From a virus (taxonomy: Duplodnaviria > Caudoviricetes): DNA of 64,000 bases. The stretch lies in IMG/VR virus record IMGVR_UViG_3300016744_000001; one strand, 5' to 3'. Shown piece after piece: positions 1-64,000 of this stretch. How positions within the stretch are numbered: position 1 is the first letter of the stretch; every line of letters begins with the position of its first letter. The translations under genes were made by a program, and so were the position numbers. The notes under the pieces are model-generated. The model had not been told where the DNA came from and did not search any database. It saw nothing but the letters and a program-made list of their open reading frames with translations.

Positions 1-2419
1 AGATGACCGTGCCCTTCTTCGGGTGGGTGTAGCTGATCTGCTGCACATAGGGCACGAAGGAGTTCAGATACTTCGCTTGGACGTACTGATTGAGTTCGTT
101 GACCTTGTTGATCTGGATGGTCGAGATCAGTTCAGCAACATAACTGCGCTGAGCTTCTTCAGCTTCAGCCACGGTAGGAATCGAGAAAGCGGCTTTCCAG
201 CAACCGTCTTCACTGATGGGTTCCCAGCAAAGAGTACTGTTGAGATACTTCTCACGGTACATCTTAAGGTCGGCCAATGTGCGTTTGGTTTTGCTGTCAA
301 CGTAAGTGATCGATTCAGCATTCAGCATTGACCAGTTGTTGAAACGCATGTTGTTGATGTTGACCGTGGCTTTTTCAGTGTGGTGACAGTTGGTGTCGCC
401 CTTGATCTTGTTGTAACACACGTACTCAACGTCGACGCCCTGCGGGTACATCAATGATGCAATCCCCCAGAGGATTGTTGAATAGTCAAGTGAGGAAATG
501 GCATTCCTCAGTGTGCCAGGCTGATCCCAACCTTCAAGGTTACTGTCCACAACCACCTTTTCAAAGAGATCAAACAATGCTGACCTGATCTCCACACCAA
601 CCGGCAAGAAAGCCAGCTTACCCATGATGCGACCATAGTCACCAGCGTTGGCGCGAACGGCATTGCTGTACTTGGTGAGCAAGTCCAGTCGAGGGGCACA
701 GATGACCACATTGAAACCACTGTGGTACAGGTTGACCTTTCGGATGCCATTGATGAGCAGAGAGGCGGTTTTGAAAGCTACTGAGCCGGCCAAAGAAACC
801 TGATTGCCAAGACGGCTAAGCAGTTTTTCTTTGTCAGCATAGCTGTCATCAATGTACTTCAGCTCTTCGCCGGATTCGGCGTTGGGATTTTTCAGGGCGA
901 CACTGCGAGACAGCTTGAGGTCTTTGCCGGTCTGTTCCTTGTGCCTCTCAAAGGCTTTGTTGAGAACACGAGTGTTGAAGTTGGTGGTGTCAGTGTCAAT
1001 GAACTCATGGGCCATCCTGATTCTGTACAGGTACGAGGAAGGATCGACCAGTTTCTCATTGAGGTTGACGATCTTTTGCTGAAGCTGATTGTAGATTACC
1101 GGATCAGCGTCACCAAAGAGTTCCTTGTTCGTACCAGAAAGCAACACAGGGTTGGTCTGGAACGCCAACTGACTAAGCGTGTCAGCATCCATCAGTGGGA
1201 TAACCAGCTCACCCTTGTTGGGTTCCGGAGTGGTGATTCCAACAAGACTTGGCAGATCCGTGAGTTCTTGGTAGTCATCACTGAACAACAGCTTGCCTGT
1301 GGTTTCAGTGACGAGGTTCATCGCGTCATCGATGGTCAGCTCTTCTTGCACCACAGCACTGACCTGATCAGGATTGATCTTGATCAAATCGTCATCGGGA
1401 GATTGCTCCACGATGGGAAGATCCTGAAGAGCCGCATCCAGTTCCTGACCAGCACCATTACCGAGCAGCTGATCAGCAACTTCGGTGTGTGATGGTGCGG
1501 TGAGAACCACCAGTGGGTTGTCTTCGGGTGCTGGAGTTGTTTCTTCAGTAGTCGCACCAGCCCATGTCGTCGGGTCGACCAGATAGGGTGGGATCGCGTC
1601 ATGTATTTCTTTCAGTGCTACCGGATCAATCGATGCACTTACCGGTTCATTGTCAACCGGAATGAGTTCGTCGGTGGATACAGGTACTTCAATAACTGGG
1701 GTTGCCAATTGTTCAGCGCCAATGGAGAAACCCAAAGATGCTTCGGTGTCAACCACTTCAGCTTCGTCCACGACTGGTTCGACTTCAACTGCTGGTTCAG
1801 GAGTCGAAATAATAGCAGGAGCTTCAACCGTGACTGTATCTGTGATCACCGGGGCGACAGGAGTAGGAGTCACAGGAGGTGTTTTCACAGTCATCTGAAG
1901 TGACTGTGATTTGGGTGGCGCAACCGGTGCCGCAAGATCATCCTTGGACATCTGAAGAGTATTGGTGATCTCCTCAGGAGTGACCGGATCATGCATGGGG
2001 GTAACCGTATCGAAACGAGGATCATTGTCGAGGTTACCATCAGCGATACCCAGATGTTCCCCACCAATCAGTGGGGCGGCTTCTGTCTGTGGACCGAGGT
2101 TGCTGGAAGTGCTGACTTCCCCTGAAGGAACAAACGGATCACCGTGGGTGGGTTCTTCTTCAGTGGGGGTGGTGTCAATCGCCATCTGCATGATGTCGGC
2201 TTCTGTGGGGTTCCCTGCCGTCTTCCGGGAAATGAAGTCTCGCAACACTGCCGGATCAGGTGCTTCTGGGCGATGGATTGCGTTGATCGGCAAGCTCTGA
2301 CATTCCGTAACCGGAAGATCAGCGAGGTCTGAACCAACTTCGATGCCGAGCTCATTCGTGCCCTGCGCTTCGTCTTGCGCTGGCTCAAACCCATTAGGGT
2401 TTACATGCTGGTCACTCAT
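1..2419 (-). CDS. Large hypothetical protein (>800 aa, runs off the window's left edge; absent from the ORF track). Acidic Pro/Glu/Thr-rich N-terminal half, globular C-terminal half resembling a conserved phiKZ-type protein found near the DNA polymerase (gp52-like)
   Basis: ATG at 2419 preceded by AAGGAGA. Manual translation MSDQHVNPNGFEPAQDEAQG...LYHSGFNVVICAP...ILWGIASLMYPQG... appears open to the window edge. The gp52 resemblance is from memory only. Confidence 0.6.
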   Translation of the reverse strand, partial: MSDQHVNPNGFEPAQDEAQGTNELGIEVGSDLADLPVTECQSLPINAIHRPEAPDPAVLRDFISRKTAGNPTEADIMQMAIDTTPTEEEPTHGDPFVPSGEVSTSSNLGPQTEAAPLIGGEHLGIADGNLDNDPRFDTVTPMHDPVTPEEITNTLQMSKDDLAAPVAPPKSQSLQMTVKTPPVTPTPVAPVITDTVTVEAPAIISTPEPAVEVEPVVDEAEVVDTEASLGFSIGAEQLATPVIEVPVSTDELIPVDNEPVSASIDPVALKEIHDAIPPYLVDPTTWAGATTEETTPAPEDNPLVVLTAPSHTEVADQLLGNGAGQELDAALQDLPIVEQSPDDDLIKINPDQVSAVVQEELTIDDAMNLVTETTGKLLFSDDYQELTDLPSLVGITTPEPNKGELVIPLMDADTLSQLAFQTNPVLLSGTNKELFGDADPVIYNQLQQKIVNLNEKLVDPSSYLYRIRMAHEFIDTDTTNFNTRVLNKAFERHKEQTGKDLKLSRSVALKNPNAESGEELKYIDDSYADKEKLLSRLGNQVSLAGSVAFKTASLLINGIRKVNLYHSGFNVVICAPRLDLLTKYSNAVRANAGDYGRIMGKLAFLPVGVEIRSALFDLFEKVVVDSNLEGWDQPGTLRNAISSLDYSTILWGIASLMYPQGVDVEYVCYNKIKGDTNCHHTEKATVNINNMRFNNWSMLNAESITYVDSKTKRTLADLKMYREKYLNSTLCWEPISEDGCWKAAFSIPTVAEAEEAQRSYVAELISTIQINKVNELNQYVQAKYLNSFVPYVQQISYTHPKKGTVI

Positions 2420-3470
2420 TGGGTATCTCCTTGGAGCTAGCTCCAGTGTTTCTCTTTGGCGGAATCGTGGGCATAAGCACTGTTTCCATGTATGGACGAG
2501 TGCTAGTAATGCTGACTTCAGGTGCATGGTAGCACGCTAAACACTTCACAGTGTCCCCATTAGATTTGTAGATGTATAACGAAAAGTCTCCTACGAGTTG
2601 TTCTTTAACGTACTTCTTTTGGATGAATTCCCGAACGCTTGGTAAATCCAACCCATCAACTAACAAAAGTTTCTGGTTTTGATACTTGCGTTCTTCTGGT
2701 AGCCCAAATTGGTCCCCTGAAAATTCTTGTGACCGGTACCAGTTTGAATGAAACTTCTCTTGCTTCATCAAAAAGGTTTGGTCAAATTTTTGAAAGTAGT
2801 GACCTTCTGGAGCATCAACACAGTTTTTGCAGTCGACGACCATCTGGTCTAGTACCACTGCCAGTTCGTTGATAACAAAGGGGTCATTCAGAAGAGTACC
2901 CGCGATGTTCGCAGCAGTGAACAGAGATCTTTTTATTTCGCAGTCCCAACCATCATCTTGCATGACTTTATCGAGTTCATCGATTGTTACGGTTGATTGA
3001 CTTGGTTCAGTAGAATAGTCATCATCATCTTCATCACGTTCAATACTGATCGTGAGCTGTTTGCCACCACCAAGAATGTGCAGGTTCTGCGTAAGTGGAT
3101 CGATCTGTGCAAGCACTGATTCAATCCGAAAATCTTTGAAGGCCTTGGTGATGAATTCAGTCTTGATGATGTATGGATGGTTGCCGAGCTGATTCAAATT
3201 GAAGAGGTCACGGAACGTGGTCAGAAAGTCATCATGCGGGTGAATGCAATGGATGGATATCATGGCCAAGGATGTGTACGTGATAAACAAGTCAGGATCA
3301 GCGTTGGTTACAACTAACTCATCCTCATGACCAGGAATATTCAAGTACACATACTTGCAGCCACGGGCTGACAGAGATGAAAAGTACGACCGACACTGCT
3401 TTTGAAAGTCAGTGATGGGGACACTTTTTTTCTTTACAGGTTTGTCTGTCTCTGACGCCATGATATCCAT
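2412..3470 (-). CDS. Hypothetical protein (352 aa)
   Basis: Long ORF whose stop overlaps the start of the next gene; no motif recognised. Confidence 0.75.
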   Translation of the reverse strand: MDIMASETDKPVKKKSVPITDFQKQCRSYFSSLSARGCKYVYLNIPGHEDELVVTNADPDLFITYTSLAMISIHCIHPHDDFLTTFRDLFNLNQLGNHPYIIKTEFITKAFKDFRIESVLAQIDPLTQNLHILGGGKQLTISIERDEDDDDYSTEPSQSTVTIDELDKVMQDDGWDCEIKRSLFTAANIAGTLLNDPFVINELAVVLDQMVVDCKNCVDAPEGHYFQKFDQTFLMKQEKFHSNWYRSQEFSGDQFGLPEERKYQNQKLLLVDGLDLPSVREFIQKKYVKEQLVGDFSLYIYKSNGDTVKCLACYHAPEVSITSTRPYMETVLMPTIPPKRNTGASSKEIPNE

Positions 3471-3487
3471 CCTTTTAGTTGTTGGAG

Positions 3488-4258
3488 TTACTCTGTGGTA
3501 GCCGGGGTGGTGGGAGCAGCAGTGGATGCTGCGATGAATGCCGCTTCATCCATGGTGGCAATATTGCCACCAGCAGTGCCACGCACTTCTTCATCAGGAG
3601 TGGGTTCGGTAGCAGCTTCCACGGTACCATCATCAATAACCGGCACGCTTTCATCGGCGGCTGCATCGGGCGTGAAGCAGTCGTCCATGACGTTTTCCGG
3701 GACGACAGGCTGGTCAGCAGCGACGCTCTTCAGAGCAGCAATGTGGCCTTCAAGATTGGCCATCAGGTCGTGCAGAGAGCCAGCCAGCTGGACGCTGATG
3801 TTTTTGATGGCGGGGTTGTATTTGTCATCAATGCACTTGAGCGAACGCGTCTTTTCCGCGACATCCAGCTGCATTTCCATCACGCTGGGCAGGATGGTCT
3901 CGATGAATTCGCCCATGGCGGCCATCGGGTCGGCAAAGTTCTTCAGCTTTTTCCGGAGTTCAAACGTCTTTTGCTGCAGACGTTCCAGTCGGTTTTCCGC
4001 CATGATCATGTCGGTGTGGAACTGGCGGAGAGAAGCAAGATCGTTCAGGCGAGCCAGCGCACCGGATTCGTCTTTCAGGGCGTCAGCCGTCAGCATCCAC
4101 TGGTCGGAGGTCACCCAAAGGTGCTGACCAAGAATGACCAGTTCACGCAAAAACGGATGGTACGCTTCAAGTTGCTTCAGCACGTTGTTCATTTCAATAC
4201 GGCTGGTCATCTGCATGTTGTTGCGCTCAGCCGACTTGATAACTTTCTTACGTCCCAT
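3488..4258 (-). CDS. Hypothetical coiled-coil protein with acidic, Ala/Thr-rich tail
   Basis: AAGGAG RBS, helical heptad-like core, low-complexity C-terminus. Confidence 0.75.
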   Translation of the reverse strand: MGRKKVIKSAERNNMQMTSRIEMNNVLKQLEAYHPFLRELVILGQHLWVTSDQWMLTADALKDESGALARLNDLASLRQFHTDMIMAENRLERLQQKTFELRKKLKNFADPMAAMGEFIETILPSVMEMQLDVAEKTRSLKCIDDKYNPAIKNISVQLAGSLHDLMANLEGHIAALKSVAADQPVVPENVMDDCFTPDAAADESVPVIDDGTVEAATEPTPDEEVRGTAGGNIATMDEAAFIAASTAAPTTPATTE

Positions 4259-4354
4259 GATAATACTCCTTGGAAACTTTGGGTGGGTTTAAGGTTAAAA
4301 CAAAGGGTGTTCCTCGAAACATATCATTCCGGATAAATAAGAGTTTAAATTACA

Positions 4355-4386
4355 GATAGTCACCCGGGATATCCCGGGTGACTATC
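4355..4386. terminator. Perfect 32-bp palindrome (GGGATATCCC core), probable terminator hairpin
   Basis: GATAGTCACCCGGGAT|ATCCCGGGTGACTATC, immediately after the stop of the 4389-4946 gene. Confidence 0.7.
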
Positions 4387-4388
4387 GC

Positions 4389-4946
4389 TTAAGCAAGCAG
4401 TTTGAACCAGGGGTCCGTGCAACTGCTGAAGGCACGTTGCGCAACATCTTCAAAGTAACCCGACACCAGCATAATGGTGTCATCACTGAAGTTCATTTGT
4501 GACCAGGTGTTCGTGGCTTTGTCATTCTGGACGTCGTTGTCCTTGATATCCTTTTCCACGATGTCCTTCATGTGACCAGACGCAAACGTCGGTGCCCGAT
4601 GCAAGAAGTTCATCTGCACACGGTCACGGACCGTCATGGTTGGGCCGCAAGCGCACAGACTCTTCAGCTCAAGCATGAGGCTGCTGTAATGATCTGCACT
4701 GAGGAACCGGGGGTTGGCAAACTTGAATTGGTTGATCGCCAGTTCAAGCTTTTCTTCCAATTCCTCAGTGGTGCCGGCTTCTTTCGAATCCTTCAGATCC
4801 TTCAGGTATTCCTTAAACAAGCAGTAGAGCATTGCAGAACGACTGTTGTTTTCAGCAGAGATGGTGTTCTTGCTTTGATAAGCCTGGAACTGTTTGTTCA
4901 GCTCATCCTTGCGCTGTTGTGACAGGCGACTAAGTGGAGATGGCAT
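4389..4946 (-). CDS. Hypothetical protein
   Basis: GGGAGGA RBS before ATG 4946 (MPSPL...); divergent from the DNA polymerase gene. Confidence 0.7.
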   Translation of the reverse strand: MPSPLSRLSQQRKDELNKQFQAYQSKNTISAENNSRSAMLYCLFKEYLKDLKDSKEAGTTEELEEKLELAINQFKFANPRFLSADHYSSLMLELKSLCACGPTMTVRDRVQMNFLHRAPTFASGHMKDIVEKDIKDNDVQNDKATNTWSQMNFSDDTIMLVSGYFEDVAQRAFSSCTDPWFKLLA

Positions 4947-5045
4947 GCTTGATCCTCCCAAGGATTCAAAGATCACTTGTAATGGTTATCGTTTGCTTTC
5001 GATTCGGAGTGAATCATCCAATATATTCCGCAGATTGGAGTACAT

Positions 5046-7226
5046 ATGCTGAATACTCAACGACCGGCACCTGATCAGGTTCAATACCGACCTGACGTAA
5101 TGAAGTGCTATATAGCAAATCAGGTCGAACATCTTCGGTTGGTTTTTCCAGATCTCTCGGTGGAAGAACTAACTGAGATTGTCCGAGAAGATGCGAAGAA
5201 AAATTTTAAGCGTCCAGAATGTCAGGTTATCGTTTATCCTGAACCAGGTGAATGTGATCTGCGAACACTCGATCTGCTGAACTTCATCACTGTTCACAGA
5301 GCAGATGTGATCACACCATCTGGGACAATGTTCAAATCTGATGCGAAAAACCTGCCACCTTCGATTGCGTATTGCAATGCTTGCAAGCAGGCACGCAGTC
5401 ATTTCAAGAAACTCATGTTTGCTTGTATGGAAAAAGGTGATAAAGATGGTGAAGCCCGAAATGACAAGCGACAAGCGTTAAAGAAGATCAAGAACAACTC
5501 GATCATTGGCGCCCATGGCTTCAAAGGCAGCGCGTTCTACGATAAGGAATGCTTCAGTGGGATCACCTCGTTAGGTCGAAACGGTGTGATCATGTCCTAC
5601 GGGATAACCGAGCAATGTTTGGTGAATAATTTTTATTGGTCTGATGCTGAAAAAGTCATCAACCATGTCATCACTGTTGCTGCAGCTGCAAACATGGAAC
5701 TGGTCGAAGAGATCTGCAATAAGTACAATCTGTATATTCCAGATGCAGAAACTACTGCAGGTCGTTTACTTGAATCAGCAAAGTACTACCTATCGAAGGA
5801 TGTACGAGTGGCATTACACGCTAAGCTGGTCAAGATGTTTGATGCTCTGCCTTGGCAGAGAAGAACATACGTGTTCTATCGCCGGAGCATGATCAACCTT
5901 TTTGTGTACAACAAAGAGCTGTTTAAGGCCAAGATTGCTGGATTGTTTGACTTGGATGTCAAGTTGAAGGCAAACCCTGATTTTGAAGAACGGTTGACGA
6001 ATGCTAATCCTAAGGATGCACTTAAGCTTCCTGAAGATGTGCAGATGATGCTTTCCGTTATCTACAACAACGTGCTTAATTACAATCCAGTCAACAAAGA
6101 ACTTGTTGAAAAGCAACCCGAGATTGCAAAACACTTTGGGTTGATTGGACAGGAAGCAGTGAAATACCTCGAATCATTCGAGGAAGTGTATGCACCATTT
6201 CTGTTCTCTGGGGAAGCACTTGCACGGATTCCAGAGAACAAGTACATCATTCGTAAAGCTGTTGCTGTGTCAGATACAGACTCAGTGATTTTTACGATGA
6301 AATCGACCGTCTCGTGGTTCAAAGATGGAAACCTGAAGGTTGACCAAGCTTCGTTGAACATGTCCGCATACACCGTTTATTTGCTTTCTCGAGTGTTGAA
6401 TACCGCAAACCGGGATTTGGCTATTTCAAAGGGTGTGGTGACAGAAGCGAACGTTAGCTTGATTAACCTCAAGAGTGAGTTCTTGTATCCAGTATTTGTT
6501 AAGACTGACCTTGGCAAGCACTACTTTGCAAAGTACATTGCGAAAGAAGGACGTCAGCTTCCTGAACCGAAGCTTGACGTTAAGGGTGTGGAATTCCAGT
6601 CATCAACATTACCGACAGTGACCAAAGAGTTCACGAACAGTATCCTTAACAAGATCATCGATGACGTGATTGAGTATGGCGATCTGTACGAGAATGACTT
6701 GATTCGGACATGTCTGGATTACGAGACAAAGATCTTGAGTTCACTGCGAGCAGGTGACCTCGGTTACTACGCAAACGCTTCAGTGAAAGACAAGTCAGGA
6801 TACAAACAACCGGAAAGAAGTATCTACTTCAACTACGAGTTCTGGCAAGAAGTCTTTGCAGATCGTTACGGGGAAATCCATATTCCCGGAAAGTACTGCA
6901 TGGTTCCTTTCAGAGACAAAGTGATGCGCAGTGAGCAATACCTGTCATGGATGAAGAATGGCTTCCCGGATGTCCATGAACGGTACATGCGGTTCTTGAA
7001 ACGAGTTGACCCCAAGAAGAAGTTGACTCGAATCGTGTTGCCGGCTACCTGTATCAAATTGCCGGAGATCTTTGTTCCAGCAATTGATACCCGAGCAATC
7101 ATTTATAAAAACATGGCACCGACTCAGTTGGCTTTGAAACAGATTGGGATCAATCTGGGCAAAGCGAAACAGATGCCACTGTTCTTAGATGTGTACACTG
7201 ACACATTGATGAACAATGTCTGCTAA
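5046..7226 (+). CDS. Divergent family-B DNA polymerase, polymerase domain (phiKZ gp50-like)
   Basis: Motif B-like KKIKNNSIIG, ITSLGR, motif C SDTDS, K-H-Y and DVKGVE thumb motifs; no obvious N-terminal proofreading exonuclease. Confidence 0.9.
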   Translation: MLNTQRPAPDQVQYRPDVMKCYIANQVEHLRLVFPDLSVEELTEIVREDAKKNFKRPECQVIVYPEPGECDLRTLDLLNFITVHRADVITPSGTMFKSDAKNLPPSIAYCNACKQARSHFKKLMFACMEKGDKDGEARNDKRQALKKIKNNSIIGAHGFKGSAFYDKECFSGITSLGRNGVIMSYGITEQCLVNNFYWSDAEKVINHVITVAAAANMELVEEICNKYNLYIPDAETTAGRLLESAKYYLSKDVRVALHAKLVKMFDALPWQRRTYVFYRRSMINLFVYNKELFKAKIAGLFDLDVKLKANPDFEERLTNANPKDALKLPEDVQMMLSVIYNNVLNYNPVNKELVEKQPEIAKHFGLIGQEAVKYLESFEEVYAPFLFSGEALARIPENKYIIRKAVAVSDTDSVIFTMKSTVSWFKDGNLKVDQASLNMSAYTVYLLSRVLNTANRDLAISKGVVTEANVSLINLKSEFLYPVFVKTDLGKHYFAKYIAKEGRQLPEPKLDVKGVEFQSSTLPTVTKEFTNSILNKIIDDVIEYGDLYENDLIRTCLDYETKILSSLRAGDLGYYANASVKDKSGYKQPERSIYFNYEFWQEVFADRYGEIHIPGKYCMVPFRDKVMRSEQYLSWMKNGFPDVHERYMRFLKRVDPKKKLTRIVLPATCIKLPEIFVPAIDTRAIIYKNMAPTQLALKQIGINLGKAKQMPLFLDVYTDTLMNNVC

Positions 7227-7236
7227 TTGAAAAGTG

Positions 7237-7270
7237 ATGTACTCCAGAGGGCATGCCCTCTGGAGTACAT
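7237..7270. terminator. Perfect 34-bp palindrome between convergent genes
   Basis: ATGTACTCCAGAGGGCA|TGCCCTCTGGAGTACAT. Confidence 0.75.
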
Positions 7271-7272
7271 GT

Positions 7273-7872
7273 TTAGATCCCTAACCACGAAAGGAACTTG
7301 AAGAACAGTTCCTTTAACCCATTCGCAAAAGCGATGAGTCCAGTGATACTAGTTGCGATCACGATGATTACCTTCTTGATCGTTTTGACACGATTTTGGA
7401 AGGCTGTGTGTTGGTCAATCAAGACTTCGTGTTTCCGAATTTCCTTTTTGAGGACTGTCGTTGTTTCCGATGTTGTATTGATGAGCTGCTTAAGCTCAGA
7501 ACCCAACACGTCAACTGTTCCACGAAGTTCTGTAATCATGACGTACATTTTGTCTTGTTCGTCATTTTTGGTTTTGATTTCTTGAAGTGACAACCGAATC
7601 ATATCGATGTTGGTTGTAATCACCTCAATTTTGGTTGACAGAACGTTGACTTGTGCGTTGAACGGCTCAATTCCTTTCTTCCACTCCTCAACGGCCCTTA
7701 TCCTGTAATCTGCAGCATATTCATGTTGCAGCATGCGTTCACCAAGATCAGATAACACCTGCTGTTGATGCTGGACGCCATGAATGAGCTTCTGGATTGA
7801 GGTTTGAACGTCTCCGAGGTTTTTGACCAAGAGATCGATCTGTTGCTCAGTACCTGCAGGTGCCATAGACAT
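7273..7872 (-). CDS. Coiled-coil protein with C-terminal transmembrane helix (possible lysis accessory / holin-like)
   Basis: Long heptad region, hydrophobic VIIVIATSITGLIAF near the C-terminus, downstream of the endolysin. Confidence 0.55.
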   Translation of the reverse strand: MSMAPAGTEQQIDLLVKNLGDVQTSIQKLIHGVQHQQQVLSDLGERMLQHEYAADYRIRAVEEWKKGIEPFNAQVNVLSTKIEVITTNIDMIRLSLQEIKTKNDEQDKMYVMITELRGTVDVLGSELKQLINTTSETTTVLKKEIRKHEVLIDQHTAFQNRVKTIKKVIIVIATSITGLIAFANGLKELFFKFLSWLGI

Positions 7873-7925
7873 TTGGTGCCTTCCTTGAGCTGATTGTGAG
7901 AGCAGCTAGTGATGACTTACATTTA

Positions 7926-8291
7926 TCACTTGCCACTCTGCCAAATTCTGTACCCAGTACTTGGACTTTTGGTCTCAGCAGTCGGTGCCGGAAGGACTGT
8001 GACAGTATCCGTTTCTGGTGCAGAGTCATTGACGCTGCTACCCAGACAAGCCGTGTTTCCACCATAGTTACGCCCAAGTCTTACGGTGAGCTCCTTGAGC
8101 GTTGGTAACATGTCCGTTAGCTTTTGGCACTCTTGATTGAGTTCCGTAAGGTTGCTGCAAATTGTGTCGAAACACTTTACAGCATCATCAAACGACGGAC
8201 GGTCATGCGGGTAGCTTTGGGATTCAGTTTGAGAAGTCCCAAGTGACCCACTTAAGGGCCGAGGTGTATCGATGGTTGGTTCGTTGTTCAT
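7926..8291 (-). CDS. Small hypothetical protein
   Basis: AGAGGG RBS before ATG 8291 (MNNEPT...); the longer ORF-track start overlaps the endolysin. Confidence 0.55.
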   Translation of the reverse strand: MNNEPTIDTPRPLSGSLGTSQTESQSYPHDRPSFDDAVKCFDTICSNLTELNQECQKLTDMLPTLKELTVRLGRNYGGNTACLGSSVNDSAPETDTVTVLPAPTAETKSPSTGYRIWQSGK

Positions 8292-8316
8292 GATGTTCCC
8301 TCTACGTCTGTCAGGG

Positions 8317-8820
8317 TTAAACATCAAGTTTGATAATCGAACCATCAGCATTCTGACAGTTCCAAATATCAAAGTGGAACCAAGATATCTGCTTACCACC
8401 GGACAAGTTTTCTACTCGTCCTATGTACTGAAAGCAAGCAGTATCTTTGGTGACTCTGGATTTGAATCCAGGAAGAAAACAACCTGCCTTTTCCATCTCT
8501 GCCCGGATAGCTTCAGCCGTGGCATCGGCGAAATTGCAGTCCAATGCTGCACCACGTTTGTGCGGACCAAACATAGCGCCAGTGGAGTCATTCGTGCGCA
8601 AACCGCGTTGACTGAATGAGCCACCTGACTTCCAGTTGTTGACGGTTAGTGAACCAAACCGCTCACGCAGCATGTCCGCTGTCATCAACACCAGAGGGTT
8701 AAATTGCCAGAAGATGCGCTGGTCGCCGCCCCCATCACTCTGGACGGCCTTGTAATACTTTTCGTCACACAATTCCCAAGCTTTGAGGTACTTGGGGGTG
8801 TAGAATGTCGGCAACGCCAT
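8317..8820 (-). CDS. Peptidase M15-family (Zn) peptidoglycan endopeptidase, putative endolysin
   Basis: SQRGLR, H-x6-D (HKRGAALD) and W-F-H-F-D zinc-ligand motifs typical of M15 peptidases. Confidence 0.8.
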   Translation of the reverse strand: MALPTFYTPKYLKAWELCDEKYYKAVQSDGGGDQRIFWQFNPLVLMTADMLRERFGSLTVNNWKSGGSFSQRGLRTNDSTGAMFGPHKRGAALDCNFADATAEAIRAEMEKAGCFLPGFKSRVTKDTACFQYIGRVENLSGGKQISWFHFDIWNCQNADGSIIKLDV

Positions 8821-8862
8821 GACGTGGATTCCTTAATTGTTCTGTAGAGGTTACCTACGCGC

Positions 8863-9297
8863 TTATTTGAAGCACATGCGTAGCGCAAACGCTACTTCAG
8901 GAGTAGCGGCACCATCAGGATCACCAAGAGCAGTATAACAAATCTTGATGAAGGAACAAACATCATCAAAATCATACCGCTTGAAATAGTTTTGTCCTTT
9001 TGGTACCGTAAATGTAGGAATACTGGGGCATGGCACCCACAGATCACCAATGCTGGACATGGGGGGAGCCGTCCAACCTGGGATATCTGGGCGATCGCCA
9101 AACGGCATGGTCCCAATATTCGCCATCCACACCTCAACCTCAACAGGAGAACTCGCAACGGCATGAATTGAGCAGGCGGTCATCGTTTCATATGAAGCCT
9201 GTGCGAGAACAATCTGTTGCGAGTTCACCACACCTGGCTTCAATTTGGTAAACGTTTCACTGAACTGATTGGGAATGGAAAAAGTATGCATGCCCAT
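8863..9297 (-). CDS. Hypothetical beta-rich protein, possibly virion-associated
   Basis: AGGAG RBS before ATG 9297; the ORF-track start lies inside the hairpin. Confidence 0.6.
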   Translation of the reverse strand: MGMHTFSIPNQFSETFTKLKPGVVNSQQIVLAQASYETMTACSIHAVASSPVEVEVWMANIGTMPFGDRPDIPGWTAPPMSSIGDLWVPCPSIPTFTVPKGQNYFKRYDFDDVCSFIKICYTALGDPDGAATPEVAFALRMCFK

Positions 9298-9320
9298 TGT
9301 TGAGTAGCTCCTGTTAATGA

Positions 9321-9360
9321 ATGACATGGGTGGGTGGGATTAACCACCCACCCATGTCAT
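9321..9360. terminator. 17-bp stem hairpin
   Basis: ATGACATGGGTGGGTGG-gattaa-CCACCCACCCATGTCAT. Confidence 0.7.
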
Positions 9361-9392
9361 GTTGTCAGTCTGTGAACAAACTGATTGGGCTA

Positions 9393-9989
9393 CTACGCCT
9401 GGTAGTAACCGGCCAGTTCGGTGGCGTTCACGCCGGACACGATAATGGTGTCGGTGTAGCGCACGGCGTCAGTGTTCAAGGTGGCCAGTGTGGTGCGTTC
9501 GGTAGCCAGCATCATAACCTTGCTGGTACCATCGTTGATGGAGTCGGCCGTGTCCGTGTTCTTGTTGAAGTACGGGGTAAGGTCGATGTCCATGGCTTCC
9601 TGTTCAAACAGCTTGTCCCAAGCGGAGCTGGTGGAGTTCCACACGTAGCCGGCCTGTTTCTTGGTCGTGGTGATTGTGGGATCGGCGGAAGCGTCGAGCA
9701 CGATCACGAGGCCATGCTTCTGGTCAGCGGCCAGGGCATCACGGGCAGCGATGTCAGCCACGTAGCGGTAGGTCTGCACGGTCTGCACGAGCTGCTGGCT
9801 GTAGTACACGGGGGTTTCGGACCAGGTGTGGGTACCATCACCGATCTTGATCACGCCGGTGTCAGAAGCGTAGCACATCATGTTCGCCATCAGCACGGGG
9901 TTGGTGGCGGACCACTGGGCTTCGGTGGCACCGTTCAGAAGTTGGACAACCTTGAGGGTTTTGACAGTGGGTTTCAGCGTAACGGCCAT
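9393..9989 (-). CDS. Tail-fibre/decoration-type protein with Mtd/hyaluronidase N-terminal-like domain
   Basis: TEAQWSATNPVL...DTGVIKIGDGTHTWS matches the conserved WxxxNPVL...DTGxxKxGDGxxxW motif. Confidence 0.7.
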   Translation of the reverse strand: MAVTLKPTVKTLKVVQLLNGATEAQWSATNPVLMANMMCYASDTGVIKIGDGTHTWSETPVYYSQQLVQTVQTYRYVADIAARDALAADQKHGLVIVLDASADPTITTTKKQAGYVWNSTSSAWDKLFEQEAMDIDLTPYFNKNTDTADSINDGTSKVMMLATERTTLATLNTDAVRYTDTIIVSGVNATELAGYYQA

Positions 9990-10122
9990 GATAACACTCC
10001 TTGGTGTTCTTTGTATATTTGATTGAAGAACGTATCACAACAGCGTGGTAGCGTATTCAACCATAACATGTCGTTTTAAACGACAGAGGTTCCGAATTGT
10101 ATGCTCTTAAACAACACTTCTC

Positions 10123-11178
10123 ATGGAGAAAAGTTCCATGTTCAATCCTTCTGAACTCATTGACCACTTGCGAGAGATCTCACCAACTATCTGTGACTAC
10201 CTTGATCGTGAACAGTATCGTGGCAGCTACGAGAATGTTTACGAGTTTGATCCGCTTATGCAAGTGAACATGGTTTTGCCCATCCTTATAAAGGAACTGC
10301 AACAATTGGGGATCAGCTTCAGCTTGCCCCAAGAAGATATCGTGTCGGATGTCAACTATGTTGATGCCCTCTGCGCTCTTCGTGAGTTCTTTGATAAGGA
10401 TAACTTTTACCAGGTTGTGTTCAACAAACCCATCTTGGTAAAGAAAATCCGGACATTGTTTCAGAGTCAGGATATTCGTGTTGCTCAGTATGCATCACAT
10501 ATCTTGGATTTGTGTGCGGAGTCCAGGTCTGGTGACCAGTTACAAATCAAACGGTCGGAATCACTTCAGGATTACTTGGAGACCGATAGCAACTTCACGG
10601 CACACATTTCTGCCGTCCTTGACCTGGGCATCCCTAAGAGTCACATGTCTGAGGATAAACTCATGGTGGCGATGCAGTTTGTCAATAACGTGTTGATGCA
10701 GCAGTTGTATCCTTTGCATCAACGCTGTTGTCGCAAGCTGAAAGAGACTAAAGTACCAGTAGACTTCATTCCTGATTCAACTGAGTACGTACAATTTTGG
10801 TACGACTTGGACATGATTGAGCAGTTTGCATGGTTGAGTAACTTGCGCAAGGACGATCTTGACAACAGCACTCCACGTGGTTTGCTTAATTGGAACATTC
10901 TTGCCAAGATTCATTTGCAATCTGACAAGTTGAATACCAGCATGCTTGCTCACTATGAACACCGTGAAGGAAGCCAAGAAGCCTTGCTCAAATGCATCGT
11001 CCATCAGGCGATTGTAAACTTCGTGGGTAAAAAACCTGCAAGTTATCCTGCGCTTCAATACCTGCTTTCCAATCCGAAACTGGCAGATGTGAATCGCGGG
11101 CAATGGGAATCATTCTCTGAAGATCAACGTGAACAGATCAATCACCTTTTGTACACCGTGCTTGTTGATCTTGATTAG
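10123..11178 (+). CDS. Hypothetical protein upstream of the virion RNAP subunit
   Basis: 351-aa ORF in the same operon as the RNAP subunit. Confidence 0.7.
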   Translation: MEKSSMFNPSELIDHLREISPTICDYLDREQYRGSYENVYEFDPLMQVNMVLPILIKELQQLGISFSLPQEDIVSDVNYVDALCALREFFDKDNFYQVVFNKPILVKKIRTLFQSQDIRVAQYASHILDLCAESRSGDQLQIKRSESLQDYLETDSNFTAHISAVLDLGIPKSHMSEDKLMVAMQFVNNVLMQQLYPLHQRCCRKLKETKVPVDFIPDSTEYVQFWYDLDMIEQFAWLSNLRKDDLDNSTPRGLLNWNILAKIHLQSDKLNTSMLAHYEHREGSQEALLKCIVHQAIVNFVGKKPASYPALQYLLSNPKLADVNRGQWESFSEDQREQINHLLYTVLVDLD

Positions 11179-11189
11179 GAGAAGACATC

Positions 11190-12920
11190 GTGAAACAAAC
11201 CGCTGAAATGGCGTGGTATATGGCAGCTAGCAGACGACGGTCGTTGTTGAAACGAGCGTCATTGTTACTGTTGCATGCTTGCCCAAAAATGCCAATCCTT
11301 AAGTTGCTCTCTACCTTGCACTACGACATTACTGGCAAGGTCATTTTTCCAAGACCTAACGTCAAGCGATTAGCAATTGGTGAAATCGCTGATTTTCCAG
11401 AGATCACCCAGTTATCTGAGGAACACATTACCAAAATCCAGACTGAATACGTCATCACGGTACTCAATGATCAATACATCGCACTGGATTGGGTAGATGA
11501 TCATCTCAGATTGATTGGCTTGTCAGTTGATCTGACGGTTCCTCCGTTCTATCGGTACGATTTTCTGATCGTGTATGATGGAGACATTGAAAACTTTCCT
11601 GGTCAAAAGTTTTCGACTACCTATGGACGATACGTCGCGAACTATTACCAGATTGCTGCTAACTTGATCAATGATTCAAAGAACGTTGATCCACTACTGA
11701 AGTTCCGAAATGAAACATGGAACATCGACAAGTTTGAAGGTGGTTTGACCGAGTTACTGATGGAACACAAATTGGACGTTGGACCAGTCAACAAGTACGT
11801 TGACTTTGCTTACTTTCTTTCCTCGATTGGTGAGATCTGTGGAGCAACATTAACCAAGAAAGCTGTCATCCCAGACCCGGCAATTGCAAAACGTCGAGAT
11901 GAATTGTATAAGAAATACGAAGGCCAGTTGTCTGACCCTCGTATTTCGACAATCATTGAAAACGAATTGATCGCCATGGATAAGGAATACCTTAAAGGTG
12001 ATCCATCTATGGCATTTCTTGGTGACTCGGGTAAGAAGTTCAACGTTCATAGAAAACGTCAGTACATTGCTGTCGGTTTGCTGGAAGAGTTTAGTAAATC
12101 GAAAGGCAAATATGAATTCATCAAAGAGTCATTGTCAGATGGTTGGAACAAAAATTCATTCAAGGCTATCTGCGATGAAATCCGTCGTGGTTCGTTTGAC
12201 CGTGGTGTCGAAACTCAAGTTGCTGGTTTGGATACCAAGTGGATGGTTGCAGTGTTTCAAAACTGCAAAATCATGGGTCATGATTGTGGGTCCAAGCAAA
12301 CACTAAGTGTAACACCAACTGCGGTAACCATCAATTCGTACATTGGTGCTTACATGAAGTCTGATCAAAAGCTTCCAGTGAAGATGATCAACTTCCCCAA
12401 GGAAGAATGGGATCGAATCCAAAATCAAAAAATTATCTACACCACCAGAATCTCTGATGATAAGGATAAATACAAGATTGGGGATATCGTACTGGCACCT
12501 TGGGGCAAACATTACAATGTTATTGACCGCAGTGTATTTGATGATGTCGAACGGCATCCCTTCAGGAGGGACTTGACTCAAGCACAAGCTGATTTGCTTG
12601 CTGGCAAACAGTTTGCTGTCTTGAAACTGGTTCTGACTGATGTGATTCCAGGGTATCAGCCAATCACCAGAGAAAACTGCAAATCATTTGTGGGTCAGAC
12701 GATTCAGATTCGTAGCATGCAGTATTGCAAACAGCCTTATGGCTTTTGTGAAGTGTGTGCGGGCAAGTCGTTTACGGATCTGGACTTTAAGAACATTGGG
12801 ACAATCCCCATTGATATTGGCGCGGTGTTTCTGGCACTAAGCATGAAGTCCATGCATGGTACAAAGATCGACAGCTTCCGGATAGAAACTCCAGAAGCGC
12901 TTGATCGCTATTTCATATAG
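11190..12920 (+). CDS. Virion RNA polymerase beta-prime subunit, C-terminal part (phiKZ gp80-like)
   Basis: Bridge-helix-like RRGSFDRGVETQVAG, Zn ligands DCGS...RSMQYC...CEVCAG, trigger-loop-like LSMKSMHG. Confidence 0.85.
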   Translation: MKQTAEMAWYMAASRRRSLLKRASLLLLHACPKMPILKLLSTLHYDITGKVIFPRPNVKRLAIGEIADFPEITQLSEEHITKIQTEYVITVLNDQYIALDWVDDHLRLIGLSVDLTVPPFYRYDFLIVYDGDIENFPGQKFSTTYGRYVANYYQIAANLINDSKNVDPLLKFRNETWNIDKFEGGLTELLMEHKLDVGPVNKYVDFAYFLSSIGEICGATLTKKAVIPDPAIAKRRDELYKKYEGQLSDPRISTIIENELIAMDKEYLKGDPSMAFLGDSGKKFNVHRKRQYIAVGLLEEFSKSKGKYEFIKESLSDGWNKNSFKAICDEIRRGSFDRGVETQVAGLDTKWMVAVFQNCKIMGHDCGSKQTLSVTPTAVTINSYIGAYMKSDQKLPVKMINFPKEEWDRIQNQKIIYTTRISDDKDKYKIGDIVLAPWGKHYNVIDRSVFDDVERHPFRRDLTQAQADLLAGKQFAVLKLVLTDVIPGYQPITRENCKSFVGQTIQIRSMQYCKQPYGFCEVCAGKSFTDLDFKNIGTIPIDIGAVFLALSMKSMHGTKIDSFRIETPEALDRYFI

Positions 12921-12959
12921 AATGAGTTTAGAACACTCTACCGAAAAGGAACTTTGATC

Positions 12960-13559
12960 ATGTCAACAGCAATGTCTCCAGCAGATATGGCGAAGACCGC
13001 CACAGATTCCACGACCACAGATTCCACTGATACAAAAGCGGCCGCCAAAACCACTGGCACTGCTTCTGACACCAGCAGCAAACCTGCGGTGATCCTATCG
13101 ACAGCGGCACAGCAGTCAGCTGTGTCCACCAGCGTGACCCAAATTCAGGCACTGTGTGACCAGTTCCTCAAAGTGCGTAATGGTAGCAAGCTCACACAGC
13201 TCGTGTCCGGTCAAGAAGAGACCTATGCCCACAGAAGCGTCAAAGCTTTGGGCAACCTGCTGAACTACATCTGGGCCAACCAGAACGACATTCAGGTCAT
13301 TGAGACCTTCCGCAAATTCATGGTGGCCAACCGCAACGGTCAGCTTTCTTGTGAAAATGCCCTGCAGGGCATGAACTATGTCAACTCGGAGATGCTCCGT
13401 AATCGGTACAGTCTCATGTACATGCTCATGTTTGAACTGACCAACCCCACCCGTACCCGTACGGCGTATGACTACATCAATGCAAGCAAGGCTTGTAACA
13501 ACCCCGCCTGCGCCAACCCGAATGGGTATGTCGTATACGTGCAATCACGTATGGCTTAA
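12960..13559 (+). CDS. Hypothetical protein with Thr/Ala-rich N-terminus
   Basis: AAAGGA RBS; ORF followed by a hairpin. Confidence 0.7.
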   Translation: MSTAMSPADMAKTATDSTTTDSTDTKAAAKTTGTASDTSSKPAVILSTAAQQSAVSTSVTQIQALCDQFLKVRNGSKLTQLVSGQEETYAHRSVKALGNLLNYIWANQNDIQVIETFRKFMVANRNGQLSCENALQGMNYVNSEMLRNRYSLMYMLMFELTNPTRTRTAYDYINASKACNNPACANPNGYVVYVQSRMA

Positions 13560-13591
13560 ATGGTCAGTACTTGAGCGTTGGACAATGTCCA

Positions 13592-13627
13592 CTATCCTCA
13601 CCACTCCGTGTGGAGTGGTGAGGATAG
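13592..13627. terminator. 16-bp stem hairpin between convergent genes
   Basis: CTATCCTCACCACTCC-gtgt-GGAGTGGTGAGGATAG. Confidence 0.75.
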
Positions 13628-13642
13628 CTCAAGTGCGAACGA

Positions 13643-14167
13643 CTAGGTGATGTCCTGGTTGTCCATCTTCAATTCGCCAGTGTCATACGTGACCGATCCC
13701 ATACCCGCAAGTTTGGCATCGATGTCATTGATGGCGTCCATGGACAGGTCATCATGAGCAGAAGGAACGAAGGCTGTTTTGGCGTCTACTTTGAAGTCAG
13801 TGAGTACCTTGGCAACAAGCTCACCAAGTAGCTTATTACTGCTCTCACTGTCTCTCTGCTTCATTCTGGTCACAACCCGAGTAGTGAATGCCTTTTCACG
13901 AGAAGAGAGCAGAGAATCGAAGCCACTAAGCAATTTAAGCTGTGCTTCAAGTTGTTCTGCATCACCCATGGGATTGATGTCAAGTTTCTCAATCCCACTG
14001 GCAAATTTCTGCTGGATCATCCCACGAGCTTGGGCTGTACTATTATATACTTGATCCATTCTGCTCAAAAGTTCATTCGTATCTTCAATATGCTCGAGGA
14101 TTACATCAGGGAGTTCGATGGGGGAAGCTTTCTGTTCGGTGGTTTGAGTATCCATCTTGATCACCAA
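13643..14167 (-). CDS. Hypothetical helical protein
   Basis: 174-aa ORF; exact start uncertain. Confidence 0.65.
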   Translation of the reverse strand: MVIKMDTQTTEQKASPIELPDVILEHIEDTNELLSRMDQVYNSTAQARGMIQQKFASGIEKLDINPMGDAEQLEAQLKLLSGFDSLLSSREKAFTTRVVTRMKQRDSESSNKLLGELVAKVLTDFKVDAKTAFVPSAHDDLSMDAINDIDAKLAGMGSVTYDTGELKMDNQDIT

Positions 14168-14271
14168 AATCCTATATAGTTATTTTTACAGTTTCAGTCT
14201 GTATCATCGGATATATGTATTCAAGGGTGATTTTTTTGGTTTTCTGGTGTGCACCAGAAATACCTTAACGC

Positions 14272-14279
14272 TATATTAC
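14272..14279 (+). promoter_or_regulatory. phiKZ-type early promoter motif TATATTAC
   Basis: Exact TATATTAC, intergenic, upstream of a + strand run of small genes. Confidence 0.65.
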
Positions 14280-14400
14280 TACATTGATAGTAATGTCGCA
14301 AAACCAATACAATCCTAGGAGTTTACGAATGACAAGCGTGATCTGGTTGTGGTCGCACCATGGTACTTTTGTGAATTAACCAACAGCACAGAGGTACCTC

Positions 14401-14928
14401 ATGGGGAAGCTCATAACAACAACGTACCCTCCACTGATTGACGTTAAATCAGGAATGTCAATTCAGCAGATGCTACAACAGTCCAAAGGTCGGATTATTG
14501 CAATTTGTGAGACAGCACCAAAGGTTCCAGACGAAGCCTTGATGTTCCAGCTCAAGGATATTGCTGCTGTCCAAAATCCAATTGCTAAACTCACTCGGAT
14601 GATCATCTACCGGATGCGACTCACAGAAGACATGTTCTACGAGCGACATCGTAAGTACAAGGAGTCCATCGGGAAGACACCATCCCAGATCAACACTGAC
14701 AAAGGCAATCTCAAAAAGACGATCATGACACCACGGATCACGATCAAGCAATTTGAGTCGATCATGTCAGTTTTGAACTACGATATCGACGACATGGTGT
14801 TTATCATCAAAGATCGTGATAATGGGAAGGTCGAGGAGTTCAGCTTATCCGATCTTGACAAGATTGGTACGCCAAGGGCAGGCAGAAGTTTTGTCAACGA
14901 TGATTTAACCGTCGATGACGACGAGTAA
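14401..14928 (+). CDS. Hypothetical protein, possibly DNA-binding
   Basis: GAGG RBS; helical DKGNLKK...ITIKQF segment reminiscent of conserved jumbo-phage proteins. Confidence 0.6.
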   Translation: MGKLITTTYPPLIDVKSGMSIQQMLQQSKGRIIAICETAPKVPDEALMFQLKDIAAVQNPIAKLTRMIIYRMRLTEDMFYERHRKYKESIGKTPSQINTDKGNLKKTIMTPRITIKQFESIMSVLNYDIDDMVFIIKDRDNGKVEEFSLSDLDKIGTPRAGRSFVNDDLTVDDDE

Positions 14929-14940
14929 CTGGAGAGAATC

Positions 14941-15189
14941 ATGAGTTGTTTCGACAGTGTTTATGTCAAGTGTCCGAACTGTGGCAGAGAAATGGAATTC
15001 CAGTCGAAGGCTGACAAGTGCGAGATGCAATCATTTACCACTCAGGCAGTACCAGTCAAAGTTGCTGTTGACCTTGATGATAATTCAGACACTTGCCCAA
15101 AGTGTCAATCACAGGTTGTGCTGCACGCAGTGGGTATTCCTGTGCGGGTCACCATGGTGGCTGAAATCATTGAAGAAGAAGAGGATTAA
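14941..15189 (+). CDS. Small zinc-ribbon protein
   Basis: CPNC...CPKC. Confidence 0.75.
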   Translation: MSCFDSVYVKCPNCGREMEFQSKADKCEMQSFTTQAVPVKVAVDLDDNSDTCPKCQSQVVLHAVGIPVRVTMVAEIIEEEED

Positions 15190-15191
15190 CA

Positions 15192-15425
15192 ATGGCGGTC
15201 ATCAAGATTCCTTGCCCGAAGTGTGGCCACGGCAACAGTGTTTACACTGACGGCATGGATACCACCATGCGAGAATATCCTATCAAGAAGGTGCCAGTCC
15301 AGATGGCACTGCGTCTTTTGTCAGATGAAGAAACTGTGGAATGTGAACACTGCCACCGTACTATTGACATCACTTGCCCAGCGCTTACCGGAACGGTTGA
15401 ACTTGTTCCAGTCATCGCTGAGTGA
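15192..15425 (+). CDS. Small zinc-ribbon protein, paralog of the previous gene
   Basis: CPKC...CEHC; shared VPV.(V/M)A segment. Confidence 0.75.
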   Translation: MAVIKIPCPKCGHGNSVYTDGMDTTMREYPIKKVPVQMALRLLSDEETVECEHCHRTIDITCPALTGTVELVPVIAE

Positions 15426-15435
15426 TTGCCATTGG

Positions 15436-15465
15436 GTACCCAGAGGGGATATCCCCTCTGGGTAC
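15436..15465. terminator. Perfect 30-bp palindrome (GGGATATCCC core)
   Basis: GTACCCAGAGGGGAT|ATCCCCTCTGGGTAC. Confidence 0.7.
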
Positions 15466-15561
15466 TTGCGGAGTAGATTCAATCGATGAGTCCCACAAGA
15501 CAATCACAGATCACCCGGATCTGAATTATCAGAGTCAACACGACAATGATAACGACTGCTA

Positions 15562-16125
15562 ATGGTAAGTGAGCATTCCATACAGGAGCAAGATCAAAAT
15601 CAACACCATGAGGACAAAATGATAACGATTGCTTTTGTTCATCAAGAGCAGAAAAATTGTAATGCCTACGGGATCAGGTTAGTCGCGGATACTCGCAAGG
15701 AATTTGAAACTATTGACAGAGAATGTCTTGCACCTTGGCAAAGTCTGACATTTGCTCATCTTCAACGGGACAAGTATGAAGTTATTTCACATCGGGATGA
15801 TTTTGGTGAGATAGGTAAAACCATCTTGACTGAAAGTTGGAATAAAGACGGGATACTTGAGCACCGATTGATTTCCTCATTGCTCAAGTTCAAAAAGAAC
15901 AAACAGAATAATGTCCATATGGTTGGCACTGTTCGTGACATGCAGTATTTCTCCAAAGAACTAGCGCAAACAGTGTACCAGCGATTAGAGTATTTCAAGA
16001 CCATTGCGAATGCGGTATTCCGTGTTAAAGATCTACCGCAGGATTTTTTCGATGATGAAGCAATCTCATTCACTGAAAAAGAAAGAGAGGACTTGATTTA
16101 TCGTCTAATGTCTAGAGATCATTAA
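15562..16125 (+). CDS. Hypothetical protein
   Basis: ORF in an early island; true start may be the downstream ATG of MITIAF. Confidence 0.65.
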   Translation: MVSEHSIQEQDQNQHHEDKMITIAFVHQEQKNCNAYGIRLVADTRKEFETIDRECLAPWQSLTFAHLQRDKYEVISHRDDFGEIGKTILTESWNKDGILEHRLISSLLKFKKNKQNNVHMVGTVRDMQYFSKELAQTVYQRLEYFKTIANAVFRVKDLPQDFFDDEAISFTEKEREDLIYRLMSRDH

Positions 16126-16139
16126 CAGCGGAGGATAGG

Positions 16140-16673
16140 ATGATCCAGTACACCATGAGTCCTGACCGCACAGGGTTCATCGTTATGAGCGATGACCGCA
16201 TGCAATTCAACCAGTTTATAGAAGCACTGAATCTTCCAGAAATTACTGGTTGTGATCCTTACCCCGCAACTTGGTCTGAGAACGGAATCTTTAACCAGTT
16301 TGATGGGTCGTTTGGTCAATTCCCACGGCATAGTAAACAGTGGAAGGAGACTGAGATCACCCCTGGGGAAGATCCAATGACAGCAGTCGTCTTTTGTTTG
16401 TGGACGATCCATCAATGGAGTGAGACTGAGTATTTCCGGTGTCGGGTAAACAATGAAAACTTTGGTAGTGACGATCGTGTCCTTAACCAAGTTGAACTGT
16501 TGTCCACCTGTAAAAATACTAACCCTGAGAAAAACAAAGCCACCCTTCATTTAAAGATGGATGCTCCATGGGAAAACGTTTTCGCGGTTACCACTACAAA
16601 CTGGCGGCTTTGGCGGGAGTTACTTCAAGTAGTTTGTCGAAGTCTTATGGCAGTAGGAGCAAAACGTGCATAG
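16140..16673 (+). CDS. Hypothetical protein, paralog family A
   Basis: GFIVMSDD...F and FAVTTTNWRLW motifs shared with the next two genes. Confidence 0.7.
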   Translation: MIQYTMSPDRTGFIVMSDDRMQFNQFIEALNLPEITGCDPYPATWSENGIFNQFDGSFGQFPRHSKQWKETEITPGEDPMTAVVFCLWTIHQWSETEYFRCRVNNENFGSDDRVLNQVELLSTCKNTNPEKNKATLHLKMDAPWENVFAVTTTNWRLWRELLQVVCRSLMAVGAKRA

Positions 16674-17277
16674 TTTTCAATTGCCAAACGCAATCCTGTC
16701 AACAATTAAAAATGCTACCAATATCAAACACTTCACCAGAGAAACCGAAATTGAAAAATTTATACGAGACAAAGAAGCACTGGAAAAAAGTGCTAAGTTT
16801 TCAATCCCTGGTGGAGTTGTCTACACACTGCATCCAGATCGGGGTGGAATCATTGTTAGAGGGAAAATTCCGGGTGCGTTTGAACGGTTCATGTCAGAAT
16901 TAAATTGCATCAAGTTCTTTGGAACCGAAAGACCAGCAATCGCTGATGGCTCCACTCTTGGTGCAGTTTGTAGCCATCTCACACTGAAACCACTGGTTGA
17001 AGTTTATCCGACACATCAGGAACAATTGCTTTCATGGTACGGTGGCTCAAACGGTTACCTGTGTATAACCTTGAAAGAGAATGTTGATGACCAGCGGCAG
17101 GTTTTCAATTACTTACGGTTACAAAGACCAGACAAGCAACAACCAGAAAGCTTGACCGTTCATTTTGCTAAAGACATGTTCGCATTATCAATGGACAATT
17201 GGAATCATTGGGAACGAATCATGGACCATGTCTACGACACACTGCAAAAATGCGGGGCACAGGGTCTTTGCAGTTAA
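16666..17277 (+). CDS. Hypothetical protein, paralog family A
   Basis: GIIVRG...F and FALSMDNWNHW. Confidence 0.7.
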   Translation: MHSFQLPNAILSTIKNATNIKHFTRETEIEKFIRDKEALEKSAKFSIPGGVVYTLHPDRGGIIVRGKIPGAFERFMSELNCIKFFGTERPAIADGSTLGAVCSHLTLKPLVEVYPTHQEQLLSWYGGSNGYLCITLKENVDDQRQVFNYLRLQRPDKQQPESLTVHFAKDMFALSMDNWNHWERIMDHVYDTLQKCGAQGLCS

Positions 17278-17291
17278 ACAAAAGGATCAAT

Positions 17292-17807
17292 ATGATTCAG
17301 ACCGCACGAGATCGAGTGGATGATGCCGATGGCTTGGTGATCCATAGCGACGACCAGGATGAAATGGGCAGCTTCTTAATGGCGTTGCACTGGGACCGGC
17401 TGACTTGGACAAATCGTCATGGTGATTTTCGGCTGATCGCTCCAGATGGGGCTGAGCTCAAATACATCACCCAGCAACAAGCGTTTACCGCTTCTCCTGA
17501 AGAACTAGCCAAACAAATGTATCTTCAGAGCTTTGCTGGTCTTGGCGGATGCAAATGGAAGTGCAGTGGATACCAGGGAATCGGATTGGTCATGAAAGAT
17601 CATAAACATCAACCAAATTTTCACGTCTTTGTGGATTGGTTGATGTTTACTGATGAAGACGGCATCATTCCTGGTTACTTCAAGTTGAAGTACGATATTG
17701 CAAAGCAATCACTATTCGCATTAGCTTCCCCATCTTGGGGAGTATGGCACGACTTCACTGGGCACATTGATGATATCCTTAGTAAAGTCAAACACGAATA
17801 TGAATAG
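17292..17807 (+). CDS. Hypothetical protein, paralog family A
   Basis: AAGGA RBS before ATG 17292; GLVIHSDD and FALASPSWGVW. Confidence 0.7.
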   Translation: MIQTARDRVDDADGLVIHSDDQDEMGSFLMALHWDRLTWTNRHGDFRLIAPDGAELKYITQQQAFTASPEELAKQMYLQSFAGLGGCKWKCSGYQGIGLVMKDHKHQPNFHVFVDWLMFTDEDGIIPGYFKLKYDIAKQSLFALASPSWGVWHDFTGHIDDILSKVKHEYE

Positions 17808-17845
17808 TGTCATACCTGTGGGTAAAATTACCCACAGGTATGACA
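17808..17845. terminator. 18-bp-arm inverted repeat
   Basis: TGTCATACCTGTGGGTAA-aa-TTACCCACAGGTATGACA. Confidence 0.75.
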
Positions 17846-17889
17846 TTCTTTGATACATGAATGTTTTTCTTTTTTCAAAGGATGCGACT

Positions 17890-18609
17890 ATGACTCCCAA
17901 TCGAAAAAAAGCTGAAGAACTGATTCTTAAAACTGTCAAGACAATGGAACCCAATGGTACCAATGCTGACAGATATAAAGCGACATTTGCACAAATGTCG
18001 GATAAAGAGTTTGACCAGTTCATGAAAGAACTTCGTGACGGCAAACGAAAGCTTGTGTTCTACGCACCAAACATGAAAGTTGTTCTGAGACAAGCAGATC
18101 TGATTGCTGCCGCAGAAGACGTGGGAGCAGAAATCTTCACTCGGATAACTTTCACTGATCCGATTACTGGGATTGCTTATCAACCTTCTGATAAGATCAT
18201 GGTGCTGAAACTCCCGGTACGTCGTACTCGACAGTACAACAAACATGGTATCTCAGTACCAGACAGTGACAGTCGTGTCGACATGACCACTGGACAAGTG
18301 ATCAAGCCAGACCAAGCGTCGCGCTTCTCATTCATCGAGATGCAGCTGTTGTATGGTCGTGGGATGACAAGCACCATTCAAGAGTTCATGAAAGTTCGTG
18401 GTGGTGACATTCCGGCATACGCTCAGTTTAAGCAGTCGCTGCAAGAAACTGGCGAATTCTCATTGTCATCACTTGATCCGAACACCGTTCCTCGTAGCAC
18501 GATGACAACGTCGTTGTTGTTCAAGTGCATGGGGATTGACACCAACTTGGTTGAAGGAACTGTGGACCGAGACCATGAGACACATTCGCTTAGGGTCAAA
18601 GCCAACTAA
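17890..18609 (+). CDS. Virion RNA polymerase beta subunit, C-terminal fragment (phiKZ gp149-like)
   Basis: TGQV...ASRFSFIEMQLLYGRG...EFMKVRGGD corresponds to the beta C-terminal GQRFGEME...E.LT.KSD region. Confidence 0.8.
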   Translation: MTPNRKKAEELILKTVKTMEPNGTNADRYKATFAQMSDKEFDQFMKELRDGKRKLVFYAPNMKVVLRQADLIAAAEDVGAEIFTRITFTDPITGIAYQPSDKIMVLKLPVRRTRQYNKHGISVPDSDSRVDMTTGQVIKPDQASRFSFIEMQLLYGRGMTSTIQEFMKVRGGDIPAYAQFKQSLQETGEFSLSSLDPNTVPRSTMTTSLLFKCMGIDTNLVEGTVDRDHETHSLRVKAN

Positions 18610-18618
18610 GGAGCAGTC

Positions 18619-20130
18619 ATGGCTGATTACACATCAACATCGTCAAATCAACTGGCAGATGTTCCTGGGATGCCTACTGGGAACACACTGATCACTCAGT
18701 TGAGTTCAGCCAGAACAAACCTGATTTCACTGATGAGTGGCGGGCAGTCATCAACAACACTGTTTAACTCGTCACCTGATATCGCCAAGTCATCTTTCAA
18801 TGACACCAGTGGAAACTTTGTTGACTCTAATCTGGTGCGGAATACTCGGACAGGCAATTTCAGTCCTGATGTTCCTCAGAATTTGGTGAATTACAATAGT
18901 GCGAACAATAGTTCGTTGTCAGCGTTCATGGTTGGTTCACAAGGCTCCGCAAACAATCCATTGACTTGGGTAGCTGGTACTACATCCAAGTCAATCAATG
19001 GTATTGACCTTCCCACTGGGATAAAGAATCTCACTGGGCTGAACACCATCATGAGTTCTGGTCAGCTGGCGAAGCTTGCTGGTCTGGGAAGTGAAGCCAC
19101 CAGCTCAATCAAAAGTGCCTTGAAGTCAGTAACCGGTAGTTTATCGGAACTGTGGAGTTCTGGTAGTGCTGCCATGTCTGCCGTGCAGTCTGGTATTCGT
19201 GAAGTCAAAAAGAACTTGGTTGAACCAATCCGCGACCTCACAACAATTGCAGCGCTGGCAACAAATCCTCGAGCCCTTGGTCGGTTAGCTGCATCCAACG
19301 TTGACTTTCTACCTAAACCACTGCAAGCCATCGTGAGCAATGCTGTCGCTACTCAAGCGTCATCCTTACTCGGTGGAACAAACTCAAAGGTTAAGGATAT
19401 CGCAAAAAAGGTTTATGCGATTGATACCTTGATGAGTGGATCTGGTGGTACTTCTGGGCAGCTGAACAACCTGATGGCGTACAATCCATACGGCTACAGT
19501 AGTTCTTACTACCCGACGCTTTCTGGTCAAGGTGGTTCGTATGTTCCTGGGTATTCATCATACCGAGGAAGTGAAGCTGACTATGCTCAGATGACACAAG
19601 CTGTAAACCAGCTCTGTGGAAAAGACACAGTCAAACCTAACTACAACAGTTACAACGCGAACAAATCAGCTTACGACTTACTGATGCAGTACGCCATGAA
19701 TACTGGTGCAGGGCAGATCATCAATGCCCTGATGGGTTGTGCTGGTTCGCAGTATTACGACTCTCGTACCAGCAGCATGATGTACAATTCCTCATCAAAC
19801 ATCGCTTACAACGGTGATGCTTACACGTATCGACAGATCATGCAAGCTGGTGGGGTAGGAAATTCACAAAATCCACTCGGTGATATGTTGGGGCTTTATG
19901 CGAATAGCTCGTATAATGCCAGTAACCAAGAAGACATTGACACGGTCATGCAACAGCATGGTTACACACCAACTGATCTTGTCAGTGGTGGCCAGGTTGG
20001 TAGTTACGATGTGTTGGATGCTTCAAAAATGACGGTGCTTCAACAAGGTGATCCCGCATTCTACAGTCAGTGTGCAAATGACGCTGACTACGCTGCAGTC
20101 AATGTTGCTACACTTTACTACGCCGACTAA
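18619..20130 (+). CDS. Ser/Gly/Asn-rich protein, probable virion (tail/baseplate) component
   Basis: 503 aa, AAGGAG RBS, composition typical of structural proteins; no family recognised. Confidence 0.55.
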   Translation: MADYTSTSSNQLADVPGMPTGNTLITQLSSARTNLISLMSGGQSSTTLFNSSPDIAKSSFNDTSGNFVDSNLVRNTRTGNFSPDVPQNLVNYNSANNSSLSAFMVGSQGSANNPLTWVAGTTSKSINGIDLPTGIKNLTGLNTIMSSGQLAKLAGLGSEATSSIKSALKSVTGSLSELWSSGSAAMSAVQSGIREVKKNLVEPIRDLTTIAALATNPRALGRLAASNVDFLPKPLQAIVSNAVATQASSLLGGTNSKVKDIAKKVYAIDTLMSGSGGTSGQLNNLMAYNPYGYSSSYYPTLSGQGGSYVPGYSSYRGSEADYAQMTQAVNQLCGKDTVKPNYNSYNANKSAYDLLMQYAMNTGAGQIINALMGCAGSQYYDSRTSSMMYNSSSNIAYNGDAYTYRQIMQAGGVGNSQNPLGDMLGLYANSSYNASNQEDIDTVMQQHGYTPTDLVSGGQVGSYDVLDASKMTVLQQGDPAFYSQCANDADYAAVNVATLYYAD

Positions 20131-20134
20131 GTTA

Positions 20135-20166
20135 TCTCTAGCTAGGGGAAATCCCCTAGCTAGAGA
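20135..20166. terminator. 15-bp-arm inverted repeat
   Basis: TCTCTAGCTAGGGGA-aa-TCCCCTAGCTAGAGA. Confidence 0.75.
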
Positions 20167-20222
20167 GCTACTATATATTTTATTTTAAACAAACTATAAA
20201 TACTCTATATGCGAATCGGAGA

Positions 20223-20230
20223 TATATTAC
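20223..20230 (+). promoter_or_regulatory. phiKZ-type early promoter motif TATATTAC
   Basis: Upstream of the operon encoding the non-virion RNAP subunit, as expected for an early promoter. Confidence 0.7.
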
Positions 20231-20273
20231 TATACTGCTAGAAATGTCTCTAGTGTTTAGTAAGGAGTCATGT

Positions 20274-21488
20274 ATGTCCCCGGTTCAGGACTATCACCAG
20301 ATCCAAGTAGATCAAAAGGAGAATTATCTTTTTGATCGGGCAAGAGGGCACCTAGAGATCTCCCACTACATCTTGAACGGAACGAAGCTATTGCTTTATG
20401 TTCGAGATGCGGCAGGCGGGATTTTCAAAGTGCCACCACGCCCATGCTGTTGTGAACAAGGCAATGTCATTTTGGTTAACACAGTGTACACTGAGTACAT
20501 TGATCAAATCAACAACAAACAGACAGTGACCAGATTCAAGATTACCCCATCAAGAGTCGGCACTGGAAGAATGGTTTATGTCAGAGAACTTGGCATGTAC
20601 GTTTCTTCAGATCCGGAGATGCTCAGGAAGCTTCCACTCATGGAGGTCACACCTGATGTCGCCAAGAAAGCTCTGCTCAGTGCGGAATTGCACCGACTGA
20701 GACAATGTCCGATTCGGATCATTCTGCATGACCCAAGTGAAGCATTGCGTAATGTGTACGGGATCATTGACAATCAAATCTATAGAATTCCAGTTGTCAA
20801 AGATTCAAGGTTTGGTGGTGACTGTATCATTCAGTTTGCCAGTAAATACGAAAATGAAGCGGAGTCTATCTACTCGTTCGACATTGATGAGTTGAAAGCT
20901 GCGTTCCAGTCGTCATCTGGTTGCATGAAGCCTGAGATTGGTGGATACAATTTCCTGATCTATCCAACTTTGGTTGATGCTGAAGAGTATGTCACTACCG
21001 TATTGCGCAATACTGACAAGAAGCTGATGCTTATTGGACAGCAAGAACGCGAGAAGCTTAAACAGACGTATGATTCCAAGATTGCGGGACTTGAGGACGA
21101 CATCCGTAAAAAGGATGCCCTGATTAAAGAACAAGATCAAGAAATCCGTGGACTGAGAAAGCTCATGGACCTGACGTCTGAAAAAGAAAAGCGTGACTTA
21201 CAGTACACTACGTTTGAGCATCAAGCCCGGATTCAGGCACTGGCAAGAGATCGGGAACAGGCAAAGGTCGAGAAAAGCGAGAATGACCTTAAAGTGTCCA
21301 ATGCAGCTACTGGTGCAGCAATCGCAAAAACCGCTGCGGTAACTGTACCGATCGTGCTTAGCGCCGTCGGCTTGTACCTATCAAAAGGTACAACCACAAA
21401 TGTCATCCCAGCGCTCGGGGCAGTATGCGCTATTGGGGTGTTCATCATCAACAGCTTTTCCTGGCTTTCGAGACATTTCTTGTGTTAA
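20274..21488 (+). CDS. Hypothetical protein with coiled coil and C-terminal hydrophobic segments (in the phiKZ gp122 position)
   Basis: AAGGAG RBS; coiled coil followed by hydrophobic helices; directly precedes the nvRNAP subunit. Confidence 0.65.
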   Translation: MSPVQDYHQIQVDQKENYLFDRARGHLEISHYILNGTKLLLYVRDAAGGIFKVPPRPCCCEQGNVILVNTVYTEYIDQINNKQTVTRFKITPSRVGTGRMVYVRELGMYVSSDPEMLRKLPLMEVTPDVAKKALLSAELHRLRQCPIRIILHDPSEALRNVYGIIDNQIYRIPVVKDSRFGGDCIIQFASKYENEAESIYSFDIDELKAAFQSSSGCMKPEIGGYNFLIYPTLVDAEEYVTTVLRNTDKKLMLIGQQEREKLKQTYDSKIAGLEDDIRKKDALIKEQDQEIRGLRKLMDLTSEKEKRDLQYTTFEHQARIQALARDREQAKVEKSENDLKVSNAATGAAIAKTAAVTVPIVLSAVGLYLSKGTTTNVIPALGAVCAIGVFIINSFSWLSRHFLC

Positions 21489-21512
21489 CCAAGTGACAGA
21501 GGAGAGTAGCAA

Positions 21513-23192
21513 ATGGCAGATTTGTGGGACAAAGTCATTGATGGGGTAAACGAAGAGTTCCCCAACTTTGATCAGTATTCATTAAAAGGGCATCGTCAAG
21601 GTGAAATCAGAAAGATCCCACAGTACTTTGACATGGTCTTTGCCGAAGCAGCTCGCCGTTACGGATCAAATCCAGATGGCACCCCAGTGGTCAAGTACAT
21701 TGGCCATCGGTTCCTTACACCTGAAGAATGCATCAAGATGGATTGTGACAATCCTAAGTATTCTGGGTGTGTCGATATCCTTGTCACAGAGGCAAATCTC
21801 TGTGAATTCATCTTCGAACATAATGGAACAAGATTTGCAACCCAAATCTATATTCCTTATCTTGTTGATGATGCCATCATCATCAACGGATCAAAGTACT
21901 ATGTCATGTTCGCTCTTACGGACAAGGTGTTCTATCACATCGTCAAAGAGCAAGGTATCGGGATCAAGATCCTTTGCGGCCATCTGCGATTCTGCAGAGG
22001 ACATCGGCACAGCTTCTACTCTACGATCGGTAATATTTACGGCGACCACATCATCACAACGAAGATCCACTTGCGGACGTATCAACAAACTGCCGAGGAT
22101 CAGAAGACAGCGTTGCTGTTGTACCCGTTGGTCAAATTTGGATTGAGGGAAACCTTACTCCGGTATAAAATCTCCCCTGATCATGTCACTGTCACTACGG
22201 TGCATGATGAACAAGATGAGGAATTCGAATACTTCTGTATCCGGCCGGATAACGAAAACGGTAACGGCCTTTACATGAAAGTACACAAAAGCATCTTGCG
22301 TACTCAGTTCGACACAAAGGATCGCCTGAAAATGCAGGTGATCGCTGCGCTACACTACATCTTGCAGTACTTCAATCTCTGCAAGAACACGATGTATGTT
22401 AACAATGTGCAGGTTGTTGACGCATTGCTGAATGACCCGCTGTTCATGGTCTACAAGGTCATCCTGGGTAAAGCTACCTTTGGGATGAATTACGAAAACG
22501 AGATCCAAGTTGCGGGCCACATCAAAGATCATCTCCAGTCACTGGAGATCTACATGGACCCCGAAACCAAAAGGAAACTTGCTGGGATCGGAGTCAGATG
22601 TAACGATGTCTACGACCTGATTCAATATGTCAGTGAAAACATCGACAAGTATGTCGCCAACTATTTCCCATCCAACATCTACAACAAGCAGCTCAATGTG
22701 CTCGATCTGTTGCTGGGTGGTGCAGTGAGTACGTTGTTCACAAGGATCTATCGACAGACGAATAACCGAAAAGGTGATCGGCCGTTTACCCTGAACGACG
22801 TGATGTCTTCATTCAGAATCCCCAATCGGGTCCTGATGAAGATCTATAACTGCAATGGGCTGATTGCCAGTAATCCATCAGTCTACAATGACAATGGATT
22901 GATTGCGGCATTTGGCCGACGCAAACGTGCAACATTCACCACAAAGATTGGCGGTGGCAAGGCCTCATCCAAGAAAAGTGGTGGGGACCAGAACCTGTTA
23001 CATGATCCAGCTCACAGAACGCATTCCTCCATGTTCGTTGTTGAATCTGGTAGCCGTGTGCAAAACACCGATCCAACAATGAGTGGTACGATCAATCCGT
23101 GGTGTCAGTTTGACGAAAACGGAAGTGTGGTCGTCCCTGATTGGTTGATGGAACACGTCAAGAGCTATGACTCCTATGTTCAGAGCCGATAA
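21513..23192 (+). CDS. Non-virion RNA polymerase beta subunit, N-terminal part (phiKZ gp123-like)
   Basis: IYIPYL...IINGSKYYV (beta FIING motif); C-terminal H.S...VES...P..SG.INP. Confidence 0.8.
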   Translation: MADLWDKVIDGVNEEFPNFDQYSLKGHRQGEIRKIPQYFDMVFAEAARRYGSNPDGTPVVKYIGHRFLTPEECIKMDCDNPKYSGCVDILVTEANLCEFIFEHNGTRFATQIYIPYLVDDAIIINGSKYYVMFALTDKVFYHIVKEQGIGIKILCGHLRFCRGHRHSFYSTIGNIYGDHIITTKIHLRTYQQTAEDQKTALLLYPLVKFGLRETLLRYKISPDHVTVTTVHDEQDEEFEYFCIRPDNENGNGLYMKVHKSILRTQFDTKDRLKMQVIAALHYILQYFNLCKNTMYVNNVQVVDALLNDPLFMVYKVILGKATFGMNYENEIQVAGHIKDHLQSLEIYMDPETKRKLAGIGVRCNDVYDLIQYVSENIDKYVANYFPSNIYNKQLNVLDLLLGGAVSTLFTRIYRQTNNRKGDRPFTLNDVMSSFRIPNRVLMKIYNCNGLIASNPSVYNDNGLIAAFGRRKRATFTTKIGGGKASSKKSGGDQNLLHDPAHRTHSSMFVVESGSRVQNTDPTMSGTINPWCQFDENGSVVVPDWLMEHVKSYDSYVQSR

Positions 23193-23230
23193 ACAGACAG
23201 CTTAAACCTCAGCAGAAAAGGTGGAGCACG

Positions 23231-24940
23231 ATGGGTGGAATATTTCATCGGTATACTGTTGGTGATCGGGATACAACGAAGCTTATCTTCGATATCATTG
23301 CCGAGATCCTGCATCAAGCCATCAATGAAGGTGACCTCAATCGGAATGATGCAAAAGTCATTTACGAGGAGATGGAAGCTAACATTGGTGTGATCAATGA
23401 TGACTTGTACAATTTCTTGCGGCAAGGTGATACCACAACTGAAAATGAACTGGTTGAATTTTGCGGTAAAGAAATCAATAAGTTCATCAATGCGATCAAA
23501 CGAAGTGTGCAGAACAGCAACAATAACCGTGGGCGTCAGTCCGCCGGATTTAGCCGCAATACCTACAATGGTAACGGCTTGAAACTGACTGATCGCCGTG
23601 GTGGCAGCAGCCGAATCTTTGGTTTGGCTGGTGGTGGCGATGACAAATATAACCAGGACCCGGATGAAGTTGAGTCTCGCAAGACTAGCCGTCTGGCGTC
23701 TGAAGCGTCCAATCGTTCCAGAGAACGTGAACGTCAGATTGGTGTTGGTCGAGTGCGGGACAACACTTCGGTGGAACCTCCCATCGAGATCCCGAAACCC
23801 AAAGCGGTACAGCCTGGGGTAATGTTGTCTGAAGACTATGCATGTGTGGAATCTCTCTCCGCCACGGAATGCACAATCCAAGTCACACCACACGACGCAG
23901 GGACAGCCGAAAACATGCTGTACGAAGAAATGGAACACGGGGCGATCTTGGCTGATGGTGCTATCTCGATTGACTTCCGTGAAATCGAGATCAACTGCCC
24001 GTTCATGTCGGTTACCAATGTGATCAACATGCTGCGCTGGTCAGACAGCATGATGTTCAATCCGGAAGCGTACTGTCACATCGTGCATTTTCCCAAACTG
24101 TCGTTTGCTCCGATGCCCAGAATGGGTGACCAGCTCCTGGAAGCAGGTCACGCAATCAAGAAGCTGTACATGGAAAACAATGGCCGGAATACTCCGGACA
24201 TTCTGGCTGACATGTCAGCAGCACTTAACCAGTGCAATCCGACTGTCCGGACTGTGATCCAAGCCCGTCTGCTGAAGCGCTGGAACACTGTGGCCAAATG
24301 CTTGTTCCCGATCCCGGAAGCTCCCAATGACTACTTGGCTGCCACCAGCTGGGAACACCTCATGCGGTTCTTCTCGATTAATTCGAGCAGCACAGCGATT
24401 ACCGACCCGATCTTGCAGTCGATCAAGACCAAGGTGGATGGGTTCATCAAGATGTGCGGTAAGGAATACTCGTCTGCCGTCAGCGGTGTGATGAACCATT
24501 GCCTGGCCAGCTTGTACGATGATGAATACGGATTCTTGGATCTTCGCAAGAAGAATCTGGAATACCTTACCAGCTGGGATGCTTGTCCCATCTGTGTGGA
24601 CAAGAAGTATCGTCCTCGTGATCTGGGCAAGATGACTGATGATCAGAAGAAAGCCCTTGGTGGAATGTTCCATCAGGACTACATCTGTTTTACAGAGCGG
24701 ATGTCATTCATGGTCACCAACTTGAAGCTGGATGACATGCTGGTTCACCCGACAGTCAACCATATTCTTGCTGGTGACATTCCTTCTGGTCAGGTGTTGA
24801 AGTCCCTCAGCATCAACAAGGACTACCACCACTTGCTTTACAGCATTCCCCAGATTGGTGCTACTCCTCAGTACGTTGCCCACGTTGGGGCATCAATGAA
24901 CAGGGCACTGCAGATGGTTCGTTTGCAAGACAGCTATTAA
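23231..24940 (+). CDS. Hypothetical protein (569 aa)
   Basis: Long ORF with GGAG RBS, co-oriented with the nvRNAP gene. Confidence 0.75.
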   Translation: MGGIFHRYTVGDRDTTKLIFDIIAEILHQAINEGDLNRNDAKVIYEEMEANIGVINDDLYNFLRQGDTTTENELVEFCGKEINKFINAIKRSVQNSNNNRGRQSAGFSRNTYNGNGLKLTDRRGGSSRIFGLAGGGDDKYNQDPDEVESRKTSRLASEASNRSRERERQIGVGRVRDNTSVEPPIEIPKPKAVQPGVMLSEDYACVESLSATECTIQVTPHDAGTAENMLYEEMEHGAILADGAISIDFREIEINCPFMSVTNVINMLRWSDSMMFNPEAYCHIVHFPKLSFAPMPRMGDQLLEAGHAIKKLYMENNGRNTPDILADMSAALNQCNPTVRTVIQARLLKRWNTVAKCLFPIPEAPNDYLAATSWEHLMRFFSINSSSTAITDPILQSIKTKVDGFIKMCGKEYSSAVSGVMNHCLASLYDDEYGFLDLRKKNLEYLTSWDACPICVDKKYRPRDLGKMTDDQKKALGGMFHQDYICFTERMSFMVTNLKLDDMLVHPTVNHILAGDIPSGQVLKSLSINKDYHHLLYSIPQIGATPQYVAHVGASMNRALQMVRLQDSY

Positions 24941-24945
24941 GCAAT

Positions 24946-24981
24946 AGGTCACAGGGCTGGGATATCCCAGCCCTGTGACCT
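24946..24981. terminator. Perfect 36-bp palindrome (GGGATATCCC core)
   Basis: AGGTCACAGGGCTGGGAT|ATCCCAGCCCTGTGACCT. Confidence 0.75.
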
Positions 24982-25012
24982 GAATGTGTGTAAGTCAGGT
25001 TATTTTTGTCGC

Positions 25013-25020
25013 TATATTAC
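25013..25020 (+). promoter_or_regulatory. phiKZ-type early promoter motif TATATTAC
   Basis: Exact motif between the hairpin and the gene start. Confidence 0.65.
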
Positions 25021-25072
25021 CAGCTTAGTGAAGTTGTTCATGACCTTTTAACCTAACTGTGGAGAATCCGCA

Positions 25073-26698
25073 ATGCTTGAAACTGATCGCAGAACCAACA
25101 ACAAATTTGTCCCGATCATCCAACACATCGAAACTGTCAACAAGCTACTGTACAAGTTGTACGCAATGCTGTACAACCAGGTGGTGACTTTTGAAGTGAA
25201 CTTGCCGTCTTCGTCGGAGTACTACAAGTTCAGCAAGCTGTTCACGGAATTCAACGACAAGATCAACTTGAAGTTGATCTCTGAAAACAAAGGCAATCCA
25301 GAGCCTATCCAGATCAGCTCGCTGTTCAACTTGATTGCGTTTACATCAGACCGTGAGGGTCTGGACGCCACCAAGTTCTTGATCAGCGTCGGTGTTGATC
25401 ACAAGTACGAAGACCTGATCTTCGGCTATCGTGAGACAGCACTGGAACTTCTGACGAAGGTGGTCACTTATGTGTCCAGCGTAAACCGCAATTTTCGAGC
25501 CACACTCGAAGATGCTGCTGGCAACACCACTGACGTTACAGCTGAGTTCAAGCAGTTGGATCGCTTAACCAGTGAACGTCTCCCCAACCTGTGCGAAATT
25601 GGTGCTCTTGACCTTTTGCACATCGTGCGTTGCACGGGTGCTGATGAACCAAAGTCAACCGCTAAGGCTGTTCACACCACAGAACCTGCCACGGTGGACG
25701 TGACTTTGACAGACTCCCACCGGGCAATCATTGAAGAGCTTCGCAAAGGCCCAGCCACGTCCACACAGCTTTGCCAGATCTTCACACATTCCAGTAGTTT
25801 GACCAGAGAGCTCTTGCGGAACCTTTATCAGTTTGGCAAGATCGACCGAGCTGGTCGCGCCCAGAAGACTTTCTATTTCTTACCGGAAATGAAAGATTCG
25901 GATGTGGTCAAAAACTTCAAGCCACTTCCTATTCTTCCATGCGAGAGGTTCACTTTTCCAGAAATTCTGGAAGCATGCTTGTCAGAACTGGAATTGAACA
26001 TGTCCGATGTTGTTCGGGAGGCGGTTGACGAAAAATACGGTGACTTTCGGCAACTCCAAATGGTTGGGGAAAAGCATACCAAAGAACGGTTGACCCAGCT
26101 GACCGTTCAACTGACGATGGTGCTTGACAATTGGAAAACCACGCTTGACAAACCACTGTATCGCCGTTACTCCATGCTGGTGACAAGGTTGTTGCTTGCT
26201 TGGCCTGATGCTAAGCTTCTGACGATCGTGGATGCCATCGTGTGCAATCCAAGGACTACGATTGTGGCCTTGTCAGAAATGCTGAGCAAAGTTGGCATGC
26301 CCACCACGGCAAAACGACTGCATGCTCTCTGCAGATTCCTTGAGAAACTGCATGTCATCAAGATTGAAAAAGCGACCAAGACTTTGTTCCTCTCTGGTTT
26401 GGGAGAGAATGAATTCATCTGGGCAGACACCACCGCGATGACCAGTCCTCAGGTATCTGAAATCTGTGAATTTGATTGCTGTGACTTGTACAAGCAGTTG
26501 CGTGCCGATCCTGAGTTCTTGACGGACCGGGTGGTCCGTGAGAAGTACACCACCAAAAAGCAGTACAACTATTCTGCGTCTTACGGCCTTACGGCATTGA
26601 TGCTCTACGGCTTTCTGATTCGGAAAACACCCACGTATTCTCACCCTGGGGAATATACATTGACCCCTGTGGTGGTCAATGCCCAGGAAGACAAGTAA
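25073..26698 (+). CDS. Early protein with winged-helix-like DNA-binding domain(s)
   Basis: RAIIEELRKGPATSTQLCQ...LRNLYQFGKIDR...FYFL resembles a wHTH; a second similar segment at IVCNPRTTIVALSEML...LEKLHVI. Confidence 0.55.
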   Translation: MLETDRRTNNKFVPIIQHIETVNKLLYKLYAMLYNQVVTFEVNLPSSSEYYKFSKLFTEFNDKINLKLISENKGNPEPIQISSLFNLIAFTSDREGLDATKFLISVGVDHKYEDLIFGYRETALELLTKVVTYVSSVNRNFRATLEDAAGNTTDVTAEFKQLDRLTSERLPNLCEIGALDLLHIVRCTGADEPKSTAKAVHTTEPATVDVTLTDSHRAIIEELRKGPATSTQLCQIFTHSSSLTRELLRNLYQFGKIDRAGRAQKTFYFLPEMKDSDVVKNFKPLPILPCERFTFPEILEACLSELELNMSDVVREAVDEKYGDFRQLQMVGEKHTKERLTQLTVQLTMVLDNWKTTLDKPLYRRYSMLVTRLLLAWPDAKLLTIVDAIVCNPRTTIVALSEMLSKVGMPTTAKRLHALCRFLEKLHVIKIEKATKTLFLSGLGENEFIWADTTAMTSPQVSEICEFDCCDLYKQLRADPEFLTDRVVREKYTTKKQYNYSASYGLTALMLYGFLIRKTPTYSHPGEYTLTPVVVNAQEDK

Positions 26699-26709
26699 CT
26701 ATCAACAAT

Positions 26710-26739
26710 AGCAGCAGCACGGATGTCCGTGCTGCTGCT
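26710..26739. terminator. 14-bp-arm inverted repeat between convergent genes
   Basis: AGCAGCAGCACGGA-tg-TCCGTGCTGCTGCT. Confidence 0.75.
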
Positions 26740-26765
26740 TAACTTTAACTTAGGTCAGTTCTTTT

Positions 26766-29700
26766 TTAGCTGCACTTGCTGTAGCCACAAGAATGGCAAC
26801 AAGCACAACCACCTTCATGGCGGAGAGCCTTTTCACCACACTGTGGGCAGATGCCACATTGGATCGAAGACACAGGCAGGTCATCATCAGTGGTGTCATC
26901 ACCCCAAGCACTGGAGGTCTCAGTCTGACCTTCCTGAGCGTAGGTTTCAAGCACCCGAGCGATGACTGACATCATGTCGTTCACAGTAAAGGCAGCTTTG
27001 CGCAACTGGCTGATGATGATACAAACATCCACACCAGCACGAAGGCCAACACTAATCATGCGCATCAAGGCAGTCCACAATGACAGCTTTTCCTGATAGT
27101 CAGCATGATCAAAGATGTCGTTCGCAGTGCTCACCTTCCTCGGGAGGGAGGAGATGAAGATTTCCATGGGACGATTCTTTTCGTTCATGGAAACGACGAT
27201 GTACATCTTGCAACCGTTCCAGTAGACTTCATGCCGTTCAGCAAGAGTCTTCTTGGGCATCTCAATGATTTCACCCCACTTCAGAGCAAGCGTCATTTCC
27301 TTTTCCTCTTTCTGTTTGGGGGCAGAGTGAGCTGCCGGTTTCTGAGTGGGGGCGGCAGGAGCTTCTTCTGCCTTCTTGTCTGCTTCTTTGGTGACCGTCA
27401 GTTCGTCAGGAGAAGGCAGTTCACTGGTAATTTCCTGTATCGACAGGGAAAGACCATGTTCACCCGGAGTGGAGATTTCAGCAAGGAAATGCCGGTCTTC
27501 TTCAGGGATGTTCACATAGTAACTGTTTTTCTGACCAACCATTTTAAGATCATGACTGATAGAACAAATCGTCGCAGTATCTTCCTGTTTAATGCCAGTA
27601 AACAGGTGATACGCTTTACCACCACGGACGCACATGACTGGATTCTTCTTCACCAATGCCAAGAAAGGAGTATGTGATTCCCGGAACTCACCCGTGGATT
27701 CAAAAAGGATCTCTTCATCGTAGTTGACAAAGAGACTTCCAGAAAACAACTTGTCCAGCTTCTTGCTGGGGATCTTCTGTGTTTCCTTTTGTTCCCCAGC
27801 ATTGAGTGTGGCAATGGCTTCAGCCAACAGCGTGATCCGGTGTTCCCGAACATGGAGGTTCAAGACAATCACAATGTTACGATTGTAACACGGCAATGTG
27901 AACTGGTAGTTGCCTTTGTGATTCTTCAATTCGGGGTTGAACAGCACACACGAATATGTGTGGAAGTCCTTGATTTCACTGAAGAGGTTGGTTCCGTTGT
28001 TCAGTGCCGGTTTGGTTGCAACAAAACGTAAGAAGCTCTGCGCGAGCTGGTTGTCACCCACAAAATCAGCGGATTCTACGGTTACCCACTGACCATGTTC
28101 AAAGACCATGTGGTCAGAGAACGGAAGTGCGAATGAGGATTCGTCTACTGGGATGTCGACGTTGGTCGAGTCTTCAATCTTGCTGATTTCAAAGATCACA
28201 CCAGTATCAGTGACATTCAGTTTGAAGTTCAACAAGCCATGCTTTGAATCGGTGATCTTAAAACCAAAAGATCCCTGACCAAAAGATTTGAGCTTAGCAT
28301 CAACGTGCATTTCGTACATGCCATTAAAGTAGCTTTCATCACACCACAGGATCGTCTTGTGTTCAAGTGTAGGACCGAACTCAGCAAATGTCAAGAACAC
28401 CTGGTTATTTTCCCAGTGTGGTCCTTTGGGATCAAGGTAGATCTTTTCCCCGTACTTCAGTACCGTTCCAGACCAAGGGAGGAGACCATAGTCTTCAGGA
28501 CCAGTGGTCATTTCCTCAGTCGTGCTCTGGCTACCAGTGCTCTGAAGATCAAGAGTACTTGCACTTTCTTCAACCACGTTTTGATGATCATCGGTGGGCT
28601 CCTCAGCAGTTTCGATCGCAGACAGCACGCCGGTCAAGCTACCATCACGGTAGATGGTAATGCCCTTGAGCTCTTGTTCATGAGCGTACAGGTAGATGTT
28701 CATGATGTCTTCAGGCTTGCAGTCAGTAGGCAGGTTCACAGTCGAAGAGATCGAACTGTCACAGTACTTCTGGCAAGCCTGTTGGATGGCAATGCGATCT
28801 TCAAAGCCCAGCTCGTGAGCTTCAACCACATTGTACATCTCCTTCACAAACTTCTTGGTCAGTTTGCGACGATCTACTTTACCAGCTTTGATCACTTCCA
28901 CCAAGTGACGAGCAACCGGAGCGTGGCATGCAAGGTATTCCTGCTTGTCACCAACACGGGTGCGGCGGGTGTAGAACATGGCGAACACCGGTTCAATACC
29001 AGACGAACAGTTGTTCGCAAGAATCGACAGTGAACCGGTCGGACCAACCGTATTGAAGGCAACGTTGCGCAGACCACCAACTTCACGGATCTCGTGATAC
29101 ATCGGGTGGGTTTCACCATACAGGTGCTGCAGATACGGCGAGGCGATCAGTTCTTCCACGGCATTCGGGTGCTGCTTGTAGTAGTCACACACCGTAAACT
29201 GTTTGGCCAACTCCAATGAAGTGCCGATCTCGATCATGGCTTTGCTGCGCATGATCCCTTCAATGAATTCGATTGTGTTGGCATGGTTGCCGTACTTGAG
29301 ACCGAGCATGGACAGTGTATCAGCAAGACCAGTGAACTCAATACCGATGCGCTTGGCATAGTGTTCAAGGTCACGCTGCTGCTGCAGAGGGTGCATTGTT
29401 TCGTTTAGGTCACTGAAGATGTTCATGACCACAGTGGCAGCATTGCAGTTTTGCATCCAAAGGTCGTCGTTGAACGTGGCGTCCTTCGTCCAAGGATTGT
29501 CAACATACTTGGAGATGACGTGAGCACCCAACAGACAGCTACCACCAGCATACGACGGGATCTCGGAACACGGATTGGTGCAGACCAGACGAAGCTTGGG
29601 ATCGTTCTGGTTGATGGTGGTCCAGCCAGTGACCTGATCCCAGAAAAGAGCACCTGGATCACCACGGAGCCAAGCAGCCGTGCAAGCATCCATGAAGATC

Positions 29701-30812
29701 TGTTTCGCCGAAGGGATCTTGGCAAGCACACGACAGGGATTAGCACCGTTGTGATGCTGTTGGATTAGCTGATGCAGTTGAGCCACGTTCTGGATCAGAA
29801 TGAACTGATCACCAAACTGGAGATGGTGACCGACGAAGTAAAATTCGTTGTCACGTGTGACGTAGGCTTCGTAGGTGTCGTACTTCTTCAGCTTGCCACC
29901 AATGGCTTCCCAGTGAGCGTAGTCACCATCCCACTCACGGTTGTAAAGCTCTTTGTCCGCTTCAATGTCAGGGAAGATACATTCCCAAGGCTGATCGTTC
30001 TTCACAGCTTCCATGAATTCATCAGTGAACTTCACGGAGATGTTTGCGCCATCAATCGCAGGAAGTTTGCCGCTGTGACATTCTTCCGTGATCCGGCTGA
30101 TGAAGTGGTTGAGCTGGTCTTTGTTGTCCGGTTTGGATTCACTGACCAAAGTCTGCAACGCCGTTACCAGAGGGAGGATCTTCTTCTGGGAAGAGTTCTT
30201 GTTCAGAAAATCGTTCTGGAACACACGAGCCGGATCGGCCTTACACCAGATGTACCGCATGATGTCAGGATGACGAACATCCATGGTCAACATCATCGCG
30301 CCCCGGCGACCATTCTGACCAATGGTTTCCGTCACAGAAGAGAACAATGGCATGAACGACACAGCACCAGAGGAGGTCTTTGCCGCGTTATGAACAGTGG
30401 TGCCCTGCGGACGCAGAACCGTGATGTCAACACCACAACCACCACGGTAGCTATACGTGCGAGCCATCTCACCAAGAATTTTGAAGATGGATTCAATGCT
30501 GTCGTTTTCCATCTTCATGACGTAGCAATTCGACAGGGATGATTTCTTGTTGGCATTGGTGGTCAACCCAGCAAGAATTGATCCAGCTGGCAAAAAGTAA
30601 CCACCCCGCAGCATCGTCACGACGTCGTCAAGCTGATCCGTTTTATAGCCCAGGGCTTTACCTTTGGTCATAACGATCGTGCAGATCCGTTCGATGACAT
30701 CGGAGAAAGTTTGTTCATCACCCTGAACATACTTTTCCTTTACCATGTTGTTCACCATGGCATTGGTTTCATCGATTGCTGCTGTCAGCCCATCCAAAGT
30801 GATACTGGCCAT
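26766..30812 (-). CDS. nrdJ: Class II (adenosylcobalamin-dependent) ribonucleotide reductase with C-terminal TSCPD/Zn-ribbon domain and a large internal insertion
   Basis: LSNCY, RRGA, ANISV, TNPCSE, SCLLG, GPTGSLSI...SSGIEP, ISSTVNLP, KGITIYRDG; C-terminal CPQCG...EGGC..CHSCGYSKC; AAGGAG RBS before ATG 30812; no nrdB nearby. Confidence 0.88.
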   Translation of the reverse strand: MASITLDGLTAAIDETNAMVNNMVKEKYVQGDEQTFSDVIERICTIVMTKGKALGYKTDQLDDVVTMLRGGYFLPAGSILAGLTTNANKKSSLSNCYVMKMENDSIESIFKILGEMARTYSYRGGCGVDITVLRPQGTTVHNAAKTSSGAVSFMPLFSSVTETIGQNGRRGAMMLTMDVRHPDIMRYIWCKADPARVFQNDFLNKNSSQKKILPLVTALQTLVSESKPDNKDQLNHFISRITEECHSGKLPAIDGANISVKFTDEFMEAVKNDQPWECIFPDIEADKELYNREWDGDYAHWEAIGGKLKKYDTYEAYVTRDNEFYFVGHHLQFGDQFILIQNVAQLHQLIQQHHNGANPCRVLAKIPSAKQIFMDACTAAWLRGDPGALFWDQVTGWTTINQNDPKLRLVCTNPCSEIPSYAGGSCLLGAHVISKYVDNPWTKDATFNDDLWMQNCNAATVVMNIFSDLNETMHPLQQQRDLEHYAKRIGIEFTGLADTLSMLGLKYGNHANTIEFIEGIMRSKAMIEIGTSLELAKQFTVCDYYKQHPNAVEELIASPYLQHLYGETHPMYHEIREVGGLRNVAFNTVGPTGSLSILANNCSSGIEPVFAMFYTRRTRVGDKQEYLACHAPVARHLVEVIKAGKVDRRKLTKKFVKEMYNVVEAHELGFEDRIAIQQACQKYCDSSISSTVNLPTDCKPEDIMNIYLYAHEQELKGITIYRDGSLTGVLSAIETAEEPTDDHQNVVEESASTLDLQSTGSQSTTEEMTTGPEDYGLLPWSGTVLKYGEKIYLDPKGPHWENNQVFLTFAEFGPTLEHKTILWCDESYFNGMYEMHVDAKLKSFGQGSFGFKITDSKHGLLNFKLNVTDTGVIFEISKIEDSTNVDIPVDESSFALPFSDHMVFEHGQWVTVESADFVGDNQLAQSFLRFVATKPALNNGTNLFSEIKDFHTYSCVLFNPELKNHKGNYQFTLPCYNRNIVIVLNLHVREHRITLLAEAIATLNAGEQKETQKIPSKKLDKLFSGSLFVNYDEEILFESTGEFRESHTPFLALVKKNPVMCVRGGKAYHLFTGIKQEDTATICSISHDLKMVGQKNSYYVNIPEEDRHFLAEISTPGEHGLSLSIQEITSELPSPDELTVTKEADKKAEEAPAAPTQKPAAHSAPKQKEEKEMTLALKWGEIIEMPKKTLAERHEVYWNGCKMYIVVSMNEKNRPMEIFISSLPRKVSTANDIFDHADYQEKLSLWTALMRMISVGLRAGVDVCIIISQLRKAAFTVNDMMSVIARVLETYAQEGQTETSSAWGDDTTDDDLPVSSIQCGICPQCGEKALRHEGGCACCHSCGYSKCS

Positions 30813-30933
30813 AAATGCTCCTTTAAACCCAATATTTTTTAAGGAAATCAAACTTTTGTAAACATTTGATATGTGGTCACAGTTAGACTACACATGCCGT
30901 GTGGAACAGTTTAAAGATTGTTGTTTAACATAT

Positions 30934-30963
30934 CTCAGAGCAAGGGAACCCCCTTGCTCTGAG
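30934..30963. terminator. 13-bp stem hairpin
   Basis: CTCAGAGCAAGGG-aacc-CCCTTGCTCTGAG, immediately after the NDT-like gene. Confidence 0.7.
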
Positions 30964-30967
30964 TGTT

Positions 30968-31483
30968 CTAAAGACTACCTGAAAAGTTTCTGAAATCACG
31001 GATTTCAAGTGTCCCGTTGTTTTTAAGCGCCACATCAAACAGACGAGATGAGACGCGATTGATGGCGTAAACTTCAGAATGCTGATTGGGGATATCTGGT
31101 TGACCAATGATTTCCCAACCTTCCAGTCGGCAAAGCTCAAGGAAATCATCTTTGAGTTCACTACTGAGTGGCTCAAGAAACACGATCTCTTTGTCTTGAG
31201 CGATGGCGTACATGATTTCATCCCAAGCACCCATGCCGATGTACCCATCTTTGTTCAATACAAAGATCTTATCCGACTGCCTGATCTTCTTAAGATAGAC
31301 ACGGTCCAGCAAACGCTTGAGCGGACTGTTCATGTCAAGATCTTCCTGATGACCAAAGAGACCAACAGTGTGGACGATATTGCCAGCGATCGTCAGATCA
31401 CGCATCGCTTTTGCCCAGACTTCAGGAAAACGAGTTGAACCAACAAGAGTGATCGTTTTGATATCGTTATCTGAGATAGTCAT
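30968..31483 (-). CDS. Nucleoside 2-deoxyribosyltransferase-like (NDT/DUF4406-type) protein, putative nucleotide N-glycosidase
   Basis: ITLVGSTRF...KIRQSDKIFVLNKDGYIG.GAWDEIMYA...KEIVFLE matches the NDT-fold signature with its catalytic Glu. Confidence 0.7.
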   Translation of the reverse strand: MTISDNDIKTITLVGSTRFPEVWAKAMRDLTIAGNIVHTVGLFGHQEDLDMNSPLKRLLDRVYLKKIRQSDKIFVLNKDGYIGMGAWDEIMYAIAQDKEIVFLEPLSSELKDDFLELCRLEGWEIIGQPDIPNQHSEVYAINRVSSRLFDVALKNNGTLEIRDFRNFSGSL

Positions 31484-31760
31484 ACATGCTCCCTCCGATG
31501 ATCTTTCCATTGCGATCAAAAACGATCACTGCCTGACCAGGCTTTCGATATCTGGTAACATCAGCAATTTGGGCAACCTTGGCTTCATCCTGATAAGTGA
31601 CCATGTGTTCTTTGGCGTGTTTCTGCAGTTCAGTCATGATTGACTTACCCGCTTCTGGATCAGCCAAGTACTTGTCCAACTTAGGACGATTCTGTTCAAG
31701 TCGATCTCGTTCCGCCCAGAGTCTTTCAATATCTTCAAAAGTGTGAACACTTGTGCTCAT
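31467..31760 (-). CDS. Small hypothetical protein
   Basis: Tightly packed between purZ and the NDT-like gene. Confidence 0.65.
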   Translation of the reverse strand: MSTSVHTFEDIERLWAERDRLEQNRPKLDKYLADPEAGKSIMTELQKHAKEHMVTYQDEAKVAQIADVTRYRKPGQAVIVFDRNGKIIGGSMYDYLR

Positions 31761-31763
31761 GAC

Positions 31764-32855
31764 TCACCTGTATTTGGCGATGTAGTTTTGTAGTGTGAGT
31801 GGGTCCATGTGACTGATTTGCGGCGCATACGGACCAAAACCAACAAGCATCATCGCCTTTTGTTTCCGGTTAAGAAACTTAAAAGTTTTCAGATCTTCCT
31901 CACTCAAGTAGTTAATGAAGTTCAGAAACACATGAGTGGGTTTGATATACTTGAGTGACCGCTCGTATTGTTCTTTTGAAAACGTAAATACCCGACGAAC
32001 ACGTTTGGTCACGGTAGTCAGTTCTGGTGTCTGCTGCAGTTCTTCCCAAGTGAGTTCATGACTATCAGGATAGACTGGACCGCTATCACCAATCTCATTA
32101 CCTTCATCATCCTTGGGATTACCGACACGGATTGGAAATGTTCGGACAGTCATCATGACATTCCCAAGATAACTTGGATGTAATCCGAGATCACTCAGGA
32201 CAGCAGATGGTGTCACATCAATGCTCGTGCAATGTGGATAGGAGTACCCATGATTAAGAGACAAATCAAAACCCTGTCCTGTCTCTACTAACACATTGAG
32301 ATCCTGATCCAGCAAGTATTGCACGTATTCAGTGTCAGTCTTGATGAACGGCTGAAGTTCTTTTGTTCCTTGAGCAAGTGGATTGCTTCGCATGATCTTA
32401 CTGGCTCTTGCCGCACCACTGCCAGATTGCGTGCTAGCGATGCGTACAACGCCGTTTTGATCCTGTTCCGTCTCCTTATCCATCTTTGTCACTACGGCCG
32501 CTCTAGGGTGTATTATGAGCCGTTCTGGGCCTATGTCAAACTCACGCATCTCCTTGAAAAGGATGTCCAGATCAATGACACTCCCAGCACTGAGATAGAT
32601 GGTGGATCGTTCTTGAATGATCCCGGCTACTGGGAGCATCTTGGTCACGTATTTTTTATCCTGGTAATAAAAAGTGTGACCAGCATTTGGTGACAATCTT
32701 CCCACAGCGAGATGAACAGTATTGTCAAGAGCTAACCGGTTTGCAATTAACCCTTTCCCAGTAGAACCAAACTGTCCATCAATCACCATGTTGCATTTGC
32801 CAGAGATAACAAAGTCATCCAAGGGACTTGATTCCCCGTGAGAAAGATTTGGCAT
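31764..32855 (-). CDS. purZ: PurZ-type adenylosuccinate synthetase homolog (N6-succino-2-amino-dAMP synthase)
   Basis: DGQFGSTGKG (Ser where PurA has the catalytic Asp of GDEGKG), PNAGHT, IASTQSG, QGFDLS, YPHCTS, RTFPIRVGN, SGP, TTVTKRVRRV, and FLNFINY in place of PurA TKLD. Confidence 0.85.
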   Translation of the reverse strand: MPNLSHGESSPLDDFVISGKCNMVIDGQFGSTGKGLIANRLALDNTVHLAVGRLSPNAGHTFYYQDKKYVTKMLPVAGIIQERSTIYLSAGSVIDLDILFKEMREFDIGPERLIIHPRAAVVTKMDKETEQDQNGVVRIASTQSGSGAARASKIMRSNPLAQGTKELQPFIKTDTEYVQYLLDQDLNVLVETGQGFDLSLNHGYSYPHCTSIDVTPSAVLSDLGLHPSYLGNVMMTVRTFPIRVGNPKDDEGNEIGDSGPVYPDSHELTWEELQQTPELTTVTKRVRRVFTFSKEQYERSLKYIKPTHVFLNFINYLSEEDLKTFKFLNRKQKAMMLVGFGPYAPQISHMDPLTLQNYIAKYR

Positions 32856-32860
32856 GGTAG

Positions 32861-33262
32861 TTAATCCGGCAGAATGAAACAACGGTTGATCACACCACCT
32901 TGATAGTATCCAAACTCACCATCTGAGGTTCGTCCAGAGATCGGGGTTTTAGCGTCAATTGCCCTGAAGAGTTCTTTAATAGCTTCAGGAGAAAGATACT
33001 TAAACACAACCTCAATTGACTGTGATTGATTGTTGGTGCCTTTTGCCCGAACAGTGTACAATTTGGACGAATCCAATCTGCCAAGGATGTTGTTCCTGGC
33101 GGACATGGCCGCTCTTTCAAATTGTGTTTTATCCGTCCAGTATCGATCTTTTTCCTGGGGATTTAAGATTTCGATCTGGATAGGCGAATGATCTTCAGCA
33201 ACGACTTCTTCTATTCGCTGCTGAATTTTTCTGAAATTACGACGGATAACAGGCTTTTTCAT
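32861..33262 (-). CDS. Hypothetical protein
   Basis: AGGA RBS; directly upstream of purZ. Confidence 0.65.
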   Translation of the reverse strand: MKKPVIRRNFRKIQQRIEEVVAEDHSPIQIEILNPQEKDRYWTDKTQFERAAMSARNNILGRLDSSKLYTVRAKGTNNQSQSIEVVFKYLSPEAIKELFRAIDAKTPISGRTSDGEFGYYQGGVINRCFILPD

Positions 33263-33279
33263 TTGAACTGTCCTCTTTC

Positions 33280-33498
33280 TTAAATCGAAATTCCTTTCGT
33301 GGAGAGATGGGCTTTGACATTTTTGAACTTGTCAATTCGCTTCCGAATTTCTTCCGGTGGAAGAGACCACATCAATGGCATCCGCATTTCAAATTTGTGG
33401 TACGGATTAAGCACAAACTTGATGAGATGACCGTATTCTTGCATCCACAAACAACACCACTCGACACAAAGGCAAACACACAAAAATATCCAGAACAT
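33280..33498 (-). CDS. Small membrane protein
   Basis: AAGGAG RBS; hydrophobic N-terminus. Confidence 0.55.
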   Translation of the reverse strand: MFWIFLCVCLCVEWCCLWMQEYGHLIKFVLNPYHKFEMRMPLMWSLPPEEIRKRIDKFKNVKAHLSTKGISI

Positions 33499-33509
33499 GC
33501 TAAGCTCCT

Positions 33510-33833
33510 TTACATTTCAAGAACACGATATCCAGCACACCCACCACCATGACAAGAACAAATTCGTAGTTGTCCAGTTTTATCGTGTTTGGTCAATACC
33601 ATGGTTTTGTAGATGCCCGTAATCAGAACAGTGTCATCCACTTCCCATGTAAAATCAGCCTCGACAAACTCAAGTTTATCAATCCAATCTCCACCACAAG
33701 CGCAGAATGCCTTTGATGGAGTAACGTCTTTACAGTGGAAGTTGAAGCGAGCTAATGCTTTACAAAGAGCATCTTCAGAATAGTACACTCGTTGTGATTG
33801 TGGTGTTTTACCCATCTGGGTCCTCCAATCCAA
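33510..33833 (-). CDS. Hypothetical protein
   Basis: Within the operon; Cys-containing C-terminus; start may be the MGKTP ATG. Confidence 0.55.
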   Translation of the reverse strand: MDWRTQMGKTPQSQRVYYSEDALCKALARFNFHCKDVTPSKAFCACGGDWIDKLEFVEADFTWEVDDTVLITGIYKTMVLTKHDKTGQLRICSCHGGGCAGYRVLEM

Positions 33834-34086
33834 ATTCTTGGATCATTCGTACTAGTACGTCACCATGACAGATCTTTGGTTTACAATAACAACCAAGCCG
33901 TTTACCAACAAGAGGAATCAGATCCTCTTTGGTGAAAGTATCCCGAGCATAGTCTTCGTACATGTCGATAACATAAGCTCTGTCATTTTCGCACTTCATC
34001 GGGAAAGGATTTCCCCATTTACTACCTCTGCCAATATACACGTCATACGCAGATTTGCGTAAGTTAACTACCGTAGTCTTTGACAT
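33808..34086 (-). CDS. DUF4326-family protein
   Basis: YDVYIGRGSKWGNPF...GKRLGCYCKPKICHGDVL signature. Confidence 0.85.
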   Translation of the reverse strand: MSKTTVVNLRKSAYDVYIGRGSKWGNPFPMKCENDRAYVIDMYEDYARDTFTKEDLIPLVGKRLGCYCKPKICHGDVLVRMIQEFGLEDPDG

Positions 34087-34128
34087 GGGTTCCTCCGTTC
34101 AAGTATTTATCAATAGAAATATAAAGCT

Positions 34129-34158
34129 ATCGTGAGACTCAATCAAGAGTCCCACGAT
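34129..34158 (-). terminator. Hairpin after the GNAT gene
   Basis: ATCGTGAGACTC-aatcaa-GAGTCCCACGAT; the single mismatch becomes a G-U pair in minus-strand RNA. Confidence 0.55.
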
Positions 34159-34161
34159 TGG

Positions 34162-34737
34162 TTAGTTGGTTAATTGTTTGATATAAAGTAAACACTGAAT
34201 ATTTTCAGTTGGGTCTGGATCACGAAATTTTGTAAACAACTCGCAACTCATGGTGTCATAAAACGTAACATCGCAATATTTTTCATAGGTGCAGATCAAC
34301 AGTTTTTTGTAATTTTGCTTGACCGCATGATTACAAACACACTGAAAAAGTTCTGCACCATACTGTTTCCCGCGATGTTTTTTGTCAATCACAATAACTG
34401 TTAGTTCACCATCACAAAGTTTGATGAATGGTCGATAGGTATTATAAATCTCGTAGATGTAGAAGATTTTACGATTGTAAAATAACCACACCCAGTAGAT
34501 TAAAAAATGAAAAACAATGTTCCACCAAAAACGATAACTCGTACCTTTTGAGTAACCAGTAAAACCGATTACATTGTTGTTTTCTGTTTTAACAAATACA
34601 TATTTAGAAGCCCTGAGGATTTCAAGTAGGTAAAGCCAACTGAAGATATTTGTTGGTTTACCATCGTTCATTGGCCATTGTTCTTTAAGTAAATTCATGC
34701 ACGCTTTGGCATGTTTGTGGAAACGAAATGCTTGCAT
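34162..34737 (-). CDS. GNAT-family acetyltransferase (AT-rich gene)
   Basis: VIGF, ELTVIVIDKKHRGKQYGAELF acetyl-CoA motif A, FY..M. Confidence 0.75.
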   Translation of the reverse strand: MQAFRFHKHAKACMNLLKEQWPMNDGKPTNIFSWLYLLEILRASKYVFVKTENNNVIGFTGYSKGTSYRFWWNIVFHFLIYWVWLFYNRKIFYIYEIYNTYRPFIKLCDGELTVIVIDKKHRGKQYGAELFQCVCNHAVKQNYKKLLICTYEKYCDVTFYDTMSCELFTKFRDPDPTENIQCLLYIKQLTN

Positions 34738-34803
34738 TGATATACTCCTAAAGTATTGTCGATCATGCTATCATTGACTTAAGTAAATAAATATGCTTAG
34801 ACA

Positions 34804-34838
34804 TGACCCACACTCTGTCACTGACAGAGTGTGGGTCA
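34804..34838. terminator. 17-bp-arm inverted repeat
   Basis: TGACCCACACTCTGTCA-c-TGACAGAGTGTGGGTCA. Confidence 0.75.
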
Positions 34839-34843
34839 CGTGA

Positions 34844-35689
34844 TCATACGGTCTGAAGGATCAGCTTACCATTACCGAAGGTAAATATTCGGCTGCCATC
34901 CCAGGTCACAGCGTTGACGACTGAACCAGTGTTGCAGATCTTGTACGCCATCTGGGTGTAGATGGCTTCTGTACGACGAAATGAAACACCAGCCGCGTCA
35001 TAGTCATCGACCCCACGGTCAACACCCGTGTACAGACCCCATTCGGAGATCTTGGCGTAGGTCAAGTCACCCTTGAACATGATGTTGATGGCTTCGTAAA
35101 CCTCAGCACCGGAAAGAGCCGCCTTGACTCGCTTGGTGCAGAGCACTTCAGTCATTGCCCCAGAAGTGACACCACTGACATCAGTTGTGCTGGGCACTGG
35201 ATACAGGTTAGCACTGTTGATTTCATACGCTTGTTCCTGACCGGTGGCCGGGTCAATGCGCACAATGCTGACGCTGTTGTCGATGAATTCCAGCTTCTTC
35301 AGGTAGTAGCACCAGTACTGAGCACCATTGAAAGTCTGCTGAACACGCATGCGGTACTGCAGCATCTCTGCCGTGGTCAGGTCTTCATCGATCGGGACAC
35401 ACCTGAATGGGATCGGCTGGTACAGGTCCATTTCATTGGACTTCGGCTGGTAAGGGGTGCCTTGGATTTTGTCACCCGTGTTGTAGAACCCATTGATACC
35501 AATCCCAAAGTACCCAAGGCCCGGTGCATCAGCGATGTCCGTAAGCGCTGAATACTTATTGTACTTGGTGTTCAGGGTAGAGTCCGGATATATGGGATAC
35601 GTCCCCGATATACGGTCTTCCAGATCATTGAGTTCAGCGAAAACAGTTTTCACTGCTCTTTCAGGATACTTCATATTCGTTGTTGCCAT
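34844..35689 (-). CDS. Virion structural protein (phiKZ gp127-like)
   Basis: TLN.KY, YFGIG..G, LYQPIPF, YRMR, YWCYYLK motifs; synteny with the portal block. Confidence 0.65.
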   Translation of the reverse strand: MATTNMKYPERAVKTVFAELNDLEDRISGTYPIYPDSTLNTKYNKYSALTDIADAPGLGYFGIGINGFYNTGDKIQGTPYQPKSNEMDLYQPIPFRCVPIDEDLTTAEMLQYRMRVQQTFNGAQYWCYYLKKLEFIDNSVSIVRIDPATGQEQAYEINSANLYPVPSTTDVSGVTSGAMTEVLCTKRVKAALSGAEVYEAINIMFKGDLTYAKISEWGLYTGVDRGVDDYDAAGVSFRRTEAIYTQMAYKICNTGSVVNAVTWDGSRIFTFGNGKLILQTV

Positions 35690-35715
35690 TCGTCCAACTC
35701 CTACGGGGACTTAAA

Positions 35716-38094
35716 TTATTCAAGTGGACTGATATCCACAAGATCATTGCCTGCTCTCAGAACTGACATGACCGCTTGTGCACCATATATCTGGTAAAGA
35801 CCAGTAACGGAGAACGCATCATTTTCCAGCTTTTCAGTGGTTGTTGAAGAGAGCATTTGTTGACTGTCATAAAAACACATGTCACTGGTTTCTTTCAGAG
35901 TGGGATCACCCTTGATGACCACAGACACACTGTCATCAGTTGGTAGCATTTCTGTCTGTGTGGTGTCATTCAGAGTGGGATGCATTGAGTAATCATCCCG
36001 CAAGTCTGCAGGTAACATCTCAATTGCATTCACTTCACAATCACAACCAAGATCATTGATCTCAGTTGTTGAGGTGTCAACATGAGCGCCAGTGGTGACT
36101 GATGTGGGCATCAGTGACAAGTACGTCACATCAGTACGATCTGTATCAAGATACGTCAGATCCTGGCTGGTCCAATCGGTGAATAGCTGCTTGATTGATG
36201 AGTAGAATGCCGTGTTATCGTAGATTGCACCAGCATACCGCAACAACAATTCTGAATCTTGGATCGGTAATACCTGACCAATCAGGGTGTTGGCGAGCTG
36301 ATCGTAATAGACCTTGCTTTCTGGCAATTGGTCGTACGCTGAAATCAGTTGCCCGACTCCCTCGTTTTCAGCTAACCACTCTGTATACGGTTTGTTGGTT
36401 TGACCAAGGTTAACCGTTTCACGAGCAACCAAGAACTCGTAGAAGTACCACATCGCCCATTGATACGTGAGGTCAGGTTCAGTGGCGGCACTGCGCAGAT
36501 GTTGAATCATGACATCAAACTGCAACGCCAATGCCTGAATGAAATCCGATACCGATTCATACTTCTGGTCGATCCAAGGAATCTCTTTCAAGATGGTGTT
36601 GACCTGAACAATAGTGTCCATGTTGTACTTGAACCCGTTGAACCAGAAGTGGTCAGGTAAGTCCTTCAAGCTTGGTTTGGTCTTCTTGTACGCCAGATCA
36701 ACTGGGTACCTTTCAGGCAAATATTCTGGGGTGATCCCGAAACGTTTGTAGATGACGTAATGCATCAGGATCAGGGCATTTCCGATTGTCAGTGAAACGG
36801 GCAGTGCCGTGTTCTCATCCTTAAAGGTGATCTTGTACTGCAAGTTCCCTTGGGCAAATTGATACATCATGCTGTCAAACAAGAACACTGTCAAGTGTCT
36901 CAGATACTGAGTATTAACGATGTACTTCTGGAACTCCAGCAACCGAGTTGGGACCGTGTTCGTGGCAGTTCTTGCGAAGGATGCCGTCATCAACGCTGAA
37001 TCATCCACAGAGTAGTCCGGGTAGTACCCTTCCTTATATACACGATTCAATATCGTGTCCATGGATTCTTTCGCATTGGTGTTCACCAACTGACTACTGG
37101 AGGCAGTCATCGATTTGTATCTGCGAGTGGTTGCCAGCAATGGGTTAGCTGCAGCCACAGTAGAGGTCGTAGCTTCAGATTCGGCGATTGCTACTTGGTA
37201 ATCGACCACTTCTTCTGACAGGATTTCTGGGATTAGTTCCACGTCATCGTTCGGGTCAGTTGTCTGCTGCATGATGCGTTTACCAACCAAGTGCACACGT
37301 AAGTTCTGCAAGAGGTTGTCCGCCAACAAGATCATGTTGGACTTTCGACCACGGTTAGCTTTCAGGTAACGCATGTTGCGATAGAACCAACGAGCTTGGA
37401 CATCAGTCAGCATGGATTCATACGGGCCAAGACCATTTGCTTCCAAGCGATCCCACACGTGCATGTGGTGAACAGCATAGGTGTCGCAGTTCACCAAACG
37501 TTGCTTGATGATGCAACTAAATAACAACAGGTTGACCTTGGCCATGAACACCAGTGGATACTGATCTTCGTAGTTGTAGTCACGAATAAACCAACGATCC
37601 CTGACGTACTGCAGACACTGCTGACAAGCTAACAAGATTGATTCCCGTTCATTTTCCCTGAGGAAACTGGGAACTTGATTCACGATCGTCAGCTCATCGG
37701 CATTGATGACAGCATCGATATCTTTGCAGGGATAGATGATGTTTTTGATCAGACCAACTTGTGTAGGATATGTCAGACAGAGACGTTTATATGCATCACT
37801 GCCCATGGTGTAGAAAGATGCTGTCTTTGGATAGTTGGACCACAGGTCCAAATCGAATGGAACCGGTTCACCAGTTTCTACTGAAAGGACGGTCATGGGC
37901 TTATCGAGGAAGCTATACAAACCGCACAAATTGCGATAGTATGGGTTTTCCCGATCATTTGTTATCCGAAAATTCGTATTGTTGTGCACCTGTGTGGCAA
38001 TGATTTCAGCGAATGGACCAAACTTGATTGTCATGCTTGACAAGTACTGAAGAATTTCTCTTCGGTACAACTCATAGCGAATTGAACTTGCCAT
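35716..38094 (-). CDS. Virion structural protein (phiKZ gp128-like, likely baseplate)
   Basis: YYRNLCG.Y...D..M...S.ET, LIKNIIYP, FYRN.RYL..N.G motifs; divergent from the portal; RBS before ATG 38094. Confidence 0.65.
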   Translation of the reverse strand: MASSIRYELYRREILQYLSSMTIKFGPFAEIIATQVHNNTNFRITNDRENPYYRNLCGLYSFLDKPMTVLSVETGEPVPFDLDLWSNYPKTASFYTMGSDAYKRLCLTYPTQVGLIKNIIYPCKDIDAVINADELTIVNQVPSFLRENERESILLACQQCLQYVRDRWFIRDYNYEDQYPLVFMAKVNLLLFSCIIKQRLVNCDTYAVHHMHVWDRLEANGLGPYESMLTDVQARWFYRNMRYLKANRGRKSNMILLADNLLQNLRVHLVGKRIMQQTTDPNDDVELIPEILSEEVVDYQVAIAESEATTSTVAAANPLLATTRRYKSMTASSSQLVNTNAKESMDTILNRVYKEGYYPDYSVDDSALMTASFARTATNTVPTRLLEFQKYIVNTQYLRHLTVFLFDSMMYQFAQGNLQYKITFKDENTALPVSLTIGNALILMHYVIYKRFGITPEYLPERYPVDLAYKKTKPSLKDLPDHFWFNGFKYNMDTIVQVNTILKEIPWIDQKYESVSDFIQALALQFDVMIQHLRSAATEPDLTYQWAMWYFYEFLVARETVNLGQTNKPYTEWLAENEGVGQLISAYDQLPESKVYYDQLANTLIGQVLPIQDSELLLRYAGAIYDNTAFYSSIKQLFTDWTSQDLTYLDTDRTDVTYLSLMPTSVTTGAHVDTSTTEINDLGCDCEVNAIEMLPADLRDDYSMHPTLNDTTQTEMLPTDDSVSVVIKGDPTLKETSDMCFYDSQQMLSSTTTEKLENDAFSVTGLYQIYGAQAVMSVLRAGNDLVDISPLE

Positions 38095-38127
38095 AAAAGT
38101 GCCTTCCTTAATAATTGGAGATGTCGC

Positions 38128-40968
38128 ATGGCTGAAACACAAAAGAAACATGCAACTGGTAAAGAGCTGCGCAGACGGTTCTTTGATATGTTCGACACCA
38201 GTACTGGCCAAGGTGAACAAGCATACACTGATAAATCAGTTTCGCTTGGCCTGACCAAAGAGTACAGTACGAATGAACTGAACATCATGACAAAACGCCA
38301 GTTTGTTACACCCAGTAACAATAAGCGTGCGGATCTGACCAGTGTCACCCAAGTCGTTGATGCCATCGGGCAGCCACATCGTGAGATTGTAAACAACATT
38401 GCTGATGCTGAACGACTGAAAGCGCTTGACCCGAACATCAAACGGGTCGAGCAGATCGTCGTGTCATCGATCATGTCCCCTAACGATTTGCAGGATGTTG
38501 ATCCAGAAATCGTGGTGGAGTCAGAAGAGATTCCTGATATCCAGAAAACCAAAATATCAGAACTTCTTACAAAATTTTATTGCGACACGTACAATCTCAG
38601 AAAGAAGATGACCAGCTGGGTCAAGGAAGCCCACTTCCGTTCTGGTGCTGGTGTCGGCATGATCTTGCCTGAAGCCACCCTTACTGAGATCATCAATAAG
38701 TACGACCCTCAACGGGTCTTCTTGCGCCAGAAGGCAAGTGAAAGTCTGATCAGACACGCTGATGAAAAGAAGCTGTCTACTGAAGAAGCAGCTTACCTGA
38801 AGTCAGTTATTTTTTCTGATCAGTTCTATCAGAACGTACTTGGTCATCAGGAGTTCACAGAAGTTCCAAAGGAATTTCTGCCAGCGGCTGGTGCCGAAGG
38901 GATCAAGGTTGGACTGCGGCAGTCACCGTTACAATCAGAGAATACTGAGAGTGAGCTTAACACAGAAGATCAGGCGATGGTTGAACAGATCTTCTCTGAC
39001 CTGATTTCTCTTGATCCACCAGACTTTCATGTAACTGATCTGATTCGAGCCGACCTTCGTCAAGGTGTGGAAAGCATCGCATTGAACTTCAACAAGGCGT
39101 TATCTGGCAAAGGTTCTGGTCTACACATTTCTGAAAATGCTGAAGTCCTCAGGTTTGGCCGAGCTTTTCGAAAGAACCAGAAGGACAAACTTGCAGCGAA
39201 GATCTCACCTATCTTCGCACAGTTGGATGCAACCAACGAAGAGAAGGATGACGACTTCTACGCTTATCGTGACTTGCCGATCATGGACCTCAGTGGACAC
39301 ATGACTGACTTTTCCGAACAGCAGACATATCCGTTTTACATGGACTTGCCTACTGAAGCCGTCATCCCGGTTTGTGTGCCCGGGACTAAAGATCAACATC
39401 TTGGCTACTTCATCCTGGCTGATGCGTATGGTCAACCAATCGAAGCGTCAGCTTATCTGATTGATGCTCCTGGCAACACCATCTCTGGTCGAATTAACAC
39501 CGCGTATCAAGCCATGTACGGTGAGATGCCCACAAACAGTGGTATCTACGGTGCCCCCGGTGCGGGTTACGGCTTGACCACGATGAAAGCTGCTGACTAC
39601 AAAAAGAATAGCATTAACAAGATCTTCAACTACGTCTTGGACGAGATGCTCAAGCGTAAGCTTGGAGACATGGGTCTGAACGATGTCACACTTGGTCGGT
39701 ACAACACAATCGCGCAGTGCATGTTGTATCGCCTTCTGGAGAAGAAACAGACATCACTGGTCTTCGTTCCAGAAAAGTACATCACGTACTTGGCATTCGA
39801 CTATCATCGAGCTGACGGTACTGGTAAGTCAAGGATTGAAGATATCCTGTACATGGAGTCTTTGAAAGTTTCCTTCTTGACTGCCAACACCATGGCAACA
39901 ATGAAGTCTGCGGTGCCCGTGAAGAAGCTGAAACTGACCTGTGATGAAAAGCAGATCAACACAACAGCACTTGCTTGGGAAGTAAGAAACGCTGTGGTGC
40001 AAAAAGAAAAGTTTTCACCCACAACGTACCCAGCAACTGTCGCTAACCAGATCCTGTCGCAAAACCTGTCAATCGACTTGACTCATCCAAACAGTCAGGG
40101 TTTTGCTTACACGGTTGAAGACACTCATCGGGAAATTCCCAAAGCAGATACTGCCTTCCTTGAACAGTTGGACAATGCCACCATCATTGGGTTGGGGGTT
40201 GCACCAAGTGCTTTGAGTGAAAGTAGTGAAGTGCAGTTTGCCCGGTCGTTGGCGACAACCAACTTGCATTATGCAAAGAGCATCCGTCAGGACCAGGTGA
40301 TCGTTGAAGAGATCACCACAACACATGTGCAAAACCATCTGGCATTGAGTAGTGCGCTCATTTACAAGATTGGCAACATCCTCAATTCTGTAGAAGAACA
40401 TGCTGACGCTGAACTTGAACGCACTGCACCGAAAAAGGACTTGACAGAAGTCAAACCTTCTACTGATGACAAACTGACAACCGTTGGTATGATCAGCCGG
40501 AAGATTGATGACAAGACCTTTGCCAAGGTATTGAAAGTCATTGCCAATGTCCATGTGAAGCTCTGTCCGCCAAACGTTGCACCTGACGATACTCAGTACA
40601 ACATCCTTGGTGATCAGATCAAGCGCATTGGTGAATACGTTGATGCTGTCTATCCTGACGATTACTCCAACTTCGGTGATGAGAAGGTATCGAACCATTA
40701 CCGGTTGGTTAAGGCACACATGAAGTCAATCCTTTGCAAGGAAGCTGCTGAACAGCTTGGCTTCAATGGCTTGATGACTCAGGTGCCCGACATCATGACT
40801 TACTCGCTGGAACACATGAGTGATTTGACGAAACTGTATGGTGTAATGAAAGGCATTTCTGAAACCATCACACGTCAAGTGCAAGCTCGTGAGAAGAAAG
40901 CCCCTGAGGACACTCCAGTGGAAGATACCTCTGGTGATACCTCTTCTAGCCCCAAGAACTTCTGGTAA
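38128..40968 (+). CDS. Portal protein (phiKZ gp129-like)
   Basis: IVVSSIMSPNDL, EAVIPV..PG...HLGYFIL.D..G.P, YLAFDY...GTGKS; 946 aa. Confidence 0.75.
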   Translation: MAETQKKHATGKELRRRFFDMFDTSTGQGEQAYTDKSVSLGLTKEYSTNELNIMTKRQFVTPSNNKRADLTSVTQVVDAIGQPHREIVNNIADAERLKALDPNIKRVEQIVVSSIMSPNDLQDVDPEIVVESEEIPDIQKTKISELLTKFYCDTYNLRKKMTSWVKEAHFRSGAGVGMILPEATLTEIINKYDPQRVFLRQKASESLIRHADEKKLSTEEAAYLKSVIFSDQFYQNVLGHQEFTEVPKEFLPAAGAEGIKVGLRQSPLQSENTESELNTEDQAMVEQIFSDLISLDPPDFHVTDLIRADLRQGVESIALNFNKALSGKGSGLHISENAEVLRFGRAFRKNQKDKLAAKISPIFAQLDATNEEKDDDFYAYRDLPIMDLSGHMTDFSEQQTYPFYMDLPTEAVIPVCVPGTKDQHLGYFILADAYGQPIEASAYLIDAPGNTISGRINTAYQAMYGEMPTNSGIYGAPGAGYGLTTMKAADYKKNSINKIFNYVLDEMLKRKLGDMGLNDVTLGRYNTIAQCMLYRLLEKKQTSLVFVPEKYITYLAFDYHRADGTGKSRIEDILYMESLKVSFLTANTMATMKSAVPVKKLKLTCDEKQINTTALAWEVRNAVVQKEKFSPTTYPATVANQILSQNLSIDLTHPNSQGFAYTVEDTHREIPKADTAFLEQLDNATIIGLGVAPSALSESSEVQFARSLATTNLHYAKSIRQDQVIVEEITTTHVQNHLALSSALIYKIGNILNSVEEHADAELERTAPKKDLTEVKPSTDDKLTTVGMISRKIDDKTFAKVLKVIANVHVKLCPPNVAPDDTQYNILGDQIKRIGEYVDAVYPDDYSNFGDEKVSNHYRLVKAHMKSILCKEAAEQLGFNGLMTQVPDIMTYSLEHMSDLTKLYGVMKGISETITRQVQAREKKAPEDTPVEDTSGDTSSSPKNFW

Positions 40969-40975
40969 CCATACT

Positions 40976-41007
40976 GACACTGAGGACGGGAAACCGTCCT
41001 CAGTGTC
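40976..41007 (+). terminator. 14-bp stem hairpin with GAAA loop after the portal gene
   Basis: GACACTGAGGACGG-gaaa-CCGTCCTCAGTGTC. Confidence 0.75.
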
Positions 41008-41032
41008 TTGTAAACCGTATCAGTTTCTAAGA

Positions 41033-41040
41033 TATATTAC
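41033..41040 (+). promoter_or_regulatory. phiKZ-type early promoter motif TATATTAC
   Basis: Exact motif at the head of the 41073-45106 island. Confidence 0.65.
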
Positions 41041-41072
41041 CACTTTGATGTTCTATCGTTAACATTTAACCA

Positions 41073-41732
41073 ATGAGGTCCACAATGTGCAATGAAGCTT
41101 TGTTGAAAAACTTTGGTAACTTGGTCACCCCAGAAATGTCTGACCGTGAAGCGTACCCACTGATCCTCAAGAAATTGTTGGATACCATGCCGCCTGACGC
41201 AAATGTCATGGTTGCGACGTCCGGTGCGCTTAACGAGCTGGTCACCAAGTTCTTTACAGACATTGACCGTGACCAATTCTTCTCGTTTAATGTCCAGTAT
41301 GCTGACTACCGGACATTGGAAAATGGTGTCTTTGCCGCATTGAACATTAAGATGCCAAGTCTGCGGCAATTGGTTGACCATCTGAAAGCCCACGGGACTT
41401 ACCGGGCATCGTTCGGCAGTGAAGATGTCCAGATCTCAGTTACCCTGATCACTGAGAATCAAGATCCTCGGTTCTTTGATTTGACAACTGGGATTCTTGG
41501 TTTCAAGACCAAAAACATTTTCTGCCGCAATTCCGGAAGTTGGCATGCAACCAAAGTGTTGTACAAGCTCCTGAAGGATTGGCAAATTCATTCTGGTGGC
41601 GAGCTTCGGGTGATCACTGATACTGCTGAATGGAATCACCACGAGTATCGTCCGGGCACAGTCTACCATTCTGGGATGGGCTGCACCAACCCTGTATGGG
41701 TTGATGCCGATCGCACACGCACATACGAGTAA
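41073..41732 (+). CDS. Hypothetical protein, paralog family B
   Basis: DIDRDQFFSF...FKTKNIF. Confidence 0.7.
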   Translation: MRSTMCNEALLKNFGNLVTPEMSDREAYPLILKKLLDTMPPDANVMVATSGALNELVTKFFTDIDRDQFFSFNVQYADYRTLENGVFAALNIKMPSLRQLVDHLKAHGTYRASFGSEDVQISVTLITENQDPRFFDLTTGILGFKTKNIFCRNSGSWHATKVLYKLLKDWQIHSGGELRVITDTAEWNHHEYRPGTVYHSGMGCTNPVWVDADRTRTYE

Positions 41733-41745
41733 GCTGGAGAAGCCC

Positions 41746-42240
41746 ATGGAACCGGATTTTTATGACCTAGTTACCAGGCTTACTTTGCAATCAGCATCCG
41801 AGTCCGACCAGCGGATTTATTTTGCAAAGGAACTCTTCCGCAACATCCCATCAACGGGTGAAGCATACACTGACATTCTCCGGGTATTGGATTCCTATCT
41901 GTTGGACATCGACAAATCTCAATTCTTTGAATTTGAGATCTTGATCGAAACCTTCGACAAAAAGTTTCGACCCCTGGTTTCAAAGTGTCAGCTGTTTGCT
42001 CCGGAGGCCAACATAATCCAGTTGGCTTTGGCTGACGGGACCCCCACGTACTTTGTGGGGGTTGGAACTGTTGCGGATTCTTTTCGCACTCGGCAAATCC
42101 AAATCCAGTATGCAACGAATCGTCTTTATTTCAAGATTCAGACGAAAAACGTGTTCACTGGATTTATGCGTGAAGCTCACGAACTGCTGCGCATGATCAC
42201 TGATGATCGTCGTGATCGGTACGAAACAAAAGTTTCTTAA
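41746..42240 (+). CDS. Hypothetical protein, paralog family B
   Basis: DIDKSQFFEF...IQTKNVF; GGAGA RBS. Confidence 0.7.
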   Translation: MEPDFYDLVTRLTLQSASESDQRIYFAKELFRNIPSTGEAYTDILRVLDSYLLDIDKSQFFEFEILIETFDKKFRPLVSKCQLFAPEANIIQLALADGTPTYFVGVGTVADSFRTRQIQIQYATNRLYFKIQTKNVFTGFMREAHELLRMITDDRRDRYETKVS

Positions 42241-42264
42241 CTGTCTAACCAAAAGGTCAACCAG

Positions 42265-42987
42265 ATGAAAAGTTTTCTTGGTGTTCTTACGTTGATGCTG
42301 GCAATCTTTTTCCTTGGCCTTGTTACCTGCAATGCAGAAGTCTCCAATGGCTACCGCATGGGCATGCTCAACAAGGTGTCTGACAGCGGCTGGATTGCGA
42401 AAAGCACCGAATGCCAGTTGTCGATGGGTGTGGATGGTACGCCCATGGTACTGACGTGGACAACAACCGATGACAAAGGTAAGGTTACCAACCACAAGAA
42501 CACGATCAACCCTTGGAAGTTTACCTACAAGGGTTCACGCAAGATCGGCGAATTCATCGGCACCTACATGGTGATTCCTTACGAAAAGGAATACTTCCGT
42601 AATTGGTTTGCGGAAGACACCCCGTACATTGTGAAAGATTTCTTGCCCATTGAAGAAACTCCGTTGCCTGAAAAGATGGCGACGTCCAAGGAATACGACG
42701 CCAAGAAATCCGAAGGTGCGCTTGTCGGGCGCATTGTTCAGGCGTCTTACCATGGCAAAGTCTTTAAGACCTACGAAGCCACAATCCAGGTTGGTATCGG
42801 CGGTGGTCAGTATCAGTTCATGACCATGGCTGATGAGGTCATCTACAACTTTGGTGTGGAAGCACTGAAGCGTGGTACACTGCTCAAGATCTCGTATGTG
42901 GATCTTGGTGTGATGAACAAGATCACCACCGCCAACAATTCCTACCGGATCACCAAGCTTGAAGTGGTGGAAAAGCCCAAGTTTTAA
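42265..42987 (+). CDS. Exported/periplasmic protein with an internally duplicated beta domain
   Basis: Signal peptide; S.GYRMGML.K.S.SGW..KS.E.QL.MG and SEGALVGRI..AS.HG...KTYE..I.VG halves. Confidence 0.7.
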   Translation: MKSFLGVLTLMLAIFFLGLVTCNAEVSNGYRMGMLNKVSDSGWIAKSTECQLSMGVDGTPMVLTWTTTDDKGKVTNHKNTINPWKFTYKGSRKIGEFIGTYMVIPYEKEYFRNWFAEDTPYIVKDFLPIEETPLPEKMATSKEYDAKKSEGALVGRIVQASYHGKVFKTYEATIQVGIGGGQYQFMTMADEVIYNFGVEALKRGTLLKISYVDLGVMNKITTANNSYRITKLEVVEKPKF

Positions 42988-42993
42988 TCACTG

Positions 42994-43021
42994 CAGTGGG
43001 GTGGAATATTCCACCCCACTG
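42994..43021. terminator. Perfect 28-bp palindrome
   Basis: CAGTGGGGTGGAAT|ATTCCACCCCACTG. Confidence 0.7.
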
Positions 43022-43032
43022 TTTGAAAGGAG

Positions 43033-43497
43033 ATGAGTATGGTTGCTGAAATGTCCAAGAAGTTACAGCAAGTGTTGTTTGATTATGACAAGATCAATGC
43101 AAAGAATTTCATGGAAGCTCTGGATAACTTACATCACTTGGACCGTGACAAGACTTTCGAGTTTGTTGTTGGTCTGCGTGACCTCTATCTGGTTTTTGAA
43201 CTGATGCATTCATCCGACCTCTTTCCTGTCCAGTACGGCTATGAAATTGAGGACATGATCACCACGGGCAAAACCTTTTCACAATCCTCCCCCGTCCTCA
43301 AAGATGGCCGAGTAGCCAAAGTTGAAGTCCGTCTGATTGGTGATATTGTTTATACAACAACCACCAACATGTTCGGACGACGGGGGTCAACGTTCATCTG
43401 GTTAAAAGAAATCCTCGAACGCGCTCGAATTGCTGAGCTGAATATGAATTTTGACTTTGCATCCATTAATGATGGAGGGCAGACCGAACAAAGCTGA
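43033..43497 (+). CDS. Hypothetical protein, paralog family B (divergent)
   Basis: HLDRDKTFEF...TTTTNMF. Confidence 0.65.
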   Translation: MSMVAEMSKKLQQVLFDYDKINAKNFMEALDNLHHLDRDKTFEFVVGLRDLYLVFELMHSSDLFPVQYGYEIEDMITTGKTFSQSSPVLKDGRVAKVEVRLIGDIVYTTTTNMFGRRGSTFIWLKEILERARIAELNMNFDFASINDGGQTEQS

Positions 43498-43505
43498 GGT
43501 AGCAA

Positions 43506-44585
43506 ATGGGCAAACCCCGTATTATTGGTGTTCACGACGGCCCGATGCACAGTGATGAAGTATTCGCTGTTGCGGCGTTGTCGATGATCATGGACGTGGA
43601 TATCGTGCGTACACGAGATCCTGAAATTTTGAAAACCTGTGACATGCGTGTGGACGTCGGGGATAACTACAATCACCAGACGAAGGATTATGACCACCAC
43701 ATGCAGTGGTTCAATGTCAGACACCAGAGACCATTCAAAAAGTACGTTGATGGGAAACCAAAAGAGTTCCCCGATGGACCTCTCAGGAGTGGCTTCGGGT
43801 TGATCTGGCTGCATTATGGTAAAGACATTATCATGAAGATCCTGACTGAGGTGTACACACCAGAACAGTACTGCACCTTTGAAGAGTCAGACTTCTTCGA
43901 CTTGTTTGACGCTGTTGACAATGGCATCGTTGCCTACATAGATGCCTGCGACAATGGTGAGCAAAAGAAATTCTTGTTGAATGTCTCCCCATTCAGAAAT
44001 TCAGACATCACCAAGATTGTTGCCATCTTCAACCCAACCATTCAGGAGCAACGCTGCTGGACGGATGCAAACACATCTGAAGCCAACTATCATGGCCAGT
44101 TCATGGCCGCGATGAACATCGCTAGATTGCTTCTCCGTCGCGAAATTGTTTCCCAGTCAGAGCTGTTGTATTTTCGCCGGCCTTTCATGAAACTCATCGC
44201 CAACATGGGCCAGAACGAACAGATCCTTGTATTGGATCAGTACATTCCCTGGTCATACGCCTACGGCCGCGCTGGTAGCGCTACTAATGGTGTGGAGATG
44301 ATTGTTTATCCTGCGTCGAATGGTAACTGGATGTGTCAAACTCCGTATTACTATTTCAGGCGGGATAGCCAGACGTACCCTGCCGTGATGAAAGACGGGT
44401 CGCAACGACAGTACAAACATCAGGCTCCGGTGGAAATATGTGGTCTCAGAGACCAAGCTCTCTGTGATGCGACGGGCATTGCTGATCTGAATTTTGTCCA
44501 CAAAGGTGGGCACCTCGGTGCAGCAAAAACTAAAGAAGCAGCAATTGCTTTAGCGCAGTACTTTATTGATCATAGTCGACAATAA
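43506..44585 (+). CDS. MYG1 (UPF0160) family DHH-type 3'-5' exonuclease
   Basis: HDGPMHSDEVFA, RTRDP, VDVG, YDHH, SGFGLIWLHYG, IDACDNG, FVHKGG motifs. Confidence 0.9.
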   Translation: MGKPRIIGVHDGPMHSDEVFAVAALSMIMDVDIVRTRDPEILKTCDMRVDVGDNYNHQTKDYDHHMQWFNVRHQRPFKKYVDGKPKEFPDGPLRSGFGLIWLHYGKDIIMKILTEVYTPEQYCTFEESDFFDLFDAVDNGIVAYIDACDNGEQKKFLLNVSPFRNSDITKIVAIFNPTIQEQRCWTDANTSEANYHGQFMAAMNIARLLLRREIVSQSELLYFRRPFMKLIANMGQNEQILVLDQYIPWSYAYGRAGSATNGVEMIVYPASNGNWMCQTPYYYFRRDSQTYPAVMKDGSQRQYKHQAPVEICGLRDQALCDATGIADLNFVHKGGHLGAAKTKEAAIALAQYFIDHSRQ

Positions 44586-44595
44586 GGAGTGAGCT

Positions 44596-44922
44596 GTGGC
44601 AATCTTCAAGTGTCGGAAGAAAATCCCCGATACTTCTGAAGTAACGGTTTGGTATGGCATCACGTTCAAAGGCGATGAGTTAATCATCGCACTCACTGAT
44701 CTGAAAGAGATGTTTGGGGAAGAGCTCTGGTGTGAGCTTGATCCTTGCGGAAAGTGTAAAATCTGCGGCAAGCATCCTTTCCTGGAATTGACTCCGATTG
44801 AGTTTGACAAACGAGAATCTGTGTTTATCTTTTCCTCAAAGCTGAATAGCCCAAGACAACAGGACGTCGTCGTTAGGAAACAATTGACAAAGGCAGTTTC
44901 TCGTGAACAAACGCATTCGTAA
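44596..44922 (+). CDS. Hypothetical protein
   Basis: AAGGAG RBS, GTG start, CxxC. Confidence 0.6.
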   Translation: MAIFKCRKKIPDTSEVTVWYGITFKGDELIIALTDLKEMFGEELWCELDPCGKCKICGKHPFLELTPIEFDKRESVFIFSSKLNSPRQQDVVVRKQLTKAVSREQTHS

Positions 44923-45106
44923 AAAGTGGAATCGAGATCCAGATATTGAACAGTTGGCGCACGTCGTTGAACAACAAAGCCAACTCATCGGAAACATCTT
45001 GACTCTACTTGAAAGGCAAACACAAAACGTAATGAAGCTCGAACAGATCTTGATTATGTTCGATCCGAGATTAACCACAGCCGTCGAAACCGAACGACTT
45101 CAGTGA
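44903..45106 (+). CDS. Small coiled-coil protein
   Basis: Overlaps the previous gene and ends just before a hairpin. Confidence 0.5.
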   Translation: MNKRIRKKWNRDPDIEQLAHVVEQQSQLIGNILTLLERQTQNVMKLEQILIMFDPRLTTAVETERLQ

Positions 45107-45110
45107 CAGC

Positions 45111-45145
45111 ATGTCCTCACTACCTCAAAAGGGTAGTGAGGACAT
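45111..45145. terminator. 14-bp stem hairpin
   Basis: ATGTCCTCACTACC-tcaaaag-GGTAGTGAGGACAT. Confidence 0.7.
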
Positions 45146-45175
45146 TATTGATATTGCGTTATTTTTTCTTTGCCA

Positions 45176-45203
45176 CTCTGAGGACGGTTTCCCGTCCTCA
45201 GAG
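45176..45203 (-). terminator. 12-bp stem hairpin, inverted copy of the 40980-41003 element
   Basis: CTCTGAGGACGG-tttc-CCGTCCTCAGAG (GAAA loop on the minus strand). Confidence 0.65.
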
Positions 45204-45316
45204 CACCCATTGTAAACCACCAAAGTCACATGGATGAGATAGCCAAGGAACTATCTCAGCAAACCGGTAATCAAACACAAACGGAGTAGATTAGAAAACA
45301 GTAGTCATCTAATATA

Positions 45317-45347
45317 CTACCATAGGGAGCAATGCTCCCTATGGTAG
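45317..45347. terminator. 15-bp-arm inverted repeat after the tail tube gene
   Basis: CTACCATAGGGAGCA-a-TGCTCCCTATGGTAG. Confidence 0.75.
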
Positions 45348-45354
45348 GTCAAGG

Positions 45355-46308
45355 TTAGAACGTGCTTGTGGAATCAGAAGTGATACCAAAGTCGTTAGTT
45401 GCTTCCTGGACAAGACCATTATTCGTGGCTTCATCCACCCAGCCCTTGGCGCCGTAATCGATGATGTTCGAGCTGATGCCGTTATAGGTCAGCGCGTAAT
45501 CAAGGTTCGGCTTGTGAGCATTGATTGAGTTAAGCACCAGACGACCGAGTTCACGAGTGTTCTCGTTGTGGGTGATCACACCCTTGTACGTCACAGTACG
45601 CTTGGCAAGTTCGGTCGCACCGATGGTACGCTTCATGCCAAGGTTACCTGTTTCGGTAGGCACGATATTCGTGATGACAGCAGCTTCGACCAGACGATTG
45701 CTCAGACCGGTCGGGTCAGGCTGGATCACGAGCCAAGAAGAAGTGAAGGTCGACCACACCCATTGTTCCATTGCATCACCGTACAGCGCTGAGAGCAGCG
45801 AAGCACAAGTGTCAGGATGATTGATGTGTTTCAACCACAGATAGTTCAGGTTCCAGAACAGGTTGCCTGTGATATCGTCGACCGTGACCGACGGGTTCAC
45901 AGGGTTACGCTTGGTCTGCAGAGGCATCGAAGCAGACTGACCGTCATGGCCGATCTGGGTGTCATCGAATTCCTCGGTGTAACCGATATCGATGCCGTCG
46001 ATGGACTTTGCATGCAGTTCGATCATCGCCTTGTAGGTCTGTTGGACCTTCGGGAAACGATCCCACATTCGTGGCTGTTGCAGCACGAAGACGTGAGCGC
46101 AGTTCAGTGCCAGAGGTGTCGCACCATCCATCTGGGTGATACGAGGACCAAAACCGAGCTGACCACCTTTCTGAATGTTACCAACCGGGACAAACCGAGG
46201 GTTGCCGAATTGGCCAACGTTGTTAAACAGAAGGGAATCAACACCGTTGTTATCTGTGGCGGTCGACTGGCCATTGCTAATGGAATAGTTGTCAAACTGA
46301 GTTGCCAT
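45355..46308 (-). CDS. Tail tube protein (phiKZ gp30-like)
   Basis: Immediately downstream of the sheath; ELHAKSIDG, IQPDPT motifs; 317 aa. Confidence 0.75.
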   Translation of the reverse strand: MATQFDNYSISNGQSTATDNNGVDSLLFNNVGQFGNPRFVPVGNIQKGGQLGFGPRITQMDGATPLALNCAHVFVLQQPRMWDRFPKVQQTYKAMIELHAKSIDGIDIGYTEEFDDTQIGHDGQSASMPLQTKRNPVNPSVTVDDITGNLFWNLNYLWLKHINHPDTCASLLSALYGDAMEQWVWSTFTSSWLVIQPDPTGLSNRLVEAAVITNIVPTETGNLGMKRTIGATELAKRTVTYKGVITHNENTRELGRLVLNSINAHKPNLDYALTYNGISSNIIDYGAKGWVDEATNNGLVQEATNDFGITSDSTSTF

Positions 46309-46314
46309 GATTCA

Positions 46315-48351
46315 TTACCCCGCAGTCGACGTAGAAGTGGTCGTGGTTTCGGAACGGCCCCTTGCCACGATGGTGTAGTTCCATGTACGCTTGGGATAAT
46401 CGCCTTCGAGTCCGATCTCGATCGAGACGGTGTCGTGGTTGGATTGATCTTCCGCTGACAGGTACACACGAGAAGTCACAGTGTACAGTGAGCCAAAGGC
46501 CTTGTAACCGTAACTGTTGATTTCCTTTTGGACCTTGTCCGCCAACGCCAAGAAGGGCATCTTGCGGCTGACGTTTTCGGTCCAGACAAAGTCGGCGATG
46601 TACTTCAGGTAGATACAAGCATCCGTGAATTCATCGTCCGACAGCAGAGACGTGGTGTCCTTGTAGATCGAACGGATCGACGGCATGAACTTGGAATTCA
46701 TGGTCTTGTACTGCATGTAGTTTGCAGCGCCGTCCCACAGCAGTTGCTTCTGCGTCTGGCTGTAAGGAATGAAGTTGACCTCACGATAGATGTCAACGAT
46801 GTTCTGCGGGCTAGCCGCCCAACTACCCTTAATGTAGGTAGCATTGTGGAATGTCGAACGACGTTCCGCAGCCCAGAAGGTCATCGGGATGATGGTCTTC
46901 ACGCTGGTGTCATTGACATAACCAGCCTGAGCAAAGATCGTGGCACGAAGAGCATCCGTACCGTAGAGCTCTGATTCAGGAGTGATCGCACAGCGAGCAC
47001 GGATAGCCGCTGCCACTGAGACAGCTTCGTCCATGTTGTACAGACCACGGTTGCAGTCCTGCGCGGCCATGACGATCTTGCAGTACCCCTGCACACCCAT
47101 GAAGTCAGCCATCGCAAACTTGGTCTGCAGACTGTAGCCAGGGTCATAGATGTGGGTCAGAGGATACCGGAAGCGGTCGCCGAGTTCAGGGTACTTGCGC
47201 AGTGACAAGATCTGACGGATACCGTCTTCGAAGGCTTCATCAGAGAGGTCACCGTCGTCACCACCACTGAGGTAGATGAGTGACAGGTTGGACAGGCTGA
47301 TGTGGTTCGGGTCAGACTCATCCAGAATGGCATGGTAGTAAGGATTACCGTCCATGTTTTTCATGGAAGCAATGTTCACCATCCAACCGGTGGTCAGATT
47401 GGCGTCATTGGTTTCGTATGACCGAATCAGGTTGCCGATGGTTTCGATGTTTTCACTGTAGAAGTGAACATCGAACGGCAGGAGGTACTCTTCAGTGACC
47501 TCGTTGTAGAAGAGACGCAGCAGCGTGTCTTCAGCAGAGATACGACGGTTGGTGTACGGGTCAAGCTGGTTGGGACGCATGACCATCTGGTTCAGGCGAG
47601 CTTCATACTTGTCCACGATTTCCGTAGCAGTGCTGCTGTTGTAGGGCTGTTCCATAGGAACGAATGACCACAACAGTGACTGGGTGGCTTCTACCAGATC
47701 ACCGGTCTGCTTGTTCAGATCGATGTACAGTTTCATGCCGGCACGGTTGCCCATGTCGCAAGGGTCTTTGTAGACCACACCAGCGATGGGGTAGATCTTG
47801 GTTTGGACATCACCATTGGTGACTGTCTTCACGGGGATCTTGTCGTAGCCGGTGAGCAGTTCGTCAGCAGTCATCTTGCGAACAAGATACTTGACGGAGA
47901 CACCTTTCTCTTTGATCACCTGACCAGCGTTGTCCGTCAGAGGAATGAGTTCCCCGGACAGCTCGTCATAAACGTAGCGACCTTCGTCGTCACGACGGTA
48001 TTGGATGATGGGCACGTCTGTCTTGACATGCGCTTCCACCACAGCCGTCGCCTTCTGAGCATTCGGTGGAATCACACGCATGACGAAGCAGGACTGATGG
48101 TTGAGGATGGCTTGCGTCAGATAGAACTGCTCGCCACGCCAGTATTTCTCAAACTGGTCAAAAGACTGGCCGCCGTATTTGGCAACTACTTCTTGACCAT
48201 TGCCCCAGAATGGTTTGTCATCGCCCTTCGCTGCACGCAAAAAGACCAGAGGCTTGTGCAAAGGCAGTTCAAGGTTTCTGACGCGTTGCCCAGCAGATTC
48301 GTCTTTGATATTGACTGTATCATGCGGATGGGTATAGGTTACGAGAGGCAT
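46315..48351 (-). CDS. Contractile tail sheath protein (phiKZ gp29-like)
   Basis: PLHKPL...A.KG, YLSGGDDG, YP...YDPGYSL.TK, PESELYGT...R motifs; 678 aa. Confidence 0.85.
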   Translation of the reverse strand: MPLVTYTHPHDTVNIKDESAGQRVRNLELPLHKPLVFLRAAKGDDKPFWGNGQEVVAKYGGQSFDQFEKYWRGEQFYLTQAILNHQSCFVMRVIPPNAQKATAVVEAHVKTDVPIIQYRRDDEGRYVYDELSGELIPLTDNAGQVIKEKGVSVKYLVRKMTADELLTGYDKIPVKTVTNGDVQTKIYPIAGVVYKDPCDMGNRAGMKLYIDLNKQTGDLVEATQSLLWSFVPMEQPYNSSTATEIVDKYEARLNQMVMRPNQLDPYTNRRISAEDTLLRLFYNEVTEEYLLPFDVHFYSENIETIGNLIRSYETNDANLTTGWMVNIASMKNMDGNPYYHAILDESDPNHISLSNLSLIYLSGGDDGDLSDEAFEDGIRQILSLRKYPELGDRFRYPLTHIYDPGYSLQTKFAMADFMGVQGYCKIVMAAQDCNRGLYNMDEAVSVAAAIRARCAITPESELYGTDALRATIFAQAGYVNDTSVKTIIPMTFWAAERRSTFHNATYIKGSWAASPQNIVDIYREVNFIPYSQTQKQLLWDGAANYMQYKTMNSKFMPSIRSIYKDTTSLLSDDEFTDACIYLKYIADFVWTENVSRKMPFLALADKVQKEINSYGYKAFGSLYTVTSRVYLSAEDQSNHDTVSIEIGLEGDYPKRTWNYTIVARGRSETTTTSTSTAG

Positions 48352-48501
48352 TTTGCACTCCTGATAGAGATGATCCTTTGAAGAGATGATAGCTGACTAT
48401 GAAGTATATCACTCCACTCTGAAGCTATCGTATGGCGTAAATCCTGGTAGACCAGTTTAGCGCCCACATTCAGCAAGTAAAGTTCACACAAGTAAGGAGC
48501 G

Positions 48502-49548
48502 GTGTGCATGAAGCGCATGTTCAAGTATATCACGAATACCAGGATAGCCCAGCAACTCAATCTGCAACAATCAATGAAGATCGTTGTTGAGTACCTTGCA
48601 GGTAACCGTAACGTGATAGCAAATCCGGAAGATTTGACTTCAATATTTTCCACTCGATCCTTCACTTCCACACCGATCTCGATGTTCTTCGACAAATGTG
48701 TGGTTAGCCAACACTTGAATGAGTTTGCAACAATTGCAGATCCGTCAAGGTCGGTTATTGAAGGAATCCCTGACGCTCTCACGATGCCTTCTTGTGTCAT
48801 CGATCTTGAGCAAACTCCTTCAGGTGAAGTCCTGAGCGGTTATAAGGAATTGCATCGCAAAATCGTGCTGAACATTACGAACCTCGTAAAACGCACCAAT
48901 GCGGGTTTACAAGTTTCTGCCCTGCACGAATTGCATAGCATGTACACAAAGGCACTGCTGGTGCGCAGTTATTTTCGTTCTGGGTCAAACCAGTGGCTGT
49001 CACCAATCATGCAACAGTTTGTGATCAGAACGTATGCTCAGTTTATTGGCTCGATCATTGCGAACCAAGCCAACCTGAACATTGCTGAATCCAATCAGGT
49101 TGCCAGTATCTTTGCGTTGTACATGTGTCAGATGCTTTCTGATGACCGCAGCAACCTGACTGTGCCACCACAGTTCTTGAACTTGACCTTCTTGGGCAAT
49201 CGCAGTGACCTTCTGTACATCACAGAGGAATGCAGTGACTACACAAAAGATGGTCTTGATCTTCAGAAGTGTTGTGAGCTTGTTGCCAAGTTTGGCCCTG
49301 CTCGACTGAGCGATTATTCAATTGACGTGTTCTACCGTCATTGCTCCACCCTTGGACCTTACAACGATGCGATCAGTACCTACATGGCTTTTGATTACCC
49401 ACCCTATTGGGTTTGGTTGATCTTGATGTCTTTGTCAGGTGCACAGATGGGTCGCATGAGCAAACTCCTGCAACAGTTTAACCTGAAGCAAGCAGGGATG
49501 AAGTTTGCACACGACCTGATGGCATATCCTTCTCTTGTTGAACGCTAG
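48502..49548 (+). CDS. Virion protein (in the phiKZ gp28 position)
   Basis: Divergent from the sheath as in phiKZ; A.DYPP.W motif; start uncertain. Confidence 0.55.
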   Translation: MCMKRMFKYITNTRIAQQLNLQQSMKIVVEYLAGNRNVIANPEDLTSIFSTRSFTSTPISMFFDKCVVSQHLNEFATIADPSRSVIEGIPDALTMPSCVIDLEQTPSGEVLSGYKELHRKIVLNITNLVKRTNAGLQVSALHELHSMYTKALLVRSYFRSGSNQWLSPIMQQFVIRTYAQFIGSIIANQANLNIAESNQVASIFALYMCQMLSDDRSNLTVPPQFLNLTFLGNRSDLLYITEECSDYTKDGLDLQKCCELVAKFGPARLSDYSIDVFYRHCSTLGPYNDAISTYMAFDYPPYWVWLILMSLSGAQMGRMSKLLQQFNLKQAGMKFAHDLMAYPSLVER

Positions 49549-49556
49549 TTGAATGT

Positions 49557-49588
49557 CCATCTCCAGTGGGATATCCCACTGGAGATGG
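49557..49588. terminator. Perfect 32-bp palindrome (GGGATATCCC core)
   Basis: CCATCTCCAGTGGGAT|ATCCCACTGGAGATGG. Confidence 0.75.
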
Positions 49589-49603
49589 TTGAATGTTTAC
49601 AGA

Positions 49604-49611
49604 TATATTAC
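49604..49611 (+). promoter_or_regulatory. phiKZ-type early promoter motif TATATTAC
   Basis: Exact motif at the head of the 49655-52797 island. Confidence 0.65.
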
Positions 49612-49654
49612 GTTTTTAGTGATTCACAACAATATCTCCGAAGGAGAACGAACG

Positions 49655-51076
49655 ATGTACAAACACAAAGTCATTCGGTCACTCAAATCTGGAATTAATA
49701 AGGTCTCATACGCAAACCGGCAATACGTTAATGCGTTGATTAGTCAACTCAATCAAGCGACTACGTATCACCTTGGGAAAATTCCATTGGAAGGAATTTT
49801 CTTTCAAACTTTTATCAAAGAAGCAAAACACAGAACAACCATTGAAAATGAAGCGATTGACTTGTTTGAACAGAAACAGAAAATCAGTCGTGAACTTCGT
49901 CTGTCATACCAGAAAAGTACCAGAGAACTGGCTGACTGGTTTCCAGAATCACCTTTAGAAAAACCAATTTATCTTGAGGTGATCATTGATGCAATCAATT
50001 TGTTTGAACAATTCTCAATAGACCCAATTCCGCAAAATAGTAAAATTCGTCGATCAACAGTATACTGCGGAATTTTAATTTGGTCTGATGGAGATGACAA
50101 TTTGATTGAAGACAACAAAGTCATCAACATTCAAGTATTACCAATGTTTACAATGAATGGTGATTCTTTTCGTGAGAATCACGACGTTGTCATTGGGCTG
50201 TACTCGACAAAGCTGCTGCTCACCAAACAACCCAAGGCGCATTTTGATGAAGATCTTAACCTTCAGATAGATGTGTTAAAAATGCACAGTCCGCATTTTG
50301 ATCACTTTGTTGATACATTGATCGACCGAGTACAAAAAAGCGGTGGAACGTTGGTTGTTGAACGAACCCTTGATTTTGACTGGACTCTTGAACTACACGG
50401 TTTAACCACCTCGAACATTGGGTTACTACCATTGGTAGTTGAACTGGATCAGCAAATTGATCACAATTCGGAAGATTATCTTCGTTGCATGAAGGACATC
50501 TGCGACGCATTGGATTTAGACACTGGTCGGATCATTGATGTTGTCTGCAGTAAGATGAAACTGATCCCTGGGTTATTTGGGGACAGTCCCCAATTCATCA
50601 CTGTTTCAAATGGGCTAAAGGTAAAAAGCCAGCTTAACAGTTTGGTGACAAGAGTCCAAGAACAGTTTGCAACGGAAATCGCAGGAGTCTTCTTTAAACT
50701 CCTCAACTGCAAGAATGTCACGACTGAAGTCGTTAGATCAAACGTGACTACTACTCCTAACAAACAAACACATAAAACCCAGCCAAAATCAATGAAAGTT
50801 GGATCGGAAGAATACCACGTCATCAAAATGGTACTTCCGAAAACTAAAATCAAGTACATTGGTGGAAAACGAGTGACGACTAGCCGAGATAAACAAGAGA
50901 CAACCAAGATCTCGTTTCGGTCGGGTCACTTTAAAACCTTTACCAAAGAAAAACCTCTTTTCGGTAAAGCAGTCGGAACATTTTGGTGGCAACCGATTGT
51001 GAAAACCAATAAAGAGGTAGTATATAACGTCTCCGTTAATGAAAAGAAAGCGGCTGATGTTATTTCTACTAATTAA
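49655..51076 (+). CDS. Hypothetical early protein with a C-terminal basic R.GH...W.P motif
   Basis: AAGGAG RBS before ATG 49655; FRSGHFK...G..FWWQP resembles a widespread phage RGH motif. Confidence 0.65.
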   Translation: MYKHKVIRSLKSGINKVSYANRQYVNALISQLNQATTYHLGKIPLEGIFFQTFIKEAKHRTTIENEAIDLFEQKQKISRELRLSYQKSTRELADWFPESPLEKPIYLEVIIDAINLFEQFSIDPIPQNSKIRRSTVYCGILIWSDGDDNLIEDNKVINIQVLPMFTMNGDSFRENHDVVIGLYSTKLLLTKQPKAHFDEDLNLQIDVLKMHSPHFDHFVDTLIDRVQKSGGTLVVERTLDFDWTLELHGLTTSNIGLLPLVVELDQQIDHNSEDYLRCMKDICDALDLDTGRIIDVVCSKMKLIPGLFGDSPQFITVSNGLKVKSQLNSLVTRVQEQFATEIAGVFFKLLNCKNVTTEVVRSNVTTTPNKQTHKTQPKSMKVGSEEYHVIKMVLPKTKIKYIGGKRVTTSRDKQETTKISFRSGHFKTFTKEKPLFGKAVGTFWWQPIVKTNKEVVYNVSVNEKKAADVISTN

Positions 51077-51102
51077 CCTTAACCCAAACACCGGAGAGTT
51101 TC

Positions 51103-51798
51103 ATGGCAGTGCATCACATCTCAAACAAAATTCATGGGGCGGTTCTTGATCTGATCAATATGAAAGCATCCTTCAAAGTGGGTGACTTCTACTATTGTGA
51201 AGACATCACAATTGTTGACGCCAATCCTGTTCCTGATGAACCAGTACTTAAGCTGGATTTCAGTATTGGTGGTGAGCCATCGCCCATGCTTTGTCGTGTT
51301 CAGTCTGTCAGGTCCCTTAATGGGATTGAACAGCTCACTGATAAAGTAGTCAAGAAAACATACCTTGGGATGCTTGCAGAAACTGAGCGTCTTGCTGGTA
51401 CATCTATCCCGTGCATCAACAAACCGGCTGAAGTTTATGGCGCGCAGTGTGCGTCCAAAGCAGTCATTGCCAAAGCCACCTCAGTTGTGCTGTACATGTG
51501 CAACGGTGAAGTTACGGCGAACATGAACATCAAGACGCCGTACACGGAACACCATCTCACGGGCATCAAGGTGGCAAACCTTGAAATCTTGCGGGATCAT
51601 TTGTACATCATCCCGGTGGTAGTTGATGACATCACATCGAGAGTTTGGTTTGATGTTACCACAATGGTGACCGACCACAACTGCGATGATGAATTCATCG
51701 ACCAGATCACCCCTGGCAAAAGTACTGAGTTCCGGGAAAGGCTGGTCGACCTGATCATGAATTTCTCGGATGAACACGCCGAAAGAAATGGTAGGTAA
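51103..51798 (+). CDS. Hypothetical protein, paralog family C
   Basis: DHLYIIP...FIDQI...FRERL. Confidence 0.7.
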   Translation: MAVHHISNKIHGAVLDLINMKASFKVGDFYYCEDITIVDANPVPDEPVLKLDFSIGGEPSPMLCRVQSVRSLNGIEQLTDKVVKKTYLGMLAETERLAGTSIPCINKPAEVYGAQCASKAVIAKATSVVLYMCNGEVTANMNIKTPYTEHHLTGIKVANLEILRDHLYIIPVVVDDITSRVWFDVTTMVTDHNCDDEFIDQITPGKSTEFRERLVDLIMNFSDEHAERNGR

Positions 51799-51836
51799 AA
51801 CTACCGTCGATCAGAAAAAATAATCAGGAGGTTTAG

Positions 51837-52478
51837 ATGAGCATTATGGCAGTTAACCTTGCAAGCAATGTTGAAATTAATTTTGCTGCTGGCACAATTT
51901 CGTTGTTCAACAAAGCGGAAGCTCACCTGGTGAAGGATGCAAAAATCCTGAGCTATTTTCGAGTCGGTGCCTCTCGTGGAATAGTGGTGCAGCCTTTTGA
52001 AGATAGTGAGGCGGAAGCCAAGTTTATTATTCCGGAAGAAATTGCGATCATGCATGACCCTGAGAACTATCCGGAGGAGTGGATCTACCCCAGAAACAAG
52101 TTTGAGTTCTCACCTGGTTCTTGGGATTCCATGGTCATCATGCACATTGTTGATGTTAATGTGCACTCGGTCAACGGCGGCGAGTTTGACATCTCCTTCG
52201 AAGGTAATGGTCATCTCTATCCCAAAGTCACTTGCACGGGTGCAATGATCAACGGAGAGACCCTTTTCTTCATCCCGAAGAGACACCGCTATGAAAAGCC
52301 CAGTCTCTTGATGGTTTATTCTCTGGTCGCTGAGCAGGAGAAAAGTCTCTTGGAGCAGTTGCAAGTTCCTGATCTGGTGAAAACAGAATTGCTCCATCGA
52401 TGGAAGCTCAAGCAGGAAGAACTTGACCTAAGCTACACTCAGGTGGATAACCCTGAAGAGGCAAAAGCTGATGAGTGA
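51837..52478 (+). CDS. Hypothetical protein, paralog family C
   Basis: ETLFFIP...LLEQL..P..VKTEL. Confidence 0.7.
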   Translation: MSIMAVNLASNVEINFAAGTISLFNKAEAHLVKDAKILSYFRVGASRGIVVQPFEDSEAEAKFIIPEEIAIMHDPENYPEEWIYPRNKFEFSPGSWDSMVIMHIVDVNVHSVNGGEFDISFEGNGHLYPKVTCTGAMINGETLFFIPKRHRYEKPSLLMVYSLVAEQEKSLLEQLQVPDLVKTELLHRWKLKQEELDLSYTQVDNPEEAKADE

Positions 52479-52797
52479 CATGACCGCTTTTGAAAAGCAT
52501 TTGTCAGGCAAGATCATCAGCATCTATGATGTTGAGATTACCGTGGTGCAACGTGATCATTTCTTTGCGACGTTCACACATCACGATCACATTTACAGTT
52601 CGGTGGAGTGCAAACATTTGTTCATGCGTGGAGATCTTCTCTACCTTGTTCCAATAACGTCATCCACTCCAACCGATCCGGTCTTTGAAGCGAAGCATTT
52701 GCTTTCAACTCAAAGCAAAGGGATCATTGATCAGTTGGCTTACCCTGCGCAACTGAAAGAACGAATCAAGAACATGATCGAGCATCAGTTGTATTAG
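52471..52797 (+). CDS. Hypothetical protein, paralog family C (single domain)
   Basis: DLLYLVP...IIDQL..P..LKERI. Confidence 0.7.
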   Translation: MSDMTAFEKHLSGKIISIYDVEITVVQRDHFFATFTHHDHIYSSVECKHLFMRGDLLYLVPITSSTPTDPVFEAKHLLSTQSKGIIDQLAYPAQLKERIKNMIEHQLY

Positions 52798-52813
52798 GTT
52801 TCTAAATGACATC

Positions 52814-52845
52814 ACACAGCTGGAGGGATGCCCCTCCAGCTGTGT
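52814..52845. terminator. 14-bp stem hairpin
   Basis: ACACAGCTGGAGGG-atgc-CCCTCCAGCTGTGT. Confidence 0.75.
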
Positions 52846-52925
52846 TTCTTATGATATTTATTTTTTGTCAGTAAACCACGAATATTGTGTGGTCTTTTAG
52901 TCTAATCTATCTAAGAGGTATATCC

Positions 52926-55760
52926 ATGGCTACTTCCGTATCCAACGTCTCTTCAGAAAAAGAGCAGATGATCGCTGCTAACATCAATTTGTACCTCTTT
53001 CAAAACGTTTGGAATGAGACACAGCGGTCGCTTCGGAATAACATTCTTCCACAATTGCTAAACACCCGAACGTACAACGGGTCGGTGATGCTGTATGGCA
53101 ATTCAACACCGTTGCCGAACGATACTGATTCTTTCTATCTGTTTGCGGTTGCCAGAAGTGCTGCACCTGGTCTTCAATGGCCAAAGCGATTGGTCAATGC
53201 TTGGGTCTCCACTCAGGACTTGATCAATGAAGACAATATCTTGCTTGACACCTATCACATTCATGGAAAGATGTTGAACAAGAAGGACGTCTATGTGTAC
53301 AAACTGCCCAATGAATACGGATTCATCGTGGCCGTGAACAAGAAGATGTCTGCAAAGATCATCCCTCACACAGAGATGACCAACATTCGATTTACTGTCT
53401 ACTATGATCCGGATATCCCGAATAACATCTACGTCACTGGCTACACTGTTCCCACCACGGATGGTAGCTTTGTCGTCAGATCAGAAATCTGGAATAAATA
53501 CCAGTCATACAAAACGGTGCCCGTTGGGGGCAATGTCCCTACCGTGATGATGTTTATTAATGGTGTCGAAACTGTTCCAGTGGATATGACATCCATCCCC
53601 ACTGGTTCAATTGTTGACATCCACGCTGACTACAACGTCACTTGTGACATTACGATCGACTTGTCAAATCCAGTGTTGAATGCTGCATTCTTCAGTGACA
53701 TGGATAAAGTGTACAAACAGATCGTGCACATCCCCAAGTTGAACAATCCGAACCATTACGTCATGACCCACAATGCCATGGAGATCTACGTCAGGAAACG
53801 CAATCCTGAGGCAGATGGAACATATCAAGGTCTCTATCTCCATCGGTGTGCTGAACGGTCAGTGACTCAGATCACACATCAAGACATCGGTATCCCCTTG
53901 TACATCTTGGATGCATATCGGGATTACCTTGGGACATCTGAAATCGTTCTGCATGTTTACTGGCGGCAACATGATGCTCCGAATGTCCTAATCAGAGACA
54001 AGAACTACATCGACCTCTTGTACTACAATTCTCATATTGACCAAGAGATCATCGGTTACCTGTCAGGGCAACACCAATGGTCAGAGGCATTGCCATTTTG
54101 GAAAGCCTCAAACCTTGAGCAGTCAGAGTACATCAAGATGTTCTTTGACATCCCTGACACGGTGACTCCGAGCAACATGACGTATTACATTGAGGCTCTC
54201 GGTTATTATAACGTCATGTGTTTGCTCTGCAAGCACATTCACCGAACCAAGATCACTGACTGGTATCAAGGTGGGTATTCCTTCCCTAAACCATTGGTGT
54301 ATCAAGGTGCTCCAGTAGCTGCGTTGGTCTACGGAGATGGGAAGAAACTCCCTGAGGCACAGGTCACTGTCAAGAATGATGATGACTTTTACGCAACCAT
54401 TGCAGTGCCCACTGCTACTCCAATTGGGACTGACATCGCAGTAGAGATGTACCTTGATGGCAACAAGAAAGTGTACGGAATCACACCTGATGTTGGCTCA
54501 ACACTTTTGGTGATTCCACCTACAGAGTACATCATCGTTGAAGAAGTTGATTGTCCTGTGGAGACCAACCAATACGATCAGACATCAACAAAAGGATACA
54601 TTGAGTTCACCAAATTCGCAGGGAACATCGTCAAGACGACTTTGCCCGATGGGAACTATCAGTTGTCCTTTGGTCCTTCGATGTTTGGCCGTCGGTTCTT
54701 TGTCATGCCGAAACCAAGAGTTCGGTATTGGTCAACCACTGACAACCCAGAAGACTTTGACATCCAAACAAAGATGGAAAACGGTGACCCCTTGTTCTTC
54801 CCGTTGAGAACCAAGGTCGGTTACCGTTTTGTCAATAACGTCCTGACGTATGTTGATGAGTACATTCCTGAATGGGAAACCTCAGCAATGTTAGTCTTCT
54901 TGAACGGACGTTACCTGATCAGAGACCTTGACTACACGATCCAAGATGTCAAGAATTACAATGGTCAAACAGCCATGAAGATCCTTGTCATCCAAAACTT
55001 ATCGTACCTTGAAACGACTGGTAACAATCTTGAGGTGTACAGTACCTCAGCATCAATCGAAAATTGTGAACGCGGTTATGTGAGTGACCGCAGAGATCTG
55101 GATGCTCTCACTGGTGGTTCTGAGTTGGAGGATGCTCCCATCATTATTGCTGGTGTGATGACAGACAACCGGACGTTCATTTATAACCCCAGTACCACAA
55201 TGATCCATGTGAATGGGTACTTTAGCCCAGCCATTGTTCATGGCAATAGCTTGAGCATGGACCCCACATGGTTGCGACCATGGAGTACTGGTCAGGCAAT
55301 CGAGGTCAAAACAGCTGTGCCGTATTTCATCAGTGACTATCTGAAGAAGTACCACAGCAATGACGACTTTGAACGGATTGAGCTACTGAATAAATACTTC
55401 TACAACCGTGACCTTCGACTGCCTAGCAAGATCGTCATCAGTCAATCGCACTTACTGTACTCAGTTTACACTGCGACAGTACTGCGTGATGTGTTGCAGA
55501 AGAAGAACTTGCAGCTGTCGCTTGATCCAGATACCCGAAGGATGTACGACCAACTTACGTCTTATGCGTATCTGAAGGACATGGATCTGGTCACCAATGT
55601 CAAGGTCGATCTGACTTATGTTGATGGGTATCCCCATTACAAACAGTTGGTTGCCCCTGACAAGGTGACGTATGATTTGCTGTATGCTCTGATGCGAATT
55701 ACCATGCCAGCAGACGACATCATCTCTGACAAAAAAGATATCAACTTGGTTTCCCCGTAA
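52926..55760 (+). CDS. Large virion structural protein (phiKZ gp27-like)
   Basis: NVW, GLYLHR....V.Q.THQD..IP, W.A..LE.S.Y, LGYY, FLNGRYLI..LDY motifs; ~945 aa. Confidence 0.7.
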   Translation: MATSVSNVSSEKEQMIAANINLYLFQNVWNETQRSLRNNILPQLLNTRTYNGSVMLYGNSTPLPNDTDSFYLFAVARSAAPGLQWPKRLVNAWVSTQDLINEDNILLDTYHIHGKMLNKKDVYVYKLPNEYGFIVAVNKKMSAKIIPHTEMTNIRFTVYYDPDIPNNIYVTGYTVPTTDGSFVVRSEIWNKYQSYKTVPVGGNVPTVMMFINGVETVPVDMTSIPTGSIVDIHADYNVTCDITIDLSNPVLNAAFFSDMDKVYKQIVHIPKLNNPNHYVMTHNAMEIYVRKRNPEADGTYQGLYLHRCAERSVTQITHQDIGIPLYILDAYRDYLGTSEIVLHVYWRQHDAPNVLIRDKNYIDLLYYNSHIDQEIIGYLSGQHQWSEALPFWKASNLEQSEYIKMFFDIPDTVTPSNMTYYIEALGYYNVMCLLCKHIHRTKITDWYQGGYSFPKPLVYQGAPVAALVYGDGKKLPEAQVTVKNDDDFYATIAVPTATPIGTDIAVEMYLDGNKKVYGITPDVGSTLLVIPPTEYIIVEEVDCPVETNQYDQTSTKGYIEFTKFAGNIVKTTLPDGNYQLSFGPSMFGRRFFVMPKPRVRYWSTTDNPEDFDIQTKMENGDPLFFPLRTKVGYRFVNNVLTYVDEYIPEWETSAMLVFLNGRYLIRDLDYTIQDVKNYNGQTAMKILVIQNLSYLETTGNNLEVYSTSASIENCERGYVSDRRDLDALTGGSELEDAPIIIAGVMTDNRTFIYNPSTTMIHVNGYFSPAIVHGNSLSMDPTWLRPWSTGQAIEVKTAVPYFISDYLKKYHSNDDFERIELLNKYFYNRDLRLPSKIVISQSHLLYSVYTATVLRDVLQKKNLQLSLDPDTRRMYDQLTSYAYLKDMDLVTNVKVDLTYVDGYPHYKQLVAPDKVTYDLLYALMRITMPADDIISDKKDINLVSP

Positions 55761-55764
55761 TCAC

Positions 55765-55798
55765 CAGTACTCCAGTGGGATATCCCACTGGAGTACTG
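55765..55798. terminator. Perfect 34-bp palindrome (GGGATATCCC core)
   Basis: CAGTACTCCAGTGGGAT|ATCCCACTGGAGTACTG; central 24 nt identical to the 49557 element. Confidence 0.75.
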
Positions 55799-55820
55799 TG
55801 AATGAACTTTTTCTCAGTCC

Positions 55821-55828
55821 TATATTAC
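55821..55828 (+). promoter_or_regulatory. phiKZ-type early promoter motif TATATTAC
   Basis: Exact motif at the head of the last island. Confidence 0.65.
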
Positions 55829-55878
55829 ACAGTAGTTTCCTCATGGAAAACTTTCACTTGTAACGGAGGACTACTTGT

Positions 55879-56238
55879 ATGTTAGGAATTGATCGACCAT
55901 TCGAGCTGAGTGATCCTATATTTAGATCACTCAGCAGGGAAGAAGTGTATTTTGATACCCAGTGGTGCGACACTGAAACACAATGCACATTGGGAACTTG
56001 CCAGGTTGGAGACTTAGTTCTGCTCTCCAACTACGGTCTCAAAGTTTTCGAAGATAAGTTCTTCGAAGCAAACATGTATCCAGATGCTCCGATGAGAATC
56101 ATTAAGATGATTGCTTGTCGACCAAAGCATCTGGATGATCCACCACGTTGTTGGTGTCGTTGCGAACACCCATCTGGTCATGTTGTTAATTGTTCATTGG
56201 AACACCTCTCACCATTCAAAGTGAGTACGTATGCTTAG
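55879..56238 (+). CDS. Hypothetical protein
   Basis: GGAGG RBS; followed by an imperfect hairpin at 56246-56277. Confidence 0.65.
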   Translation: MLGIDRPFELSDPIFRSLSREEVYFDTQWCDTETQCTLGTCQVGDLVLLSNYGLKVFEDKFFEANMYPDAPMRIIKMIACRPKHLDDPPRCWCRCEHPSGHVVNCSLEHLSPFKVSTYA

Positions 56239-56357
56239 TTATCCCGTAGTGGAGCAGAGATCGATCTACTCCACTACAAAGTAATTTTCTTTATCTTATC
56301 AGAGTTGAGTCGCTTAAAGCTTGATACTTACCACATCAACGTAACCGGAGGTTACAA

Positions 56358-57116
56358 ATGGTTATTGAAAAGAAGGTTAATGCCCCGATCTGTCTTGACT
56401 TGCACAAAGATCGGCATCTTCTTGTCACCAAGATACATGTCCTGCAGATTTCGAATGGAAGTAAGGTCCTTTTGAATCAGTTTGGAATGAATGTCCTGCG
56501 TGACTACTACCGAGACAATTCGACTCTGCAGAATCCAATCCTTGATCCATGTCAGTTGTTCACAGTGGAGTCAATTCATCTCGATCCGCTGGATGCTGAT
56601 CAACTGGCCAACCCTATTGTCAGAAACGACGGTAAATTGCAGTATGGTTACGCTGTGATCTCCGCCAATCCATTTGGTCAGAATTTTGAACTCACAATCA
56701 ACTTGGCATGCATTGATCCAGCGGCGGTGCACAATGTTGAACAGCATTACTACGTGATCGGCACCAGAAATACCCTTGTTGGGCATTACGCATATGTCGG
56801 TCGAGAATGCTGCGCTCCGTATTGCCGTCATCTTCAACTGGCAACAAGGTTTGCTACGTTTAAAGATGCTGTTGAGTTTTTACGTAAGAACTCAAAGGAC
56901 CCTGTACAACTTTCACCCAGCAAATCTTCTAACGTGGAGGCTGGTGGCTCACCACGATTAGGGCGCAACGGGCTTGCATACTACCATTTCGGTGATAGCA
57001 TTGAAGAAGGAACTTTTGAAATACTTGAGGTCCACACAAGCTTGGACCTCATCAAGTGTTTCAATGAATCCGACTTTGTCGAAGACAAACACCGATTTCA
57101 GCAGATGCTGAAGTAG
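56358..57116 (+). CDS. Hypothetical protein, paralog family D
   Basis: GSKVLLN..G, DP..LFTVES, INLACIDP, YVIG. Confidence 0.7.
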   Translation: MVIEKKVNAPICLDLHKDRHLLVTKIHVLQISNGSKVLLNQFGMNVLRDYYRDNSTLQNPILDPCQLFTVESIHLDPLDADQLANPIVRNDGKLQYGYAVISANPFGQNFELTINLACIDPAAVHNVEQHYYVIGTRNTLVGHYAYVGRECCAPYCRHLQLATRFATFKDAVEFLRKNSKDPVQLSPSKSSNVEAGGSPRLGRNGLAYYHFGDSIEEGTFEILEVHTSLDLIKCFNESDFVEDKHRFQQMLK

Positions 57117-57169
57117 AAAACTAACTCGTTGAACATTCAGAACTTCTGGCAATGTCTCTTGGAGGAAAC

Positions 57170-57790
57170 ATGGAAACTGTTAATATCAATATTGAGCTTG
57201 ATCGTGAGCTGCTTGCCAGCTGGAACCATGTCTTGCAGATCAGCCCTGGTCGCAAGGTCATCTTGAACAAGATTGGCCGTGACCAGATGGATATGCATTT
57301 TGCCAATGCCTTGTCACCGCATCATCAGTGGTTTGACCCTGAAACGATTTTCATGGTTCAATCCATGAACGTCCCTGAAATCCAGAAGGACCAGCGTCTT
57401 AAGCAGTCTGGTTACAAAGAAGGGGACTTGCGGTTTGGTCATGTCAATCTGATCGGCACTTATAAAAACATGACCATCCACCTGCAGATCAACATCGCTG
57501 GTGTGGAGCCAGTCGAACGGCATTGCGTTGAGCGGTGTCAGTACGTGATCGGCTGGCGCAATGCTGATGCTGGATGCTACACCTACCTTGGTGGCGGTCA
57601 TGCGCGTCATCCGTCTTTTACAGTTGACATCATGGGAGCTTACTTCTTCAGCACCGCGACGTCTGCTTTGGAATACAGTCATCAATGTGCCGACTTGAAG
57701 GACCAGGTGATTGAGATCATCGAGGTCATTTCCAAAAGCAATGTGGTCATCGTTGCTGACCCCAAGCTCACGGAATTGAACAACATTTAA
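57170..57790 (+). CDS. Hypothetical protein, paralog family D
   Basis: GRKVILN..G, DP..IFMVQS, INIAGVEP, YVIG. Confidence 0.7.
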   Translation: METVNINIELDRELLASWNHVLQISPGRKVILNKIGRDQMDMHFANALSPHHQWFDPETIFMVQSMNVPEIQKDQRLKQSGYKEGDLRFGHVNLIGTYKNMTIHLQINIAGVEPVERHCVERCQYVIGWRNADAGCYTYLGGGHARHPSFTVDIMGAYFFSTATSALEYSHQCADLKDQVIEIIEVISKSNVVIVADPKLTELNNI

Positions 57791-57810
57791 ACCAGATTTT
57801 GGAGGGCAAC

Positions 57811-58152
57811 ATGGAATTTAAAGCTACTGAAGAGCAGGTGTGGGAAATCATGACCAATGCCATCAACGCCAGCAGTCCTGCTGGCATGGGCTTCTTCCAC
57901 TTTGAAAACAAAGACTACACCGTGGAAGAAGTCAAAGCCAACCTGGCGGTAGACGGTTACGGCCGTCCGCAGAAAAACGAAGTCTACGCCGACTACTTTG
58001 CCGGCCGCATGGTGAAGCTCAACATCCGTCGGGTGAGCGATGGCGTCTGGGGAATGAATGACGAGTTCCGCGACGACTATCAGAGCTTCTGCCACAAATA
58101 CCCCACACCGCTGGATCTGATCGCCTCTGTTTCTGGTGTTGACCTGGTTTAA
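57811..58152 (+). CDS. Conserved small phage protein (GMG...DY..GR.K motif)
   Basis: GMGFFH and YADYFAGRMVKL motifs. Confidence 0.7.
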   Translation: MEFKATEEQVWEIMTNAINASSPAGMGFFHFENKDYTVEEVKANLAVDGYGRPQKNEVYADYFAGRMVKLNIRRVSDGVWGMNDEFRDDYQSFCHKYPTPLDLIASVSGVDLV

Positions 58153-58165
58153 CCTTTAACCAAAA

Positions 58166-58660
58166 GTGAGCAAACTCATGTCTTATTGTGAAGCTGACAA
58201 ATTGTCTCTTGAAGCCAAGAACGTCCTGATCGGTCACCGTCTCCGCTTGAATGGTGCCAATGGTATTAACTTTACCCTCAACGGCATGCCCGGGCTGTGG
58301 ATGTCTGAAATCGACATCACCTTCCAGCTTCCCGATGAAGTGGAAGGCGAACAATCCCGCCGCAGCTATCTGGCGAACGCGCTGATGTGCATCAACGTGG
58401 TACCGTACGAAAACCAGTCGCCGTTTGAACACGGCACTGACAAGATCAAGAAAGCCTTGGTCGATATCGCCACGACCATCCGTGACGACGAAGAATTCCG
58501 TTTCACGGACAACTACTGCTGGACCATCAGTGGGCATTTCCCGCTTGAAAACGAATTCGCCATCCAACGGGCTGCCCCGGATTTCTTCGGCACAGTACTG
58601 CTTACCCCGGTCTTCCGCAGCGGTGACCCTGTCACACACACGATCTCACTCGACGACTAA
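58166..58660 (+). CDS. Hypothetical protein
   Basis: ORF ends just before a hairpin. Confidence 0.65.
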   Translation: MSKLMSYCEADKLSLEAKNVLIGHRLRLNGANGINFTLNGMPGLWMSEIDITFQLPDEVEGEQSRRSYLANALMCINVVPYENQSPFEHGTDKIKKALVDIATTIRDDEEFRFTDNYCWTISGHFPLENEFAIQRAAPDFFGTVLLTPVFRSGDPVTHTISLDD

Positions 58661-58666
58661 CGGCAT

Positions 58667-58697
58667 CTGGTACCCGGGGAAATTCCCCGGGTACCAG
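58667..58697. terminator. 15-bp-arm inverted repeat
   Basis: CTGGTACCCGGGGAA-a-TTCCCCGGGTACCAG. Confidence 0.75.
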
Positions 58698-58768
58698 GAT
58701 TAAGTAAAGATCAGATTACTTTTGATGAGAATCGAATAATGCATGGTTCTCGTTAAAGAAGGAGCACT

Positions 58769-59377
58769 ATGGTGACAATCTTTGAGTACATGGTTACTGA
58801 AACGTCCCCAACTTGTGTCGGTTATTTGATTGAACTGGTTTCGAAACAGAAAAAAGTTCGGTTCCGTCATGAGAAGTTTATGCAGGTTCATGATGGTGGT
58901 TCCACAGTTGAGCTCATGTGTGCTAGTCCAAAGTCAGTCCAGACCATTAAAGGATTGTGCAATGAGCTTGATTGTGAACTTGGTGAGGTTGAATTTTCTC
59001 ACCACGATGGCTATACTGAAATCGCCGAATTTGTGGCGCAATGGCCGAAATTTGTTGAGTTGATAATTCAAACAGTCGCTGGGCAATCACTGGACTTCCG
59101 TCGGCAAGCAACCTTCAGTGCGAACATCTTGTCTAAGAAAACTCCGGATACGGTTTACTCCGTCTTAGTAGATTCCATCTACGTCACAATTAAACCGATC
59201 TTCGATATCGTCGCACATCCACTTGGTCAGCAGAGTTGCGAACTTACTCGCAATTGCAAATGTTGTGATCGCCGGTTCACTCCCAAAAACCGAAAAGGGG
59301 TTTATTGCTCAGACAAGTGTCGTCTTAAGGATTATCGTCAAAATCACTCACGGAGTAAAAATGAAGACGAAAATTAA
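58769..59377 (+). CDS. Protein with a C-terminal treble-clef (CGNR-like) zinc finger
   Basis: CKCCDRRF...YCSDKCR. Confidence 0.7.
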   Translation: MVTIFEYMVTETSPTCVGYLIELVSKQKKVRFRHEKFMQVHDGGSTVELMCASPKSVQTIKGLCNELDCELGEVEFSHHDGYTEIAEFVAQWPKFVELIIQTVAGQSLDFRRQATFSANILSKKTPDTVYSVLVDSIYVTIKPIFDIVAHPLGQQSCELTRNCKCCDRRFTPKNRKGVYCSDKCRLKDYRQNHSRSKNEDEN

Positions 59378-59708
59378 CGCGTACTGTCCGGAATGTCACG
59401 TGTCCATTGGCATGCCTCATTTGGATGGTTGTGACATTGCTCAGTGTCACAACTGCGGTGGTCAGCGACTCACTTGTCAGTGTGAAGATTCTGGCACGGA
59501 TGTTTGGACTGGGTATTCCCCTGGTGTTAAAGAAGCAGAAGAGTATCACTTCTTCTGTAAAATTGGAAAAATCTCAGTTGGGTTGGGAGCAATTCATGTT
59601 CCGGTTGCTTGTCCGTTTGACGACCCTGATGCCGAAGCTGATGTCAACCAAATGAAACGAAGTTGCGTTTGGGACAAAGACAAGAAACGTTTCATTAAAC
59701 CGGTCTAA
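59361..59708 (+). CDS. Cys-rich zinc-binding protein
   Basis: GGAG RBS; CPEC...H..GCD...C.NCGGQ...C.C. Confidence 0.7.
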   Translation: MKTKINAYCPECHVSIGMPHLDGCDIAQCHNCGGQRLTCQCEDSGTDVWTGYSPGVKEAEEYHFFCKIGKISVGLGAIHVPVACPFDDPDAEADVNQMKRSCVWDKDKKRFIKPV

Positions 59709-59712
59709 CCGG

Positions 59713-59746
59713 ATAAAGGGGGTTGAAATACCCCCTTTATTTTTTT
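59713..59746 (+). terminator. Classical intrinsic terminator (hairpin plus T-tract)
   Basis: ATAAAGGGGG-ttgaaata-CCCCCTTTAT followed by TTTTTT. Confidence 0.55.
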
Positions 59747-59755
59747 GGAGTAGAC

Positions 59756-60265
59756 ATGTGGTATCCATCAAACACGATTGCTGGTTTCTTTGGTCCATAC
59801 AGATTCTTATCAAACTTTTATGCGGCACCACAATACACCGATGGTGTTTGGTGGCCAACAAACGAACATTACTTTCAGTTCAGGAAAGCAACAACTGATC
59901 TGGAATATTGGAAAGCGGAGATCCTGAAGAAAGAAAACGCCTCATGGGCGAAACACATTGGTTGTTACAAGATACCAATTCCAAGTAATTGGGCAGACAT
60001 CAAAGACGACTGTATGATTGAAGGATTGTACCGTAAGTTTAAAATCCCACGACTTCGGCAACTTTTGATTGATACTGCCCCACTTATTCTTATTGAAGAA
60101 AACAATTGGAATGATACCTATTGGGGCATGTGTCGTGGAAAAGGGCTTAATCGATTAGGTGAACTCTTGATGGAAGTCAGAGAAAATATACTCATGCAAG
60201 GAACCCACGATGAAGAGCACGAGGAAGCATCCAAGTATCACGATTTTTCCGCTGATGGATTTTGA
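59756..60265 (+). CDS. NADAR (YbiA-like) family N-glycosidase / ADP-ribosylhydrolase
   Basis: FLSNFY, WPTNEHYFQ..K, KF, L.E....D.YWG, G.NRLG..LM.VR. Confidence 0.9.
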   Translation: MWYPSNTIAGFFGPYRFLSNFYAAPQYTDGVWWPTNEHYFQFRKATTDLEYWKAEILKKENASWAKHIGCYKIPIPSNWADIKDDCMIEGLYRKFKIPRLRQLLIDTAPLILIEENNWNDTYWGMCRGKGLNRLGELLMEVRENILMQGTHDEEHEEASKYHDFSADGF

Positions 60266-61079
60266 TTTTGATAATCCAAAGATTTCTTCCAAACTTCAGG
60301 AATGGAGACAAGAACTTGATGGTGTTGATACCGAACTGACACTTGAAGAACTGAAACAGTGGAATGGTGTCAACATCATCGCACACAACAAACAGCACAT
60401 CGGTTGTGTTGGTTTGGTTGATGCTTTGCATGCCAATGAAGTTCAGTACCTCCACGGATTCGTGATCGACAAAAAATATCGTCAGCAAGGATTTGGTCGA
60501 CAAGCTTTGAAGCAAGTAATCAAATCAGCAAAAGCTTCTGGTTATAACTACCTGACTCTTGGGGTGGAGAAACGGAACCATGTCGCACTGAAGTTGTATT
60601 TGGACTTTGGTTTCTCTCCTACGGCAGAATCGCACTGGATCAATGCTCCAGCTCACACAATTGAGCAATTACCTTCCTGTTACAGTTTGATTAAACGACA
60701 ACGTGATCTGACAGATCAGTGGCACCGGAAACTTGATCACTACTACATGGAGCATCATCTCGACAAAACCCATGTTCCTGGGATACACAAGCCTGGTTTC
60801 TGGTGGCCACCGAATCAAAACTATCAGCAGCTGACCAAAGTCGATGACAATGGTTTTATCTTGGCCACCACTGGATTATACGTCTTTGAAGATCGAGTAT
60901 TGATTGACCATCCCTTGAGCGATCATGCCACTGACCTTGGTAGCTTGATTGAAACAGCACTTGGGCTGTATGCTCGTCAGACGAACATCTTCACTGACTA
61001 CAGGTTTAAGTACAACTGTGTCATCCATCAGTTTGGTACTCAACCCGATTGTTATTGCTTGGCGTTGCCATGTAAATGA
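60255..61079 (+). CDS. GNAT acetyltransferase with a C-terminal extension
   Basis: FVIDKKYRQQGFGRQAL, L.V...N..AL.LY..FGF. Confidence 0.8.
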   Translation: MDFDFDNPKISSKLQEWRQELDGVDTELTLEELKQWNGVNIIAHNKQHIGCVGLVDALHANEVQYLHGFVIDKKYRQQGFGRQALKQVIKSAKASGYNYLTLGVEKRNHVALKLYLDFGFSPTAESHWINAPAHTIEQLPSCYSLIKRQRDLTDQWHRKLDHYYMEHHLDKTHVPGIHKPGFWWPPNQNYQQLTKVDDNGFILATTGLYVFEDRVLIDHPLSDHATDLGSLIETALGLYARQTNIFTDYRFKYNCVIHQFGTQPDCYCLALPCK

Positions 61080-61155
61080 TTGGTTTACGGAACTATATTC
61101 CTACTCTGATCATTACGATCAATCAACAAAACTTATCCGAAAAGGAAGGGAACTT

Positions 61156-61587
61156 ATGAAAACTCTCATGCTGCTTATCGTGTCTGTGGTGCTGATGGCT
61201 TCCAATGCTTTTGCTTGGACTGACTACGAGAACATGTCTCCTGAACAGATCAGGAAGTTCCATCAGTTGTGTCCCTTTGGGGATGCGGTAATGGTAAACA
61301 AGGCTGATCCTAACAAGACGGCTGAGGTCGACTGCATCAACCTGGATAAGAACAAGTACGTCTGGATCACCTGGTCAGTGGTCGATGGTAAGAAAGTGTT
61401 CACCAGTTATCCCACTGACAAGTGGGATGCATTCACCATGGATTACCAACTGATCATTAAGGATGGTCAGTTATACAAGGAAAAGACGTACAACCGCCAG
61501 GAAGATATCGAGCGTCTGGACAAGATGATCAAAGATGCTGAAGCAGAACGCAAAGTATCGATGATGGTCGTCAGCCCGCTGTTCTAG
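61156..61587 (+). CDS. Exported protein (signal peptide)
   Basis: MKTLMLLIVSVVLMASNAFA signal with an A-F-A cleavage site. Confidence 0.7.
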   Translation: MKTLMLLIVSVVLMASNAFAWTDYENMSPEQIRKFHQLCPFGDAVMVNKADPNKTAEVDCINLDKNKYVWITWSVVDGKKVFTSYPTDKWDAFTMDYQLIIKDGQLYKEKTYNRQEDIERLDKMIKDAEAERKVSMMVVSPLF

Positions 61588-61623
61588 GTTACAAAAAAAA
61601 ACAAACTCCGAAGGAGTCCTGCC

Positions 61624-62238
61624 ATGATCAGAGAGAACAAATTTTACACCGGAATTGGTGTTGCGGTTATTGCGATGTTCATCATGTTCCTTGTTGAGCA
61701 TAATGACAAAATCAACACGATGAATGAACTTGCTGCGCTTCAGGTCAAGTACGATAAACTGGAAAAGAAACCTCCAGTCGTCGTCTACAAGACACTTGGA
61801 CTTGAAGTCAGGAAAGCCAATTCCTCAGGAAAGATCGAGTTGTGGCAGAAAAACAAGAATCTGCTCAATGTCAAGAAACCACTCAACGCCCCAAAGTGGC
61901 TTGGGCAGATCGGCGTCGATCAATATGATCATGCTATCTTTGAAGACGAACGATACTCTGTTCGTGCTGGGGCATACGTCCTGCTCAAGTACTACCTTGA
62001 GTATGGACTGAATACCGTGGAACTGCTTGTCCCAAGATTTGCCCGGGGCAACAATGCGGAGTACATCACGTTCCTTTGTGATAAACTAAGGGTCAAGCCC
62101 AACGAACACATTAACGTGGTTGAGCGCTTGGCAGAATTCCTCCAATGCATGGTGCAGTTCGAATCTGGTCAAAAGATCAGGATCGAAGAATTTGTTGCCT
62201 TTGACGTGGCCAGTCGGGTGTACCGGCAGTACAAGTAA
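61624..62238 (+). CDS. Membrane-anchored lysozyme-like protein (NNPGNIR-type phage family), putative muralytic enzyme
   Basis: N-terminal TM helix and coiled coil; KNKNLLNVK, F.....S.RAG...L..Y...YGLNTV, Y..F....L.V.P, FESG pattern. Confidence 0.55.
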   Translation: MIRENKFYTGIGVAVIAMFIMFLVEHNDKINTMNELAALQVKYDKLEKKPPVVVYKTLGLEVRKANSSGKIELWQKNKNLLNVKKPLNAPKWLGQIGVDQYDHAIFEDERYSVRAGAYVLLKYYLEYGLNTVELLVPRFARGNNAEYITFLCDKLRVKPNEHINVVERLAEFLQCMVQFESGQKIRIEEFVAFDVASRVYRQYK

Positions 62239-62243
62239 AATAA

Positions 62244-62278
62244 TGATAGCAGGGGGAGCATTACTCCCCCTGCTATCA
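62244..62278. terminator. 15-bp stem hairpin
   Basis: TGATAGCAGGGGGAG-catta-CTCCCCCTGCTATCA. Confidence 0.75.
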
Positions 62279-62345
62279 CCATCCTGGATACTTTTATTTT
62301 TTATCTGTTTAGCTGATTAGATAAACACAAATAAAGGAGCGTCTC

Positions 62346-63296
62346 ATGACGATCGATTTTAAAAAACTGTTGCTCACTGAACCACCATTGTGGGTTGTTG
62401 TTGGAACATTTGTACTGATGTTCCTAGTAACCATTTTTGCAATTTATGCCAAGGTTGATCCCTCAATGATGCAATGGGTTATCCTTGCGACAATGCTTTG
62501 GTTTGGGATTGCTACCACGAACTACCGCACAATCAGGGCACCGAAAGAACAAGACATCCAAGTAACATTCATGAGCCGTGACAACACTCAGACATTCTAT
62601 TTCACTGGGGATGACTACCACGGTTACGTCGTGAAAAATAAGGCACGGTCTTACAGCCAGCAATTGTTTGCGGAATTCAAGTGTCGTGATATTCCGGAAG
62701 GAATTGCGCTTTGTTTTTCAGCCCTACGATTTCTATCGAAAACGATTTCGGTAGAAAAGCAAAGCTCCGGGTATAACGCGGATGATGTTTGGTTGATTAC
62801 CAACATCAAAAAACTCGTTGACAATCGTCACTGGGAACCCATCCTTCCTGAATACTACTTCTACACGGCTAGCTCATTTTTCCCTGGTCAACCAACAGAA
62901 GAAACACATCCTCGGACAATGATCACCCCATGCGTGTTGATGGTCGACGATGGTGTTTGGGATAGTGTTGCAGCTGCCTTTGGTGCAATTCGTAAATGTG
63001 AACAATTTGGGGAACGTTGCCAACTTGACTTTCTCCAACTCAGTCTCCAATCTCCTGAGTTGCTTACGTACTTTGAAAAGCTGTGTATGGAACTTCAGGA
63101 TAATGACAATCCCACCGCTACCGTTACAGCGATCTTTTACGATCACAACTCTCGTCAGACTATCCCTCTCATTCTGAATGCCAACTGGTATGTCAATGAT
63201 CCGAAAGTATTCAACTTTGCAAATCGCAGTGCTTGGGAAGATCAACTTCAGATCATCAGAAACTGCACCAACATCAAAAGTTTGACTGAGTACTAA
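62346..63296 (+). CDS. Membrane protein (2 N-terminal TM helices), paralog family E
   Basis: Two hydrophobic helices, then VTF...F..G...GY.VK. Confidence 0.7.
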   Translation: MTIDFKKLLLTEPPLWVVVGTFVLMFLVTIFAIYAKVDPSMMQWVILATMLWFGIATTNYRTIRAPKEQDIQVTFMSRDNTQTFYFTGDDYHGYVVKNKARSYSQQLFAEFKCRDIPEGIALCFSALRFLSKTISVEKQSSGYNADDVWLITNIKKLVDNRHWEPILPEYYFYTASSFFPGQPTEETHPRTMITPCVLMVDDGVWDSVAAAFGAIRKCEQFGERCQLDFLQLSLQSPELLTYFEKLCMELQDNDNPTATVTAIFYDHNSRQTIPLILNANWYVNDPKVFNFANRSAWEDQLQIIRNCTNIKSLTEY

Positions 63297-63314
63297 CTGT
63301 ACAAGGAGCCACCC

Positions 63315-64000
63315 GTGTTAAAAAATTGGATTAACCAGAATTTCGGACTAGTCCTAATCGCAGTGTGGTTCAGTTGGTGCTGGTTCGGGATAAACCTGAT
63401 GATTGCCAACAATACCACAACACCAGAAGGGGTACTCTTTGCCGTTAGTGGATTCTTGGTAGCGATCACAACCGTTGCGTGGGCAGTTCAAAAAGTTAAC
63501 CGTAAGCGGCAAGACGCGTTGACCAAACATCTGGTAACTTTTGTCAATGGCCCCACTCAACGTAACTTCATCATTCTTGGATGTCCTTTGACAGGTTACA
63601 TTGTCAAATCGGAGGATGGTGCCGTTTACGGTGAATACCCTGCCAGTGATTTCCAGACTGCGATTGGGGTTAGTTTTGATCTTGTCAAGGTGCAAGAAAA
63701 AGCTACTCCATCCACTTGGATAATCCTTCGGATATTACGGATCTCGAATAATGAGCAACAGTACACCCACTTTGAGTTGTACGGATTGACTCAGAAAAGC
63801 TTTTCCGAAAGGTTAGCTGAAAGAGCTTTCCAGCTGCGCAGGACGCCCTGTATGGTGTTGTTCCCAACTGAGCTGACTGCTCAAGTTTGTGATGTATTCG
63901 GAACAATCACAAACTTTGTAGCGCTCACGGCGCGTCACAGATTTGGTATGATCAACATCACCTTGGATGATGACCTTCTTCCAACAAAGATGCTTAAGCT
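63315..64000 (+). CDS. Membrane protein, paralog family E (partial, runs off the window's right edge; absent from the ORF track)
   Basis: AAGGAG RBS, GTG 63315; MLKNWINQNFGLVLIAVWFSW...VTFVNGPTQRNFIILGCPLTGYIVK...TPCMV. Confidence 0.65.
   Translation, partial: MLKNWINQNFGLVLIAVWFSWCWFGINLMIANNTTTPEGVLFAVSGFLVAITTVAWAVQKVNRKRQDALTKHLVTFVNGPTQRNFIILGCPLTGYIVKSEDGAVYGEYPASDFQTAIGVSFDLVKVQEKATPSTWIILRILRISNNEQQYTHFELYGLTQKSFSERLAERAFQLRRTPCMVLFPTELTAQVCDVFGTITNFVALTARHRFGMINITLDDDLLPTKMLK

Follow-up and report, generated by a model that had tools for sequence, protein, structure and literature searches.

The bacteriophages known to replace adenine with the DNA base 2-aminoadenine (Z) are small sipho- or podoviruses, whose Z incorporation is tied to a family-A DpoZ or to a DatZ-assisted PrimPol. 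The enzyme that starts Z synthesis, PurZ, has been solved for vibriophage phiVC8 (PDB 6FM1/6FKO) and cyanophage S-2L (PDB 7ODX), of which the genomes are 40–45 kb in size. A second type, PurZ0, is represented by Gordonia phage Archimedes (PDB 7VF6) and Arthrobacter phage Wayne, and is accompanied by DutZ and by DmtZ, an NDT-like enzyme used for pool control instead of DatZ. The closest deposited phage homologue of the protein studied here is PurZ of Ochrobactrum phage vB_OspP_OH, a 41-kb podovirus with PolA, in which a MazG-like gene and a 5'-nucleotidase are located next to purZ. Among deposited phages, PurZ is confined to genomes of 83 kb or less: none of 50,697 deposited phage genomes above 83 kb, phiKZ-like ones included, has a PurZ. 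Here we describe a PurZ-type gene, strongly conserved in syntenic relatives, on a 64,000-nucleotide stretch of DNA (hereafter, the window; IMG/VR record IMGVR_UViG_3300016744_000001) from a phiKZ-like jumbo phage known only from metagenomes. The window is part of a contig of 273,278 bp (ENA ERZ27250306, k133_69751), in which it occupies positions 69,691–133,690. The presence of Z in the DNA of this phage is inferred from the sequence.

The sequence-only reading of the window had proposed a PurZ with four substituted motifs in a phiKZ-type jumbo phage. The open reading frame was confirmed, with an ATG start and an alternative in-frame TTG at 32882, and all four motifs were present: GSTGKG (residues 30–35), FPIRVGN (240–246), TTVTKRVRRV (280–289) and FLNFINY (310–316). 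The coordinates of purZ and of the other features are summarized in Table 1.

Table 1. Features of the window discussed in the text
Position	Strand	Length	Feature
5046..7226	+		Divergent family-B DNA polymerase (PF20286, phrog_2927); the only DNA polymerase seen in the window
11190..12920	+		phiKZ-type split RNA polymerase beta-like subunit
21513..23192	+		Second phiKZ-type RNA polymerase beta-like subunit (phrog_2943)
23231-24940			ORF tested as chimallin; no PHROG, tblastn or Atlas signal
25073-26698			ORF tested as chimallin; no PHROG, tblastn or Atlas signal
26710..26739	-		Terminator-like hairpin (13 pairs) after the RNR gene
26766..30851	-	1361 aa	Class II-like ribonucleotide reductase (Ribonuc_red_lgC + TSCPD), downstream of the cluster; large extra segment compared with the 963-aa orthologue
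30968..31483	-	171 aa	Predicted NDT/DNPH1-fold protein (P0270); candidate dAMP/dNMP N-glycosidase or transferase
31467..31760	-	97 aa	ORF between purZ and the NDT-like gene; function unknown, not MazG-like
31764..32855	-	363 aa	purZ, PurZ-type succinoaminodeoxyadenylate synthase (P0001; activity inferred)
32861..33262	-	133 aa	ORF directly upstream of purZ (stop 5 nt before the purZ ATG); conserved in L184 (45%); no family
33510..33833	-	107 aa	Cys-rich ORF; conserved in L183 and L184 (45-59%); no family
33808..34086	-		DUF4326 protein, first gene of the conserved block; 82-84% identical in relatives
34129..34158	-		Terminator-like hairpin upstream of the DUF4326-purZ block; possible boundary of the transcription unit
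45355..46308	-		Tail tube (Phage_TTP_14)
46315..48351	-		Contractile tail sheath (phrog_3242)

To examine the identity of the protein, we compared it with sequence profiles, solved structures and a predicted structure. The similarity was far beyond chance, with E-values of 2e-29 for Pfam Adenylsucc_synt (PF00709), 8e-64 for PHROG_1211, 8e-52 for phiVC8 PurZ (6FM1) and 1e-47 for S-2L PurZ (7ODX). In every comparison PurZ scored above PurA and PurZ0: the NCBIfam PurZ model gave 257 bits, against 195 for archaeal PurA and 121 for TIGR purA, and a phmmer search of PDB sequences gave 180 bits for phiVC8 PurZ and 166 for S-2L PurZ, against 126 for Pyrococcus horikoshii PurA and 105 for PurZ0. The AF2 model (pLDDT 87) had 7ODX as its best PDB match by Foldseek (TM 0.82/0.85), followed by 6FKO, 5K7X and 7VF6. 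The score of 257 bits is, however, below the curated cut-off of the PurZ model (NF038379, 300 bits). The RefSeq-annotated PurZ of phage OH, which is 40.7% identical to the window protein over 91%, scored 241 and is also below it, while S-2L and phiVC8 scored 350 and 397, respectively, and the cut-off therefore excludes a whole PurZ subclade.

Next, we mapped the residues published as discriminating PurZ (PMC8342488, PMC12884076, bioRxiv 10.1101/2025.10.22.683976) onto the window protein. The diagnostic residues were all of the PurZ type: F29, S31, T32, P241, R243-V244 followed by an insertion, Y262, W270, T280-T283, T291, N312-F313-x-N315-Y316 and G341-P342. S31, in the P-loop GSTGKG, corresponds to Asp13 of PurA and meets the criterion of PMC12884076; PurA has GDEGKG and PurZ0 has GSEAKG at this site. 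All but one of 260 metagenomic relatives keep Ser at this position, the exception being a row with a gap there. PurZ0, which keeps the GTP-type S/T-M-x-D motif, and PurA have Asp at the position of N315, where the window protein has the N-F-x-N-Y adenine pocket. The window protein is only 37–40% identical to phiVC8 and S-2L PurZ, but shares with them the P-loop, the dGMP-pocket residues, the TTVT loop, the R-V plus insertion near C2' and the adenine pocket N-F-x-N/Q-Y. The 13-aa insertion after R243-V244 (NPKDDEGNEIGDS) is longer than theirs. One position suggests some reservation: R285 matches Arg303 of PurA, where phiVC8 has Lys and S-2L has Leu, and deoxy-specificity is thus not certain.

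Maximum-likelihood trees under LG+G4 and LG+C20 placed the window clade inside the PurZ crown, in the same half as OH PurZ, with SH-aLRT values of 82–93 along the path and with PurZ0 outside as sister (99–100). This placement remains tentative, since no short archaeal PurA (P. horikoshii type) was included and an AU test could not reject placing the window clade basal, next to PurA (delta lnL 23.8, p 0.19). Another AU test, with known PurZ and PurZ0 constrained as one clade, rejected the constraint, but is uninformative for the window because the constraint also expelled close metagenomic relatives of known PurZ. The dN/dS of purZ against two syntenic relatives was about 0.06 at dS of 1.4 or more, indicating purifying selection, and purZ (82–88% amino acid identity) is the best-conserved gene of its block.

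The phiKZ-like context proposed by the sequence-only reading was also supported. Besides the contig size, the window contained the divergent polymerase (divDNApol, 4.6e-102), gp28/gp29-like virion proteins (phiKZ_gp29PR, 1.8e-13, and PhiKZ_VTX), and tail sheath and tube genes, and the two RNA polymerase beta-like genes hit only phiKZ-like phages of 200–305 kb. Of the two multisubunit RNA polymerases claimed in that reading, only two subunit genes were seen in the window. The polymerase has only about 25% identity to any deposited member of the Chimalliviridae/phiKZ-like jumbo phages. Neither chimallin nor PhuZ was recognized among the window ORFs, which cover about a quarter of the genome.

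In this lineage, purZ is located in a conserved block consisting of DUF4326, three small ORFs, purZ, a small ORF and the NDT/DNPH1-fold protein P0270, next to the class II-like RNR, and the synteny of the cluster is kept in the relatives L183 and L184. By Pfam and PHROG searches, no DatZ (HD/YfbR-like), MazZ (MazG/DUF550), dUTPase (DutZ-like), PolA (DpoZ) or PrimPol was found in the 63 ORFs of the window or in about 14 kb of flanks, a search that leaves out about 195 kb of the genome. The 97-aa ORF after purZ sits where mazZ sits in S-2L, but it has no MazG acidic motif and no family hit, and in L183 its position but not its sequence is kept; hence it was rejected as MazZ.

P0270 had no Pfam hit (PF05014) even at E 1 and no PDB sequence hit, but its predicted structure showed the flavodoxin-like NDT fold, with Z-scores of 8.2–10.0 to NDT/DNPH1/MilB over 95–125 residues and a Foldseek E-value of 7e-4; nearly all of the 50 top-ranked entries belong to this superfamily. 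The protein has a G-S-T-R loop after strand 1 and an Asp-Glu pair (D88-E89), invariant in 16 homologues, at the start of the helix after strand 4, of which the Glu is inferred to be the nucleophile. It differs from DNPH1/Rcl and nucleoside 2'-deoxyribosyltransferases by an extra C-terminal beta-rich segment of about 50 aa. Alignment of P0270 with Wayne DmtZ-DutZ by hhalign gave only a marginal 42-column match (E 0.054), which does not establish homology. An NDT-like homologue was also present on two other large purZ contigs. Published work links NDT-like enzymes to dZ pathways, and PurZ-type adenylosuccinate synthetase was the top domain associated with dZ contigs.

Taken together, the ORF is probably a functional PurZ, an ATP-dependent N6-succino-2-amino-2'-deoxyadenylate synthase that condenses dGMP with aspartate using ATP or dATP. 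Host adenylosuccinate lyase and nucleotide kinases would then yield dZTP, which the divergent family-B polymerase would insert opposite T, and the phage would carry DNA in which adenine is at least partly, and perhaps fully, replaced by Z. P0270 is proposed to remove the competing adenine deoxynucleotide, through dAMP N-glycosidase activity or deoxyribose-phosphate transfer as described for DmtZ and dZ-associated NDTs, taking over the role of DatZ/MazZ in small Z phages. The enzyme activity, the role of P0270 and the use of dZTP by the polymerase are inferred.

It is less likely, though not excluded, that PurZ is active but that the phage DNA is only marginally Z-substituted or not at all, the enzyme serving with P0270 and the RNR mainly to reshape nucleotide pools, by draining dGMP and dATP or by producing dZ nucleotides that interfere with host replication or defence. 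That no DatZ, MazZ or DpoZ was found in the 78 kb examined is in line with this view, as is the finding that in Escherichia coli the purZ-mazZ-datZ cluster gives only partial substitution, at a level that depends on the polymerase, helicase and SSB (PMC8342488); phiKZ-like phages may also protect their DNA in other ways, although no chimallin was identified in the window. On the other hand, PurZ-type enzymes track with dZ-DNA in every isolate examined so far and in the metaGPA enrichment, most polymerases do not discriminate Z from A (PMC8342488), so any dZTP made would be incorporated, and the strong conservation of the cluster argues for a core role.

A PurA-like auxiliary metabolic enzyme, converting IMP and Asp to adenylosuccinate, or an enzyme with another substrate that merely resembles PurZ, appears very unlikely. 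The score below the PurZ cut-off, the relatively high score on the archaeal PurA model, the AU test and the Arg at the R303 position leave room for it, but the essential Asp13 of PurA is replaced by Ser, and the S14D swap abolishes selectivity in phiVC8 PurZ. In addition, the GTP-specifying Asp is replaced by Asn, the adenine-stacking Phe and Tyr, the PurZ-specific T280 and the insertion are present, and true PurA-like genes in phages, such as that of the 735-kb megaphage, keep GDEGKG. The scattering of purZ relatives over unrelated phage backbones suggests frequent transfer, but a recently acquired passenger gene without function is only a remote possibility in view of the low dN/dS, the intact frame, the position conserved in three diverged relatives and a conservation higher than that of neighbouring genes.

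A more far-reaching reading is possible but tentative: a lineage of phiKZ-like jumbo phages, possibly nucleus-forming, may replicate a Z genome with a divergent family-B polymerase, transcribe it with its own multisubunit RNA polymerases and control the purine deoxynucleotide pool with a new NDT/DNPH1-fold enzyme instead of DatZ/MazZ. This would be a third, independently assembled Z-DNA system beside PurZ/DatZ/MazZ/DpoZ-2 and PurZ0/DutZ/DmtZ/DpoZ-1. A conserved PurZ in such a phage would mean that Z-DNA can be replicated by a divergent family-B polymerase and read by the unusual phage RNA polymerases, and that base substitution could be stacked on top of the other anti-defence strategies of this lineage; it also provides candidate Z-tolerant PolB and RNA polymerase enzymes for synthetic biology.

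Finally, we analysed the occurrence of PurZ on other genomes. A megablast of the locus against 50,697 phage genomes gave no match, and a scan of IMG/VR with the single protein found nothing, whereas a profile scan was successful. PurZ is not unique to small phages in metagenomes, since a complete 262-kb IMG/VR contig with PolA and a 263-kb contig in a MAG also carry it; a large genome alone is thus not a unique feature of this phage. PurZ diversity in metagenomes, with hundreds of 50%-identity clusters, many on large contigs and in MAGs, far exceeds what curated models capture. When six large purZ contigs (G001–G006) were tested for PF20286, none was clearly phiKZ-like and G003 gave only a weak PolB-type hit, indicating that purZ relatives sit on varied backbones.

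To confirm that the minus-strand ORF identified as PurZ by the sequence-only reading is a real member of this family, we analysed its product at the levels of sequence, profile and predicted structure. The 363-aa product contains the four motifs on which that reading was based (GSTGKG, FPIRVGN, TTVTKRVRRV and FLNFINY), and it matched Pfam Adenylsucc_synt (2e-29) and PHROG_1211, '2-aminooxy adenylosuccinate synthetase' (8e-64). Among solved structures, it was closest to phiVC8 PurZ (6FM1/6FKO, 8e-52) and S-2L PurZ (7ODX, 1e-47), ahead of Pyrococcus horikoshii PurA (2e-35) and PurZ0 (7VF6, 4e-29). An AlphaFold2 model built on 26 homologues (pLDDT 87) gave the same order by Foldseek, with 7ODX at TM 0.82/0.85 and phiVC8 PurZ at 0.79/0.83, followed by P. 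horikoshii PurA and PurZ0. The observation is real and at the stated coordinates, which are listed in the table together with those of other genes noted in this study.

Coordinates of purZ and of other genes noted in or next to the window
Feature	Position	Strand	Remarks
purZ	31764-32855	-	ATG start; an in-frame TTG lies at 32882
Class II-type ribonucleotide reductase	26766-30851	-	1361 aa
MYG1/UPF0160-family protein	43506-44585	+	full-length (Pfam 1.1e-53); lies among structural genes
NADAR, GNAT and DUF4326 genes in the window, and a Macro-domain gene just beyond its right end	59723-61079 (+), 33808-34086 (-); L181 (separate contig numbering) 16466-16948		domains that hint at ADP-ribose-related functions

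Next, we examined whether the protein is PurZ rather than PurA or PurZ0. Published discriminators include the replacement of the essential Asp13 of PurA by Ser (PMC12884076). In S-2L, S23, T273-T276 and R240-V241 plus the A242-W250 insertion press on C2', while N305, F306 and Q308 (N297 in phiVC8) read adenine (PMC8342488). In an alignment of 271 sequences, the window protein showed F29, S31, T32, P241, R243-V244 followed by a 13-residue insertion, Y262, W270, T280-T281-V282-T283, T291, N312-F313-I314-N315-Y316 and G341-P342. In contrast, PurZ0 (Archimedes, Wayne and Hiyaa) and PurA have Asp at the N315 position and M/K/L at F313, indicating that the window enzyme is of the ATP type. One sentence in PMC12884076 assigns ATP to PurZ0 and GTP to PurZ; however, this conflicts with the sequence motifs, in which PurZ0 keeps the GTP-specifying Asp of PurA, and with the ATP/dATP-bound PurZ structures, and the order is probably inverted.

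In the NCBIfam library, the best model was PurZ (NF038379, 257 bits), compared with 195 bits for archaeal-type PurA and 121 bits for TIGR purA, although 257 bits is under the curated cut-off of 300. In a calibration run, S-2L scored 350, phiVC8 397, SH-Ab 15497 421 and PurZ0 325-367, while the RefSeq-annotated PurZ of Ochrobactrum phage OH scored only 241 and the relatives of the window protein scored 218-260. The cut-off therefore misses a whole subclade.

Phylogenetic analysis was then performed with bacterial, megaphage and archaeal long-type PurA as the outgroup. Both an LG+G4 tree (62 rows) and an LG+C20 PMSF tree (53 rows) placed PurZ0 as sister (SH-aLRT 99-100) to a large clade holding all known PurZ and the metagenomic sequences. 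The window clade was nested therein, nearer to the OH group than to the phiVC8/S-2L/SH-Ab group, with SH-aLRT of 82-93 along the path. An AU test did not reject an alternative in which the 13-row clade of the window branches next to the PurA outgroup (delta lnL 23.8, p 0.19), and, in trees lacking short archaeal PurA, the crown placement is favoured but not proven. The shared derived adenine-pocket motif argues independently for this placement.

The window belongs to ENA assembly ERZ27250306, contig k133_69751 (273,278 bp), at positions 69,691-133,690, and a near-identical 24.6-kb JGI contig also exists. Two diverged relatives, L183 (Logan ERR13656171, 29 kb) and L184 (ENA ERZ27298642, 7.6 kb), keep the same arrangement of DUF4326, small ORFs, purZ, (small ORF) and an NDT-like gene, flanked by the same phiKZ-like genes. 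The identities to the window were 74% for the RNAP beta-like gene, 81% for DUF7208 and 54-70% for RNR. The gene purZ was the best conserved of the block (82-88% aa), with a dN/dS of 0.06 at dS of 1.4 or more, indicating that it is under strong purifying selection in a lineage and is not a one-off passenger. The RNR differs in length from its syntenic orthologue on L183 (963 aa): the alignment breaks into two pieces around an extra segment of roughly 350-400 aa, which gave no intein or Hint Pfam hit.

To characterize the genome type, 63 ORFs of the window were searched against Pfam, and the divergent family-B polymerase PF20286 (4.6e-102), phiKZ_gp29PR, PhiKZ_VTX (gp28), DUF7208, DUF7193 and Phage_TTP_14 were detected. 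PHROGs gave the tail sheath, virion proteins and RNAP beta subunits. By tblastn, the polymerase and both RNAP beta-like ORFs hit only phiKZ-like jumbo phages of 200-320 kb, at about 22-30% identity. These results indicate a deeply divergent phiKZ-like phage, in agreement with the sequence-only reading, although of the two multisubunit RNAPs claimed there, two subunit genes and not two complete enzymes were confirmed in the window. Chimallin and PhuZ were not recognized in the portion examined, which leaves out three quarters of the genome.

In S-2L, phiVC8, OH, SH-Ab 15497 and PMBT28, purZ is flanked by mazZ/DUF550 and datZ and lies near a PolA. In the window, no HD/YfbR-like, MazG/DUF550, dUTPase, PolA or PrimPol domain was found in any ORF, nor was any found in about 14 kb of extra flank. 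The 97-aa ORF in the mazZ position has no MazG motif. Two genes downstream of purZ lies a 171-aa protein, P0270, with no Pfam, PHROG or PDB sequence match, the model of which (pLDDT 83) has the NDT/DNPH1 fold. Foldseek gave E 7e-4 to DNPH1, and VIA-align gave Z 8.2-10.0, with nearly all of the 50 top-ranked entries being NDT, DNPH1/Rcl or MilB-type enzymes. G15-S16-T17 after strand 1 and D88-E89 at the start of the helix after strand 4 were invariant in 16 homologues.

Homologues of P0270 were also detected on the 233-kb contig that carries the 77%-identical PurZ, and on the 263,784-bp contig CAYJGL010000001.1 of a Clostridium MAG that carries the 57%-identical PurZ. In both cases the gene is not adjacent to purZ (120 kb away, E 1e-37, on the latter contig), so the two genes co-occur beyond simple synteny. 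The Clostridium MAG contig also showed weak matches to the RNAP beta-like subunit of the window, but no PF20286 polymerase and no sheath match, and it may represent a second RNAP-encoding jumbo lineage with purZ. Two recent papers link NDT-like enzymes to Z synthesis: DmtZ of PurZ0 phages hydrolyses dAMP and transfers deoxyribose phosphate to Z (PMC12884076), and a dA-preferring NDT was found in dZ-enriched contigs. A direct profile comparison of P0270 with Wayne DmtZ was, however, only marginal (E 0.054).

Based on these observations, we propose that PurZ converts dGMP, Asp and ATP or dATP to dSMP, and that host PurB and kinases give dZTP, as inferred from the phiVC8 and S-2L work (PMC8342488). 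The predicted NDT-fold enzyme is inferred to lower the dAMP/dATP supply, the class II RNR on the same strand would supply deoxynucleotides, and the divergent PolB would incorporate dZTP, most polymerases not discriminating Z from A (PMC8342488). Taken together, this is a genuine, selected PurZ-type enzyme in a divergent phiKZ-like jumbo phage lineage, in a non-canonical gene cluster. Z-DNA, with either full or partial substitution, is plausible but unproven, substantial substitution being somewhat more likely than not.

Among 50,697 deposited phage genomes, 210 have a hit, and all PurZ/PurZ0-type hits are in genomes of 83 kb or less; the only large hit (735 kb) is a true PurA with GDEGKG. Full-text literature searches returned no report of PurZ in a jumbo phage. 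In metagenomes, the distribution is broader. A total of 577 clusters at 50% identity matched at E below 1e-30, and PurZ relatives sit on IMG/VR contigs of 111-262 kb. These include IMGVR_UViG_3300029267_004162 (262,650 bp, rated complete), with a PurZ relative (38% identity) and a family-A polymerase but no YfbR-like DatZ. None of five large IMG/VR contigs tested, nor the genome holding the Clostridium MAG contig, has PF20286 beyond a weak PolB hit. Thus, PurZ in a large phage is not unique, while PurZ in a phiKZ-like phage with a divergent PolB, and a purZ/NDT-fold cluster without DatZ/MazZ, as judged from the window and its flanks, has no described counterpart.

In addition, at least 565 contigs of GTDB species genomes carry the GS-type (PurZ-like) P-loop, including isolates such as Xanthomonas floridensis, Bradyrhizobium, Mesorhizobium, Pseudomonas putida and Microbacterium; these are presumably prophages. 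A 50%-identical PurZ-like gene annotated as archaeal adenylosuccinate synthetase ('Candidatus Pacearchaeota', GCA_023143585.1, contig JAGLHJ010000758.1) lies on a clearly phage-like contig, among genes for T4 gp13-like, RecA, clamp-loader-like and HNH proteins and an RNR with an intein, suggesting that the 'archaeal' PurZ-like sequences discussed in the literature may be mis-binned phages.
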